From Cenococcum geophilum (lineage: Eukaryota): 64,000 nucleotides of DNA. The position numbers were made by a program, and so were the translations under genes. This document shows, piece after piece, positions 1 through 64,000 of this stretch. The notes beneath the pieces were generated by a model. The model ran no database searches. It had not been told where the DNA came from and was given only the letters and a program-made list of their open reading frames with translations. The stretch's first letter is position 1, and the number at the start of each line of letters is the position of its first letter. The DNA lies in assembly GCA_050273025.1 (NCBI GenBank), contig CP158635.1, positions 3,658,001 through 3,722,000 of the forward strand, written 5' to 3'.

Positions 1-129
1 GTCGCGGATATAATAACTATAGCCCCTGCTCCGACTAACGGAATTAGGTTCTTTAGTATTACTATTCCACCCTACCTTTAGATAGCATCTAGTAAAGGAT
101 TCCGTACGGTAGGTATAGCTAAGAATTAT

Positions 130-1000
130 TACTACACGCATTATGCTAATTTATCGTCATGCATTTTGTATCTGCTTAGTATTACCTAATACTTAACCTT
201 TAGGAACGTATATATATAAGTCTAACGCTGCCGAATGCTATTAGATGTAAGGATAAGGTGCTAAGGTAAAAGATTTAGTTTCCTAAGCTAGATATAAATG
301 ACTACTATTAAGGGTCTATAATGGATAGATGCGGCCTTTACTTTAAAACATTCTCTACGCCTTTTTCTTTAATATAGTTCTCTAAGCCTTAGAGATTCCC
401 CTAAATTATAGTCTGTAATTTAATTAGAATAGATACCGTATAAGAAATATTAAACGTACTTAAAACGTATACACGTTAGAGTAGTTATACATTAATTTAA
501 GGAAAGTGGGTAAATAGATAATATCCCGTATTTATCGCCCTTTAGTTTTTCTATAAAGAGCACTAAGGAACTTCCGTTAAGACTTAGAAAAGGAATAAAT
601 TAAGGAGTAAGAGAGTTTATCTATAGTCTTCTTATCTAGGTGGATGCAGAGAATTTCACTTAATATTAAATTATTAAGTATTTAAGCGACTTGTTAGTAT
701 TTTAGGCGGTTAGGATTTCCTAGACCCGCACCCGCTATTTATTAGTCTTTTAGGCCTGTAGTGATTTGATCCCCCGATAGGCCGGTACTAGGATATAACT
801 TTAGGGGTTCCGTCTGCTGGCCTTATATACCCTTAAGTTGGTAAGTACTGGAACGCGAAGAAGTTTTAAGCCTAGTGGCTAATTTAGGACGACTTTCCAA
901 TGTAATTAAAGACCCCTTTTTTAGATCTATATCGGCGTATAATAAGGCACTTACTTTTAGGCCAGGGTCGGTAATTAATACACTATAGCTTAAATCTTAA
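130..1000 (-). pseudogene. RIP-degraded coding-like frame, unidentified cargo gene
   Basis: Long minus-strand frame interrupted by TAA/TAG (raw ...ILNNLILSEILCIHLDKKTIDKLSYSLIYSFSKS*RKFLSAL...); family not recognised, limits approximate. Confidence 0.35.
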
Positions 1001-1899
1001 TCCTAGCTGCTAGTGATGGTTATAAGAGGCTGCCAAATATACTAGTCTAAGACTAGTAGGGTCTAGCGAATTGCGGCTTAAAAGAGCGAGCTAATTATTA
1101 AAGAAGTAGCATCTATATTAAAGAATAAAGTGGCCGTAAATAGCTAGCAGAAATAGGGGAGACTAGGGAATGGTTTAAAAGGAGCGGTAAAAATAGTGAA
1201 GTTAAGGAAGTAACGAATAAAAGCTGTAGAAGAAGGCGATAAGGCAACCGGTAAAGTAGACGGTAAAGGCAATTATGCATCCCTAGCGTAATGGGGCGAA
1301 ATTAGCTTTATATATCACTTATCTCCATCCTATACCTTTAAGATTTAAAGCATTCTTAGGTTTATTAAGGCGTTTTAGCCTTTAATTCTTGCGGGACGTA
1401 TTATTACATTATTAAAAAGAAATTAACGGGAGCTTCTAGACTTTATAGTAGTGGGTAAGCTACATCTAATTAACCGGGGAGACGGCTACATATCCTTACT
1501 TTAATTAGCTATTTAGTTTTCTATTATAAATCTTTAAAGGAGTACGAGTTATAGTAGTAGAGTTTAGCATAGTATGGCATCTTAGGGGTAATAAGGTAAG
1601 GGGCTAATATACGCTAAGCTAAAATTGCAGGGGTATTATTGTTGCGATTATAATGATAATCCCCTACAACGTTTCCTACTTCTCTCACTCTTATACCCTA
1701 TTACCTTCTTTTTTTAGTTTAGTCAACCTATAGGATCATAAATGCCTCTCTGCTTTAGCAGTGTAGTAAAATAGATTTTAGCGCCACAGTAATTCTATTC
1801 CGTGGCCTTTCCCTTTTTAAGGCTAATTATTATCTACTATAGGATAGAGAAGCAGTCCTTCCTAGTGCACTGTTATAGCTCGCTCGCACTATCCGTCCT

Positions 1900-3500
1900 T
1901 ATTATACCGTAGGTTTACCTTCTATTACTCCTCTCCTAAGGGATACTTATAGATAATAGTTATTGTTAAATAAGATTGAGCTGTTTGCGCAATTCCTGCG
2001 CTCTACTAATAAAGGCGAAGCGGTAAAAGCCTGTAAAAGAGTGGTAGATAAAATTCTAGAGGCCTTACCCACCGACCATAGAGAGGCGCTTAGCTTAAAT
2101 AAAACCCTAACGGTTTTAGGCCCCTAGAATACCCTAGTAATCCTAAAAGCCGCGAAAGCCCTAAAAGCCGCGAAAGCCCTAAAAGCCTTAAAAGCCCTAA
2201 AAGCCCTAAAGGCCTTAATAACCCCTATAGATCTAGAGACCAGGAAAGCCATAGTTAAATTTATTTTATTATTCCGGATTCTTAAAAGATAAGGAACTCT
2301 ACCTCCTAATAGAAGCCTAGACCTACTTTATAGAGGAAACCCCGCCCCTAAAAAACGCTAGAATTTATCGCCGGCAGCTATAGAGTGACTGGTTATAGTT
2401 TATATAAAAATTCAGTCTCTAAATAATTGTAAATTAGAATAGTTCTTAAGCTTTATAATCCGGCTAAGGGCGGATTACTTAAGGCTTTTTAGGAACTATA
2501 TATTAAACCAGTAAGAGCTAATAACTGGGTAATAATTTATAACCTGGCTAATGTCCTTAACGTAGGCAAAAATATAGTTGGTTATAGGTTAATAAAGTCT
2601 ATTCTATCTAAGACGCTAGATAATAAGGTGGAGCGATTAAAGAAAAAAGGGTATAAGCCTAAAAAGGGCTAATAATTTAGAGCTTTAGTACGGGAGATGG
2701 CCTATTTATTAGGAGGAGAGCGCCTTAAACTAAATAATATTGCTAGCTAAAAATAGAGTTGTCTTAAACCTAGAGTACTTATTAGTCTCTATAACCTAGA
2801 TTTTAGTATAATATTAGTTTTTAATTACCTCTATTAAATTAATGACTAACCTATAATAGTATTAAAAGGTATATAGCACCTAAAGAATTTGATATATTTA
2901 TTGCTTAAATGGAAACACAACTATAATGCTAGAAATGGACGGAATTGTCTCCTTTAGCGAGGAACCTAAAGGATGCATATCTCTATCGTGCTAATACTAA
3001 CTCTATAAGTTAGCCCAAAGCCAGCAGCGCTATTTAAAGCCCTAGGGGTATAAAAAGATTAACTATTACTAAGTAGTCTAATACTAAACGTACTAGGCGC
3101 GAGTTATCTAAAATAAGCAGTCTATAAGCCGTCCCTAATAGGAGTTCCGATTAAATATTTCTAACGTCTTTAAGAGACTAATATAGCATAGCCAATCTTT
3201 ATTTAGACCCTCCTAAAATGCTATTACCTTTCGGATTTACCTTAATCCCTAAGATCTACTTATACCCTTTAGAAGTCCCTCTCAACCTAAGCTATTACTT
3301 AACCCCTAGAATGTCCTTCTCTTTTAAACTTACCTTAATTCCTTAAATCTACTTAGATCTACTATTAATTCCTTCTAATACAAACCTGGATTATTACTTA
3401 AATTTCAAAGTACCTCCCCCTTTTAAACCTCTATTAATTCCTAAAATCTATTTAGATCCTCTATTAATTCCTCTTAATTTAAATTCTAATCTCCAGCCAA
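1900..3500 (+). pseudogene. RIP-degraded unidentified cargo gene with low-complexity repeats
   Basis: 9-bp-period repeat at ~2,142-2,215 reads PKSRESPKSRESPKSLKSPKSPKG in frame; degenerate repeats at ~3,230-3,490; limits approximate. Confidence 0.3.
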
Positions 3501-5459
3501 TTACTTTACTAGCTACTATAGTAATAAATAACTAGCTCGATTTATATCCTACATTTCTATATATAGTAAGCCTTAACCTAAACCAGAATTCGTAATATAG
3601 CACTCCCCGTATATTTTAATATTATTCCTACTTTGCTTCCGGGAAACCTATGGCCTTAGACGGCTCCTATAAGGCTACGGCTGTATAGACCTATATAGAT
3701 ATATAAGCATATCCACCCCCCTTCCCTATAAAGTATTAAGGCGTATTATTAAGTGCGCCCATTATATTGCCGCTCTAAAGTTTAGGGTATTTATATTTTA
3801 TGGAAATCCTAAACCCTAGTAAACTGTTATCTGAACTTAGTAGGCTAAGTACTAATATTACTATAGCCTTTGCCGTGCTATCCCCGGGGTTCGCCTAGAT
3901 TTCCTTATTTATATTATTATAATATACTAGATATTGGTTTTTAACAAAGACCGCGTCTTTAGTAGTGCGGAGGATTTTAGTAGTATGCTGCCTAGCGACT
4001 TTCTAAATATTTTTTATTAGTATACTGCTAATCTACCTAGCGTTGGTAATACCTTAATGTATAGTAAAATATAAAGTGATGTTGTTTTACTGTCAGGTAT
4101 TTTATAGAAGGGGAAGTCCTCCTTTTAGGAGGATAAGGATTGGCTCTGTGCTAATAAAAAGGCGTATAAGTAATCTAAATATCTACTATCTATGCCAGAA
4201 GCTATCTATAGTGCGGATATAATAAGTTTAAGAAAGATGTAAGTAATGGACGCATTAGTGAATAGATATAAAGACCCTTTAAAGGGGCTGATTTTTCTTT
4301 AGCGGGGCCAATTTTTGGTAGGGCTGATTTCCGGTCAGGTAGGGCCTATATAATACCGCCTGTTCCTAAAAACCATCATCGCACTAATATACGCCTAAGT
4401 ATTAACGCGCCTTATAGAAGAGGTATGGGCGACTTATAGAAATTGTCTTAATATTTATAGGTGAAGAGGATGTGCTATATAGCGTATATAAATATATATC
4501 CTCTAGTTCTATATAAAGAGGCCACTAGACCTCCACTTCCGTTGTTATCCTTACCTAGTACTTTTACCTTAAGAATAACATTGTAATGAAGCTGCCGGAA
4601 ATTACAAAGGACGATTTAATTTTTAGACTAGATTGTCCTCCTATTTCTCCTTAAGATTTCCTATAGGGCTTTTATAAACCTAGTATAGATTATAATAGTA
4701 TTAAGGTAAAAGATACTACTTACCCTTTAGTTATATTAGTCTAATAGTTCTATAGGTTAAAGATATTTTTGCCCTCTGTTATATACGGCAGTACTAGTAA
4801 GATGGCTCGCACCTATATTACGGCGAATGTATCTTTTTAGGGATATTTAATTTTAATGGTTTAGTGGTTAAATATACGGTATTCTTAGGTGATCTTATAC
4901 TTATAAAAGGTGGGCTAGAAATAATTAAATAGGTAGAATATAAGGTAGAGGATAGGAATAATTGGCTTTAGATAAAAAAATACTCTATCTTCTTAAAAAT
5001 TCTTTAAATAGGTCTCCTTTGATGACTAACTTAAGCAAGTTAAGGTAAATATTATAAATAATATAGCTTTTTATATGTTAACAGTTTTATAGGTCTTAGA
5101 CATAATTAGTTTCCGCCTTACTTTAAGTGCTTCCCCCCTATATAAGAGACGGTTTACCCTACTTGGGATTTTTCTTTTAAATAGGTCGCAGAAGCTAGGC
5201 AAAGTGCTATTAGATGTAGTTAAAAGGATAGAAAATAGAGAGGAAGCCATAGAACGGGTAAAGCGTAAGCTGTAGCGTTGTAAGGACGAAGACTTAGCCG
5301 GGTAGATATTGTCTTTAAGTTTTACTTAGCTAATATAGGAGCTACCTTTATAAGGAGGATGTCTCTCTATTAATTTTGCTCCTATAATAATAAAGCCTAT
5401 ATGGTAGGCTAGAGCGCGGGCGAATTGCTTATAGATCTAGGAATAGGAGAATAGAAGCC

Positions 5460-5900
5460 ATAAGGCATTAGTTCCTGTAGGGGAGAGGAAAACATAGCTA
5501 TAGGCTCCTGTAGGGGACTAAAAGCTATATAGGAATGTAAGCTATAGGGGATTGGTTCCTATAGGGCGGTAGAATATATAGGTATTGGCACCTATAGGGG
5601 ATTTGTTAGCGTAGGGGATTTGTTAGTATAGGGGATTTATTAGAGTAGGGGACTAGCTCCTATAGGGGATTTGTTAGTATAGGGGATTTATTAGAGGAGG
5701 GGACTAGCTCCTATAGGGGATTTATTAGCGTAGGGGATTTATTAGAGTAGGGGACTAGATCCTATAGGGGATTTATTAAAGTAGGGGACTGGTTCCTATA
5801 GGGCGGCGAAATACGTGGGCATTGGCTCCCGTAGGGGATTTGTTTAAGTAGGGGACTTATTTAAGTAGGGGATTGGTTAGAGTAGGGGATTAATTCTCCT
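5460..5900. repeat. 17-bp-period minisatellite (TAGGGGATTTRTTAGNR / TAGGGGACTAGCTCCTA) with 3-unit higher order
   Basis: Directly visible tandem 17-mers from ~5,595 to ~5,898, more degenerate copies to the left. Confidence 0.9.
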
Positions 5901-6159
5901 ACGGCCTCTATTTAGGCGGTATAAGGCGGCTCCTAATAGGCTAGCAAGTGGATTGTGTATTTTGTGGAAAAATAAAGCCTATATAGGATGGTAGGGTATA
6001 GGGACCTAATAATCTGGCGGAAGATTGGGTTATCCGCTTTTCTGGGTTTATTTAGCCTACTCTACGCTATTTTATATGCGTTTTAACTAAGGCTGCTACC
6101 TAGCCTTAGCCGCCCAAATCTTTAGTTGTGCTGTGGAAGAGTATAAGATAATAAAATAT

Positions 6160-8554
6160 TATTCTATCTACTCTGCTAATACCTTTAGATCCTTCTATAC
6201 TTGTTAAAGTATCTTCTTTATCCTAGAATATAGCTCTAGATTATCCTTCTCCTACCTCCTACTATTTGGAAATACTACTTTTTAGAGCCTATTAACCTAG
6301 GGGACTAATAACTAATAGTACGGCGTAAAGTACTCCTCCGCTGTTTTAATGAAATCACCTTTATAAGCTACCTCTCCTTTTTTTTTTTAACTTAGCTAGC
6401 TCTTTAGTGTCTATATAATTCCACTTCTTAAACCTTAGGATAGGCTTGCGCTCCTTATTTAGACCCTCGTAATAAATATACATCTAGAAAAGCACCTAGA
6501 AGAACGACTCTAAATTATACCTAAAGGAGTGTTTCTTACCTAAAAGCACTCCTATAGCTATAAACGCTCTCGTACTAGTCTTGCCCCGTACTCCCAAAGG
6601 TCCTTCTCGCTTCTCTTTAATCGCGAGATTAAGATTAATTAAGAATGACTTCTAGGAGGGATTGTTGTCTTCCTCGTTTATTAAGAGGTTGCCTATTAAA
6701 ATGTTATGTTAGAGGATACTAGCCTACGTATATAAAGACTTATATTCTTTAATGCTACCCTTTAGTGTAGTAAGCATTGTAGCCGGAGAGCTTGCCTTAT
6801 AAAGAGCCTTTTTATAGTCGTAAGTGATAACGCGTTAATGCACCCAATTCTATATAATAGGGCGCTTAATCGGAGAGCTTAAATATGGGCGCTTATTAGG
6901 CGGTAACGGGGCGTTAGTATAGCTAGATGACCTCTTTCTACTAATACTTTAGCCTTTCCTTATACTACCTTGTACTCTAGCTACACTTAGAGGTACTATT
7001 AAGCTTTTAGGCTTATAGTTTGTTGCTTTGGTAATATCTAGCCCCTTATGGATATTAAAGATGTTATTATCTTGTCCACTTATATAAATAGTCCTATAGT
7101 AATAGTACCTAGCCACGTTAATTACTCCTTTCTCTGCTGCCTTATATAGCAGTTTGCCTTCTTCCTTGCGCTCTAGGTACTGCTACGAGTCTTTAATAAC
7201 GAGAGGTATCTTAGAGGTATTACCCTTATAGTGCGCTTTCTAGTAAGTTGTTGCCTGACTAGTAATATAGGGTGCCCGCTTTATAAGTTTGTTAAGGATA
7301 AGACGCTTAGTCTAATTATTGCGTATGACCTTAATATATTGTTTGCCGTCTAATGTTAAAATAGTAGGGTTAAACCCAAGCTGCTTTTTATTTATTAAGA
7401 GAAACCCTAATATTACCGAGGTAAATTATAGTCCGTCTTTATTAATATCGAATAGTAATAATGTAATGCCTCCTACCTGGTTATATTCCTATAGCTATAT
7501 AATAGATCTATAGAGGGTAAAACCTAAGATAAAGTGACGATTGTCCTAAGTAGTGAAGACTTTTCTTACGTATTTCCCTAAAGCAAACCATGCCTGTGAG
7601 GCTATATTGGTGTTTAGATTACTCTTTAGTTTTCTTGGTATAAGTATATATAACTAATAGCATTAAGAGCTTTCGCTAGCTATTGGATTATCTATAAAAC
7701 TAATATCTAGCTTTTGCTTCGCCGTAGACCCTTATAAGGGCTGCTTAGTGTATGTGATAAGCTTTTGTTATATCTTTAGGGCGGACCTATACTTCTTTGT
7801 AAAGCCTAAAAATAATTTAATTAGGTTATTAAACCACTTTAGGATATTATCTTGCTCTGCGCTTTTAGGCTAGTTACGCTAGCCGCCCTTATTAGTGTAT
7901 AGTGGATTATCCCCTTCCTTATATTTCTTGAAAACGGTAGCGCTTGCCTCTTTAAGACCTTCCACTCCCCTAAAGAATGCTTTGTATAAGCTAGAAATCC
8001 CTATATAAAGAGGGCCTAGCTTCTCCTTTAAAACATTATTTACGTATTTCCTATGTTTGGACGAGTTAGCGAAGCTGCTTGTGTTGCGTAGATATAGGGT
8101 TTAAATATAGAATGGTAGCGGTCGGGGGGGAGGCGTAGATTTTGTGATAGTAGTGTATACCTTTTCCTAAATAACTTTATTAGATTTAATCCGGAGGATC
8201 GTATTTAGAAGAGGCAGGAACCGTTTAATGTTAAAGTTATTGGAATTAACTACTAAATTAAGTCTTAACAGATTACTAAGGAGGTTTTTATTGCCGCTAT
8301 TGGACGGTAATAAATAAGAAGTAGGAAGGCTCTATAGAGTAAGTATTAGATTAAGCAAAATATCCTTTAGTCCTATAGGCGTTAGATAAAAACTTATAAT
8401 AGGTCTATTAATAGTTACCTTTATTACCTATTTAGTGTAACGAGTTTAAAGAGCTAGGGATGCCCAGATCCTAATAAGTTAAGTTAAATAAATTGTAAAA
8501 GTTATTTAGCCCTTCCCTAATAGGCTTTGTTTTTAATCTAAAAAGATTTGCTAT
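6160..8554 (-). pseudogene. FunK1 fungal-type protein kinase (Pkinase_fungal), RIP-inactivated
   Basis: Raw minus translation ~6,840-6,300: H*RVITYDYKKALYKASS...SIL*HNILIGNLLINEE...FLINLNLAI...GKTSTRAFIAIGVLLGKKHSFRYNLESFF*VLF*MYIYY, matching FunK1 motifs RDISIGN, LIDLDLA, TGTRAFMA, HDLESFFWV after G>A/C>T reversal. Ends approximate. Confidence 0.9.
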
Positions 8555-11500
8555 TATAGGTAGGCGCGCTAAGAGCTATATTAGGAGGGCTAATGTAGTA
8601 GGTAGGTAGGCAGGCGGGGGGGGATTAAAGAGACCAGTATATAAGGATGGTATAATGATAGAGAAGTAAATAAGTATAGGGAGGTTGAATATATATTGGG
8701 CGCGTCTTAAAATAAGGAAATAGTAAGAGAGGAAAGTATAAGGGAGAAAGTAAGGTGCAAGCGGAACGTGAGGAGGATTTAAAGGTTAGGTGTGGAAAAG
8801 TTAAGCTAATTTAACGTGGCTTAGACTAAGGCTTTATGGGGCTTAGTTAAATACTAAGCTATAATAACCTAAAGTATAGGAACATTGTTTGCAGTCCTAG
8901 TTATATAGGTTAAAAATATAGTGCGTATATAGGGTTCTAGTATTATTAGAAAGTTATAGGCAGCATTTATTAGTAATTGTGGTTATTAGCTTTTAGTTTA
9001 TTCTGCGACGCGTAAGGCTCTAATATAGTAACGCTAAAAGGCGCTAGGCAAGGTATAGCTGGCGATAGCGGGTTAATTATTGGGTTAGTTATATAAGCAC
9101 CTATAATTAATTATGTAGCTGGTCCTAAAACGAGCTAAACCTAATATGCTAAATATAGATATAGCCAACCCTATTTTATAGCGCTTAATTAACCTATTTC
9201 CTGTAACTAAGATCTAGTTCTTAGAACTAGATCCTTTTTTAGAATCGCGCCCTTTTTACAGCAGTTAATTGGTCTACTTCGTAAACCTGAATTAGAATCT
9301 TGGTTTTAGAATTAGATTCTATTCCCGGAATTATAACTTAAGCTATAACTAAAAATAGCTCCTTTCTTCTAAGACCGTTAAACCGCTTAGCTTAACGCTA
9401 TACCTTTTTAGCTATATTTAGTACGTTTGGCTTAGAATTGGGATAGAATAAAGTCTTTAGAATTAGATCTAGTTCTTAAAATAAGATCCTATTTTTAGAG
9501 TTATAACTTAGGCCAATATTAAAAGAGATATCCTATATTTATTCTCAATATTTCCACCTTATTAATATAAAATTTAGAGTTAACTCGTACCCTAGTTACC
9601 TATAAAAACGCTAGAAACTTTAATACCTTAACTTTAATTCTTTATGGAGGACCAAGTGAGTTATAGGGCGGCTGACTTATTGCTATTAAGCATATAAAGG
9701 TAGAGGACTTTACTATAAGCGAGTTCTTAACTTTAATTTAATATATATGCAAATAATAATAAGATACTCTTAATATAGAAGCAACTAGATAGAAAAATAA
9801 TGCCAAGCTAAAGAAATTCTAATTGGTGCCTTAATTCTTAACGCTAGAAAATAAGAACGTAATTATGAAAATCTTTTCTTATAAGAAATTTCTTATTTCT
9901 TTAGCTTCTTAGAGGCTCTATCTATAGTGTAATCTACCTTTCTTTTACGTGTCCCTCTCCTTAATAGATCTAAATAATTATTTAGCGCCTCTTTTAGTTG
10001 GTCTCTTTGCTTATATAGTTTACCCTTTTAAGCTATCTCTATTATAATATCTTTAAGCGGTTTATATATCCTAGTATAATAATAGAGGTAATGTGGGTTT
10101 TTAGTATAGTATAATATAAGTTTCTTATGCGGTATACCCGCGGGTAAAACCCAGGTAGGATACTAGCATACTACTATAATAGGACTATATATAAATACAA
10201 CTAATCTATATCTAGGGTTTTGGAGACGCTTTAAGTCCTCTATTATATAGTAAGTTAGCAACCATAATAAGAGATACTTTAGTTGTCTATCTAAAATTAT
10301 AGCATTAGAAATTATTAATACTTTAGTTAGGGGAGATATATCTCTAAAGAAGTTTGTATAATTAGCTAAACTATTCTCTACTTAACTATTAGTATTACTA
10401 AAAAATATATAGGTGTTTTATAAATATACTTAGAGGTACTAGTAAACCTTTAATATGGCCCTCTTTTAGTTAAGGTAAGTCTATTTTAGCCTCGCTATAG
10501 CTCTTTATTAGCTTAAGTAAGACTGTTTTAGTTTTGCTACGGCCTTCTAGGCTCTTAAGGTAATTAGCGTATATTTCTATATCCTCTTATATATTACCCT
10601 CCGTATTATTATTAATTCCATAAGAGTTAACCTTATTAGGTATTTAAGTAGGTATATAAGGTATCTATTTCTATATAGGGTCGGAAAGCTATAATTATTT
10701 CTTCTCCCTACTAGCAGATGTTATGTCTTTATTATTAATGTAATTTTAGGATAATTTAAGGTTTCTAGTAAGTTAATAAATAGGTATATTGTTTTCGGGG
10801 CGATAGTATATTGTAATATTTTTATAAGTACTAATTAAGGACCTATAGGTTATATTAGCAACGTATCTAAGCTTAGTTAAGGTAATATATATAATATCTG
10901 GTATTCTTATAGGGATATTAAGGGATATATGGTTAAGAGGTTAAATTTAAAGATAAGTTAAATTAATAGCATATAAAAACTAGGAGCATAATATTTATAT
11001 TCTATTTCTCTTCTAGGGCAGAGTTAGGATAGAAGGTAAAAGGGAAAGGCGGAGTATACTAGCCGCCCTTTTCTACTTTATATGGTGTTTGTGGTATAAT
11101 ATTTAGTGGCTATAATTACTCTTAGCTTATATATTGTCTGCGCCTGAGATTATAGGTGCCTAGAGTAATTTATAAGTGAGGCATTATTAGGGGTAGCTAT
11201 TAGCTAAGCTGCTGCTAAACTTAAATAGCTAACAATCCCTAACGGACGCCGTATACCTTAGTAGGGTTTAGAAGCGTTCGCATAAAGTTATAAACTAGAA
11301 TTAGAAGTTAATAATAACCCCTAATAACGCCTCTCTTAGCAGGAATAGTATTATATAATTTACTTTTAACGCCTATCCTTTCTGGGGCAAGACACTGCCT
11401 AAGTAGTAGACTTATCCTAGCTAGTTAATCTTATATATTAACCCCCCATCTGTGGTAAAGGAGCTATTAGTACCTTTAGGGTGGTTTAATTACTATTCTA

Positions 11501-12599
11501 GCTAAGCCCTTTATAAGCGCTCCGCCTTATATAGGCGGTAATTAACTCCTATTAATCTGCCTTGTGTTAGGGGAGATCTTTTACTTAAAGCGCTAAGCAG
11601 CCGGTACTTAGAGGTTTATAGGCTTATTCTATATTCTAATAATATTAACTATAATTTCTCCTTAAGTGGTATCCGTAACCCTAAGTACCTATAAGCGTAG
11701 CGTCCCTAAATTATTAGCTAGTGAGTAGGCGTTTATAGATAGAGAAACCGACTTTAGAGATAACGGCAATATAGAGGCGTTAGCTAGTTGGGAAAGTAAC
11801 TTTAGTAATAAGGATTAAGAATAGAATGCAGAGATATTATATAACGGAGAAAATAGTTTTAGTACTAAAGATTAAGAAATAGGGGTAAATAGTAATAAAG
11901 AGATGTCGAGCGACGAGGCTATATAGGCGACGGTTGGATATAGTGGCCTTAGTTTTATAGTCTTAAATCTATAAGTATAGGGTATAAATATAAAGAAGAT
12001 TTCTAATAAAAGCTAGTAAAAGGGTTAAAACTTTGGCTACTTTTTGTTTAGCCTATCGCGAAATAAAATAATATTTTACTATTCCTACCAAAGTCTCTAC
12101 CCGCTTGACTTATAGCGAGCTATAAAGTATTTGCGATAATTTATGCTTTTACTTAGATAAATTTATTTACTACCTTAAAAGTAATAATAGAAGGAAAATC
12201 TATGCTAATGACCTAGGATTTTTTAAATTTCTTATGGACCTGGGACGCATACTACCTTAGTAACTATTAGTCGTGTTTAAGACTACGGTACTTATAGATT
12301 TATATCTTAAGGATATAAATATATTTTTTTTATAGTGTTTTCTTTTTATTTAAATTATTTCTCTGGTTATGGTATATAGTGGTTATTTATCTATTCCGGT
12401 ATAGTAGGGAGGGGTAATTAGGTTACGCGAGAGGGGTTAGACTTATAGCTACGCTTATAGGGCTGTTTATATAGGAACTTCTCTAAGTATATATAAGGGG
12501 TCTTTATATAGGAACTTCTTTAATATTTCTAGATCTAGGACTTATATATTTCTTTTTTTTTTATAGTTCTAGTATTTTCCTAATATTTACTTCCTATTT

Positions 12600-13220
12600 A
12601 TATACTAGGCGTTAATAGAGGGCGCTAGGTCAGATTACCCTACTTATACAATCACTCTATTTATATAATTACTCTACTTATACAATCGCCTAGCTTGTAC
12701 GATTACCTAGCTTATATAATTACCCAGCTCGCATAATCACCTAGTTTACATGATCGCCTAGCTCGTATAATTACCTAGCTTATAGGATTGCCTAGCTTTT
12801 ATAAGCATTATGCTTATATAGTCACCTAGCTCGCACAATTACCTAGCTTATAGGATTGGCCAGCTCCTATGAGCATCTAGCTCGCACAATTACCTAGTTC
12901 GCACGATTGCCTAGCTTATATAATTACTTAGCTTATAGAATTGCCCAGCTTCTATAAGCACTATATTTATATAATCACCTAGCTTGTAGGATTAGCCAGC
13001 TCCTATAAGTATTTAGCTCGTATAATTAAAGCCGAAGTTATTAAACCTATTAATACCCTATTTACACACTAGGCATTAATTAGAGGGCGCTAAGTTAGAC
13101 TATTTTACTTATACGATTACCTAGCTTATAGGATCCCCTAGCTCCTACGAGCCCCTAGCTCCTATAAGCCCCTAGCTTTTATAAGCCCCTAGCTTCTATA
13201 ACCTCCTAGCTTATAAGACT
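12600..13220. repeat. 17-bp-period minisatellite (ATYRCCTAGCTYRYRYA-like) in two blocks
   Basis: Tandem units such as attacctagcttatata, atcacctagtttacatg, agcccctagctcctata; a shared leader (ctaggcRttaat...agagggcgcta) precedes each block at ~12,605 and ~13,069. Confidence 0.88.
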
Positions 13221-13779
13221 AAAGCTATAGCTACTAAATCCGTTAAGATCTTTACTACACGTACGTTAGAGCAGGCACTTATAATATTATTAGGTCAGTA
13301 TAGGGGTATATATAAAAGATAGGCCGGTATATAGGATGTATTAGCATATAGCTAGGGAAAAAGTAGAATAGTGAAATTGGCGGGCTGGTACGCAGGAATA
13401 TAATACTATTTAACTTTGCTTAATATGGCTTAGAGGAGTGTAGAGCCTTAACCTAAGCTATAGGAATATGTTCTTTAACTAAGCCTCTATTATATAACCA
13501 CTAACTACTTCTAGGCGCTGCGGCTGTATACCCCGCCACTTACCCTTCTTAGAACTTTAGAAGTTATACTAGTCCTTAGTTAAGCGACTAACGTTTAAAG
13601 CTCTAACTAACTAGCTAAATCCGTCGCAGATTAGATAAAGCTAATAATGACTTCTTAATGCATATATAGAGGCTCTAGAGCTATATTTAATAAAGTAGAG
13701 TTCTTATTCTTAATCGTCCTATTTAACACCAAATTACTCCCTTAAATATTACTTAAGATATAGTTAAAACTAGAGAAAT

Positions 13780-14785
13780 ATGCCATCTAAAAGTATTCTA
13801 TTTGGCTTAGCGCAGCTTATAAATAGCGAGAAATATAATAACTTAAAACTTATATGCTAGGGGCTGGAGTTTAAAGTCTATAAAGCGATTATATATACCC
13901 AATCTCTTATACTTACAGCTGCCTATAATAGAGGCTTTTAGGTAAAAGCTAACTAAATATTTAGTAGAATTGACCCTAACTAACTAACTAACGGGTAGGA
14001 GGCGGCGACTAATATTATAAATATTAACGAGTTCGATTCCGGTACCGTTAAGAGGATGATCTAATTTATATATAAGAGGGATTATAAGAATAGTAAGGAG
14101 GAGTAAGGATCTAATATTAACGACGCTGATGCCTTATCGCTATCTAAACTAGATAATAGCGGTGGCGATGATAAAGATATAATGATACGGCCGATAACGG
14201 CCCATATTACACTTTGTCACGTCTATATTAATGTAATTACTAATTACTATAATATACTACAGCTAAAAGAGCTTGCGAATATAAAAATCTAATATATTTT
14301 AGGAACTAGCTGGTCCGTAAATAGGTTTCCTAATATTATTAAGGATGTCTTTAGCCTAATAGGCGACTTAGTATTATATAATATAATTACCTTAATAGCG
14401 GCTAAGTATATTAAAGACCTTATTAAACTTAGGGACTTTATAGAGCTAGACGTTATAAGCAATTTCGCCATCGGTATTATACGGACAGCGATTACCGCAT
14501 CTAAGGATATGGAGGAAAATTTTATGCTAAAACTTTAAGCTGTTTAATCTCAGCTATAATAAATAGAATTACTGCTTTAATCCACTAAGGTAAGGTATGT
14601 CGCGGCTAAGCGCAAAAGTAAAAATATTAATAACTATCTTAATACCCTCTGTACGACTAGGACCTATTATAATATTAATTGCAGAGCTGAGTTTATATAT
14701 TATATTAAGGACAGTAGTTATCTATCCGACCCTAATTACCCTTATATACTTTGTTATAAAAGGTGCGAGTGTTATATATAAGTAA
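13780..14785 (+). pseudogene. BTB/POZ-domain protein, RIP-inactivated
   Basis: ATG 13,780; LAQLINSEKY...LKLIC*GLEFKVYKAIIYTQSLILTAAYNRGF, an intron, then EAATNIININEFDSGTVKRMI*FIYKRDY and TLCHVYINVITNYYNILQLKELA: typical fungal BTB fold plus following helices; Cys-rich tail. Confidence 0.88.
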
Positions 14786-14925
14786 AGATACATAGCTTAG
14801 GAGATCGGCTTAAGTAGGAAGTCATTATATTATTTAGGTTAATCTAAGAAATTCAAATGTATATCTCGTCCATAGTTAATCCATTAGATATTGTGTAGTA
14901 ACTATATTATCTATCTCCCATTAGC

Positions 14926-15077
14926 CTCCCCTTACCTTACCCCTTACCCTTTACCCCTTACCCCTTACCCTTTACCCCTTACTCCTTACCCCTTACTCCT
15001 TACCTCTTACCCTACCCTTTATCTTATCCTTTACCTTACCCTCACCTTTACCCTCACCTATTACCCCTTACCCCCCT
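14926..15077. repeat. (CCCCTTA)n-like C-rich simple repeat
   Basis: About 20 degenerate 6-7 bp units ccccttA/ccctca between the convergent BTB and captain 3' ends. Confidence 0.9.
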
Positions 15078-15312
15078 AGACGAATTATAAAATCCTAGTT
15101 ATTATATCTATTCTACTAAATACTAGAATAGGATTAGATAATAATAGACTAAAATAAAATAAAAAGTGGTAAAGAATAATAAGATAAGCGAGAAATAACT
15201 AGGAAAAGGTCCTATGTATAAGGAACGTATAGTTCTAAATTTACCAGTTATATACCTTTCTATTAGTACTAGAGGGTTAGTATAGGATTCTTATATAAGT
15301 AAGGCGACTTAC

Positions 15313-17834
15313 CTAGCAGTGCCTCTTAATTAGATGCTATACGCCATATATAAGGGCTACGTGATTTTTAAAATGCTTAAGTCCTTTAATCCACTCTAAA
15401 TAATAAGGATGCTTATAGCGGAACCTCTACCTAAACACTCCTTCTATAACGTGATTATTAAGATGCTTTTATAGTGTATCCTTTTTTATAAATAGGCGGG
15501 TCTGCCTTAGTATTAAGAGTTAGTTATCGCCAATATAGATAAGGCAAATAAGATTAGTAAACGTTATAGGATGCGGCAGCTGTATTATCTTAACACCCTC
15601 TTCCTTAATTGGGACCGTGCTCTACGTCTTATTTAGGTTTTCTTAAAAAGGCGAGTTTAAGCTAATATATTCTTTCTGCTGCTTTGCCTATTAATAGGTA
15701 CTAGTATTAGTGTTACTTATACCTCTTTTTACGCCTATTATACTTTAGTCTACTTTAGACCTAAGTTAAAGTCTAATAGCCTTGTTTAGGATCCTATTCT
15801 ACTAGCTTCTTATTAATTATAATACTTAACGAGATTACGGATAAACTTTATACGGAGTTTTATAGCGTGCCCTTTTTTAAGCTCGTTTAGCGGCTAAGAC
15901 AGCAGTTTAGCAATAGCAGCGCGTTTACGAAATTTATACTATATAGCTAAATGGGTAGGAATGTCCGTTCTAACGCTACCGCTAAGCTGTCTTTTAATAT
16001 TGTAATTATTAATAGCGTTATAAAAATTGAGAATGACTTAGTCCTCTTTTTGTTTATATAGGACGTTTATAACACTATAAAGTTTACGTCTAGCTTTATT
16101 GTAACGGTTATATAGTTTTATTCCCTTTACGGCGTTAATAAAGTAATATCCTTAGCTCCTAATCTTTCGCTTATATTGCTCTCGTTTCTTATAAAGCTAT
16201 AAAATATTAGGGTGTTAATTAAGTTCTAACTAGAATTTAAGTTTCTGCTTATTAGTTAGACCTATAGGGGCCCGCTTATCCCTTAAAATCCCTATCCGTG
16301 CGGCATATTAAATAAGGTTGTCCTATAATAAAGTCCTAAAGTAGATTAACTAGAAATTGCGCTTAATTAAATTAGGTAAATAAAACTATTAGTAGGTATT
16401 ACTGTAATAACCTATTATCTAATTTTGCTTTTCTAGAGTAAGGGTAGCTAAAAAGGTTAGTTAATAGATGCACTTATATTAAATTAGACACTTACTATTT
16501 AATTTTCTTCTAAACGCTTGTCGTAGCTAGTAAAGTTTAAGCGATTATTTAAACCTAGCTACTCGGCCTAACTATATGTAGTAATCACGGCATTTCTAGT
16601 AAGGGAATACTTTGGTGTCCGACACTCCCCTATAACTAGCTATTATCTTAATATCTTAAAAGATGGGTTGTTCCTCCATCTGCTTCTTAAACTTTACTTT
16701 AAAACTCTCTTTATTTACTAGGATTTTAAGTTTAAAAATCTCTTCTAGTAAAGTATAATAGCGTTAAAATATATTATCCGCAATAGTAAGGCTTATAAGA
16801 TAGGATAGAATATAAAAAGCTAGGATGCTTTTAAGACGGAAAATAAACCTCTTACTATAGGTCTATTAGCGCCATTCGCGCCATCTTTAATTAGTATCGC
16901 TATATACCGTCTACCTATGCCTTTAGAATTCTTAATATACACGAGACTTATAAGGGTAATAGTTGTGGTTTAATTAAAGTTTTTCACATCGCGAACTTTT
17001 AGGATTATGATATATTTATACAAAAGCGCTTTATTAGAGCCTCTTACGCTTAAACTTTTAATAAAAGCTTAGGGTCTTATTGCCGTAGCACTAGAGAGGA
17101 GGAGGATTGCTCCTATTTATACTCAAAAACGACTATAGTAAGGCTTTACGTCCATTGTTTAATAGGTATTAATAATTGTATATAAGTCTTATATATACAT
17201 TATATACTTTTCTTTCTCTAATATATCTAGCTCGTATATTAGCGTTAAGTAGGTTGGAATCCACTATAACAAATTAGCCAAGTTTTTTTTTTTAAAGGTT
17301 AAAGATCGCCCTATATCTTGTATATTAAGTTCTACGCCATTATTTATACTATAGCCTGCTATATCTATGAATTTGCATAGAATTTGTCTCTAGTACGCCT
17401 TAATCGCGCTTTCCTTTTTAATTCGAGAATTCTTTACGCGCTATTTAAGGTATATTTTAAACATATCGGCCACGTACTAATAAAGGGCCTCGGTTAGGTT
17501 AGACTTAACTTTTAGGTAGAACCTAAATATAAATTGTTAGTATTATAAGGTAAATCTTAGTTTAAATATAAACGAACTTTTCCTAATTCTAGAACTTATA
17601 CTTAATAAGAGAAGTAGACTAAGGCTTCTGTTTTAACTTCGCTCTTCCTTAACCCTTATAATACGCAATCTTCTGCCATAAATATTCCCCCTTAGACTTG
17701 GCGTCTTCCCTAGCTCTAGAGTTAGAGCTTAAATCTAAGTCTAAAGCTAGCTTAGAATAAGACGGCTTACCTAGTTTAAGGTTTAAGCTAGAGGCTAAAT
17801 CTGTATTTTGCCATTTCTTATTTTAAGAGGGCAT
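15313..17834 (-). pseudogene. DUF3435 tyrosine recombinase (Starship captain), multi-exon, RIP-inactivated
   Basis: ATG 17,834. Raw exons: MFKIYLK*RVKNSRIKKESAIKAY*RQI; WIPTYLTLIYELDILEKEK...GAILLLSSATAIRP*AFIKSLSVRGSNKALLYK; LGRVARFK*SLKLY*LRQAFRRKLNS; EKQN*IIGYYSNTY**FYL...RDKRAP; C-terminal Cys/His finger (CLIYIGD...KHL...HFKNHVALIYG). These match DUF3435 motifs (RP, LGRxAGF, YxLRR, MGH). Confidence 0.92.
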
Positions 17835-18450
17835 AGTGGTTAAACGCATAGTGTCTTAGTGCTTTAGTAGCTGCCAGTTACCTATACGTAAAAGCTAGCT
17901 TAAGAGTAACTACTATTAATAGGAACGCTAAAAAAGGCTCTATAGGAGATAGGCGTTCTTAAAAGCGGGACAGGGCTAAAAAACCCCATAAGTAGAAACC
18001 TAGAAATCGAGTATTAAAAGTGAATAATATAATAGCAGGGGAAAATGCATACGTAGCTACTGTGGGAAAATGGTTAAAGGAGCGTAGTATAGAAGGGAGG
18101 TTTTATCGGGTAAGGGTAGTACTTTTAGTAGAGGATAAGGACGAAGGTGGAAACTGGATTAAGTAGGCGGCGGACGTCCATAGCTTCTTAAATAGCTATT
18201 AAGGGACGTTTAGGGAGCTTCGAGAGGTGTGTTGTAGGGCTGCACGCGCGCTTCTAGGTTTGGTAGGTAAGAGAGACCCTACCGCCCTTGGCACGCTTAG
18301 CACGTTATAAAAGTGGCGACAGACATGGGTCTAAGCGAGGAGAAACAGCCTCCTAAAATGGGGGGTAGGAACCTCTAAATCCGGCTGCGTCTTCCCCAAT
18401 AACAAGATTCTAGTAGGAATAATAACTAAGGTTATATAATAAGCTATATA

Positions 18451-21400
18451 AAAAAAGCCATAGTAGCAGTAAAACTAGCCTAAAAACTACTTAATAAAGC
18501 AATCTAATATCGGAATCCTACTCCTAGTACTAAGAAACCCTATAAAACTATGTTGCCCCTATCCGCAAAGTATAGGGGACAACGGAGGGGCGTAGGCTCC
18601 CCGCTAGAGTCGCGAAAGTCGCGACGCGACAGAGCCGAACTATAAACTAGGTAGGTAATAACGCGAAAAGGATAGCTGCTAGCTTAACCAGCAGTGGCAA
18701 AAACTAAAGGAAATACTTAGATAAATTAAAGACGATCTTATAAAAGAGGAGGAAGAAACTCTACGGTACTAGATACTTACTTCCGTTTAAGAGGTAATAT
18801 AATAAGTTAAAGCCCTTTTAACGCGCCTAGCCCCCTAAACAACCTAAGAAAAAGAGACTAAGGCCTAGCTTAACTGGATTAAAGCTAGTATTAAGAAAAT
18901 TTAAAAAGAAATATATAAAGCAGGACCTTTAGGCTTAGGAGCCCCTTTAGTATAGGGCTAGACCTAGGCAGCCGTTACTGCGCAGGCGGCCCATATGGTA
19001 AACACAGTCGCGACACTATAGAGAGCAACCGTACGCGTCCGGCTTAAGGAGCCCTAGGGCCACGAACTATGGGAGCTCCTTAAGACTATCTAGAAGATAA
19101 TACTAAGTATATACGCGGTACGCACCCTTAATAGTAGGGACGTAGATGTTTATATCCCCTCCTAAATAATAAAGGACTAAATCCTAAACGGACTAGATAT
19201 GCTAGGACTAAAGATACTAAGGAAAGACTACCTCCTAGAAGTACCTAGGGTCCCGCTTAAAACCCTAATTAATAGTAAAAGAAACGTAGATAATGTGGAA
19301 TTAACCTAATCTATCTATAAAGCTATAAAGCGCCTTGTGCTTAGGATAGCTATTAGCTAAATCTAATGGCTATATAACCCTAAAGCGTAGGCGAAACGTT
19401 AGGTAAACCCTAGTAGTACTTAGAGAGAGCCTAAGAAGACTAGAGAAATAATTATAATTAGTGTTCTAACCTAGGCAATTTAATAAAAAATTATAAAAAG
19501 TGGGATAGTTATTAACTCCTAGCTCTTTAAAACTAGGCTATTTAAGAACAGCCTAATTATAAAGCAATGCTACCGCTATAACTAATAGGGATATATATAA
19601 AGCGTATATAGAAAGTAAATAAAATGCGGGTAATATACGGGACTATATAGCACTATGGATTACCCTAAGAAGAGGGTATCCTACGTTAATTACGGTAAAG
19701 CCTATAAAGTATAGTAAAGAAAGGAGTATAGGACCTTCTAAAGCTATTTTAAGGGTATTTAAATAAAAAGGATGGCCCTCTTAACGCAGTCGCTCCGTAT
19801 ATAAGAAGCTATAGAAATAATACTCCAATCTCCAATACTAGGAAATTTTATAATTATTACTAATAAAAAAAGAGGACGGGAAATATTGTACCTAGGGACC
19901 TAAGAATAACTACTTAAATGGGGACTAGGTAAACTATTATTTATTAAAAGAGCAAGTAGAGATAGATTATAAGTAAGGCTTTAGCTTCGCGCTAATAGAG
20001 TAATAATAATTACTAGTAAAAATAAAGAGGAATAGGACATAGATATAGATAAGCCTATACCCACTTAAAATGAGTAGGTATATAATTATCTAGTATAACT
20101 ACGGAAATGCAAACCAAGGGGTATATCGCCCCTTCTTTAACAGCGTTATACTGGTGGACTATTAGGTCCTTATAGTTTAGGAGCTGGCATATAATAGATA
20201 CACTAAATTAACTTACTGCCCTAGGGGATTTACACTTATATATAACGCTCTCCCTATAATAAAGGTCTGCTTTATAATTAGCTAGAATATTAATACTACG
20301 TATTAAAAACGCAGACAGTACGGCCCCTTTATTATAGCTCTATAGCTGCGCCTAGAAGGACTAAAGACTATAATTATTAACGTTTATAACCTACGCGGAA
20401 ATGGCCCCCAAATTAAGACATGGCTGGAGGTTAAAATAGCTATTAAGGAGGCTAAGGGAGAAATTATACTCCTAGGCGATTTTAATGCCCACTACCTAAT
20501 ATAGGGCGGAAAATATATAGCTAGCAAAGAGCAGGCGGAATACCTCCTGGCCGAAACTAATGCTAAAGGTCTTATACTCGCCATACTAAAAGGAGAACCT
20601 ATATAGAAAAGAGGGTAATAGGAGAGTGTAATTAACCTCACGTTTATATCACCAGACCTATATAGGAAAGTTAATTTCTATAGTATAGTTAAGGAATGGG
20701 CCCTTATAAGAGACTATATACCTATCCGCATCTAAATTAATAACGTAGGCTATCCGCCAGCGGAACGCTAGCGCTTCGCCCTTAGGAAGCTAAACTTATA
20801 AGACTTCTTCTAAAGCATTTAGGAGCTTAACTAGGCTATATCTAAAGATCCCCTTTATACCCTCTAGAAAGGGATTAAGTAAGCACTTAAATAATACTAC
20901 CTATAAGCATAGCCCAGCAAGTAGGCCCGCTAAGAATAGTTGCTATACGCTATACAGCTACACGCTAGCGCCCGCTAGGCGCAATAATAGCTCTAAGCTT
21001 ATAACAACCCCTAGGACCATTAAAGATATCTAGCACTAAGCAATTAACTGCAAAAAGAGACTAGGAGAGTTAGTTGTAATAACTAAAGGCGCTTTATCTA
21101 TAAACTTACTAAGGACTAAATAAAACCTTATAATAAGGGACTCTGGATTCTATTAAAGTAGAGTAGAAAAGCAAGCGTAGCGAAGGTGGACCCCTACTTA
21201 CTAGACCTTAGGAGGTCTACTAAGAACCCCCTAATAAATAATAACACTATAAAAGCTAAGATTCTTATAGCTAAGTTCTTCCCTAAAATAAGAATAGCGA
21301 ACTTAAATAATATTAAGATAAAAGCAATAATAGAATAAAGGGTACTTAATATTAGCCTAATTATCTTAATAGAAGAACTTAGTAAGCTAATTAGGAGCCT

Positions 21401-24400
21401 CTTAAATGGAAAAGCCTTAGGACTAGATGGTATACTAAATAAGGTTCTTAAAGTAGTTGTGTGACAGTGCTGGTGCGCGTCACCTGCCACATTTAACCAA
21501 TTAGGATTTTCCATGCCCGGCATGGAAAATCGCTATTGGCTCGCTTACCACTAGCGCCTTAGCGGCCCTCGCGACATGTCTACCTACTGCCCCTGAACGA
21601 TTCTCCTTCTTCTTCTCCTTAGCTTAGTATCTTTACTAGATAGCAATCCACAAGCTTCGGTTCAGAGGCAATTGTGCGAGCCGTCACATTATACTAAGCT
21701 CTCCTTCCACTGCCTGGGAAGGCCTTAATAATATCCCACCCCTAAAAAAGAGAAGATCTTCGTCTGCAATAACGCGTTAACACACTATACTCAGACATCT
21801 AAATAACTCTATACTGCCTACGAAGGCCTTAACAATACCCCACTTTGCGAGCCAGATAGGACTAGACCTATACCCCCCGGAATTAAAACCGAATTGTACA
21901 ATTCCGACGAACCCTAGGAAGCCAATAATGGCACCTAAAGCAAGCTTATCTAAAAGAGCTGCCCCAACCCAAGAAGAATACGAGATTTAATTGGGATCCG
22001 AAATTGAAGATAACGATGATATTATAGACGTATACAAGCAGATTCGTGCCCTAACGGCTAATTAAGAAGCTAACCGTCTCTAAGCTTAAAGCACACAGGA
22101 GACCCTACAAGAGATCCTAAACAGCCTTGCAGCTCTTTAAAGCAGCTTAGCTCCCCCTTTTAGAAGTCCTAGTTAACCTATCTACTTAACCAAGGATAAT
22201 ATACCAGGGAGTACGGAAACAATAACGAAGTAATTAAAGTCCGTTAAGCTCCTTGACCCCTAACCACTGTCTAATAGGATAGACCCTACCTTTAAGAATT
22301 AGAGGATTTAAATATAAGGAAAGCTCCGCGTTAACTATAACTATTTCCTTTCTAAAGAAGCTAAGATGCTTTACCTCTTTAGTTAAACTACTAGGGACGC
22401 CTAAAAGCACCTCCAAGCCAAGTTTGAGGACGAGTTACCTGTTCGGTTTACATCTGTTAATAAGATACTATAGCACCTAGCGGCTATCTATATAAACCTG
22501 AATAAAGTACGCAACGCTAGGTACAACTATAATCGCCTAATAATAAGACCGAACCAATTCTTTACTAAGTTTTAGACCTAATTCCTATACCTAGCAGGCG
22601 AAGGCTAGGTCCCCCTTAAAAACTACTAATTAGACCTATATAATAAACTAACAGTTTGATTATAAGAGAAGATTACGGTAGCCCTAGACGACCTACCAAC
22701 CCACTAAAGACTTATAGCCCGTTGTCTGTCATTGGATTTAAAACTACGGCGAATTAATACCCGCACCAATCGGTAGAAGAAATCCTATAGTAATTAAAAA
22801 CCGACAATTACACCTACTGGGGCTGGCACTGGAAAACTAGTGGAAAGTACCCCTATACCTAAGGTAGGTATAACTGCCCTTTAGTAGGCCTCTCCCAATT
22901 GACCACGTGCTACGCCCCTAACTAATACCTATTGTAACACCCTAATCGACCCTGCTACAGCCACGTGCTTTAACTGCGGAAAAGATAGATACTTTGCCTC
23001 GTCTTGCCCAGAGCCGAAAGATATAGGCGATATTAAGGAGATAGAGGAAGGAGAAACGTCCGACGAGTCGGGAAAAGAAGAACCCTAGGGAAAGACTCCC
23101 CCCTAGGGTACCCTATTGATCTTAAAGAGATTAATCTAAGTTAGTTAATGGGTGGAAAACACTTTACGGTTCTATATATAGTATCTTAAAATGCATATAG
23201 AGTTAATATAACCGCCCTTATTAACACTGGAGCAAATGGCTTTGCCTTTATAGATACTACCTATATAACTAACGTTGCTAGGTTCCTAAATATAAAAGCC
23301 ACCTAGCTAGAGAAGCCTGTTTAAGTAAAAGGCTATAACGGCCAAGCCGGTAAGCCGGTTACCTACGTATTAAAGTTATATATTTCCCTTAATAGACGAC
23401 GCCTATATGGTATACCCTTCTGTATTCTAAACCTAGGTTCCTATAACATAATCCTTAGTTAGAAGTAGATATCCTATTTCAATATCTGGCTAAACGTTTA
23501 ATAAAGGTAGCTTATTTGGCCAAAGGATAGACCGAAATTACCCTCCTTTATTAAAGAGATCCGAACTAACTGTAGGACATTAGCCGTAAAGGCGGATCCC
23601 ACCTATAAGTAAAATATTAGGGACTGGGACCTAGCCTTTATATAGGAAGACGCCCGTTACGAAGCTAGTAAGAACCCTATACTAACGAAAATACTCTCCC
23701 GTAGTGCTATGGTTAAAGAGGACTCTATATACGGAAGCGGAACGGATAGTAACGTAAAAGTCGCCTAAGTTGCGAAGATCCGACCTATATGGAAGAGGAC
23801 CTACTAATAGGATACGAGAGATAGCCTCTGGAAGATGCAGTAGGAGCTAAAGGGAGGAACGAGAAGGTCGATACCCTAGAAGCCTCGGAAATTATATATA
23901 CCCCTACTATCACGTAACCCTCCTACGTTAGATATTGCGGCTATTAGTGCTATAGGGTTCTACTTTAATATATACCAGAAGGACAACGAGGTTTTTATAA
24001 CTAGCTTATACGAAATCAACCGGATTATTAATAAGAAGGAAGAAGGGCTAGCTGAGGAAAGTAATGAGGAGCTAGTTAAGCGCCTCTTTCCTACCTATCT
24101 CTTAAGCTATAGAGACGCGTTCTCGAAAGCAGCTTTAGATATGCTACCCCCCTACCAAATATATAATTATAAGATTTAATTAGAAGCCAATAACTTGCTA
24201 GGATATAGCCCCCTCTATTAATAATTAACGGATAAGCTAAAGGCAATAAAGCAGTACTTAATTAATAACCTTAATAAAGGGTTTATCGAGCCTAGCTAAG
24301 CCCCTTTTGCTTTCCCTATTCTATTTATAAAAAAGCCTAATAGAGGCCTTTGTTTTTGTATTGACTATTAGAAACTAAACGCTATTACTTAAAAGGATCG

Positions 24401-27400
24401 GTATTCTATTCCTTTAATTGACGAGACCCTTATACGTTTAAGCTAGGTAAAGATCTTTACCAAACTTAATATCCGCTAAGCTTTCTATTAAATTAGGATA
24501 GACCCTATATCTAAAGATTTAATAACGTTCCGTACCCGTTATGGGTCCTATAAATATAAAGTCCTTCCTTTTAGGTTAATAAATGGGCTAGCTATATACT
24601 AAAGGTACATAAATAATGTCCTTTTTAACTACCTTAATAAGTTCTACACGGTATACCTGGATAATATCCTTATATACTTGGACGACAAACTTAAGCATAA
24701 AGTTCATGTTAAGAAGGTCCTAGAGAGATTACGGAACGCGGGCTTACAAGTTAATATTAAGAAATGTAAATTTAGGGTAAAACGCACGAAGTACCTTGGG
24801 TTTATTGTGAGTATAGATGGGATTAAAGTTAACCCTAAAAAGGTTAAAGCAATCCGTAGCTAGAAGCCCCCTTGTACTATAAAGGGGATCCAGTCCTTCC
24901 TTAGCTTTTATAATTTCTATTACTAGTTTATCTATAACTATAGAGTTATAGCAAAGCCTCTTATACGACTTACCCAGAAAGATACGCCTTTTATATTTAA
25001 TAATGACTATATAGAGGCCTTCGGAGAGTTAAAGGATCGGCTTATCTCTTCTCTAATTCTGTGTTATTATAACCCGGATCTTAAATTAATGCTAGAAATG
25101 GATACTTCCGACGGAGTTATAGTAGGAGTCCTATTACAGTTACATCTGGACGGCAAATAGTACCCTATTACTTTCTTCTTAAAAATAATAGACCTGGCCG
25201 AGTATAACTACGAAGTATATAATAAAGAAATGCTGGCTATTATTTAATCGTTGTCCTAATAGCGCGCGGAGCTTAAAGGCATGAATTCTTGGATTAAGGT
25301 CTATACTAATTATAAAGCCTTAGAGTATTTTATAATAATAAAGCAGCTTACCGGCCGATAGGCTTAATAGGCTAAAATACTCTCTTAATTCTTTTTTACG
25401 ATTATATACCGCCCGGGTACATAAAACTCTAAGGCTAATGCTTTAACCTAGAGAGAATAGGACGTAGGCCCCTAGGATAAGCTAAAGGCGCAACATTAAA
25501 TATGCGCCCTCCTCTGTCCTAAACAGCTTGACCCACGTATCCTTAAGGAACTGAGCTCTAAAGAGAATAAGCTAGTACCTATAAAAGGAGAGTTCTTAGA
25601 CAAGCTAATGGGATTAGTTAACTACATCTTAACCATAAACCGCACGGTTAAATCCCTAAAGGCCCTCCGCGACTAGGCCTTAAAAGGTAACCCTAATTTA
25701 GAAATAGAAGAAGAACTACTCTTATACTAAGAACGGCTTATAGTTCCGGATATTAACAACCTACGGACAGAGCTAATCCGTGAGGCCCACTGTTAAGTCT
25801 TAATGGCGCACCTTGGTTAGGATAAGACCCACCAACTACTAGCGCCCTATTACTATTGGTGAGGACTCCTATTTAATATAAAACGATTTATTAGAAACTG
25901 CTACGCCTATAAACGTGCGGATGCCCCTAGGGATCGAACTCCTAGGTAGTTACGTCTATTGCCAGTTCTAGAACGCCCTTGGCAATATATTATAATAGAC
26001 TTTAAGTCGTTTCTAAAGGACGCCCACGGCTATAACGCGGCCTTTATAGTAATTAACCGACTATATAAGTAATCCGTCTCCCTCCCTTGCTTTAAGACCA
26101 CAACTGCGAAGGATATGGCTCGCCTTTACATCAATAATATCTATCGATTCTATGGCGCTCCCAAATTAATTATCTCTAATTGTGGTCCCTAGTTTATATT
26201 GGACTTCTAGAATAAATTTTGCCGTATCCTTAGGATTAAGATTAAGCTCTCTACCGCATTCTACCCTTAGACTAATAGCTAAACTAAGATTATAAACCAG
26301 TACCTTAACTAGCGACTACGTCCCTTTGTAAACTACTATTAGGATAACTAGTCGGAATTACTGCCTATAATAGACTACGCGCAGCTTACGCTCCCCCATA
26401 ATAGCATAGGGATATCGCCATTTGAACTGCTTAACGGGTACGCACTACGAACGTCCTTTAATTGGGATAGGCCTACTAAACCTACTACGGCTCGCGAACG
26501 CCTTAGCCACGAAGAGGCCTAGGCATTTGCTGAGAGAATACACGGGGCCTAGGAGACTGCTTAAATAATTATAAAAAAGGCGTAAGAGAAGAAAGAGGCC
26601 GACGTAAATTAGTATTGTCGCGAAGTAGACTTCTAAGTAGGAGATAGGGTATAGGTATTAACAAAAAACTAGAAAACCTAGAGGCCAAGCCGCAAGTTAG
26701 ACCACTAAATGGCTGGTCTATATAAGATTTTGGAGAAGGTAGGATACTCCTTTAGGGTCGAACTACCAGATTCAATAAAGATCTACCCTATTTTCTCCCC
26801 AGACCGATTATAAAAGGCTGCGAATAACCCACTGCCTAGATAGTATAACGACCCTCCGCCGCCAATTTAGATTGTAGAGGATAAGGAATAGGAAGTTAAA
26901 GAGATCCTAGCAGTTAAGAAGGTCTATAGTGTCTTAAAATACCGTATAAGCTAGGTTGGCCACGATAAGGACCTAGAATGGTATCCTGCATCTAATTTTA
27001 AGTACTCCCCCTATAAACTACAAGACTTCCACCTAGCCTACCTAGACCTCCCCAGACCACCAAGCAAGTTAGATAGCTGGATTAAATGCTAGAAAGAAGG
27101 GTTAGATAATTATAATAATTTAGACAATAATAAGGAACTTGGATAACGCCTAAGGGCAGGCTTTTTTAAGAGGGGGGGGTAATGTGACGGTGCTGGTGCG
27201 CGTCACCTGCTACATTCAACCAATTAGGATTTTCCATGCCCGGCATGGAAAATCGCTATTGGCTCGCTTACCACTAGCGCCTTGGCGGCCCTCGCGACAT
27301 ATCTACCTACTGCCCCTAAACGATTCTCCTTCTTCTTCTCCTTAGCTTAGTATCTTTACTAGATAGCAATCCACAAGCTTCAGTTCAGAGGCAATTGTGC

Positions 27401-29682
27401 GAGCCGTCACAAGTTGCTCCGGTTATTGTAAAAGACTTAGTAAATATAGCTAGTTACTACTTAGCCAGCGGAACAATACTAAAAAGCCTTAAAGAATCTA
27501 TAACTATAGTTTTACGAAAGGAGGGGAAAAAAGACTATTCTCTCCTAGGCAGCTATAGACTAATTACTCTTAAAAACACGCTAGTAAAAGTCTTAAAGAA
27601 GTATATAGCTAATATTATATCTAAGGTAGCGGAGGAGTATAGGCTACTCCCCTAGAACTAGATAGGAGTAAGGCGTAAGCGATCTATACTATTAGCGGTA
27701 GGACTACTTAGCTTCTATGTATAGATAGCGTAGTAAACGCGCTATAGGTATATAGTGTTAATACTAAGCCTAGATCTAGTAGGGGCATTCGACAATATCT
27801 TATATAAAAGGCTTCTATACATCCTAAAAAGAAAGGGCTTTTTAAAGTAGCTTATAGACGTTATATAAAGCTTCCTAATAGCACGTAAGACCCGTATTAA
27901 GTTTATAGGATATAAGAGCAATTAGATCTAGACGCAGATAGGTATTCCCTAGGGGTCTCCCCTATTGCTAATCCTATTTCTCTTCTTTATATTAGAGCTC
28001 CTAGAGGAATTCTAGAGCCCTAATAACGGTACGCTAGGATTTAGCTTTATAGATAATACGAACCTTATTACCTAGGGGGACTTTACAGCAAAGAACTGTC
28101 GATGGTTAGAGACCGCTTATAACTACTACGCGGTATAGGTAAACCGACACGGCGCGATATTCGCCCTAGAAAAATATTAGCTTATACACTTTATAAGGCA
28201 ATAGTGCTACGCCGTTATAGACCTTGCGTCTACTGTGCGCATTACTGGCTATAAGATAGCTCCCTAGAAAACCAGTATATAGGTTCTAGGGATTTAGGTA
28301 GACCCTAAGCTTTAGTGGAAAGAATAGGTTAAAAAGGCTATAAGTAAGGGCTCAGTAGCCTTCAAAGCGATATTAAGGATCACCACGTCTATATAGGGCC
28401 CATTAATACGCTGCTTGCGCCTCCTATATATAGCTACGGTTTAACTAGCGATACTATATAGCGCCTAAGTATAGGGAGTACGGGACGACGGCGGAACGCT
28501 AGCGAAAAGCCTAATTAAACTGCTATAGAAGGTTTAGAATAGGTGTCTCCGTAGGATTACAGGGGTATATTAGCGAACACTAATAGCTGTAATGGAGAAG
28601 GAAGCAGCTATCCCCCTAATATAGCTCTATATAGAAATAACAGCCCTCTAAAAAGCCGCTAAGACGGCTCCTAATAGGGTAGAAAAGGAATTAGTAGAGG
28701 CACTTAACGGTATCTAGAAAACACTAGTAAAGCGCCAGCAAAAAATAAGACGGCTACTAGTACTACTAAAAGCGCTTAGAGACCGCGTAAGGAACTATAA
28801 GAATAAGATATAGGGCTTCCTTATATACTAGAGGGACTATATAGAGCGGGAAGCCGCGATAAATCCCTATAGGCGTAGCTAGCGGAATGCCGGCAGAACG
28901 TAAACGGAGCGCCGCTAACGTATAGGAGGTTACTAGCACCACTAGTAGGTAACTACCCTTATTGCGAAATGGGCTAACCTAGAGTAGCGCCGACGGTGGT
29001 AGGCGAAGGCTAAAGACCGTACAGAAACTATATAAAGGACCCTATGGGGTAAACCTATAATACTACTATATAAAGACCTAATAAAAGTAGAGGCTATAGT
29101 ACTGTTTCTTCTTTATATAGAGGTAATAGGGCTTAATGCATAGCTTGCATCTATTAGAGTACTAGTAATTCTACTACGGTATAAATGCGGCTAGATAAAA
29201 CAGATAGTTTACTATATATTACTCTAGTATCCACACTACTAAAGGGTAAACTTTATAGCAAAATGCGCGTCTAAATGCCTTTAGGATGTCTTAAGTAATA
29301 AAAGAAGCGCCTAAGTGGCCGTAAAATGGCTAGTATAGTTAGGTGCCTTAACCTAGTTCCGGGCTATAAAGGCAATGGATATAGAGGATATAAGTAGATA
29401 CTAGCCCTTCTAAAGCTTAGAGGACTGGTAAAAGAATATAGGTAAAAGGATAAGGGAAGAAGGGGTAGAGTAAGATTGTCCGCGATGCGCGGTTAGTCGG
29501 CTTAAGATGTAGACCTTTAGATAGGTAGAAGGCGAGCCGCCAGCGCCCCGATATCGGAACGCTGTTATCTCTCTAGCGCGGCCCGCGACCGGGTTTTCTC
29601 TAAGTTAGAGTTTTTTCTATAGAAGGTATTAGCCTGCGTGGACCCACTAGGAGGACCGGGACGGGCGGTAAATTGAATTTAT
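18451..29682 (+). mobile_element. Full-length Tad1-like LINE, RIP-inactivated, interrupted by a Gypsy element
   Basis: 16-bp TSD TATAATAAGCTATATA (18,435-18,450 and 29,683-29,698); ORF1 with zinc knuckles at ~19,560-19,740; ORF2 from ATG 20,070 with AP endonuclease (LLGDFNAH), RT (LRKEGKKDYSL...YRLITLKNTL; GIP*GSPL; FIDNT) and C-terminal CCHC near 29,190. Confidence 0.93.
21460..27411 (+). mobile_element. Ty3/Gypsy chromovirus B, full length, RIP-inactivated
   Basis: 229-bp LTRs 21,460-21,688 and 27,183-27,411 (TG...CA); TSD AGTTG; G-run PPT before 27,183; gag CCHC (~22,965), protease, RT (YLDNILIY ~24,655), RNase H, integrase, chromodomain (~26,885-27,030). Confidence 0.97.
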
Positions 29683-32181
29683 TATAATAAGCTATATATT
29701 AAATAAGAGGAATAGGAGGAACTTATATACCTTATATATAAGACGTACTTTATATATAAGGAGGATTTCTTAAGAGTACAGTTATATATTTAAAGGACTA
29801 TAGTCCCTACCCAGATAGTTCTTTTCTTTATAGTGAATCTTAGAATATAATTAGAGTTAATTTATTAGGCAATTACTTTACTAGTTATTATTACGTTGTT
29901 AACTTCTTATTTACCTATATACCTAGCTTATTAATAAGTTTACCGTAGTTCTTGCTATAAGGCTTTATTATATTAACCGCATATATATTATCTATTTAAA
30001 TAATATTTTAATCTACTTAGAAAATAAGGATTAATATAAGTAACACGTTTATAAAGTGCTAAAACGCTTAAATAATTAGGGCCTTTACGCTAAGGCGTTA
30101 AAGTATATCTTTAATACTAAGTAGGTCGAGTTTCTAGGTTATATTATAACGCCTATAGGTATAGTTATAGACCTAGTACGGGTATAGATAATCTAGGAGT
30201 GGCTAAAGCTAGAGAGCTACTAAGATATTTAAGTATTTTTAGGCTTTGCTAATTTCTATAGGCGCTTTATTTATAACTACTTAAATATTACTTAATACCT
30301 ATCTAACTATATTATAAAGGCTTTTTAAAACCTAACTTAAGGAGCAAAAAGCTTAAAGGCGGTAAGAAAGAAAATTAAGAAAGGACTAACTAAATAGTAT
30401 AAACCATGGTTATAGCCTAAAAAGTTTTAAAAGGCCTTTTAGAAACTTCGCGTAAAGTTTATAAAAGCTCTATTACTACGGCATTTTAACCTAAATTAGC
30501 TATTAATAATAATTACTAATATATTAAATTTTACCCTTATTAGTATCCTACTATAACCTAATAGGCATTTAGACGCTACCTAGCTCTACTAAAGACTAGT
30601 AGTATTTTATAGTAGAAAATTCTAGAGGCCTAAAGTTAGGTATTATACCCATAATAAGGAACTACTAGCTATAGTTAACTACTTTAAATAGTAGCGGTAT
30701 TACCTTAAGCACGCGAGCTATACTACTTTATAATTATAAAGGAGCTTATACCTTAATAAGCCAGATAGGCAAAGGAGCTTATATAATTTAACTTTAAGAT
30801 TAAATATAAGCTAGGGGAAAACAACCCTACTAATAGACTGTTATAATAGCTAGACTATACTAAAGGCTTTAAAACGGGAGAAGGAAAACAGATAATAGAT
30901 ATCTTACTCTCTATATTATAGAACAAGCTCCGGGTATAGGATACTTAAGTACCTATAGCTCTATATATTAAGTCTTAGGCGGTATAAACCCTATTAGCTT
31001 TTACTAACGTTTTAGCTAGTACCTAGTTTATAGCTAATAAGAGTTTAAATATACCTAGATAGGACATCTTTAATGCATTCTTAGAACCTAGTAATATACT
31101 ATCTCTAATTATTAAGCTATCCCCTTAAACTAATAGCGAAGCTATAAAGCAATTAGAACTTAGAGCCCTATAATAACTAAAGGACTTTAACCTTATAGCG
31201 GCCTTCCTAATATATATATATTAAAGAGTTATAAGATCTATAGCACCACCTAATCTTATATTTAGAGTAGTATAAAATAAAATAGCTTTTACTTAGGAAC
31301 TATCTAAAAGGTTAATAAATCTTATCTATAAGGTATAATAGAGGGACGCTTTTTATACTATCTTTAATACGGAAGTAGACCGGAAACGTAATAAAAAGGA
31401 AGCTACTAGGTACTACTATTAGGAACTAGACCCAATAGGCCTACTATATAAAAGTAGTAAGGTTTAGGTGCTATAAGAAGCAAATCTATAACAGAAGATT
31501 CTTATAAAGAATTACAATCATCCTCTAGGCGGCCACTATGGTTAAGTAAAAATAGTAAAATTACTTTAGCGTAAATACTATTAGCTAAGGCTTAAGCAGG
31601 AAGTAAAGGAGTATATTAGCTATTATAAGAGGTGTTAAGTATATAAGATCCGTAGGTATAAGCTATAGGGTTTACTTAAATTAATTCCCCCTACTAGTAA
31701 GCTATAGTAATATTACGCTATAAACTTTATTACAAATCTTCCGCTATCTAAAGATAGCTAAGGATAAATATATAATTTAGTCCTTATACTTATTAATAGG
31801 TTTTTTAAGTACGTCTAATACCTTCTTATTAATAAGACGATTAATATATAAGCGCTCGCCAGCCTAATTAAGGAGAAATACTTTCTTAAAGTAGATTAGC
31901 CGCACTCTATTATTACTAATAGGGGCAGCGTCTTTATAAGCTAGTACTAGTCGGATTTATGCTTTTATTTAAAGATAGACCACTATTATAGTATAGCTTT
32001 CTATTTATAAATAGATGGGTAAACAGAACGCTAGAACTAGGAACTAGAGTTTTACCTATAAATATATTTAAACTACTAGCAAGACAATTAGTGTAAGCTA
32101 CTTCCGTACGTAAAGTATGCTTACAATTTAAAGTAATATATATTATATAAGTATATACTAATCTAGATTGCCTATAGCGTC

Positions 32182-32373
32182 TATAAGCTTTGCAGTGTGG
32201 GAATTAAACGAGCGACTTGATTGTAAATCTATGGAAATCAAGTGGTATAAATACATAAAAGTAGACCCCTAACTCCGGAGCCCATGACTTATATTAAACG
32301 TATCCGAGACATACGAGGGTAGTGCTGATGCAGGTGAAATAGGGTAATATGCAAGGTCCAGTAGTCGGTTACA
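32182..32373. mobile_element. Solo LTR (192 bp) inserted in Gypsy C integrase region
   Basis: TSD GCGTC at 32,177-32,181 and 32,374-32,378; ends TATAAGC (RIP of TGTAAGC)...GGTTACA; much less RIP than flanks. Confidence 0.85.
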
Positions 32374-34629
32374 GCGTCTAATTATTTAGGTTTAATAGTA
32401 TACCTAATAATTACTAGCTAAGGCCGCATAATTAGTTATAGGATCCTACTAGGAAGTCTAAAAACATTTACTAAAGAGTATAAGGATACCTCTAGGAATA
32501 GAAGGAGTAATAAAAGTATGTAAAGTAGAGCCTATAGGATACCTAAAAGTAGTAAAGACTCTAGTATAACCGCAAGCACTAAAATAAGCATTTTGGAGTA
32601 GGCGATAAGGTTCTATTACGTTTAGCGAATATTAAAACCTATTAACTATTAAAAAAGCTTAATATAAGATACCTAGGTCCCTTCTAAATTAAGAAATAAA
32701 TTAATAAATTAGCCTACTGTCTCTAGCTACCCCTATCTATAGCCTATATATATCTAGTGTTTTATATAAACCTACTAGAGCTATAATATAAACTACTATT
32801 AGAAAAGAACTTTCGTCTAGGCCTAATTAAATACCCTAAGGTGGTAAGTAAGCGGTATAAGGTTAAAGCTATACTACGCTATAAGTCTGTTAAGAATAAG
32901 CTTTAATTTAAAGTTAAATAGCTAGGCTAGCCTACTAAGGACTCTATATAGAAACTAGAGGATTACCTCAATTATTATAAAAATATTTTAAAAGAATATT
33001 AGAACTAAGGTCCACAATCTACGAATTATAAAAAGCGCTCTAATACTATAGCATTATCGCAACCTATAAAGAAAGCTTATGAAAAGAGTAAATAGGTTAA
33101 ATCGGATATAAAATAAATAGGCTTTGGAAACTATAGAAATAGGGCTACGGCCTAAGGTAGAATAGGTCCTTAGCCTTTTTATATATATAGCATAGAGTTA
33201 ATAGGGCATTTTACTAGAATTGTATTTCTATTTATTGATCTATACTAGGAATATTATTGTTAGGGCTTTTAAGCCCTTTCTAAAAGCCTTTTAAGCCCTT
33301 TCTAAGTACCTAATTAAGGTCTTTAATTGCTACTATATATAAGAATAAATCCCAAATACCTAATCTAAAAAGCCACTATGCCTTATCCTTAGAAGTAGGA
33401 TTAGTATCTATTGGCCCTTTAAGAGATAGCTAATAAGAATAATATCTAGACCCCTTAGTAGGGGTATAGGTAGGTATAAAAATAGGAGTAAGGTAATAAG
33501 GTATAGCTAGAGCAGAGACTCTTAAACGCTTAACACTAATATTAGGTCTAAACTAATACTACTAAAGCTCTTATAGTGTAAGCTTATAGTTAATAAAGGT
33601 ATGCTTAAGCCTAAAATAAATAAAGATATTAGCTAGCTAGTATAATCTAGAACTACTAAAACCTTACTATAGTAACCGTTAGTTACCTATCTACTAGGTA
33701 CCTAAATAGTAACCTACCTAATAACGCATTATATTATACTCTTTTAAAACTTAACGCGTATACGTAAACTTCTTCCTATAGTAGATAGCAACCTTCTTCT
33801 TATTACCCCTATTTTTTACCCTATCCTTAATATACTAACCTTACTCTTATATTAGGCGTTACTAGCTAGCTTACTAGGAATTATAGGTAGTATAAATAGC
33901 TATAGCATAGTCTTAAATTCGGCTAAGTTATTTAATATTTATACTAGAATAAGAGAGAGCCCAGGCAATATAGTAGTTAAGGATATTAAAGGAATGTTGC
34001 TACTTAAGCCTAGGCTATTAAAGCTTAAAGTTAGTAATAGAAATCTATTAAGAATAGAAAAGCTTACCTTAACGCAACTGCCGCTTTTAGTACGTATGCA
34101 TATAACGAAGCCTTATAGTAGGAACTACGGTGAACTTGTTAATAGGCTGGGTATATAGGTATAGAATAGTCAACAACGTAAATATAACTGGTAGAGTGGT
34201 TACCTAATAAATTAACTCTAATTATATTCTAAGATTTATTATAAGGAGAGAAGAACTATCTAGGTAGGGACTGTGGTCCTTTAAATATATAACCGTACTT
34301 CTAAGAAATCCTCCTTATACGTAAAGTACGTCTTATATATAAGGTACGTAAGTTCCTCTTATTCCTTTTATTTAATACGTAGTATATTATATAACCTTAG
34401 TTACTATTCCTTATTATATAGTTCTATTAGCTCTATCTTAAACCGTGCCTTAATTAACTAACTAGCTGCTTCTAACTCCTCTCTTAGTAGTTATAATATT
34501 ATATTTAAAGCGTTTATAACACTATCTCCCTTCTTCCTATCTTCGTCCTTAAAGACGCTTAATATCTTTAGGTTGTTTACTAGAGGTATAATATCTATCT
34601 AATTAATTTAGTTAATATTGTTGCTTATT

Positions 34630-35281
34630 ATACCTAAAGCTTCTTCTTCTTTATACGCCTAACGTTATACTTATACCGTTACTATAATATTATTACTCGG
34701 TAAGATTATACTATCTCTATATTCTTATTATACAAAAAAAGGGTTAGTTTATATTACGTTAGCAAGTCTATCTTCTTAATAACCGTTTTTTTATTTAGAG
34801 TGCACTAAAGCAAATATTTATTTGTCCTATAATATTCGCTCTACCTCTAATACTAAATATACGCGACCTATTACTCTCAATAGTCGTTTAGTTCCCTAAT
34901 TAATTTATCTTAGGGTCTTATATTTAATTTATTGCTACTTATCTTAATAGCGAGTTATCTTAAGCTCTTATTAAGTTAAAACGTTTTTATAATGCGGAAT
35001 AAAAGGCCCTAGATACTTATATCGCGGTATCTACTTAATTACTCCGTCTTAAGAAGGGTTATAAAAAGGTCCGTTTTAAAGAGTAAAAATTTATAAAATA
35101 AGGTTTATAGAAACTTAGTAATAAAAAAATAAGTTTTCTTTTAACTAAGAAGGAAATAGATCTAAGTAGTTCGGCAACTGCTCTTCTTAGGTCCCCCTTA
35201 GGTAATTTATTTTTTAGTAATTTATTTTTATTAATACTACCTAACCTAATCTCTTCTAATACTCCTATACCTTTTTTATAG
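34630..35281 (+). pseudogene. Antisense accessory ORF of Gypsy D: Zn2Cys6-like cluster plus coiled coil, one intron
   Basis: Codons TAT/TAT/TAT/TAT/TGC/TAT at 34,720, 34,729, 34,750, 34,792, 34,801, 34,828 give C-x2-C-x6-C-x13-C-x2-C-x8-C after TGT>TAT reversal; putative intron 34,859-34,913; downstream helical frame ...ELS*ALIKLKR...LLRLKKG. Confidence 0.65.
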
Positions 35282-36646
35282 CGTTTTTTAAATTTTATAG
35301 TAGCTTCTAGGTAGTCTTATTATAGCCTATCCACTTAACCTTATACTATATTTTATTGTTAATATCCTTATAACTAATTATCTTTAAAACTTACTATTTA
35401 TCTTCCTTTTATCCTCTATATATGTCTGCCTTATAAACTAGTGGCTTAATATTTCTATATACTAGCTTTAGTATCGCAATATACTATATAGGGTAGATCT
35501 TTATTTTAGTTAGTAGGTTTAACTTAAATATAACTAGTGAAATTCTTTATATAATTTTAAAAGGTCCTAGTCTAATATAGTTTAATTTCTTACTTAGTCG
35601 TTAACTCTTAAAATTTTTATATAGTAGCTATACTTTATCTCCCTCTTTAAGATCTAGTCCCTTAAATCTCTTAGTATTATAGTACTTTTTTATTCTTTTT
35701 TATACTCTTTTTACTAATTTTATAAGGTCTATATAAAGATTTATTAATATCTTTATTCTTTTTTTAGCTATACTACTTATTTTCTTTACTTATTATAGTA
35801 ATAATAATATTCTTAACTTATATCTATAATTTGCCTTAAATAGTAATATGCCTATTTCTTCTTATAGTATTGCATTATATATAAACTATATAACTAGTAA
35901 TAGTAATACCTAATTATTCTATGCATAATTAATATAATATCTTAGATACTATTCTAGCGTCTAATTTAATCTTTTTATTTAACTATCTGTCTGCGGATAA
36001 TATATAGTAAAAGTTACTACTCTGACTCCTTATTCCACTAAGAATACCTTTTAGAATACTGCTATAAATCTTAAATCTCTGTCTAATATAATCTTGCTTA
36101 ATACTTTATATCTTATAAATACTTCTTTAATATAAATTCTAGCGATATCTTCCGCTAAAATTTCTTTTATGCATGCTATAAAATAGCCCTATTTAGTTAA
36201 CTTATCTACTATTACTAAAATTACGTTATAATCTTATCCGGTAATAGGATCTCTTAACTTTAGTAACTTAATAATAAAGTCCTATAATATAACCTCCTAT
36301 AGTCTCTTTGGTATTTTAATAGGTTATAGCCCTCTATATAGCTTATACCTTATTAGTTTATTCCTTTAGTAATTTAAATACTCTTTTATTACTTTCCTTG
36401 CAATATTTTAGATTTCGTTAATAATATATTCTTCTTAAAGTCTTAACACTAAGCCTATTACTCTATTATGCCCTTAAGTTATTTCCTTATAGAAATCTTC
36501 TATAAAATACTTTACTATACTCTTTAGGATATACTTTACTTCTTAATTTTTATATATATCTATCTATAGATCTTCTAGCTATACTTTTAGAATTCTTTAT
36601 ACCTAAAAGCTTTCTAGTATCTTATAGACTCTTTCTAGTTTATTAT

Positions 36647-37866
36647 TGTCACAGTACGTGCGGACTGTCAAGGTACGATGTACGAGGTGACTGTATATCA
36701 TTGACAAACGATATCATGTGAGGATCTATGTAGGAGGTGAGGTGGTATATATACACGTCGCTCAGGGGTTAGGTCCGTGCTCATGCATACGCGTAGCCAT
36801 AACAACGCGTCAGGTTAGTGCCGTGATAGTACATCCCTCCCTAACAAGGCGAGCTCCTGTGAGCCAAGTAACGGCAGTAAAAACATAGAGGTAAAAAAAA
36901 TAGACTATATATCCTCATCCTTCTAGTCCTTAAAGGTTCTCGTCCTTCTAGTCCTTAAAGGTCCTCGTTCTTACAGTCCTTAGACCCTCCTACCTATATC
37001 CCTACTACATCGCTCTCCGCTAGTGCTCGTCTTAAGCACTAAATAAAGCTAAAGGCGAAGGGGTAAAATAGGGGAGACGAAAAAAAATGTAACCGCGGGG
37101 CGTATTGCGGATATTAACTCTTAAAAGGCTCAGGGGTTACGGAGATCGAGGTTATTGCGTAGACTTAAAAGGCTTAGAGTGCGGAGATCGAGGTTAAAAC
37201 GTAGATTCTTGTTACGGTAAACTTATAGTATCTATGCGGATTCGAAGACAGAGATAGAGATAGAGACGAGATTGTAACCCATAGTCTTATACTGTAATCA
37301 AGACACAAGGACATAGCCCGTAGGGTGTCTCCCTACAGCCGGCTTTAGAAACTCGGGACGTGAAGCAGAAGCATGGCTAGATACGGAGACTTAGAGACTA
37401 AGAAGAGGAACTATAGCCCGCAGGGTGTCTCCCTGCTGCTGGCCTAGGAAACTTAGAGACTAAGAAGAGAAACTATAGCCCGTAGGGTGTCTCCCTACTA
37501 CTAGCTTAGAAACTCAAAGAGGAGACGGAGAGGTCGGCTCAAGAATTCGGATAGATTCGACAGAGATTTTACTGGGTCGGCATTGTCGTATGGGGGTAAG
37601 AATCCCGCCTGGGGTAGGGTAGCTTTGGAAACGTGGCTTTGGAAACGAGGCCCTACCAGGGGCGTATAAGATGACACGACATACTGTCACAGTACGTGCG
37701 GACTGTCAAGGTACGATGTACGAGGTGACTGTATATCATTGACAAACGATGTCGTGTGAGGATCTATGTAGGAGGTGAGGTGGTATATATACACGTCGCT
37801 CAGGGGTTAGGTCCGTGCTCATGCATACGCGTAGCCATAACAACGCGTCAGGTCAGTGCCGTGACA
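36647..37866 (-). mobile_element. Non-autonomous mini LTR retroelement (TRIM-like), 1,220 bp
   Basis: 182-bp LTRs 36,647-36,828 and 37,685-37,866; TSD ATTAT; minus-strand PPT (AGGGAGGGA) next to 36,829; 856-bp non-coding interior with short tandem duplications. Confidence 0.93.
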
Positions 37867-39339
37867 ATTATTCTCTTAAGTTATTACTAGTTTAGGGTAA
37901 TTATATCTAATCTATCTATTCTTATTTTTACGTAGTATTGCTCCTAATAGCTTCTTATTATTTTATAGTTTAGCTTTTCTATTAAGTATATCTACTCTTA
38001 TATTCTTAGTTCCTTTAGTATACTAAATTTTAAAATAGTATTCTGTAAGCATCTCTACCTATCTAACTTATCTATAATTAAGTTCTTTTATTATTAGGAA
38101 CCCCGTTAAGTTCTTATAATCTATTTTAACTATAAATAGTTTTCTACGCCTTATAAGAATGCTCTTTATTTCTTTAGTACTATAACTATACCTAATAACT
38201 CCTTATTATAGACGTTATAGTTTAACTTTAGTAGTATTATCTTTCTACTATAGTATAATACTGGATGCTATACGTCTTTATACTTTTATAGCAAGTATAC
38301 TCCTAATACGTAGTCTAATATATCCGTTTTTACAACCGTATCTAGTCCTAGTTGGTAGATTTTAAGGATTAACTCCTAGGTAAATAACTCTTTAAGTTCT
38401 TTAAATAACTTCTCTTATTTATTTCTCTATACTTATAGTTCCTCTTTCTTTATAAGCCTGGTAAATAGTTTAATATTCTTTAACTATTATGCTATAAACC
38501 TTCTATAGTAGTTATAAACCCCTAAAAATAACCTTAACTATATTATATTCTCTAGTTCTTACTAACTTACTATAGCTTTAATCTTTTTTAGGTCTATACT
38601 AATATAACCTAATTTAATAATAAATTTAATAAAATTAGTCTTCCTTATAAAGAACTTATATTTCTTAATTGCTACTAATATCTGTTTTTCTTATAGTCTC
38701 TTTAAGACCTATTTAACATATTTCCTATATTCTTCTTTAGTTATTAAGTAGATAATAATATCGTTAAGGTATACTATAATAAACTTATTAAGGTGTTCTT
38801 TTAATATACTATTAATTCTTTTCTAAAATATTATAGGTGTATTTGTTAATCCGAATTATATAACTAATAGCTTATATAGTTCTTTTCTTAATCTAAAGGC
38901 TGCCTTTTATTTATTACCTTCCTTAATTCTAATCTAATGGTATGCCCATTTTAGATATATCTTTATAAAGATTTACGCGTTACCTATCTAATCTTAGATT
39001 TTGCTAATTAAGGGTAAAGGATACCTATCCTTTTAAGTAATACTATTTAACTATCTATAGTTAATGCATAACCTAAGTTTCCCGTTCTTCTTTAGTACAA
39101 ATAATACTGGATAACCTACTAATAACTGTAATAGTCTAATATATCCCTTTTATAAGTTCTTTTAGATAAACTCTTTAAGTGCTTTAGACTCTTCTTTAGT
39201 AAGCTTATAGGTTAAAAAGAACTTTAGACTTGTTCCTGGTTCTAACTCTATTTTATAGTCCTATACTATATAATCTACTAGCTTTTTACTTTCTAGGCTC
39301 TATAGTTTTTTACTATATTTATAGTATCTCTTTAGTATA

Positions 39340-39748
39340 ACGTGTTTTACAAGCGAGCCGTTAGCCTCAAAAACTCACCAAAAAGTAGAAAATCCACACC
39401 TTAATATCTTAACAACCACTTAATAATAAATTTTAATAATTTGGATTTAGACTTTTATATATACTTTATAGCGTCTATTAAATTTATATAGTATATAGTT
39501 TAGTAGTTTTTAAGATATAGCGATTTAGCCTTATTTTAGCCCCCAAATCGCTATATCTTAAAAACTACTAAACTATATACTATATAAATTTAATAGACGC
39601 TATAAAGTATATATAAAAGTCTAAATCCAAATTATTAAAATTTATTATTAAGTGGTTGTTAAGATATTAAGGTGTGGATTTTCTACTTTTTGGTGAGTTT
39701 TTGAGGCTAACGGCTTGCTTGGACTGACGGCTCGCTTGTAAAACACGT
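39340..39748. mobile_element. Foldback MITE of pogo/Fot1 (Tc1-mariner) type
   Basis: Ends ACGTGTTTTACAAGCGAGCCG ... CGGCTCGCTTGTAAAACACGT flanked by TA; whole element is an inverted repeat around an 18-nt loop (39,527-39,544). Confidence 0.9.
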
Positions 39749-42700
39749 TATAACTTAAGCCTTACTTAGTCTCTTTATATATTGCTTTAACTTAGTACTA
39801 TACTAACTTAGTTTACTATTATTTCTTACGGCGTTAAGTATTTTTAATATTAACTTAACCTGTAATCTAATTAATCCTTAGGTTATATTCCGGTAACTAA
39901 GGTATACTTAATACTACCTTATCCCGTCCTAGTGGTAGGATATTAAAAAACATCTTAATTTGTCTTCCTTTAATAGTTATTTAAATAGGTCCTATTTTAA
40001 GATTAATAATCCCTCCTCTGTAGGCTATTAGATCTTCTAAAATTATAACTAATAGGTAAGATTATTCCTTCTATTTATAAGGTAATTCTATTTTTTTTAA
40101 CTACTACTAGTAAGATGTGGTTCCGCGTTACTCTATTATCTATTAGTACTTTAAACTACTAGTCTTACTATTTAACTTATAAATTTAGGTGTTGTTTTTA
40201 AATTCCTTTAAGGGTTTAAGGCTCTACTACTAGCTCCCCCTAGTCCTATAGGCCTCTACTTTTCCTAACTATTAGCTACTTAATTCTATTACACTTAGCT
40301 TACTTTTTAGCTAATACCTAGTTTACTTTTTATCTTTAATATACTATAGACACGTATTCTCTAGGCATTCCCACCACTATTATCTATTTAAGTATTCTGC
40401 TGTAAGGAATCCTTTTAGTTAAAGTATTAAGTCTCCTAACTTTTAAACTTTTATTAAATGCCAGCCGTATATATATTTAGTATTTTTATATTATTACTTA
40501 TCTAACGCCTAATATATCCTTATAGGGTATTTCTAATTCTTTTCTTTTAGATTCTTGTGTATTTTATATATATCGTCTATATATACAATCTATAATAACG
40601 TATAGTGTGCTAGGTGCTTTAGGTTAACTCTTAACTTATCTTTATCTTTAAGTTTAAACCTTTGCCGTACTAATCTAAACGTTATAACTTTATTTATAGG
40701 TACTAAGATACGTCTCTTACTTCTCTAGTCCTCTAATTATTCCTCTAGATCCTTTAATATTATAATTAAGGCTCCTTTAATATAAGTTATAGCCTTCTCT
40801 ATAATTAGGTAGTCCTAAATAACTTATTTATCTAACTATATATAGAAATCTTCCTACTTATTATTATATTATTGCCTATACCACTTTTAGTACAGCTACT
40901 AGAGTATATGCAGCTTATCCATAAGGAAGTATCTTCTTATTACTGCGTTATAACAGCCTTTTATATGTCGTTTTTTAAACCTAGTAGGGATTTCTAAATC
41001 CTCTTCGTTTTCTAGTTTAGTAAGCCACTTAGCTCTTAGTATACCTACCCTAGGCCTATTAGTAATTCTTTATATAGGTGCTCTATCCCTTATATAACCT
41101 AGTGTGCTAAATCTCTTATCTAGTTTCTGTTCTTACTATATAATAATTCTTTATCTAAATTCCTCTATAGTTTTTTTTAGTTTGCGTCTTATATATAAAT
41201 CCTTAAAGTCTTCTTACTTCTTAATTCTGGTATTAATATTTTAATCCTATTACTAAGCCTTACTTACGATTTCTTTAATAGTCCTTATTCTGTTGCTAAA
41301 ATCTTAGTCCTATAAGATTTTTAATCCTAAGCTTACTTCTATCTTAAGCTTTACTCCAGCCTTAGTCTAACTAGGCTTCTTTAGTATTCTTATCTTATCT
41401 TAAGAGTCTTAAATCTTACTTATCTCGTCTTAAGAGTCTTATATCTTTAGGAAACTTCATCTTAAGCTTATTTATATATTACTAAACTAAGCCGTTACCC
41501 TGCTCTATCGGTTATTATCTATTATAGGTCCTTAAGCTTGCCTTATCTTATTTTAAGAATCTTAGTTATCTCTTATCTCTTTCTAAGAATCTTAAGCCTT
41601 TAGCCTTTTGCCTTTATTAAGTACTAAAGTAGTTTATTATTTTACTTCTCTTATATCTTATAAAGCGATAAATATTATATCTAGTAGGGTCTTAATCCCT
41701 ACTAATGTTCCCTATTCTATAGTGGAATTATTCTTTACCTCTTATATAATATCTCTAAGGTCTATATACTCCTAGTAAGCTACCTTTATTACCTTATTAT
41801 TACGGAATATTTCGCCTATATTAAATTTATCGTCCTTAATATCTAATCTGTAAACTGGTTTATTAATTCCCCTAAACTCTAATAATTTTAGCTTCTATAG
41901 CTAATAGCTTGCGCTATACTTAGCGTCTTTATAAATTTAGTATAAGTTATTATAATAAAACGTAAAACTTTTAATTAAATATTCTTTTATTCCTTACAGT
42001 ATATTATTATCCCTCTATATATATATATCGTCTACTAATCTTGTTCCTTTTACTATATAGTAACTCTAACTACTTCTATAATCTCTAATATAATAACCCT
42101 GTTTTCTGCAATTTATATAAGCTCCTTCTTTAAACCATTTTTTTTACTATAAAGTCCGCCTAAACGTCTTCTACTACTAAGATCCTTAGTTTAGCCTTTA
42201 CTCCTTAAACCTTTAATTACTTAATCCTTATCCTCTAGGTTTCCATAATTTCTTATTTTATCTTTTAAATTCTTTAGTACTACTTAGGTCCATTAGCTCT
42301 ACGCTATACTATAGTTTTTAACTTTAACTTTGTTATTATGTGCCCTATGCCTTATATAACTATAGAACTCTATCCTAACCCTTCTTAGTTTGCTCTCTTT
42401 GGTAAATCCTATTATTAATCTTAATTACTTAATTAATTAAATCCCTAAGAGTATCCGCATCTTTTATTAGGATAATTACGTCCTAGACTTTCGCCTTAAG
42501 TCCTTATTTATACTGTGCTATAAGCGCCTTATTATTCCATTTAACCTATATTACTAATATTTAAAACTATATTATATACTTAATTACTAAAGTCCTTTAT
42601 ATTAGGTTTTAAAGCCTTTTTTCTACTATAGTAGTTACCTCCGGGTCTCCGAATATTTATATTAATTATTCCGCGAATCCGTTTTAACTTAAGAACATAT

Positions 42701-44273
42701 ACTATACCTTATAGTTAGTAGTCGTTATACTGTACTCCTATACTTCCGTAAGGTAAGGCTTAAACTACTTAAGTGCCCTTCTTATTAAGAACAATCCTAT
42801 ATAAGTAACTTAATCTATAGGCGTTCCTAGCTTTACTTCTTCTTACATAACCTTAAAGTGCATTTATATAAGGAATCCCTTAAGTTTTAACTTCTTCCCT
42901 AAGAATTGCTTAATTAAGGGTAACTTAACCTTAGCCGCTCCAATCCTATTAATCCTTTCTTTAAGTATCCTATTATTGTCTATTAATTAATTAACCATTT
43001 TCTATAGCTATTTAACAGTAACTAGTTACAAGTTAGTATTTACTATACTAGTATTATTACCTAATCCTAAGGTAGTCGCCGCTATAAACGCCGTTATAGC
43101 TACTGCTTTTAGTAGTATGTTATTTAACTTCTTTTACTATAACCTTAGTAGTAAATATATAACGAAGCCTTATAGTAGGAACTACGGTAAACTTATTAAT
43201 AGGCTAGGTATATAGGTATAGAATAGTTAATAATATAAATATAACTAATAGAGTGGTTGCCTAATAGATTAACTCTAATTATATTCTAAGATTTACTATA
43301 AGAAGAGAAGAACTATCTAGGTAGGGACTGTAGTCCTTTAAATACACAACCGTACTCCTAAGAAATCCTCCTTATACGTAAAGTACGTCTTATATATAAG
43401 GTATGTAAGTTCCTCTTATTTCTCTTGTTTAATATATAGCACGTTATATAACCTTAGTTACTATTCCTCGTTATATAGTTCTATCGGCTCTATCCTAAAC
43501 CATGCCTTAATTAACCAACTAGCTGCTTCCAACTCCTCTCCTAGTAGTCGCAACATTGTATTTAAAGCGTTTGTAATAATGCATTAATTATAAGGACTAA
43601 AGGTATTAGATCTAACGTAGTGCGTCTTATTATAAGCCTCTAGAATCCTATTATTAGATTTTTAGTCTTTTAAAGATATATAAGCAAAATTATTTAGGTA
43701 AAACTAGCACTAGTTATAAGTTAGCGGAGGTTAAGGTTCTATATATAAAGGTAGGGCTAAGATACGCTATAGAATCTACTTAAAAGAGTAGTCAGTAGAA
43801 GAATAAAGAGGCATATTAAATTATTAATGGAAAAAAAGAAAATCTTAATAATATATTAAAGATACGTCTAAAATTGGACGAAGGTTAATAATGGGAAAGT
43901 AAGGTATTAGGGAAAAGGAGCAGCTTAATAAGTAAAGATGTCCTTATACTTTACTATTTAATACCCTTTTAATAAATAGCCGTAACCTTACTAATATAAC
44001 TCCATTATAATAGCGCTATTTAAAAGAAAGGAAACATGTATATAAGTTATTTAACTATTACTTCCTTATAAAAACTAACTATGCGGCCAGGGAAAGGTAA
44101 TTAAGACGTTAATTAAATACGTATATAGGTTTAATTATACCTAAAATAATACTATAGTATTAAAGATTAATATTATAGACGTTTTTAATAATTATATAAT
44201 AGCTATAGTTGCTATTATAAAGTGTCCCTATTTACTAGGTAGTAGAGCTACACTAAATATATAGTATAGGACT

Positions 44274-47200
44274 TGTTATGGCACTAGCAGAACTTGGCAG
44301 AACTACGCACCGGCAAGTTGCCACAGATTGCCGCATATTGCGGTCACGTGACGCGAAGATCGTATATAGCTTCGAGCGGCGCTCCCCTTCTTCTCCTTTC
44401 CTTTCTTTAGCTTTAGATTCTCGTTTATAGACAATCCAATCGTATAGGCTTGCGCGACCATTTTGCCGTACTTATGTCTCGATTAACTAAGTCACTAACA
44501 TTATCTAAAGCTCACTCTACTTTTTCTTCCTAAGAAGGAACTTAAATATATCTACAAGAACACAGAATAGGACCCTAAGGACATTACTAGGACCACAAGG
44601 ACAGGACCTAAAAGAAAAGAACAGAACTCTAAGAAAAGGACCTATAAGACACGCACAGACTAGAACCCCTAAAGAAATTACCCGGAATTACCCAATACCC
44701 CTACCACCATGCTACGAACTACAGTAGTAGGTAAAGCAGCTGTAGGACCCTTAAATACTTTAGACGAAGAAACAATTAACGTTTTAACCCCCTAGGCGGA
44801 GCTTGCGGCTGCCAATGCCGAAATTAAACGATTGCGAGAGCTGCTTAAAGCCAGAGATACCCCTATATCTAATAATAAGTTATTATTAGATAACTAAAGA
44901 CTTACTATAGTCCTTTAGGCCCTATCCTAGCGCCTTAGTGGATCCACCGAGGCACCAAAGCGGTCAGCAAAGGTTGTGGACCCCCTACTACTTACAAACG
45001 GAACCAACCCTATATTTAATAATTGGAAGCTCCAATTACGGGATAAGCTTAAAGTTAATACAGACTACTTCCCTAACGCCTAAGCCAGAATAGCCTATGT
45101 CTTCGGCCGTACTGGCGGAGACACCTAGACGCATTTACGCCCATAATATACTAAAGACTTAGCAGACCCCTTTATCTCTAAAGAAGAAATAATTAAATAC
45201 TTGTCTTTTATTTATAAGGACCCTTTTAAAGTATAAAACGCCCGCCTTAGCTATAAAAGCCTAAACATAAAAATAACGGAGACCTTTTCGGCCTTCTAAA
45301 CCCGCTTTCTACACCTAGCCGGACAGGCCTAGATCCCCTAAGAAGACCTATTGCTAGACCTCTTCGACAAGCTTACCCTAGACCTATAGCGGGCCGTATT
45401 ATTAGCTTATACTACGGTATAGACGTTAAAGGAACTTACGGACCATTGCCTAGCTATTAACTAAGGCCTCTGTTAAATTAAGGCACGCGCTAACTAGCTA
45501 AAAACTAGAAACCTTACAAACTAGGCCATAAGTACTGCGAGTACGGCCCATAGTGCCCTGGCATAATCAGCAACTCCTACAGCTAACCCGGCAGCTGGCC
45601 GCGCAGCTACCCCTACTGCGGGCCCGGTATACACCCGGCCTATATACAGCAACCCCTATATATAGGCCCTTAGCGATTAAGGAGCTTACTTCTTATGCGG
45701 TTAAATAGGCTACCCTATAAGGAACTGCCCGACAAAGGTAAGGACAAATGAGGTCCTGTTAATTTAGGAGGATAGTACGGAGCCAGAAAAAGAGGAACCC
45801 TAGAGGAAGACTCCTCTCTAGAGTTAAAAGGGATTAATATATTATATATTAATCTAGGTTAGCTAGTTAGTAGAAGAAGCTGCACTATCCCTTATACTTT
45901 ATTTCACAATAGATATTAAGTTTTAACCTCTGCTTTAGCTAACTTAGGAGCAAATGCCTTTACCTTAATTAATATAAAGTGCGCTGTAAAACTAGCTGAC
46001 TTTTTAAATGTACCCCTTAAAGAACTGCCCAAACTAATCCCTATTCGCGGTTATAATGGATAGATAGGGCTACCTATTATAACTATCTTACGGATCTACC
46101 TCCGCATTAACGGATAAAGGCAGTATAATATCCCCTTTCTTATTACGGACTTAGGAAGCCACAATATAATCTTAAGAAGAAAATAGCTAGCCTATTTAGG
46201 CTTACAGCTTAAAGTATAAAGTAGACGGCTTATCTAGCCCAAAACTCTACCCCCAACCCCTTCCTTTATAAAAGAAATCAGTATTACAATGGAAAACCTT
46301 ATATAGCCCTAAATTAATACCATTTACTAGGCCAATGCTATGCGCAGAGACCAGGCCTTTAAAAAGGACGTATAGCTTAACCCGCAACGGATCCATATAC
46401 TACGCCGCCCCTAGATTACCTATATTACGCCACCCGCACCAAAGACCTAGGAAGTTAGTAGTAACCTAGCTAAGTTCCCTATAGAGAACCCTACGAAGCT
46501 ATAAAGGAAAGCTAGGGATATCGGACGCTATACTAAACTAATAGATAGGAAGGACAACTTACGGAAAATAGAACGTGAGCTAAGGAAGACTATAAACCCT
46601 ATACCGCAAACCACGGCCTAATAGACGCTAAAGAAACCTACGGACCTCCTACCAGTTAATATCTGCTGCATTAGCGCTGTAGGATTCTACTAGAACCTAG
46701 TTCAGCCTAATACCGTTACCTTTACGACTAGCCTATACAAAATTAACTGAATGATTGAGGAAAAGGAAAGTAAGCTTAGCAGATAGGAAAGCGGGCTTAT
46801 AAATAAAGAACTAGTAGAGTAAAAACTGCCTAATCGACACTAGAAATTTAAGGACGTATTCTTTAAGGCAGCGTCTAATATACTTCCACCCTACCGACTA
46901 TATAACTATAAGATTGAGATTAAGCAAGACAAGGGAAGCACCCTTAGCTTTAGCCCTCTCTACCTATAGTCTATTACTAAATTATAGGCCATAAAGTAGT
47001 ACCTTATTAATAACCTAAATAAGGGCTTTATTAAGCCTAGCTAAGCCCCTTTTAACTTACTTATTCTCTTTATTAAAAAGCTAAATAGAGGACTACGCTT
47101 CTGTATTAACTACCGTAAGCTAAATAATATAACCCGTAAGGACTGCTACCCACTACCCTTACTTAATAAGACTCTTACCTAAATAAGTAGAGCTAAGGTT

Positions 47201-50200
47201 TTTACAAAGCTTAATATCCGCCAGGCCTTTTACCGAATTAGGATAGACCCTAGGTCTAAGGATCTTACTATATTCTAGACCTATTACGGGATGTATAAAT
47301 ATAAGGTACTTCTTTTTAGACTAACTAACGGACTAGCTACGTACTAGCGGTATATAAACAATATACTCTTTAACTACCTTGACGACTTCTATACGGCCTA
47401 TTTAGATAATATTATAATCTATTTAGAGAATAAACTGGAATACGAGGAGTATATCTATAAAGTCCTATAACAGCTCCGCGAAGCTAGCCTCCAGGCCAAT
47501 ATTAAGAAGTTGGAATTTAGTGTTAAGCGTATAAAGTACCTAGGTTTTATTATCAGCATAGACGGAATTAAGGCCGACCTAGAGAAAACGACCGCAATTA
47601 ACTAGTGGACGCCCCCTTAGACTGTAAAGGGGGTGTAATCATTTTTAGGTTTCTATAACTTCTACTAACGCTTTATTAAGAACTACAGCAGGATCGCCTA
47701 ACCTCTTAACCGCCTTACTAGAAAAGACTAGCCCTTTTACTTTAACGCTATATATATACAGGCCTTTAATAAGCTTAAAAAACGGCTAGTGTCAGCCCCC
47801 CTACTTGCCCACTTTAACCCAAAACGGCCCTTGATACTAGAAACTAATGCCTTAGACGGCGTAATAGCTAGTGTTTTTTCCTAGAAGCAACTGGACGGAG
47901 AATAGCACCCTATTATATACTATTTAAAGACTATAATAGATGCTAAATTAAACTACTACATCCATAATAAAGAAATGCTGGCTATTATCTCTAGCTTTTA
48001 GCACTGGCATATACAGCTAGAGGGGACCCCTAAACCTATTAAAGTAGTATTAGATTATAAGGCCCTAGAATACTTTATAACAACTAAGGCCCTTACGGCC
48101 CGGCAGGTACGCTAGGCGGACGTCCTATCTTAGTTTAACTTCTTAATTATATATAGACTAGGCGCTGCGAACCATGCGGATGCTCTTACTAGGCGTGAAT
48201 AAGACCTAGGTGACTATATAGCTGTGAAGATCTTATTATAGACCTAGACGCTATTACGACTAGAGCACCTTAACCCCCGGATATAGGCAGAACTAAGTAT
48301 AGACCCCTTAGGCGCCAAGATATATTCTATTAACCCTTTAGGACTTAACTTAATTGACGAATTGCTGTAGATAAACTATACGGCCCCTTCTCTATAGGAG
48401 TACCGTAAAAAGGCAAAGAATGTTACTAGCCTATGGTCCCTTGAAAATGGATTACTTAAGTATTAGGAATGGCTGGTAGTGGTAGAGGAATAGAACTTAC
48501 GGACTTAGCTTATTGCTGAAGTATATACCTAGGTCTCTATAGCTTACCCTAGAAAGAATAAGACCTGTAGGATTATTGGCGACCGCTACTACTGGCCTAG
48601 AATGGTTATAGATATCGACCGCTATATACGGAACTGCAATGACTGCCGTAGGTCTACAATCCCATAAGATAAGACCCTAGGACTATTGAAACCCCTCCTA
48701 ATACCTAACCGCCCCTGGTAATATATCTCTATAGACTTTTATAAGCTACCTCTAGACCGTGACGGATATGATATGGTTATAATCCTAATTAACTACTTCG
48801 GCAAGCGCCCGTTCTTAATTCCCTGTTATAAGAATATTGATACTAAAGAGGCAGCCCAACTATATATCCACTACGTCTACCGAATTTATGGACTACTAGA
48901 CACTATTATATCTGACTATAGGCCGCAGTTTATATTAGCCTTTTAGAATAAGTTTACCTAGATCCTAGGCATTAAGCTAAAGCTTTTTATGGTATATTAC
49001 CCCCAGACAGACGGTTAAACGGAGATTATAAATTAATACTTGGACTAGAGACTCTAGCCTTTTATTAACTACTTCTAGAATAACTAGGCTAAACTATTAC
49101 CCTTAATAGACTATGCCTAAGCGACCCTACCCTATAACTCTACCGGATTTGCCCCTATTTAACTAGAAATAGGTTACCTACCCTGTATAAGTTTTAACTA
49201 GGAAAGACTAGAAGGGCCCTAGACCGTACGCGAAAAACTATCTTATAAGGAAGCCTAGTAGTACGCTAAGCGCTTAGAAGAAGCTTGGAAAGTAGCCTGT
49301 ACGAACCTAGAAAAGGCCCAGAAATTAATAAAATAGTAGGCAAATAAGCATAGGCGCGAGCCTAACTTTACTATAGGCGATATAGTCTAGGTTATAATAA
49401 AGAACTAAAAGACAGAACGGCCTAGCCATAAGCTAGACTATAAGATAGTAGGACCGTATAAAATTCTTAATAAAGTAGGCAACTTGTATAAGGTTAAGCT
49501 CCTAGACTTAATTAAAGTCTACCCTATCTTCTCACCGGATAAGCTATAGAAAGCTATAAATAACCTACTACCCAGATAAAAAAATAAACCTCCCCTACTA
49601 ATTTAAGTTAACGACGATAATAAATAGGAAATTAAAGAAATACTAGCCTGTAAACTTGTAAAGGGAACGTTAAAGTATTATGTTAGTTAGAAAGGATATA
49701 ACCTGGACCCCACTTGGTACCCTATATAGAACTTTATAGGTAGCCCCTATAAGCTTTAGGAGTTTTATAGCCGTTACCCTAATAAACCCGGACCGCTAAA
49801 GTACCTAAATAAGTGGATAGAGTGCTAGTATAATAAAGACGATAAGCTACCAAAAGAACATAAGGATAAAAACGCCCTAGAAATTTCTTAGTTACATAAG
49901 GTGTTAAGATATCTAGGAACTTTAATCAGCAGTTAAAGTTGTCTAATTAGTTAGATTCTCTTGCTAAGACTTTTAGCGGTAAAGCCTAAGGGCAGGCTTT
50001 TTTGGAGGGGGGGGTAATGTTACGGCACTGGTAGAACTTAGCAGAACTACGCACCGGCAAGTTGCCACAGATTGCCGCATATTGCGGTCACGTGACGCGA
50101 AGATCGTATATAGCTTCGAGCGGCGCTCCCCTTCTTCTCCTTTCCTTTCTTTAGCTTTAGATTCTCGTTTATAGACAATCCAATCGTACAGGCTTGCGCG

Positions 50201-50244
50201 ACCATTTTGCCGTACTTATGTCTCGATTGACTGAGTTACTAACA
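44274..50244 (+). mobile_element. Ty3/Gypsy chromovirus E, full length, RIP-inactivated, related to B
   Basis: 227-bp LTRs 44,274-44,500 and 50,018-50,244; TSD GGACT; G-run PPT; gag, protease, RT (YLDNIIIY ~47,400), RNase H, integrase, chromodomain (~49,625-49,780); pol and pre-PPT sequence resemble element B. Confidence 0.97.
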
Positions 50245-50807
50245 GGACTATTAGATTTAAAAGTATATATACTAAATCTTAAGAGATAAGTCTCTTTAAC
50301 TAACTAATTAATATCTTAACTATATTTAATAGCCTAAGGGTAAATATAGGAGTAATATATTAGTAATATAGGGGATTATAAGAAAAGGATTATAGACTAT
50401 ATTTTAGTAGTTAAAGATAACAGCAAGCTAAAACTCTATACGTTAAATCCTATACTAAAAGGTTTTACGGAACTATATTAGAATATTAAATTAATTATAA
50501 ACTAATATAAAGGCTTAGAAGTAGAGTTATATAAAAATCCCTATATTAGCCTAGATAGTTACTAGTATACTTTTAATAGGCTTTTAATAGGTCTCTTAGC
50601 AATTCTTATATCTTTTCTCTAGTTATATTTTTTTCTTATTAAGGTTTTTTAGGAGTTTAAAGCAGGGGTTAGATAGATAGATAATATATAGCGGTATACT
50701 AATGTCTCTCTAATATCTCTCTAAACCCCTTCCGGGATAAGCCTTTATAATCTCCCTACTATAAGGTAATGGCGATTGGGGGCCAACCGCAAGAAGGGGG
50801 GGGGCAA

Positions 50808-51022
50808 TGTAAGGGATATTATTGCGGATACCTTGGGTTGCCCTTAGGACAACCCCCGGACGCCCCTCGGATGGTTGCCGGTTACGTGCCGGAGGCACGT
50901 GCCCGTAGTATATAGTCTCCACGATCCCAGAGGCCTTACCTCCTTAAGGATTTGTCTCTCTCACCAATCTATCCTGTTCCAATCGTGTCCTTATAGCCCC
51001 CTGTCTACAAAGTCCCCTCACA
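50808..51022 (+). repeat. 3' LTR (215 bp) closing the nested block
   Basis: Follows PPT; TGTAAGGGA...TCCCCTCACA terminal inverted ends; followed by CCGTC (predicted TSD). Confidence 0.8.
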
Positions 51023-51370
51023 CCGTCAACCTCGTTCGGTGGATGGGGTGTTTTTTTAGTTTGAGTCTCGATAGCCTACAGCATTGACTGGGCATCCGGA
51101 TGATACAAACAAGCCCTTCTGATCGTCTGATAAGGCGCCACGGAAGACTTGAAGCGTTTTCGCAAAGGTGGGAAGACCCACTCAGCCTGTTGAGCCATAA
51201 TCGCCTTAGCTGTGGCGTATCACTAGCTGATCCTCTAAATGCCAAGTAGTTGATTAATTCTGCACAAGGAAATCAACGCCAGGGAACAGAAGATGACCTG
51301 AGGCGACCGTGACGGGCTTTTACAGGCTTCCACTTTCATAGGGCGCAGCTTGTGCCTAAGATCAAGACTA

Positions 51371-51516
51371 CAAGGGGGCAACCTGAGCGGGTCACTCGCC
51401 CTCCCTGCAAGTTTTGATGACATTATAGTAATATCCTGGGAAAATAGTAAGTGCACGGCTATAATGCCACCAGAACTTGCAGGGAGGGCGAGTGGCCCGC
51501 TCAGGTTGCCCCCTTG
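51371..51516. mobile_element. 146-bp MITE with ~58-bp TIRs (Tc1/mariner-type)
   Basis: CAAGGGGGCAACCTGAGCGGG...CCCGCTCAGGTTGCCCCCTTG flanked by TA on both sides. Confidence 0.88.
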
Positions 51517-52681
51517 TACGTGTAAAGACTACGTGTAAGCGCTAATGGACGCACACAGCGGACGGCACCAGACAGCCCCGGATTAGTTGTAGCACACTTT
51601 CTAAATAAGCGACTCCTTTGGAGCGGAGTAACAGCTATTAAGGGGACACAAAAACAAAAGTAAGAGCATGGAGGATAAAGACTGCATATAGGGAAATTTT
51701 GCTAGGCGAGAACTTCAAAATTTTAAGTCGTTTTGCGAGGCGTCCTGGTCACATCTGCGTACACAAGGTACCGCCATAGTAGGACTTAGCGAAAATCGCG
51801 AAAATCAAAGTTCCCTATGCAGTCTTTATGCTCCATAGTCTTACTTGAATAAGTCAAATTTGGCAATTTAAATAAACTTGGCCTCGGGTTGGCGGGTGGG
51901 GAGGAGCGGATTCTCCAAAAGCCAAAGTCACAACACCAGGCCTCGGCTACGGCCGAATAGTTCATGGGTTCCCGGAAGTGGACCGCAAGGCTGAGATGGA
52001 GGATACCTGGCGTGGGAGAATGATAGGTCACCTTGTAGTGTCCTTGTACCTAGTGCTAAGCCTATGATTATATGTCCACCAAGAAGCTAACTGCCTCTGA
52101 AACCTCCGGCGCTGTTTTGGTCGTCGCCAATACTCTGCAGAGCTGTCGCCTTTATTGCGAGAATTCACCTTTTCCATGGAGCATTTCGAAGCCATATTTC
52201 GATATTTACATATTGTAGTATAAATTTGATTAGTTGCAAAGGAAACAGACGTCCCTTTCCGATCACTACGACTTATGCTCATCCATCGAAGGGATAGGCA
52301 CAAAAATACGTCTATGAAGGGATTGTCCAACGAGCTGGGAAAACAACCCTCATGTTTTGCTTTTCAAGCCCTACCCACAAAAAAGCCTTGAATCACCACG
52401 GTACGGTATCTCATTGGCGGATCTCGCAAGCCCGAGCTGAAGGAGAACTCAAACACACCTGCAGCTGAACATGACGCTACGAAAGCCCGGCTGAGACACA
52501 GAGTAACTGAGATAATGCATTCCATATGCAAGTGATCATGTGAAGCTAGAGTTAACAGCTCGCCCCTCTAATATACATAAGAGCGTCTTCTCTCCACCAT
52601 TCGGCCCCGAAGCCAAGACCGGTGTCAACCTTCTGAAAAAACTCCATTGTTGTTTAGAAACACGGCTTCAATACAGCAAAA

Positions 52682-54103
52682 ATGCCTAGCAAAGGCGTTC
52701 AGCTATACGCATACATAGCCGTACCAGGCTGCCAGGTGGAATTCTCCGTCCCTAAGGCTTCGATCCAGAAGCATGACCTCAATACCTGGTCGAATGACCA
52801 CCTCGAAGTAGAGAAGAAGAACCTCGGGTCACCTTTCAAGTTTTCTGGGCGCTTTTCCTTCAAAGTAACACGCAATGGAAACGAGCTTGCAAACCAATGG
52901 GTCGAAGTCAATACGCTTACCGGCAGTCTGGAAGACGGAACCATGAAAGATATGGAGACCACCCCGTCCATCCTTAAAGACAATGTGATTATCACCTATG
53001 GATTTTACGATGCGGGGTCGGGCGTCGCCGGACTTCCCAAATCCCACCAGTGCTATGTGACAGTCACGCCCAACTACTCGGACTGGATGGGCTCCATCGC
53101 ACCCCCTAACTCGCCGCAGGCCGGGAAAGCGTTCAATCGCCTCGTTTTGCCATCCTCGCACGACATAGGCATGAACAGCATGCAAACCTCTGAGGCCATG
53201 CTCCAGCATGCTGGGACTAATATCATCAAATCCGTCCTGGGTACTCTTCGAGGCGCCACTTCCGTCCTCGACAAAGTCTCAGACTCGGCTATAAATGCAA
53301 TTGCGCCCAACATCATCCGTGGGCTAGCTATCACGCAAAAGGACACCCTACCCGTCATCCTAGCCATCGGGGCGCGTTACTTCGAGTTTCGTCCAGCGCA
53401 TTGTCACAGGCAGATGCAAAAGGTATCCCCGCTTCCAGATTCGCTGTACTTCCAGCACGGCGCAATCCCCGGCATGCCCTATGCACAGTTCCTGCACGAC
53501 ATCATCTCTTTCCTCGCATCTCACTCCAACGAAATCATCGTGGCACAGCTGCGCTGGGATGGTGTGCCAGCGGATTGTCCTCGGCCTTCAGACCAGGAGC
53601 TGAACGACGAGCTGAATAAAGCGCTTGCGGCATTCGGTGGCGATCAGTCTATATCAGTCGGAAACCTGGACGATATGAGAAACCGCACCATCGCGCAGCT
53701 CCGCTCCGACCGCAAACGCCTCATCATAGTACGAGATATAGATCAGGTGTCTAATTACGACGACAAAGCCAATGCCACCCTCGATGGGGGCAGCATTGTC
53801 ACTGCCCTCTCTAATCTTTCCGAGAGACCTCACGGTGGTCATCCGCTTACATTGCTGCAGTGCCAGGCCACGGCAACGAACATACCCGATGTGATTGCGT
53901 ACAGTGTTCTGGCATCTGATGCATCAACATCCTGCCTGCTGGCGACAAAGGCAATTTGTGATGCAAAGACTTTGCCCTTGCTGAGAGGGCAGGTGGGTAA
54001 GAATTTGACAAAAGATGATGGACTAGTGGCGGTTATGAACGATTTCTTCGATGGTGGCACAGCGGATGTGGCTATAGGGATGAGTAGGGATAGGTTGGGT
54101 TAA
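52682..54103 (+). CDS. PLC-like phosphodiesterase (PI-PLC X-domain TIM-barrel family), 473 aa, intronless
   Basis: Motifs LVLPSSHDIGMN, ITQKDTL..ILAIGARYFEFRP, QHG, FLASHSNEIIV; TATA-like TATACATAA at ~52,572. Confidence 0.85.
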   Translation: MPSKGVQLYAYIAVPGCQVEFSVPKASIQKHDLNTWSNDHLEVEKKNLGSPFKFSGRFSFKVTRNGNELANQWVEVNTLTGSLEDGTMKDMETTPSILKDNVIITYGFYDAGSGVAGLPKSHQCYVTVTPNYSDWMGSIAPPNSPQAGKAFNRLVLPSSHDIGMNSMQTSEAMLQHAGTNIIKSVLGTLRGATSVLDKVSDSAINAIAPNIIRGLAITQKDTLPVILAIGARYFEFRPAHCHRQMQKVSPLPDSLYFQHGAIPGMPYAQFLHDIISFLASHSNEIIVAQLRWDGVPADCPRPSDQELNDELNKALAAFGGDQSISVGNLDDMRNRTIAQLRSDRKRLIIVRDIDQVSNYDDKANATLDGGSIVTALSNLSERPHGGHPLTLLQCQATATNIPDVIAYSVLASDASTSCLLATKAICDAKTLPLLRGQVGKNLTKDDGLVAVMNDFFDGGTADVAIGMSRDRLG

Positions 54104-54985
54104 TGCGGATATGGAGTTGTCGATGAATTACGAAATAAAGGATATCGTGAAAGCTGCGATGCTCATATCTTTCCAACTCAGAAAATTCAACTGTGGCTCG
54201 AGGAAACCTTGTCATTTGCCTTATCGCTTAACTTGGTCGAATTGCTACCCTCTCTCCTTTGGACAGAATAGCGTAGGTCGGCGCAAAGGGTATCAGTTTC
54301 AGCCGCCAGTAAGACAAAGGCACAAAGACGTATATCAGACGAAATAGATTTCTTCTTAACCTCTAGATAATCTATGTGCGCTATGGTGCCAGTGAAAAAA
54401 GAAATCGCTAAACTGTTATTCATCGCTAGAGTTCCAAAAGGTAAGAACGCAACACAATGTAAGGTCCCCATGTGTCTTAGCTTCATCATTCACTCAACGC
54501 GAGCGAATGAGAGAATACGCGAAGCGAACGTCGAAATTACCAGCACGTGATGGTAACGAGCAATTGATAAAAATCCCAAAGATGTATCATACTTTTTTTT
54601 GGTATCTAGCACCTCCACATAGTGCTAATTTATTTATTGGAAGAGGATCGTGAGATATGTGGGATCTAAACAATGAGGTGGTTTGTTGAAAGGTACTGCA
54701 TGGCCCGAATTCTGTTGATGTAACCCGGCATGACTGAACGAATGGGATTTCGTTAACGGCGGGGGAATCCAGTCTAAAGTCCCGTCCATGGAGTTTCGGC
54801 GAATGAAATATCTGCGGAAGGAATCTTCGATTTAGAAGGCGATAGTGGGCATTACTAATACCGGCATAAGGCGGTGGTTAGTATGGTCTTCATCTAGTAG
54901 AATAAGACCGAACTACCGAACTGAAGGTGGAGATAAAAGGGATATAGTGGCGCTGAGGGCCGGCCGCAATGCTCGCTGGCGACTC

Positions 54986-56984
54986 CTAAGCTTCAATTTC
55001 GGGAAGCAGCCCAGCTACTCTTTTATCATCTTTGACAAAGCGAAGGTAAATACTTCTAGCACCCAGAGAAAGTAGACAGAGGCAGAGCAATGCTAACAAG
55101 CCTTCAAGCATGAGAGTGATGAAGCACGGAAAGTTGGAGGCATAAGTCGTGATAGAAATGATACGGACGAGTGCAGCTTGTCGGACTTGGTCAGATGCTC
55201 CACCGAGCCAGGTCAGAACTCCAGCAGTGTAAAATAGCCAGGTAATTCCTTCGAATGAAAGTTTTAGCAATGTATAGGATTCTTCAAAGGTGGAAACATA
55301 CCGGCAATGAAGCACACGGTAACTCGTTTGCTAGCAAACCAGATACCAGCAATGACAAAAAGCATACCGCCCCATCGGCCAAGCATGGCTCCAATGCCAC
55401 TGAATATTGCTATCTGCTGGATCTTTTCGGTAGTTTCATCGACCGTAGACTTTAAATTGGCGGCAGTGATTTGGAAAGCTTCGAGAGTGATATCAAGATT
55501 TGCTAGACGCTAACCGAATGTTAGCTTCCCGTAATGCGGGGAGCAGAGTTATCAATTAGTTACCTGATCGAGGAGGTTCTGACGTTGGTACATTTGTGTC
55601 ATGAGCTCAGAGGAGCCATGCTAGATTAGGTCAACGACTAAAGATCATGCAAGAAGTGAGTAGCCACATACCACTGCATTACTTAAGCGTGCAAACGCCT
55701 CAGATAGAAGTTGCAGTTGGTTTGTCCTGACTAGGTCAAGCGTTTGCTGGATTCTCAAGGCACTCTCATGGCTTAGTTGCCACTGTTGGATTTGAGAAAC
55801 CGTATGCTCCGAGTTCGCAATTGCCGTATCTTTGAAGAGGTTTAAAATACCCTCGCGAGTTTCATGGAGATTAACTCTAGAGCGGTAAAGAGTCTGCATT
55901 AAGTTAGAAACAACGATGGACGAGATTTCGAAGCTAGAATCCTACCTCATTTAGCTCGTCAACCCGAGCCTCGGCAGCCATCCATGCCTGAGACATCGTA
56001 TTAATCATATTCTGAATACCGGATCGCATATCCACCATGAGCTCGGAAAGAGCAGACAGGGTTTCGTTGCGGCCATTCTTAAGGCCACTCAGGGCCTGTG
56101 CTTGAGAGGCCCTTACTGCCTCCGCGAATGCCATCTGCTCTGCATGCTGTGCCTGGGCTTCCTGCACTGACTTCGCAAGCGCAGAAGTAATGTCTGATGT
56201 AACTTCGGCCAAAGACCTATACAAGGATAGCTTCTCATCTGTGACATAAATGTGAGAATTTAATCGATCTAAAAAATTGACAGACATACCTCGTTCAATA
56301 GCGTCTCTGCTCGCCTGGCACATTACCACAGCATTTTGCTTGGCATTGCTGTAAGATGTCCACGACTGAGGTCTGGACTCCAGTGCCCGTAGGCATTGTA
56401 TAACCTGTGAGCTAGCTGCTTCAGGATAGCACAACTCATCATGTGAACGACTTTCCTGTCGAGTAAACAGCGATCGAAAGCGGAATTTTCCGCATGCATA
56501 AGAAGATGGTATAAAAACAGCGCATTCCCGTGGAATGTTTACCTTCGCACCATTGAGCTCACAGACAGCCAACCGTACTGCATACTCCGATTTCACCTCG
56601 TCTAGGATGAGTTCACCTTTAGTTTTGGCGTTGCTTGAGCCTTTAGCCGACATCTCAAGAGATTGACAAGAGTTAATTAGTGTGAGAGCTGCTAAGTGAT
56701 TGCATGACGGAGATAATTCCATGGAGCGAATTATTCGTAAAGCATGAGAAAATATCTCCCGTTGCTGGACAGGCGGATTTTGTAGCATTGAGGCTAGATC
56801 GGAAGAAAGAGTCTCTAGAACTACGCTTAGTTAGTCAAAATTCCGCTTACATGAGCGATACTCAAGATCCAGACTGACCTTGAGTCCCAGCATGAGCATC
56901 GTGAGCGAATATAGTTGATCCTAAGGAAAATAAGGCAATGGTCAACACTATGGTTATATCATTAAAAGCTGAACGAAACTGCAT
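54986..56984 (-). CDS. KAR5: Nuclear fusion protein Kar5/Tht1-like, multi-exon
   Basis: Signal-peptide-like N-terminus from ATG 56,984; Cys-rich domain SPSCN..L..SC...EYAVRLAVCEL..A...IP.EC...CL.ALESRPQSWTSYSNAKQNAVVMC; coiled coil; C-terminal TM segments; several GT-AG introns. Confidence 0.88.
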
Positions 56985-57406
56985 CTTGAAAAGGGCAGGT
57001 CAGAGGTAATTGAGAAGTCAAGTCAAGTAAGATGAGACTGTTAAGTTGAGGGAAGAAGATGTTGTTTCTTATAGGACCAGCTGAATCAAGCACAGCTAAA
57101 TGAGCAGAAAGGTGTGAGTCTAGTTGTCAAATGAGCGAGCTGTCCTCATTAGTCGGAGTTCCTCCTTGGAGCAGAGTTCATTCGAATTAGCAATCAAATC
57201 CAGCGTTACGCTGTCTAGCTTTCTAAACGACTCATTAAATGGAAAAGAGCGGTAGGGCGGAAGGATGATCTGTGAGATGAGTGAGGGTTAAAGACCAACA
57301 ATGGAACCGCAGAACACGTGATGGGAGCTTGGCGCAAATCAAATCGGTCCTCATTCGAAGATTCATCTGATGAGAATTGCAAAGCTTCAATCTAAAAACC
57401 ACAGCT

Positions 57407-58278
57407 ATGTCCGGCCCTGTGCGGCGGCGTTGTGCGCAATGCATCACTACCACTTCTACTTCGAACAATTCTGTATCTCTGCCTTCATTCCTTCTTCCAG
57501 CCTTCCAGCCAGCTTCCCCGTTTAGAAGCTTTGCGACCTCATCACCACGTCTGTCGAAGATTGGGAAAGCGCCGCTGTCAATTCCACCCGAGGTCACGTT
57601 CAATGTTATTACGCATAAACAGGGAAATAATGGGAGAATAAGTAGGACACAGCCAATGTCAACAGTGCACATTAACGGGCCGCTTGGTAAGTAGGTTTCG
57701 ATGACGATTGAATTTACGGAGCTAATGAACATCTAGGGGAGCTATCCATGTCTATTCCACCGTACATCACCATTGACCGAGACTCGTCTCTAAGCGGACC
57801 TACCTTGAAGGTGCAAGATTCGAGTGAGAGGGAACAGCGAGAGATGTGGGGTACGTTTATTATACCATATTGGCCATGCCGAAGTACATTGCTGACAACC
57901 ATAGGAACTGTCCGCGCTTACCTCCAGAATCATATATTAGGGGTATCAGAAGGTCATACTGCTATCTTGCGCCTAGTTGGTGTTGGATATCGTGCAACAG
58001 TTGAACCAACCGCAACCACCGTTTCTCCTGAATATCCAGGGCAACAATTCGTGAACCTCAAAGTTGGGTTCTCACACCCGGTTGAGCTAGGGATACCGAA
58101 AGGTGTGAAAGCAAGTACGCCACAGCCGACCCGTCTCTTATTGGAAGGGATCGAGAAGGAGGTGGTTATGCAATTCGCAGCAAAGATCCGAATGTGGAGG
58201 AAACCGGAACCTTATAAGGGCAAGGGTATATTTGTGAACGGTGAAACGATCAAGCTGAAGAACAAGAAAATTAAGTGA
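57407..58278 (+). CDS. MRPL6: Mitochondrial large-subunit ribosomal protein uL6m
   Basis: Presequence then SKIGKAPLSIP, GPLG, LRLVGVGYRA, LKVGFSHP, WRKPEPYKGKGI; introns ~57,687-57,735 and ~57,851-57,904. Confidence 0.95.
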
Positions 58279-58362
58279 TGCACGCAAGGTTTTTTTGATT
58301 TTATAGTCTATGTATGTGTATCATATTCTGTACAATAGGCTGACTGGGATTCAGCTGTGTAT

Positions 58363-59424
58363 CTATTTGTTACTAAGAACCTCTATAACTACTTTGGAGA
58401 CCTCGGTGTGTATCGCTTTAGGCGCGGCGACGACACCTTTGTTGGCTGACAATGTTCGCCCGATACTGAAGTCGAGCTTCTTCCCAAATGCATCAGTGAC
58501 CGTTCCTCCAGCTTCTCCCACGATGACAACACCAGCAGCGTGGTCCCAGATCTTCTCCTGGTAGGTTTTGCTGACCGGCAGTCGAAGATACAAGTCACCA
58601 GCGCCTCGAGCAATTGAGGCGTACTTAGCTTGTGAATCCATTCGAACGCTTTGCTTCGTGATGCCAAGTTTGTTGGCAATAGCAGCTTGATCGCTGTGTG
58701 AAGAGTGTCCCGCTTCAACGCTCTCGCAGAAAGTAGCCTGGGTGATATCTGATAGCGGTTTCATGGAGATTGGTTGACTAGGTTGGAGACCTGCACGACT
58801 CAGAGGACGACTCGTAGTGCCATGTCCGAGGACGGCACTGAACAAAACTCCCTTTCCCTCCTCGCCGTTTTGGTCCGCCCCTATACTGGAATCTAGCGGC
58901 GCTGTGTTATCTACTGGGAGATTTGGGCAGCCAAGAACTCCGACAGTCACTTCTCCATCAACCATCAAAGCCAAGCAGACAGCGTATTGACCTCCGCGCA
59001 GAAAACCCTTTGTTCCGTCAATAGGATCCAGAGCCCATATCCTTCCTTTTGCTCCCCCAGCGCTTTTTCCGGCATCAATTGCGTCCAACATATCTTCCAC
59101 ACTCTTCAGAGGACCTCCAAGAACTGCTTCGGCGGTGTCATCGTCCAGCTTTGTCTTCTGCACAAGTCCCCAAATCTGCGAGCGCAAAGGCTCATTCTGT
59201 CTGAGATCATCTGCGTCCTCCTCGCCCACGATCTCGTCATCAGGGAAGTTTTTGCGTATAGCGCTGATGATGAGAGCTTGTGCACCAAAGTCTCCAATAG
59301 TGACAGGAGACTTGTCATCTTTCGAGGTTGTACCCTTAGCCTTTTCGTGGAAAACACGTTTAGTGAGGAGCGTAGCTCTCTGGACGGCTAGCTCCGCAAC
59401 TTGGAGCTCCTTAGCGTACGACAT
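58363..59424 (-). CDS. MET22: 3'(2'),5'-bisphosphate nucleotidase (PAP phosphatase)
   Basis: KDDKSPVTIGDFGAQA, GEED, WALDPIDGTKGFLRGGQYAV, MDSQAKY, EKIWDHAAG; conserved start MSYAKEL at 59,424, in-frame upstream ATG at 59,619. Confidence 0.96.
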   Translation of the reverse strand: MSYAKELQVAELAVQRATLLTKRVFHEKAKGTTSKDDKSPVTIGDFGAQALIISAIRKNFPDDEIVGEEDADDLRQNEPLRSQIWGLVQKTKLDDDTAEAVLGGPLKSVEDMLDAIDAGKSAGGAKGRIWALDPIDGTKGFLRGGQYAVCLALMVDGEVTVGVLGCPNLPVDNTAPLDSSIGADQNGEEGKGVLFSAVLGHGTTSRPLSRAGLQPSQPISMKPLSDITQATFCESVEAGHSSHSDQAAIANKLGITKQSVRMDSQAKYASIARGAGDLYLRLPVSKTYQEKIWDHAAGVVIVGEAGGTVTDAFGKKLDFSIGRTLSANKGVVAAPKAIHTEVSKVVIEVLSNK

Positions 59425-60005
59425 GTTGTAAGCGGAGTGTTTGGAAGAAAAGGTACAAAGGGCGGGGTTAACGTGTTGTATTAGGAGGGTGAGACGAGAG
59501 GTGATTCTAGAAGGAAAGGTGGAGGAGAATGTAGCTAGGGCGGTTAATGCCAGGACTGCGACTGAAAGAAAGAGGATATAGGGAGTCAATGGGTTGCATG
59601 GCCGCTGGGTATACTGCATTTATGTAGAGGGAGATTTCGGAGGTGACGCCTGGCGCGGAGCTTACACCGGCGTCCGTCTGCCATTTCTTACCGCCTTCGT
59701 TGAGTCTCCGTGGAGCGAGCTGGATGAGCTAACTTTAACTCGCCCGGATTCCACACCACACCCGCTCTGGGGCATGTACTCTTGTGTATGCATTCAGCTT
59801 CATATCCCGACGAGCTCAAGCCTTATAGGGAAGCAGCGGAGCACTTTGGGTCGCACGAGTTAACCCTGCCGCAGCTCTCAGCAACAAACTCGACACCAGC
59901 AAAGCCCTAAACTCGTGCCCTTAAAGCAAACTACGTCCTACACCCCCCACAATCTTCCGTAGTCCAAAATAACTTCTCCGTGAGCAAGGTGCAGCTCTAC
60001 TCATC

Positions 60006-61623
60006 ATGGCAGCTCCTGTGGCTTTGAACACAACGAAACGGAAGTTCCATAAGCTCCTGGACAATCTTACCGCCAGCAAATCCCAAACAAGCCCGGTTTC
60101 CGTGCGTGACAGCCAAGATGGATCGACTGCTTCACTCACTGCTACCTCAGCAGAGCCTCCACCTAAGCGGTCACGACTGTCAGATCTAGGTATGGAAAGG
60201 CCTCCCTCAGCTGCTGGAGGCAAGCCTCGCCCTCTCAGCCGCGACTCACTCCTTCCTAGAAAGAGTCTAGAGAGACCGGGCAGCGTACGCTTGGTAGGAC
60301 CACAAGCCGCCAAAAGGCCTTCTACACCACGCAAAACGCCCAATTATGCTCCGTATAGCCATGAGCAGTTCCTCGCACGACTCAAAACTTTCGCGGATGT
60401 GAGACTTTGGTCGACCAAGCCAGATAGGATTGGGGAAGTGGAATGGGCAAAACGAGGATGGATATGCGAGGGCTGGAACACTGTTGCCTGCAAAGGAGGG
60501 TGTGAGCAACGTGTTGTTGTTATATTAAGGCCAAAGAGGGGGGATAAGGATGGGAAGGAGATTGACAATAGCGAAGACATGAGTATGGAAGTTGGTACGT
60601 GCCACCTTATATATTCCTGTCCTTCCACACCTTCCGTCTTTCGTTCTTCAAATTCCACCGTCGTTTTCACATACAACTGTCGCTTTTGAAACCAACCATT
60701 TCCTAACTCATTCTTTCGAACTGCAGAAGACGAGCTCGTGAATCGATATTCTGATATCATCGTTACTGGACATACTGAGTATTGTTTATGGCGAAAGGCA
60801 GGTTGCAAGAGTAAGTGTGCCTTGTTCCGTCCATATCACTCCCACGTCACCAAATCCCCAGTCTCATAATCAGATGAATTCACTTTAACAGCCCTAAGAC
60901 GTTCACTACTAACCTTGTGCTTAAGAGGACATCTATCACATTCCCATAGCTAGACGGGATCGCTGTGAACAGGACCTCTTACGTCGCTATCGGTCTTTAA
61001 TCTCCATTGAAACACATCTGCCGCCACCCGAGAGTATTACTTACCCTGGTGAACCACCAGAAACGCTCATTGCACTCTTGCCGGTCTCCTTTTTCGCAGT
61101 TACTGATAGCACATCTGAGACACCAGCTACATCAGACGGAATAGCATCACCCTCCCCTCCGAGAACCACTACACTCGCTTTTGCAATCTTCGGCTGGAGC
61201 GGTGTTCAGCAGGAGGGTCTCAACCTTGTTGTCTGTAACCACTGCTTTCAACGTGTCGGACTGTGGCTATACACGAGAGAACGCATTCAAGAAATCAGCC
61301 TCAAAGTCGACGTTGAAGAATCCCATCTTCGCCTCAATCTTCTTGAAACTCATCGCGAACACTGTCCTTGGAAGAATCCCGAGTCCCAACATAATCCTGT
61401 TGATGGTCAATTGGCCAACTCACCCGCTTGGAAAACACTACAATACATACTGGGGGCTTCTAAACGCAAATCGCCAGCTTTAGATCAATCACCCGCTGAC
61501 CAGGAAAGCCTGGTACATCATCCTCAAGTAGACAAGACAGACAAGATCACGGATACGTGGAAGAAGCTCAAATCCAAGTTGAAGAGCACGACTAGCAAGC
61601 GGTATAGCACGATTAGTTCTTGA
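60006..61623 (+). CDS. rsm1: zf-C3HC / Rsm1 (NIPA/Pml39-like) mRNA export factor
   Basis: YAPYSHEQFLARLKTF...WAKRGW...VACKGGC, H...C.W, and second module LAFAIFGWS...CNHCFQRVGLW...HREHCPW; introns ~60,595-60,726 and ~60,811-60,926. Confidence 0.88.
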
Positions 61624-61811
61624 TTTCTTTTTAAGGGTTTTAGGTATTGCATTGCTAGTTCCATACGAGCCTCTTCCTGTACAGAGACTCCTCAATCGTG
61701 TATTTTCGATCACTGGTTAGCGTCTTCAATCCTGCAAGAGCTGAAGATTTCCAACTGAATTAATAAGCATCCACCGAAGCCTCTTGAAATCAGCAGTACA
61801 AACCCGAGAGC

Positions 61812-63284
61812 ATGGATCCCAGGAGTCGTCAGGAGAGTAGTCAAACCCCTCGACCTGCACGTTAGGATGGTGGTCATCACTCTACCAACAGTGCGCCTTG
61901 CTAATCCCGTTACCTCAGACGTGCCAACAGCTAGCCACCATGCTGGATGGCAACTGCTGACTAACTTGTTTGGTGTAACTCAGTCCGTCGGAGTTGATAG
62001 GAGGAGCAGCCATCCCAGCCCATTACGTTCAAATCCTCCAGAGCAAGGCCCGCAAAGATCTTCAAGTGTTGACAGCCGCCACCCTCGTAGTAAGGGACGA
62101 CCGCCTACCCCGGAGCCATACTCGTACTACAGTTCAGACATGAGGTAAGCTATCTGGGTCCGATGTTTCCTATCATTGGAGCCATAAAGCGCATAGGCCG
62201 ACATGAACAATGTCTTGACACACTTGACATACGTAACAACTGATATAACCACCTCCCAATCGGAAACTATTATAACACCCAGGCCCAGCGTTAGATCTCG
62301 GTTTATATTCTCCCGCGCTCACACATTCGCGCACCTTCAGATGGCAAACGCCATGGCCACGTCGGACCCCACTTGCGAGCTCCTAGGCGAAACGGGAAGT
62401 TTCAGGCTTACGTATACTGCGCGCTGCCGCAACAATTCTTTTCCCTTCCTTCGTGCTAATGCTGCGTTTCGGATCCAGGCTGCCTTCACTCCGATCGGCA
62501 ACGACCGTTCTGCAAATGGCGAAGAGAGGAAAAGATTTTGGTTAAGAAACAGCTGAAGGCATTCTAGACCCAGTCCAAGGACAAGTTCAAGAGACGCGAT
62601 CGCGATCGTTCGTAGTGACAGCGACGACAGTAATGAATACAGCCCGCGTAATTGTGGTAATCGATCCGGGCCTACAGGTCCACCTGCAGCTCAACGCGTC
62701 GGGGCGAAGCTCAGCGGGACTGGAGGCGGCCGGAGAGTCCTGACAAAGAAGGGACCTGAAAACGCAATCTAAATGGTCACCGTTCCCTACGAATCAATTG
62801 AGGCCACCCCAACACCAGTTACAACAGAAGAAAGCATGATCGAGGAAATGGTTCAGAACGCGCTGGACATTCACGATAACGGTTGGAGCGGTGAGGCTGA
62901 ACGCAATGACACACTCCCGATGTCAACGAACCAAGCGTTTTATGAGATGTTGAGGAATAACGCGTCAGCCCATAACGGTAACGAGGAAAGCGATCAACCT
63001 GGACCGGCATACAAGAAAGTTCGCTCCTTTCCCGAAACCTTCGAAACATCCACCAGGGCATAAGGAAAATGGCGCGCACATTAGCTCGCCAACAGCAAAG
63101 ACGCACAATCGCAACTGAGCGAGCGCTGTTTCTGTCGCGAGGACGACGACGAGGGGGAGAGGAGCCGTCAGGCAGTCGATTCGTGTGGGTTAATCACGTG
63201 ATTAATCAGGCGTCGTATGGTGGGCCATACGCACCAAACCGCCAACGCCCGAAATCCGAAAATTTCAGAACATCAAATTCTTAG
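61812..63284 (+). pseudogene. Orphan spliced gene or pseudogene of unknown function
   Basis: ATG 61,812, intron-like signals (GTTAGG...CTAAC...CAG; GTAAGC at 62,145) and one frame from 62,203 broken by TGA/TAA stops; no recognisable domain. Confidence 0.35.
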
Positions 63285-63294
63285 TCTTGATCAT

Positions 63295-64000
63295 GCAAAA
63301 GCTCTACCTGAAGCTCTATACAAAGCTCTACTTAAAGCTTTATACGGAGCGGTAAAGCTCTTTTAATATACAGTATTAATACACTAGGATGTCCCTGAGA
63401 ACGCTCGCACGAACGCCTGCACGAACGCCCGTACGAACGTCTCTACGAACGTCTCTACGAACGCCTCTACGAACGCCTCTACGAACGCCTCTACGAACGC
63501 CTTTGCGGTTGTCTCTACGAACGCCTTTGCGGTTGTCTCTACGAACACCTTAATAAACAGACGCCTGCACAAAGCTCTATAAAAGGGGAGGTTAAGGGAG
63601 GCTCTGCCTACGGAGGCTCTGCGTATAGAGGCTCTACGTACGGAGGCTCTATACGACGCTCTGCATTGAAGACTCTGTGTATGGAGGCTCTGCGTACGAA
63701 GCTTTGCGTATGGAGGCTCTACATACGGAGGCTCTGCACGACGCTCTGCACGACGCTCTGCACGATGCTCTGCATCGAAGACTGCATCGAAGACTCTGCA
63801 TTGAAGACTCTGCATTGAAGACCCCGCGTACGAAGGCTCTGCGTATGGAGGCTCTACGTACGGAAGCTCTGTACGACGCTCTGCACGATGCTCTGCATCG
63901 AAGACTCTGTATCGAAGACTCTGCGTGCGAAGGCTCTGCGTATGGAGGCTCTACCTACGGAGACTCTGCACGACGCTCTGCACGACACTCTATATACAAA
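63295..64000. repeat. Compound tandem-repeat array (12-15 bp units, core GCTCTRC), runs off the window
   Basis: Units GAACGCCTCTAC, GCTCTGCACGAC, GGAGGCTCTGCGTAT, GAAGACTCTGCATY with higher-order block repetition and RIP-like C>T/G>A variants. Confidence 0.9.

What the first reader, a model, noticed from the sequence alone, without database searches (positions are those of the whole stretch)
15313..18414. Cryptic Starship captain hidden by RIP, invisible to ORF calling
Seen: manual minus-strand translation recovers a multi-exon DUF3435 tyrosine recombinase with RP, LGRxAGF, YxLRR and MGH-like motifs and a C-terminal zinc finger. Known: DUF3435 captains are the first gene of Starship giant transposons. 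Inference: 1-18,414 is the head of an unannotated dead Starship whose ancestral captain can be reconstructed and placed in a family.
Basis: partly seen in the sequence, partly recalled or inferred. Interest (0 to 1): 0.8.

Follow-up and report, generated by a model that had tools for sequence, protein, structure and literature searches.

The report
Dead multi-copy captain recombinase transposon
A mutation-riddled tyrosine-recombinase ("captain") gene really is hidden here, but it sits in a short repeat present in dozens of dead copies, and nothing shows that it heads one giant Starship.

Summary
Minus strand 17834-15313 carries a multi-exon DUF3435 tyrosine-recombinase pseudogene (Pfam E 1.9e-23). 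It is riddled with RIP stops and keeps remnants of the RP, LGRxxxF, YxLR(R) and MGH motifs and a C2H2 finger.

A RIP-blind pattern search found 16 further copies in metagenome contigs. Upstream flanks are unrelated.

Downstream, all 11 informative copies share only 15105-18416 (3.3 kb). Seven share 13313-15104 as well, and none is collinear with 1-13312. Read-through Pfam scans of 1-15400 found no Starship accessory gene, only a RIPped FunK1 kinase.

Laid contigs suggest roughly 70-100 copy-equivalents per genome in three runs. All 17 copies are dead. A deRIP consensus restores the catalytic motifs.

Best reading: a derelict copy of a high-copy, captain-first element with a sharp 5' end and an unresolved, ragged 3' end. 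It is not shown to be a giant Starship head.

The parts
18404..18416 (-). 5' terminus of the repeat unit. In gene orientation the unit starts CTACTAGAATCTTG...; on the + strand it ends ...GATTCTAGTAG at 18416.
   Evidence: Eight loci (L001, L002, L003, L005, L007, L012, L014, L015) and the window lose homology at this same base. Upstream flanks are unrelated, except that L002, L005 and L012 share a flank.
15313..17834 (-). RIP-degraded, multi-exon DUF3435 tyrosine-recombinase (captain-type) pseudogene with a C-terminal C2H2-type finger remnant. The start codon was not determined.
   Evidence: Pfam PF11917, E 1.9e-23. Homologue mapping 17521-16907, 16853-15828 and 15738-15484, plus fragments reaching 17834 and 15312. 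36 stops in the P0004-aligned part. Finger remnant.
15105..18416 (-). 3.3-kb core shared by every copy: the terminus, about 0.6 kb of leader, the recombinase gene and about 0.2 kb of trailer.
   Evidence: blastn of the window against 16 loci gives 84-91% identity. All 11 copies that reach the 3' side share sequence up to 15105 and then split into two classes.
13313..15104 (-). 1.8-kb tail following the core in 7 of 11 copies, with no recognisable domain. It contains a (CCTTACC)n microsatellite at 14935-15074.
   Evidence: Found only directly downstream of cores in the loci and the window. No Pfam family in six frames. Tandem repeat. Summed depth is about twice that of the core.
15108..15131 (.). 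8-bp inverted repeat with an 8-nt spacer (CTATTCTA N8 TAGAATAG) at the 3' edge of the core. TAGAAT recurs at the 5' tip. Possible recombinase site; weak evidence.
   Evidence: Fold, (z -1.24; 29 of 200 shuffles fold as well). Conserved in copies.
6481..7710 (-). Not part of the unit: a RIP-degraded FunK1 (Pkinase_fungal) pseudogene in a different high-copy repeat.
   Evidence: PF17667, E 5.2e-50 and 2.9e-28, profile 2-386 of 387 in one frame. Not collinear with any other copy of the recombinase unit.
20370..20669 (+). Not part of the unit: endonuclease domain of a non-LTR retrotransposon lying upstream of the unit's 5' end.
   Evidence: PF14529 Exo_endo_phos_2, E 4.5e-7.

Best explanation
Window 13313/15105-18416 is one dead copy of a multi-copy DNA element whose first and only recognisable gene is a DUF3435 (Starship-captain-type) tyrosine recombinase.

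Shown:
- The gene reads inward from a terminus at 18416 that many copies share to the base.
- The copies differ almost only by C-to-T and G-to-A transitions, and every copy examined is inactivated.
- The unit common to all copies is 3.3 kb. Longer shared forms reach about 5.1 kb and 6.6-6.9 kb.

Inferred:
- Before RIP, the recombinase moved this short captain-first unit, probably through excision and re-integration as proposed for Starships and Cryptons. That raised it to tens of copies.
- RIP then killed all of them.
- The ragged 3' side comes from truncation, from later insertions, or from use of alternative downstream ends.
For: Identity of the gene.

RIP. In one search, 1,545 of 1,607 kinds-of-change places in run X1 are transitions.

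Multi-copy status:
- 16 loci from one 50-nt purine/pyrimidine pattern, 9 of them from one metagenome record set.
- At single variant places in the gene, 26 (place 15618) and 23 (place 18071) distinct contigs in X1, and 31 in X9.
- Summed depth over 15341-18675 is 7,840-8,980 in X1, where the listed single contigs have depth 75-108. It is 439-581 in X5 (contigs 5.5-8.3) and 679-1,214 in X9 (contigs 5-11). This gives roughly 70-100 copy-equivalents.

Sharp 5' end.

Extent of sharing.

No accessory domains.

All 17 copies dead: 6-57 stops, core GC 0.28-0.38.

Ancestor functional-looking: deRIP consensus GC 0.516, stops 48 to 14, catalytic motifs restored.

Independent published counts, valid if the host is C. 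geophilum: 132 recombinase predictions, tyrCount 37, elementCount 0. The survey average is 10,771 predictions in 2,899 genomes.
Against: - No 3' terminus was found at which several copies end against unrelated flanks.
- At 15105 the copies split into just two shared continuations (7 and 4 copies), not into many.
- Three copies (L003, L005, L012) have their 5' flank inside a repeat that is also present uninterrupted at window about 35135-36566. That repeat does not resume within 10 kb downstream of the element. This fits a longer element or a rearrangement.
- L003 and L007, which have unrelated 5' flanks, share patches out to about +9.8 kb. However, a 4.5-kb part of that stretch occurs inverted in L014, so it is an independent repeat.
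- The 1.8-kb tail has about twice the summed depth of the core, so it may also exist on its own.
- The tool itself warns that summed contig depth is not a copy number.
- No direct repeats or empty site were shown.
- Family placement among Starship recombinases was not done.
Confidence: 0.6

Rival explanations
1. 1-18414, and sequence beyond the window start, is the head of one giant derelict Starship. The FunK1 kinase and the other sequence downstream are RIPped cargo with later insertions.
For: The captain is first and reads inward from a sharp 5' end. The 3' end is not found within 10 kb in three other copies. RIP runs without a break over 1-51000. The starfish paper reports that some families sit in TE islands where boundaries cannot be found (passages).
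Against: None of the 8 loci that extend beyond the tail is collinear with 1-13312. The only shared pieces (885-1406 and 5923-6769) occur inverted in other loci. Depth along the span is stepwise, about 4,000 to 43,000. No accessory gene family was found. Copies that were near-identical before RIP share only 3.3-6.9 kb. RIP continues equally over retrotransposon-like repeats to 51 kb, so the composition marks no element.
Confidence: 0.12
2. The whole element is the 3.3-kb core (15105-18416). It integrates site-specifically beside the ends of other transposons. The 1.8-kb tail and the alternative continuation are target elements, not part of the unit.
For: The split into two continuations falls exactly at 15105. 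The tail has about twice the depth of the core. In the window, a 24-27-nt inverted repeat abuts both core edges exactly (15084-15110 and 18414-18440), with a third copy of the motif at 13833-13854. An 8-bp inverted repeat with an 8-nt spacer sits at the core's 3' edge.
Against: No solitary copy of the tail was seen in about 250 kb of loci and window, though few would be expected. In L005 the interrupted repeat does not resume at the core edge. The inverted-repeat flank is seen in the window only. The terminal hairpin is not better than shuffles.
Confidence: 0.2
3. The unit was not spread by its own recombinase. A captain pseudogene was captured or carried by another mechanism, such as a Helitron-like rolling-circle element or segmental duplication within TE nests.
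For: One conserved end and one ragged end is also the pattern of end-bypass capture. On the + strand the conserved end reads ...CTAGTAG and is followed by T in 8 of 9 copies.
Against: There is no hairpin upstream of that end (z -0.09). The end is GTAG/GGAG, not a clean CTRR. The other hallmark, a 5' TC, is untestable without the other end. The deRIP consensus has intact catalytic motifs and introns, as for a functional gene at the time of the burst. Seven distinct flank contexts at one base argue against segmental duplication.
Confidence: 0.08

Closest known systems
Starship giant transposons (DUF3435 'captain' tyrosine recombinases; Gluck-Thaler et al. 2022, Urquhart et al. 2023, Gluck-Thaler and Vogan 2024)
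   Same: A DUF3435 recombinase of about 700-800 aa with RP / YxxRR / MGH..Y motifs. It is the first gene at the 5' end and reads inward. It sits in AT-rich, TE-rich DNA and is susceptible to RIP (a 'derelict' copy).
   Different: The unit shared between copies is 3.3-6.9 kb, whereas the smallest reported element is 15,020 bp and the survey discarded anything under 15 kb. No cargo or accessory genes. Tens of copies, against an expected low copy number (Voyager 0-4). No direct-repeat-bounded second end or empty site.
'Solo' Starship recombinases and Enterprise-like elements
   Same: The starfish paper reports 559 elements with boundaries against 10,212 solo recombinases, and leaves open whether the solo ones move only themselves. 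Vogan et al. 2021 found multi-copy Kirc homologues with a conserved motif at the element start but no preserved 3' terminus. Both match what is seen here.
   Different: Here the 5' terminus is defined to the base in nine copies and a copy-number estimate is given. The terminal sequence (CTACTAGAAT...) is not the Enterprise CTACCT/AGGTAG motif. No chromodomain was found in intact homologues.
CryptonF transposons of fungi
   Same: Small DNA transposons of a few kb, multi-copy, with introns, whose only gene is a tyrosine recombinase. They have no long terminal inverted repeats and at most short direct repeats (passages).
   Different: Per the passages read, Crypton recombinases fall outside the monophyletic DUF3435 captain clade. 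This protein and its homologues score strongly on DUF3435. Placement against CryptonF sequences was not tested here.

Membership tests
Starship | Encodes a DUF3435 tyrosine recombinase (captain) | tested here: met
   PF11917, E 1.9e-23, 83.6 bits against cut-off 25.8, on the X read-through. Eight of 8 full-length intact homologues and 1 of 2 C-terminal fragments score on DUF3435 (E 1.9e-92 to 3.3e-25; P0025 has no family).
Starship | Captain is the first gene at the 5' end and reads into the element | tested here: met
   The terminus at 18416 is shared by 8 loci and the window. The homologue match starts by 17834 and runs to 15313 on the minus strand.
Starship | Catalytic RKHRY residues | tested here: inconclusive
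   In the window, RP is kept, YxLRR reads Y*LRQ and MGH reads IGY. The deRIP consensus has TRP, Y.PRR and MGH..Y. Residues were not mapped onto HhpA, Cre or XerD, and the Lys was not located.
Starship | Second boundary with direct repeats, shown by an empty site or insertion polymorphism | tested here: not met
   No common 3' terminus. In 15 copy-by-homologue tests, the interrupted repeat never resumed downstream; the only hits were a separate full repeat copy in L012 and L003's own element. 5' flanks end in TAA in 6 of 9 copies, but no matching 3' repeat was seen. A whole genome and isolate assemblies were not available.
Starship | Large size (15 kb to more than 500 kb) with protein-coding cargo | tested here: not met
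   Shared unit is 3.3-6.9 kb. No stop-free frame of 90 aa or more in 1-21190. The only domain in 1-15400 is a RIPped FunK1 kinase in a non-collinear repeat.
Starship-like region | DUF3435 co-located with DUF3723, ferric reductase, patatin-like or NLR genes | tested here: not met
   Six-frame X read-through Pfam scans at E<=0.01 of 1-7300 and 8101-15400 (six frames), 7201-8400 (minus-strand frames only), 17800-21500, and L007 +3.6 to +10 kb. None of these families was found. Heavy RIP lowers sensitivity.
Crypton (CryptonF) | Recombinase belongs to the Crypton clade rather than the captain clade | not tested
   No Crypton reference sequences were available to the tools. The strong DUF3435 score and the literature passages argue for the captain clade.
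Crypton (CryptonF) | Compact element whose only gene is the recombinase, multi-copy, with short direct repeats | tested here: inconclusive
   Compact shared unit and multi-copy status are met. The 3' end and direct repeats are not resolved.
Helitron | 3' CTRR end preceded by a hairpin, with insertion before T | tested here: not met
   The end reads CTAGTAG or GGAG and T follows in 8 of 9 copies, but there is no hairpin (z -0.09).

The most novel reading that the evidence does not exclude
This is a cargo-less, captain-only member of the Starship recombinase superfamily that behaved like an ordinary high-copy transposon. It reached on the order of a hundred copies before RIP. Its conserved 5' end, combined with alternative 3' ends (3.3, 5.1 and 6.6-6.9 kb forms), records one-ended capture of downstream DNA. 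That would be a small-scale picture of how Starships pick up cargo, and a direct answer to whether 'solo captains' move by themselves.
Probability: 0.3. Interest if true: 0.7.

Novelty: new variant of a known kind. Interest (0 to 1): 0.45.

Why it matters
Surveys find about twenty times more 'solo' captain genes than bounded Starships, and they discard anything under 15 kb. So it is unknown whether captain recombinases also drive small, selfish, high-copy elements.

A family with a base-exact 5' end, a short shared unit and tens of copies would show that they can. It would also give a tractable system for finding the recombinase's DNA sites.

For this genome, it adds a DNA-transposon family to the account of a repeat-bloated, RIP-saturated genome. 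It also shows that RIP-blind (purine/pyrimidine) searches recover families that ORF- and identity-based tools miss.

If the unit turns out to be only the stump of larger elements, the finding is an ordinary derelict captain.

Tried and rejected
- Whole-genome tools: no genome is held for this window.
I used smaller X read-through batches instead. Not scanned for domains: 21501-64000, and the plus-strand frames of 7301-8100.
- Earlier findings of this scan: nothing by place, sequence or words.
- Paralogous empty sites: 15 tests, none informative.
- Terminal inverted or direct repeats in 13200-18500: 126 inverted pairs and 58 direct families, mostly chance. Only the pair abutting both core edges was kept, as unexplained.
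- Terminal hairpins were no better than shuffles.
- Runs with small word shares (X18-X24) and the low cover of X21 are not used as evidence of absence of this insertion. They are only a hint that the repeats are less abundant or more diverged there.
- Presence or absence of this particular insertion among isolates could not be read from contigs, because paralogous copies cover everything.
- Joints (for example 4708 to 21533) were not interpretable as empty sites.
- Family assignment by starfish models or a phylogeny with reference captains and CryptonF: no reference sequences could be brought into the tools.
- Literature searches for a compact high-copy DUF3435 element or a Cenococcum Starship gave no such description in the listings and passages I read. 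Search terms: DUF3435, Crypton, Starship; Cenococcum, Starship; Starship, captain, high copy number, tyrosine recombinase; Starship, DUF3435, copies, RIP, pseudogenized. This is not an exhaustive search.
- Structure prediction, fold search and complex prediction were not used. They would not bear on the open question, which is the extent of the element.
Full report
**Setting.** The window has a RIP signature from base 1 to about 51000: GC 0.26-0.41, TpA/ApT 1.5-1.9, composite RIP index about 0.9-1.65. Composition is normal from about 52 kb on. There is no stop-free frame of 90 aa or more in 1-21190. No whole genome is held for this window.

**The observation.** I read the minus strand of 15313-18414 through with X at every stop.
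- One frame hits Pfam DUF3435: E 1.9e-23, 83.6 bits, profile 100-370 of 418. The other two frames hit nothing.
- A full HMMER scan of 1.84 billion representatives gave 198 hits at E<=1e-3 and 15 at <=1e-30. The best is a 738-aa Coniosporium apollinis protein (P0004, 41% identity, E 1.1e-67), followed among named full-length hits by a 705-aa Plenodomus tracheiphilus protein named as C2H2-type (P0017).
- Mapping P0004 back gives three blocks in three frames: 17521-16907, 16853-15828 and 15738-15484. There are two in-frame insertions of about 50 nt that look like retained introns, and a 53-nt gap at the first frame change.
- Shorter fragments extend the match to 17834 and to 15312.
- The C-terminus aligns with the C2H2 finger of P0017, with Cys replaced by Tyr.
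- Eight full-length intact homologues carry DUF3435 and, at Pfam's own cut-off, no other domain (one has a sub-threshold DUF1543 match); of two C-terminal fragments one carries DUF3435 and the other no family.

**Other copies.** RIP only makes transitions, so I recoded 50 nt of the gene as a purine/pyrimidine pattern and scanned the metagenome contigs. This found 16 loci, nine of them from one record set. blastn against the window gives 84-91% identity over the gene region.
- Eight loci reach the upstream edge. All eight, and the window, lose homology at one base, window 18416 (+ strand ...GATTCTAGTAG|).
- Beyond that base the flanks are unrelated, except that L002, L005 and L012 share a flank. 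That makes seven contexts.
- Three loci are truncated or rearranged inside the unit (L010, L013, L016). In five the contig ends inside it (L004, L006, L008, L009, L011).

It is a true element terminus with the recombinase gene reading inward from it.

**Downstream extent.** Eleven copies (ten loci and the window) carry sequence past the gene.
- All eleven are alike up to window 15105.
- There they split into two classes. Seven continue with the same 1.8 kb (window 13313-15104). Four continue with another sequence that they share for only 100-370 nt.
- Of the five long-form copies with more sequence, three (L001, L003, L007) stay alike to +5.3-5.6 kb from my anchor at 17110. The window and L012 break off at nearby but different points.
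- L003 and L007 share further patches to about +9.8 kb. However, a 4.5-kb part of that stretch lies inverted in L014, so it is an independent repeat.
- Nothing in window 1-13312 is collinear with any of the eight loci that extend that far. The two shared pieces (885-1406 and 5923-6769) occur in inverted orientation in other loci.
- The 1.8-kb tail was found only behind cores.

**Copy number.**
- 20 of the 24 listed runs hold part of 11500-21400.
- Laying contigs of four runs on 2001-22000 at 90% likeness placed 23,752, 17,287, 19,360 and 1,776 contigs.
- 1,545 of 1,607 kinds-of-change places in X1 are transitions.
- Single variant places in the gene are covered by 23-31 distinct contigs.
- Summed depth over the core is 7,840-8,980 in X1, where listed single contigs have depth 75-108. 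The ratios in X5 and X9 are similar. That is roughly 70-100 copy-equivalents. In X21 it is only a few.
- The tool warns that summed depth is not a copy number, so this is an order of magnitude.
- Depth is stepwise along the span: about 4,000-6,000 at 2-5.3 kb, 38,000-43,000 at 11.3-12.7 kb, about 16,000 over the tail, 8,000-9,000 over the core, and 91,000 at the repeat starting at 21.4 kb. This is what a mosaic of different repeat families gives, not one duplicated element.

**Content.** Six-frame read-through Pfam scans at E<=0.01 gave:
- nothing in 8101-15400;
- in 1-8400 (7301-8100 minus-strand frames only), only a full-length but RIPped FunK1 kinase domain at 7710-6481;
- in 17800-21500, only a LINE-type endonuclease at 20370-20669;
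- nothing in 6.4 kb downstream of copy L007.

None of the Starship accessory families appeared.

**State of the family.** All 17 copies carry 6-57 stops in the homologue-aligned part and have core GC of 0.28-0.38. Inside a script I made a deRIP consensus, taking C over T and G over A at mixed columns.
- GC rises from 0.334 to 0.516.
- Stops fall from 48 to 14.
- Identity to P0004 rises from 38-46% to 44-59%.
- The motif blocks read LLLSGATATRP, WLGRVAGFK, LY*PRRASGR and MGHYGDTYQRFY.

More copies are needed for a clean reconstruction.

**What argues against a simply compact element.**
- I found no 3' end at which several copies stop against unrelated DNA.
- For three copies whose 5' flank lies in a repeat also present intact at window about 35135-36566, the repeat does not resume within 10 kb.
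- The tail has about twice the depth of the core.
- In the window alone, a 24-27-nt inverted repeat abuts both core edges.
- The core's 3' edge is an 8-bp inverted repeat with an 8-nt spacer, but its fold is no better than shuffles.

These points are left unexplained.

**Literature.** I read passages found by term search, not whole papers.
- Starships are defined as regions with a DUF3435 gene at the 5' end bounded by repeats. 'Starship-like' regions need the accessory genes. Captains form a clade apart from Cryptons. Voyager has 0-4 copies (PMC9156397).
- Starships are expected to be low-copy. RIP-inactivated copies are called derelict. Elements under 15 kb were discarded and the smallest kept was 15,020 bp. 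The ratio of bounded elements to solo recombinases is 559 to 10,212, and it is stated to be unclear whether solo captains move only themselves (PMC11162782).
- Enterprise-like multi-copy Kirc homologues keep a start motif but no 3' terminus (PMC8092012).
- The nearest named RIP-like fragments are from Cenococcum geophilum 1.58.
- The starfish supplement lists that genome with 132 recombinase predictions (S3 rows 3766-3897), tyrCount 37 and elementCount 0. The family labels I saw were fam01, fam04, fam05 and fam06.
- A term search of the main text of the 2026 chromosome-scale genome paper for that species found no DUF3435, Crypton or tyrosine (PMC12910237).
- I could not link this copy to a listed prediction or a family.

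**Verdict.** The gene and its upstream boundary are real. The claim of a giant Starship head over 1-18414 is not supported. The best-supported reading is a derelict copy of a high-copy, captain-first element whose shared unit is 3.3-6.9 kb and whose 3' end is unresolved (confidence 0.6).

Noticed in passing
window 6481-7710 (-): Full-length FunK1 (Pkinase_fungal, PF17667) domain in one frame, riddled with RIP stops. It lies in DNA with summed depth of about 11,000-23,000 in X1, so a kinase-bearing sequence is itself a high-copy repeat.
   Followed up: partly
window 5592-5895 and 12634-13212: Two arrays of 17-bp tandem repeats bracket the kinase region. Pieces of 8721-8873, 12199-12278 and 13075-13203 occur together, inverted, right behind the recombinase core in locus L014. 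This suggests a large element with subterminal repeat arrays and later insertions.
   Followed up: partly
window 15084-15110 and 18414-18440; also 13833-13854: A 24-27-nt inverted repeat abuts both edges of the 3.3-kb core exactly, in the window copy only. A third copy of the motif lies inside the 1.8-kb tail. The meaning is unknown: it could be a target palindrome or the end of another transposon.
   Followed up: partly
window about 35135-36566; loci L003, L015, L002/L005/L012: Three of the seven independent 5' flank contexts of the recombinase unit lie at different positions and orientations in one repeat family, which is present uninterrupted here. This reflects either an insertion preference or simply the abundance of that repeat.
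   Followed up: partly
window 20370-20669 (+): Endonuclease domain (PF14529) of a non-LTR retrotransposon. Its 5' part would start close to the recombinase unit's terminus at 18416.
   Followed up: no
window 21460-27411, 34087-43576, 44274-50244, 36644-37864, 29683-29973: Direct-repeat pairs of 183-433 nt spaced 1.0-9.1 kb apart, and one solitary inverted copy, look like nested LTR retrotransposons. The pairs at 21.5 kb and 44.3 kb enclose related interiors (67% identity over 1.1 kb). Domains were not checked.
   Followed up: no
runs X1, X5, X9 and X21 laid on window 2001-22000: One isolate with the same species label (X21) places about 10-13 times fewer contigs at 90% likeness than the other three runs. 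This hints that all these repeat families expanded, or stayed similar, in only some lineages.
   Followed up: no
locus L007, about +3611 to +3764 from the anchor (window equivalent 13313-13466): The last 150 nt or so of the 1.8-kb tail is inverted in L007 relative to the window and L001. The breakpoints of the window and L012 copies fall in the same 100-nt zone.
   Followed up: no
window 52000-64000: Normal-composition DNA with long open frames (for example 52658-54103 on +, and 58363-59619 on -). This is the gene-bearing flank of the RIPped block. Not examined.
   Followed up: no

Follow-up and report, generated by a model that had tools for sequence, protein, structure and literature searches.

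Captain, cargo and degradation of the element

The window analysed was a 64,000-bp stretch of a 178-Mb, 7-contig Cenococcum geophilum genome (G000:C1:3,658,001-3,722,000; coordinates given without a contig are those of the window). Positions 1-51,000 were AT-rich and lacked any open reading frame of 150 amino acids. The first part of this region (1-18,414, minus strand) belonged to a Starship killed by RIP, as displayed by its junctions, a colinear copy and RIP indices (TpA/ApT 1.65 and (CA+TG)/(AC+GT) 0.50, compared with 0.81 and 1.20 for the window's genic part). Together with the captain's relatives, these indices would indicate a filamentous ascomycete in which RIP operates. The whole element covered C1:3,649,158-3,676,414, reaching 8,843 bp beyond the left edge of the window, and measured 27,257 bp between two AG dinucleotides. 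A second copy on another contig (C3:18.73-18.75 Mb) was colinear with all 27,257 bp at 90.5% identity. The locus is thus a dead, RIP-inactivated Starship, an ordinary member of an already known kind of element.

The captain gene, coding for a DUF3435 tyrosine recombinase with a C-terminal zinc-finger-like part, was found at 15,319-17,834 on the minus strand, RIP-broken, where an intact relative aligned in four blocks. Read from the ATG at 17,834, its frame matched DUF3435 (PF11917) with an E-value of 1.5e-23 and 83.9 bits (cut-off 25.8), and carried 57 stops in the first 698 codons, introns included. The captain was the first gene of the element and pointed inward, its ATG lying 580 bp inside the end. 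A plus-strand ATG at 18,995 was discarded as captain start, its frame belonging to a neighbouring LINE. No intact captain was found among the copies examined, in which all long matches carried 23-65 stops. When stops were read as X, the captain retrieved a sole match, KAF2179944.1, 53-55% identical in two core blocks and listed as fam04, i.e., Serenity, in Tables S4 and 1 of PMC11162782. This one best match, together with the published table, suggests a Serenity-type (family 4) Starship, the family in which Sanctuary is placed by PMC12257634.

A Pfam scan covering about 11 of the 27 kb displayed a RIP-broken fungal protein kinase as cargo (PF17667, 6,481-7,707, minus strand, E 3.7e-81), as well as a possible BTB/POZ-like remnant (13,990-14,151, plus strand) that fell short of the curated cut-off (E 0.014). 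With 27,257 bp and cargo, the element lay above the 15-kb minimum of Starships. Degenerate tandem repeats were also present within the cargo (5,510-5,895 and 12,593-13,218).

Junctions and nested insertions in the repeat island

Two fragments of one D-family long terminal repeat (LTR) were found to the right of the Starship, both on the plus strand: a middle piece at 18,415-18,450 (LTR positions 111-146) and a tail at 29,683-29,972 (LTR positions 131-421). A self-comparison aligned both of them with the LTRs at either end of the D element at 34,087-43,576. The middle piece was identical at 35 of 36 positions to a same-strand D LTR upstream (E 6e-15) and at 32 of 36 to the D LTR at 43,145-43,576, while the tail shared 84-87% identity with D-family LTRs. 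The original prediction had read these fragments as a single D-family LTR lacking about 110 bp, with homology ending at 18,414/18,415, 580 bp from the captain ATG; the matched LTR positions and the distance between 17,834 and 18,414 agreed with both statements, and none of the matches was at chance level. It had further proposed that the Starship was inserted into this LTR, so that the missing segment would be found next to its far end, oriented the same way. A search of 200 kb of upstream contig obtained one same-strand D-LTR fragment with the 5' part only (C1:3,649,042-157), in which LTR positions 1-112 corresponded to C1:3,649,046-3,649,157. These roughly 112 bp, absent from the window, abutted the far end in register and overlapped the middle piece by 2 bp, which bore out the insertion. 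From this segment the element length (27,257 bp), a common AG and a 6-bp repeat could be read without a second genome, as anticipated, the repeat being imperfect.

The left (far) junction reads CTATATAATAAG up to the boundary and TTATTTTG beyond it, and the right (captain-end) junction reads GATTCTAGT followed by AGGAATAA. Uninterrupted D LTRs carried ATAAG-GAAT or ACGAG-GAAT across the junction, with a single AG. The AG common to both junctions (18,415-18,416, plus strand) is thus present twice at the Starship and no target base was lost; target bases were neither duplicated nor deleted. On the captain strand, this AG is part of the flanking target hexamer ATTCCT (18,415-18,420, minus strand), which fits the family rule ATWHCT and forms an imperfect 6-bp repeat with ATAACT, the element's own end. 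Given the mismatch between the two hexamers, the repeat reflects homology between element and target rather than a target duplication, as likewise proposed for Hephaestus (10.1101/2022.08.04.502770) and Sanctuary (PMC12506042) in the parts consulted. The first two bases of the captain end (18,413-18,414; GT on the plus strand, AC on the captain strand) were hypervariable among sister copies. The terminal inverted repeat was weak: its two arms, one near the captain end (18,392-18,408, minus strand) and one near the far end, lay 6 and 2 bp inward of these ends and agreed at 12 of 17 positions, a score reached by 75 of 2000 shuffles, and the comparison over 200-bp ends was not significant (62 of 500 shuffles).

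The same boundary could in principle be the breakpoint of a deletion or rearrangement which joined a captain-bearing repeat to an LTR fragment by chance. The island was indeed rearranged elsewhere, the 5' LTR of an element named Gypsy C being gone with about 1.3 kb, and some sister pairs displayed mismatched flanks. Such a breakpoint would nevertheless have to account for the complementary LTR piece at the far end, in register and with a 2-bp overlap, and for 48 other captain ends in the genome, which end at the identical base and independently set the boundary at 18,414/18,415; we regard it as refuted by these observations and scarcely credible. Integration of a 27.3-kb Serenity-type Starship by captain-catalysed recombination at ATWHCT-N6-A, in a Gypsy D 3' LTR itself located in Gypsy C, is in our view very probable. 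Following published Starship work, the element would have moved as an excised circle with the joint ATAACT-ACTAGAAT, and the crossover would have used the CT/AG homology.

The broken LTR was rejected as a solo LTR: it was preceded by the D polypurine tract, so that it closes a complete D element as its 3' LTR, and TTAAC was found on both sides. The 5' LTR of this element starts at C1:3,625,725, and the TTAAC target duplication flanks both of its ends, one copy being located in the Gypsy C reverse transcriptase (29,973-29,977, plus strand) and its partner before the 5' LTR. The same 3' LTR had also received a LINE (18,451-29,682, plus strand) coding for an endonuclease (PF14529, E 3.5e-7) and a reverse transcriptase (PF00078, E 4.8e-14), bounded by an exact 16-bp target duplication (TATAATAAGCTATATA, at 18,435-18,450 and 29,683-29,698). 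Another Gypsy element was nested in the LINE (21,460-27,411, plus strand; LTRs 21,460-21,688 and 27,183-27,411, 96.9% identical). The nesting order is then D into Gypsy C, followed, in either order, by the Starship and the LINE in the same D LTR about 20 bp apart, and by the last Gypsy into the LINE. In the interior of the other D element (34,087-43,576), a small 183-bp direct-repeat-bounded element (36,644-37,864) and an inverted repeat of 374 bp (39,336-39,752) were also observed.

The 3' part of Gypsy C (29,973-51,022, plus strand) was split by two further LTR elements into pieces at 29,973-34,101, 43,579-44,273 and 50,244-51,022, and ended with its 3' LTR (50,808-51,022) followed by CCGTC. 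Sequence past 29,972 resumed in the Gypsy C reverse transcriptase, as expected if the D LTR interrupts that gene. The 5' half of Gypsy C had been expected further left, with a 5' LTR preceded by CCGTC. About 2.15 kb of it was recovered upstream on the same strand (C1:3,625,584-727 and 3,570,922-3,572,931). Set against L053, a complete copy of Gypsy C, the stretch directly before the D 5' LTR proved to be the 145 bp of C expected there, with 2.0 kb more on the other side of a second D insertion. The 5' part was not immediately upstream of the broken LTR, because that LTR closes a complete D element nested in C. The first 1.3 kb, including the 5' LTR, was absent, and no CCGTC was found. As regards the Starship, the earlier inference was therefore correct; as regards Gypsy C, it was partly wrong.

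No Gypsy C 5' LTR was detected in 200 kb upstream. A RIP-tolerant, genome-wide pattern for the LTR (23 bases, such that a copy mutated within them would escape) gave 13 matches, none preceded by CCGTC, and none of the 12 examined broke at the matching point. For the repeats flanking the break, 30 loci were inspected and none held the 5' part. Gypsy C breaks off there against the end of an unrelated high-copy repeat that has been reduced to about 150 bp. Another repeat, of 2.3 kb, comes next, after which the DNA is richer in GC and no longer has a RIP look. A separate deletion at the edge of the repeat island would be the simplest reading for the lost 5' end. A second Starship at the break was considered and dismissed, no captain-like match being present within 200 kb upstream.

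The high-copy terminus (L019:2783-2925, i.e., C1:3,570,783-925) carried subterminal tandem repeats, ended in ...AAAATGCTAAT and gave more than 30 matches; it was abutted by the truncated 2.3-kb repeat piece (L019:500-2776), which had 3-6 other copies. On the opposite side of the island, short inverted-repeat elements were found in unmutated DNA just outside the Gypsy C 3' LTR (51,369-51,518 and 51,658-51,846).

Sister copies and the target rule of the family

A RIP-tolerant pattern detected at least 49 captain ends of this Starship family in the genome, with no control match. At least 47 far ends were obtained (30 by pattern and 17 from similarity matches), and at least 37 end pairs lay within 200 kb, spanning 27.1-150 kb. 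As the interrupted repeats serve as their own empty sites, a single genome provided 49 captain and 47 far junctions. The element-borne hexamer ATAACT was fixed, while the target hexamer varied: among 49 copies it was ATAACT in 24, ATTACT in 18 and ATACCT in three, the singletons being ATTCCT, ATATCT, ATCCCT and one out of register. ATWHCT, the repeat consensus of Sanctuary as given in PMC12506042, was matched by 47 of the 49. In addition, all 47 of 47 far flanks had an A at the seventh base past the hexamer, for which the base composition of the flanks gives a chance probability of about 2e-20. The target rule of the family is ATWHCT-N6-A, read from mutated DNA since the flanks were altered by RIP, and it links Serenity to Hephaestus.

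Nineteen of the 37 pairs had an uninterrupted homologous site among the loci examined, 17 of them ungapped at the junction, and in all 17 the dinucleotide of the far flank agreed with the empty site up to transitions. Many flanks matched other repeats among the loci examined, which indicated residence in islands of transposable elements. The family would have multiplied while active, mostly into other repeats, before RIP killed the copies examined.

The high copy number might alternatively have arisen by passive duplication within larger carriers or segmental duplications instead of transposition of the Starship itself. At least six captain ends shared a single D-interior site and other sites recurred two or three times; as several copies occupy one site of the same repeat family, the 49 insertions are not all proven independent. 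Flanks of most copies were nevertheless unrelated, one target rule was common to all of them, and the variable dinucleotide was not the same in copies at a common site (TT, AA and GA at one of them), so that passive duplication appears an improbable source of the copy number. Transposition of the Starship itself is retained here, with captain and cargo remnants and dozens of copies with the same ends at many sites.

The shared D-interior site was represented in the window around 35,895 (minus strand), and this Starship occupied it at no fewer than six loci of the genome (L123, L125, L130, L147, L151 and L154). At least three pairs had flanks from different sites: L032/L003 (C3:17.13-17.18 Mb), L179/L160 (C7:65-105 kb) and L168/L119 (C1:6.21-6.24 Mb). 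Ectopic recombination between copies, or mispairing of ends, is possible for these pairs.

Starships are described as low in copy number in the consulted part of PMC11162782, a tendency from which the 49 captain ends depart. A title and abstract search, with subscription papers mostly outside it, retrieved no Starship family of comparable copy number, and in the accessible text of PMC12910237, on a repeat-expanded fungal genome, the word Starship was present solely in the reference list. Small size for a Starship and high copy number, set against the low-copy Starships of PMC11162782, would fit a Crypton-like tyrosine-recombinase transposon. Such an element is, however, most improbable given the DUF3435 domain, the captain-first layout, the cargo and the Sanctuary-type repeat, and the family medians published in the same source start at 27,297 bp.

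The element studied is best compared with Sanctuary, a Serenity Starship of Bipolaris sorokiniana (PMC12506042, PMC12257634). According to the sections consulted, both have a DUF3435 captain as first gene and a 6-bp imperfect repeat with a variable target side (ATWHCT) and a fixed, element-borne 3' side (PMC12506042), and the nearest intact captains of the element studied belong to family 4. The fixed 3' hexamer is ATACCT in Sanctuary, against ATAACT here, and the described length is 47-196 kb, against 27 kb (PMC12506042). The Starship studied also differs from Sanctuary in being RIP-dead, in its fungal kinase cargo and in having at least 49 ends in one genome; no chromodomain gene was found in the 4.3 kb of its far end that were scanned.

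Hephaestus, of family 2, has an A that is likewise invariant and equally far from the core (TTAC-N7-A, compared with TWHC-T-N6-A here; 10.1101/2022.08.04.502770), and its published circle joint contains ACTAGAAT in register with the 5' end of the element studied (10.64898/2026.09.21.753150). Both reports, in the parts consulted, describe a target restored without duplication. Hephaestus nevertheless belongs to another family: the core of the Starship studied tolerates H where that of Hephaestus has A, and the latter is described as not AT-biased, whereas the former sits in repeats. The value of the present data lies less in the single locus than in the family-wide observations, namely the target rule, obtained for a family that has been little studied, and the variable dinucleotide.

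A variable dinucleotide at the captain end

Captain ends were compared in a reference-anchored alignment. Their first two bases were GT in 27 of 48 copies and any of eight other dinucleotides in the remaining 21, while a 49th copy lacked exactly these two bases. The three bases before and the two after were fixed in 48 or 49 of 49 copies. Transversions occurred at the two variable sites in 7 and 15 of 48 copies, against 0.64% of the cells over 1,428 columns, and only two of the 1,428 columns showed four bases in two or more copies. RIP cannot generate transversions.

The tree and neighbour tests used 46 of the 49 copies, the other three having fewer than 500 aligned bases. On a transversion-only tree, which was short and poorly resolved, 20 variants of the dinucleotide needed 20 changes, while 21 ordinary columns needed 1-7. 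The variants were thus not inherited.

A source of the two bases was sought in the targets. The dinucleotide was identical to that of its own target in 3 of 20 cases (p 0.15), comparisons with targets of near relatives gave p-values of 0.075 or higher, and single-position offsets gave a family-wise p of 0.43. In offset scans that left out two chimeric-looking pairs, 11 of the 15 changed bases agreed with target positions -7/-6 when the scan was kept in register (family-wise p 0.028); this match was not repeated in unpaired copies, where 4 of 9 changed bases agreed when read by eye. Offset copying from target positions -7/-6 was consequently not accepted, the p 0.028 signal being without replication, and offset copying as such appears very unlikely.

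The dinucleotide could also be a coupling sequence as known from CTnDOT and Tn916, i.e., bases of donor or target flanks brought in through a heteroduplex overlap beside the 2-bp homology. The geometry of IntDOT fits, with a conserved dinucleotide beside a variable coupling sequence (PMC2817482, in the part consulted), the composition of the second base was that of the matching target position (p 0.47), and the signal at -7/-6 would point the same way. Against it stand the lack of more than chance identity with own or near relatives' targets, the lack of inheritance, the failed repetition in unpaired copies and purine/pyrimidine classes that differed from those of the target dinucleotides (p 0.007). 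A coupling sequence is accordingly rather doubtful. The likeness to CTnDOT and Tn916 resides in a tyrosine recombinase, a crossover at a 2-bp homology and variable adjoining bases (PMC2817482, same part); the Starship studied differs in varying at two bases only, which are not inherited and were traced to no flank. These systems are a working analogy and would not imply membership.

Three insertions at one target sequence carried TT, AA and GA. On balance, the dinucleotide is probably a non-inherited scar, left during integration or an abortive excision where the recombinase cuts or right next to that point. A carry-over from vanished donor flanks is unlikely, and some other cause is quite unlikely. 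As a tentative extension of the scar, clade-1 captains might cut at or beside the AC that starts ACTAGAAT and, in roughly four copies out of ten, leave a two-base scar that is error-prone; copies with such a scar would have no descendants and may be trapped. If so, strand exchange by this recombinase, whose cut site has so far only been assumed, could be located from the 49 fossil junctions, which would also help explain dozens of copies of one Starship family in one genome. No description of variable terminal bases in Starships was retrieved by title and abstract, subscription papers being mostly outside this search, and variable first bases are not mentioned in the consulted parts of the two Hephaestus reports (10.1101/2022.08.04.502770, 10.64898/2026.09.21.753150). 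With this dinucleotide, reads already available from experimental insertions could be used to test where captain strand exchange takes place and how faithful it is.

Other DUF3435 genes were abundant in the genome. Among 342 candidates, 100 were scored and gave 165 matches, nearly all with RIP-type stops, and the candidates read as several other high-copy Starship families. One DUF3435 gene (L070/L074, C3:7,969,165-7,970,527), without tblastn similarity to the captain region of the Starship studied, was far less mutated, with a single stop in its Pfam match.

Follow-up and report, generated by a model that had tools for sequence, protein, structure and literature searches.

A RIP-destroyed relic of a probable antisense accessory gene in a Ty3/Gypsy retrotransposon of Cenococcum geophilum

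We have analysed a window of 64,000 nucleotides of the Cenococcum geophilum genome (assembly GCA_050273025.1, contig CP158635.1, positions 3,658,001 to 3,722,000 of the forward strand; all positions below are counted from the first letter of the window). Positions 34630 to 35281 very likely represent the copy, destroyed by RIP, of a genuine Ty3/Gypsy accessory gene, which is encoded opposite gag-pol and lies between the end of the chromodomain and the polypurine tract (PPT). The copy in the window is a dead relic (pseudogene) and makes no protein, and the practical result for the window is its annotation as a pseudogene relic within a RIP-degraded element. A sequence-only reading of this DNA had proposed a genuine third gene antisense to pol, and this proposal is borne out by comparison of copies, by intact relatives and by signals of selection.

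The GC content is 0.24-0.45 across approximately 29-50 kb of the window, which is an AT-rich block of repeats with RIP-type mutations. Within this block, a 420-nt direct repeat with 90% identity was found at 34100..34519 and 43157..43576, both members being placed on the minus strand. The minus strand of the element thus delimited, element D, has the Pfam domains RVT_1, RNase H and SH3_Tf2-1 (Tf2-type SH3 of integrase), all located upstream of a chromodomain-like motif on the same strand; this motif was recognized by eye in a minus frame at 35250..35390 and marks the chromodomain-coding 3' end of pol. Because of the LTR repeat, the minus-strand pol domains and the chromodomain-like motif, element D is assigned on sequence features to the Ty3/Gypsy chromoviruses, encoded on the minus strand, with the left repeat as its 3' LTR and the right repeat as its 5' LTR. 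The outer LTR end was located by other copies of the element, since the alignments of 55 of the 80 copies begin in the bin 34100-34199 (median start 34101). A spacer of 110 nt (34520..34629) separates the LTR from the start codon of the antisense gene, and its first 29 nt or so, a plus-strand pyrimidine run from 34520, are the polypurine tract of element D when read on the minus strand.

Several other structures were noted in and around element D. An insertion at 36644-37864 is nested in the element and interrupts its pol; its ends are 183-nt direct repeats (36644-36826 and 37682-37864, 98% identity), it has a 62-nt tandem pair at 37385-37508, and it is much richer in GC (about 0.45) than the RIP-mutated DNA around it. 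Since the alignments of 65 of the 80 other copies stop at about 36637, this insertion is particular to the window copy. A truncated inverted LTR fragment at 29683-29973 shows 86-87% identity to both LTRs of element D and has no adjoining internal region, and 39350-39721 matches its own reverse complement (96% over 374 nt), forming a long palindrome in the gag-pol part of the element.

The antisense gene is read on the plus strand and has two exons. Exon 1 (34630..34858) includes the start codon, the region of an N-terminal helix and the six-Cys module; it is followed by an intron of 55 nt in phase 1 (34859..34913) and by exon 2 (34914..35281), which includes the region of a long coiled-coil helix, a Ser/acidic tail, a conserved C-terminal motif and the stop codon TAG at 35279-81. 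The codon split at the junction is composed of T (34858) and GG (34914-15), and the frame of exon 2 runs from 34916. The letters are as described in the sequence-only reading. The exon 1 frame begins with ATA at 34630 in place of ATG, has three stops and keeps one true Cys (TGC 34801-03), with TAT codons at 34720, 34729, 34750, 34792 and 34828. At the intron, the donor GT has become AT (ATACGC at 34859), and the acceptor AG is intact in the TTAG that ends at 34913. Seven internal stops are found in exon 2, giving ten for the whole gene. Without splicing, the frame closes at a TAA (34897-99) that is not of RIP type, and this explains the many ORF calls of 84-89 residues in protein libraries.

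Copies of the element family were located in metagenome contigs by the purine/pyrimidine pattern of 34729-34767, which is matched whatever the RIP state, and 120 loci were collected, 80 of them with 3-kb flanks. Public sequencing runs showed a very high copy number of the family in three organisms. Variable places in the run designated X1 fell into the classes T>C (80), A>G (72), C>T (59) and G>A (38), with at most 10 in any class of transversion; column by column in the 120 copies, the differences were likewise overwhelmingly RIP-type transitions, C to T and G to A. The element D family is therefore a RIP-mutated repeat, its copies differing almost only by transitions. Because a column-wise un-mutated view of such copies tends to remove stops, the argument below rests on natural sequences only.

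In the natural copies, the six Cys sites have TGY in 45, 55, 31, 44, 105 and 57 of the 120 copies, respectively, and the other copies have TAY, except for two single odd codons (one Asn and one Arg). All six Cys are retained in three natural copies (L112, L083 and L012) of the 120. Neighbouring A positions outside RIP targets have G in 0-1 of 120 copies. The ATG at 34630 and the donor GT at 34859 are each kept in 26 of 120 copies, and 115 of 120 have the acceptor AG; all 119 complete copies have an intron of 55 nt. Six ancestral Cys with the proposed spacing and a 55-nt intron with a mutated GT donor, both of which had been read from the damaged letters of one copy, are thus recovered from other copies. 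In several contigs, a second copy of the accessory gene is found less than 3 kb from the first and in either orientation (L079, 4-369; L057, 4830-5460; L041, 1433-804), which suggests that elements in that genome are nested or arranged in tandem.

Intact relatives of the gene product were searched for in protein libraries. The search profile was built from 31 natural exon-1 copies chosen for at least four Cys, a choice that favours Cys in the profile, and a search of 1.84 billion representative proteins with it gave 180 matches at E<=1e-3, 83 of them at E<=1e-10. The matches inspected were mostly short unnamed ORF calls, which are RIP-mutated themselves, and the cluster names looked up for the relatives were "hypothetical protein" or none, with no accession attached. 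When Tyr was tolerated in place of Cys, the pattern was matched by 121 of the 186 collected proteins (profile matches included), and all pattern matches listed share C-x2-C-x6-C-x13-C-x2-C-x8-C, with the same x13 and x8 loops. Unmutated relatives were found by word-based searches starting from the best profile matches. None of the six Cys is missing from two of these, P0152 (152 aa) and P0170 (239 aa), which share 62% identity. In P0152, P0170, P0172, P0175, P0176 and P0178 the sequence AEW-SRV is continuous exactly across the predicted junction; P0171 is intact and runs on into the intron. When the intron-less relatives were compared with the genomic copies by tblastn, the matches fell into two parts, which differ in frame and are separated by about 50 nt. 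Since 119 of 119 complete genomic copies keep the intron, the intron-less contigs of these six relatives may be transcripts. The intact proteins also find the relic in the window by tblastn, P0171 at 34723-34866 (E 1.8e-8) and P0176 at 34916-35278 (E 2.6e-19).

Two lines of evidence address the question of whether the product was maintained as a protein. Differences in length are multiples of three in 56 of the 58 copies with a non-modal exon 1 and in 40 of the 48 with a non-modal exon 2. For substitutions, only transversions were used, which RIP cannot generate, and six subfamilies were compared. At codon positions 3, 1 and 2, the transversion differences number 12, 8 and 2 in exon 1 and 28, 15 and 10 in exon 2 (pooled 40, 23 and 12; chi-square 15.9), and the eight in the intron are unbiased. 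By frame arithmetic, codon position 3 of the antisense gene faces position 2 of the pol frame; because of this opposition, the bias belongs to the antisense gene and not to pol. Because of the multiple-of-three length differences and the codon-position bias (third over first over second), the comparison of sequences shows past selection on the antisense gene product at the protein level.

Three explanations that dispense with such a gene were considered. One of them sees no gene at all, only a motif that arises by chance when Tyr is read as Cys in AT-rich DNA mutated by RIP. In its favour, the C/Y-tolerant Zn2Cys6-like spacing occurs four times in the six frames of the window, three of these within 29-44 kb, and the raw translation of the window copy (P0001) has no Pfam family and gave no match in a word-based comparison with longer proteins, the latter two results being due to RIP damage. 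The six-Cys motif in the window alone is thus close to chance, and it is the comparison of copies that makes the gene real: the occurrence of TGY at each of the six sites in about a quarter, and up to half or more, of the 120 copies, intact relatives with six Cys, the tblastn match of a relative to the window itself at E 2.6e-19, and the codon-related patterns of length and substitution described above all contradict a chance origin, which we regard as refuted and as having practically no likelihood left. An ordinary host gene, or a recent capture within this one element, has equally little to recommend it. No point in support of it was found. Of the 80 copies with flanks, 69 align collinearly with the window across the LTR and the gene and on into pol, and the alignments mostly stop where the LTR ends on its outer side, which is the pattern that separate insertions would give. 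This collinearity refutes a host gene or recent capture for the element D family, and it shows that the position between chromodomain and PPT is constant. In addition, the read-through ORFs of distant relatives (P0171, P0128, P0045 and others) all enter a Ser/Pro-rich stretch upstream of the start. The stretch can be read as the antisense of the PPT, which suggests, at the level of sequence, the same position of the gene in other families.

The third of these explanations holds that the region is conserved for reasons in cis or at the RNA level, such as the 3' UTR of the element, signals flanking the PPT or a regulatory antisense RNA, and that the protein is incidental. Antisense RNAs do regulate other retrotransposons, as in Ty1, and this precedent lends the idea some weight. 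The length of the 110-nt spacer beside the PPT is kept in 116 of 120 copies, and no transversion-variable site was found in it (34520-34629) among the six subfamilies; the spacer is the most conserved part of the region, more so than the exons, and its conservation exceeds the need of a polypurine tract alone. Against this explanation, the substitution bias keeps to the plus-strand frame and, where the gene overlaps pol, differs from the expectation for the pol frame; the multiple-of-three length differences are confined to exons; and the ORFs are intact and conserved in relatives that are only 62% identical. We therefore regard conservation of the whole region in cis or as RNA as very unlikely, and return to the accessory gene. 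Beyond the PPT, the spacer may be the 5' UTR, promoter or leader of this antisense gene, or else a signal for reverse transcription.

The 3' end of pol and the end of exon 2 are arranged tail to tail, and the two probably overlap. In the un-mutated view, the minus-strand pol frame remains open beyond the chromodomain and across the final 130 nt or so of exon 2 (35152-35281); the overlap is visible only in this column-wise view, which tends to open frames. If the genes overlap, pol could account for part of the conserved motif at the C-terminus of the antisense protein.

In one RNA run (X21), 38 reads were found at 34517-34555, 35040-35085 and 35182-35400, all 80-95% alike to the window and mostly partial. 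The first mate was nearly always on the minus strand, and most reads continue into unlike, GC-richer sequence. No splice joint was seen among these 38 divergent, mostly partial reads. Less mutated relatives seem to be transcribed from one strand, and which strand this is depends on the type of library.

The structure of the protein was predicted with AlphaFold2 using the intact relative P0152. The model has a helix at residues 13-27, short helices at 35-40 and 58-67, one starting at each C-x2-C, and a long helix at 77-151 (about 75 residues) with a pLDDT of 95-99. The Cys region had a pLDDT of 49-67 in two runs, one with P0152 and the other with residues 1-94 and 42 sequences. In a homodimer test with zinc included, which does not use an alignment and is calibrated for microbes, the score was 0.42 against 0.22 for the best control; of the proteins with a known structure, 21 of 30 that were solved as pairs and none of 23 that were solved as single chains attain the mark adopted in this test. 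The homodimer runs agree in at least 69% of contacts with a partner pLDDT of at least 75, and the predicted contacts (94-133, 97-136 and 115-115) correspond to antiparallel packing. A dimerising coiled coil after the Cys cluster is thus predicted by the models, in accordance with the helical, self-pairing second half claimed earlier. Foldseek gave no match in the PDB for a query that is a low-confidence model in the Cys region, and a wide VIA-align search with this low-confidence model gave only generic helices (Z<=4.0, residues 52-94), with no Gal4-family chain listed.

The family to which the six-Cys module belongs is a separate question, and here the sequence-only reading, which had likened the module to the fungal Zn2Cys6 DNA-binding cluster, did not find support. 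The Zn2Cys6 spacing defined in PROSITE is C-x2-C-x6-C-x5-12-C-x2-C-x6-8-C, and the central loop of 13 residues is one beyond its range of 5-12. Pfam Zn_clus (PF00172) was below its cut-off of 21 bits in every copy and relative scanned, the best being 16.9 bits (L012) and the intact relatives having 8.1-15.6 bits. At E<1, Zn_clus was found in 12 of 31 and 5 of 42 members; none of these matches reached the cut-off, and most cover only profile positions 17-36, the second half of the profile. A sequence search of the PDB with P0152 listed only PPR1 (E 0.56), with the first triad of our protein aligned to the second triad of PPR1, and a search with the profile listed only Zinc finger protein 24 (E 0.77). 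In the ESM Atlas, a cluster named "Zn(2)-C6 fungal-type domain-containing protein" (0.90, whole protein) was obtained, which we use as a lead only. A small factor with a zinc cluster and a coiled coil is a fair hypothesis on these sequences, and the Pfam scores below cut-off, together with the low pLDDT of the Cys-region models, leave membership in Zn2Cys6 unsupported.

In comparison with Gal4-type domains (PF00172; PPR1, PDB 1pyi), the modelled protein has similar features: two C-x2-C-x6/8-C triads, a short predicted helix at each C-x2-C, and a linker and dimerising helix after the cluster. It differs from them in the x13 central loop, in the hydrophobic loop after the third Cys (LVCVAIAAP-like), in having few basic residues in the cluster and in its Pfam score below cut-off, as well as in the low-confidence fold of the Cys region and the antiparallel predicted dimer. 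Gal4-type clusters are not known for such a hydrophobic loop after the third Cys, and the coil of Gal4-type proteins is parallel.

These differences lead to the main alternative, according to which the gene is real and its six-Cys module is not a DNA binder of the Gal4 type but a zinc module that distantly resembles DUF3716 and makes contact with proteins or RNA. Its partners would be, for example, Gag, integrase, or host factors of chromatin or silencing, and the coiled coil would serve as a scaffold. DUF3716 (PF12511) was below its cut-off of 22 bits (L065 15.6, P0171 15.4 and P0152 residues 1-94 10.8 bits), but the weak matches cover practically the whole profile, positions 4-59 (L065) and 3-59 (P0171) of 59. 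Among the ESM Atlas clusters nearest to residues 1-80 is one with DUF3716 in 28% of its members (0.78), again as a lead only. The hydrophobic loop between Cys, the scarcity of basic residues and the antiparallel predicted dimer also speak for this alternative. DUF3716 is, like the module, a fungal Cys-containing domain of about 60 residues that is linked to a transposon: according to the part of the source available to us, REP9-1 and REP9-2, two genes of a class II transposon in Zymoseptoria tritici, contain it (PMC8232023). On the other side, REP9 is a DNA transposon, DUF3716 matches at E<1 were found in only 2 of 31 and 2 of 42 members and always below the cut-off, Zn_clus matches more members, and DUF3716 itself has no known function. 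We regard a DUF3716-like module of this kind as quite possible, although somewhat doubtful.

For the accessory gene as we propose it, the following scheme is considered. In working copies, the gene would be read away from the 3' LTR, starting 110 nt inside it, and removal of the 55-nt intron would give a protein of about 200 residues. Being antisense in the genomic RNA, the intron would persist through retrotransposition. The protein would consist of a short N-terminal helix, a six-Cys module of fixed spacing, a long helix by which two chains pair, and a Ser/acidic tail ending in a conserved hydrophobic-acidic motif. The six-Cys module probably binds zinc, and the protein may act in the nucleus and regulate the element in trans. 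The sequence-only reading had taken it for an LTR-driven DNA-binding protein and a candidate transactivator or anti-silencing factor, a role that would be one form of such regulation. We tentatively suggest that it could be a nucleic-acid-binding regulator of the element's own transcription, while recognizing that this function is less than probable. The broader proposal, that many ascomycete Gypsy/chromovirus lineages encode a zinc-cluster, coiled-coil factor that binds the LTR or chromatin, switches transcription or silencing and is hidden in antisense with an intron, is unlikely at present.

If this broader proposal is true, the factor would be a regulator borne by a retrotransposon, comparable in its logic to the accessory transactivators of retroviruses. 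Should the protein prove to regulate by binding DNA, fungal Gypsy elements would possess a transcription factor of their own, and this would bear on how silencing is escaped or set up in the repeat-rich, effector-bearing compartments of genomes. With its constant six-Cys module, its helix for dimerisation and its conserved intron, the gene family offers concrete protein domains that can be tested.

To our knowledge, extra genes of LTR retrotransposons have rarely been characterised, and those in antisense are all without known function. The closest known system is brtn, which Zhao and colleagues reportedly described in Virology in 2011 (417:248) as an additional antisense gene of the Boty-like Ty3/Gypsy elements of Botrytis cinerea and Sclerotinia. 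In the parts of four further papers available to us, brtn is an antisense gene between pol and the 3' LTR of ascomycete Gypsy elements (PMC8365987, PMC7264820, PMC4227169 and PMC5987419), and a Monilinia transcript is similar to both a truncated Pol and BRTN (PMC5987419), which would fit a tail-to-tail layout. Our search of the literature for antisense genes of fungal Gypsy elements found brtn and gave no description of six Cys or a coiled coil; in the portion of one survey at hand (PMC3248453), neither "antisense" nor "zinc" is mentioned. In plants, as far as the excerpt of PMC7264820 goes, Gypsy elements such as maize Grande, rice RIRE2 and Silene Retand also have antisense ORFs between pol and the 3' LTR, which are conserved within families and have no known function. 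These ORFs share the position and orientation of the element D gene, as described there, but they belong to another kingdom, have no known likeness in sequence, and are not described in that excerpt as a Cys cluster with a coiled coil. The antisense gene of element D has the placement of brtn, lying on the opposite strand between the end of pol and the PPT and 3' LTR. Like brtn, compared here by layout and not by sequence on the parts of the sources available, it is an extra gene opposite gag-pol, between a chromodomain-bearing pol and the 3' LTR. Genes of this kind are therefore already known from brtn (2011), and the protein family behind the element D gene is large, conserved and uncharacterised.
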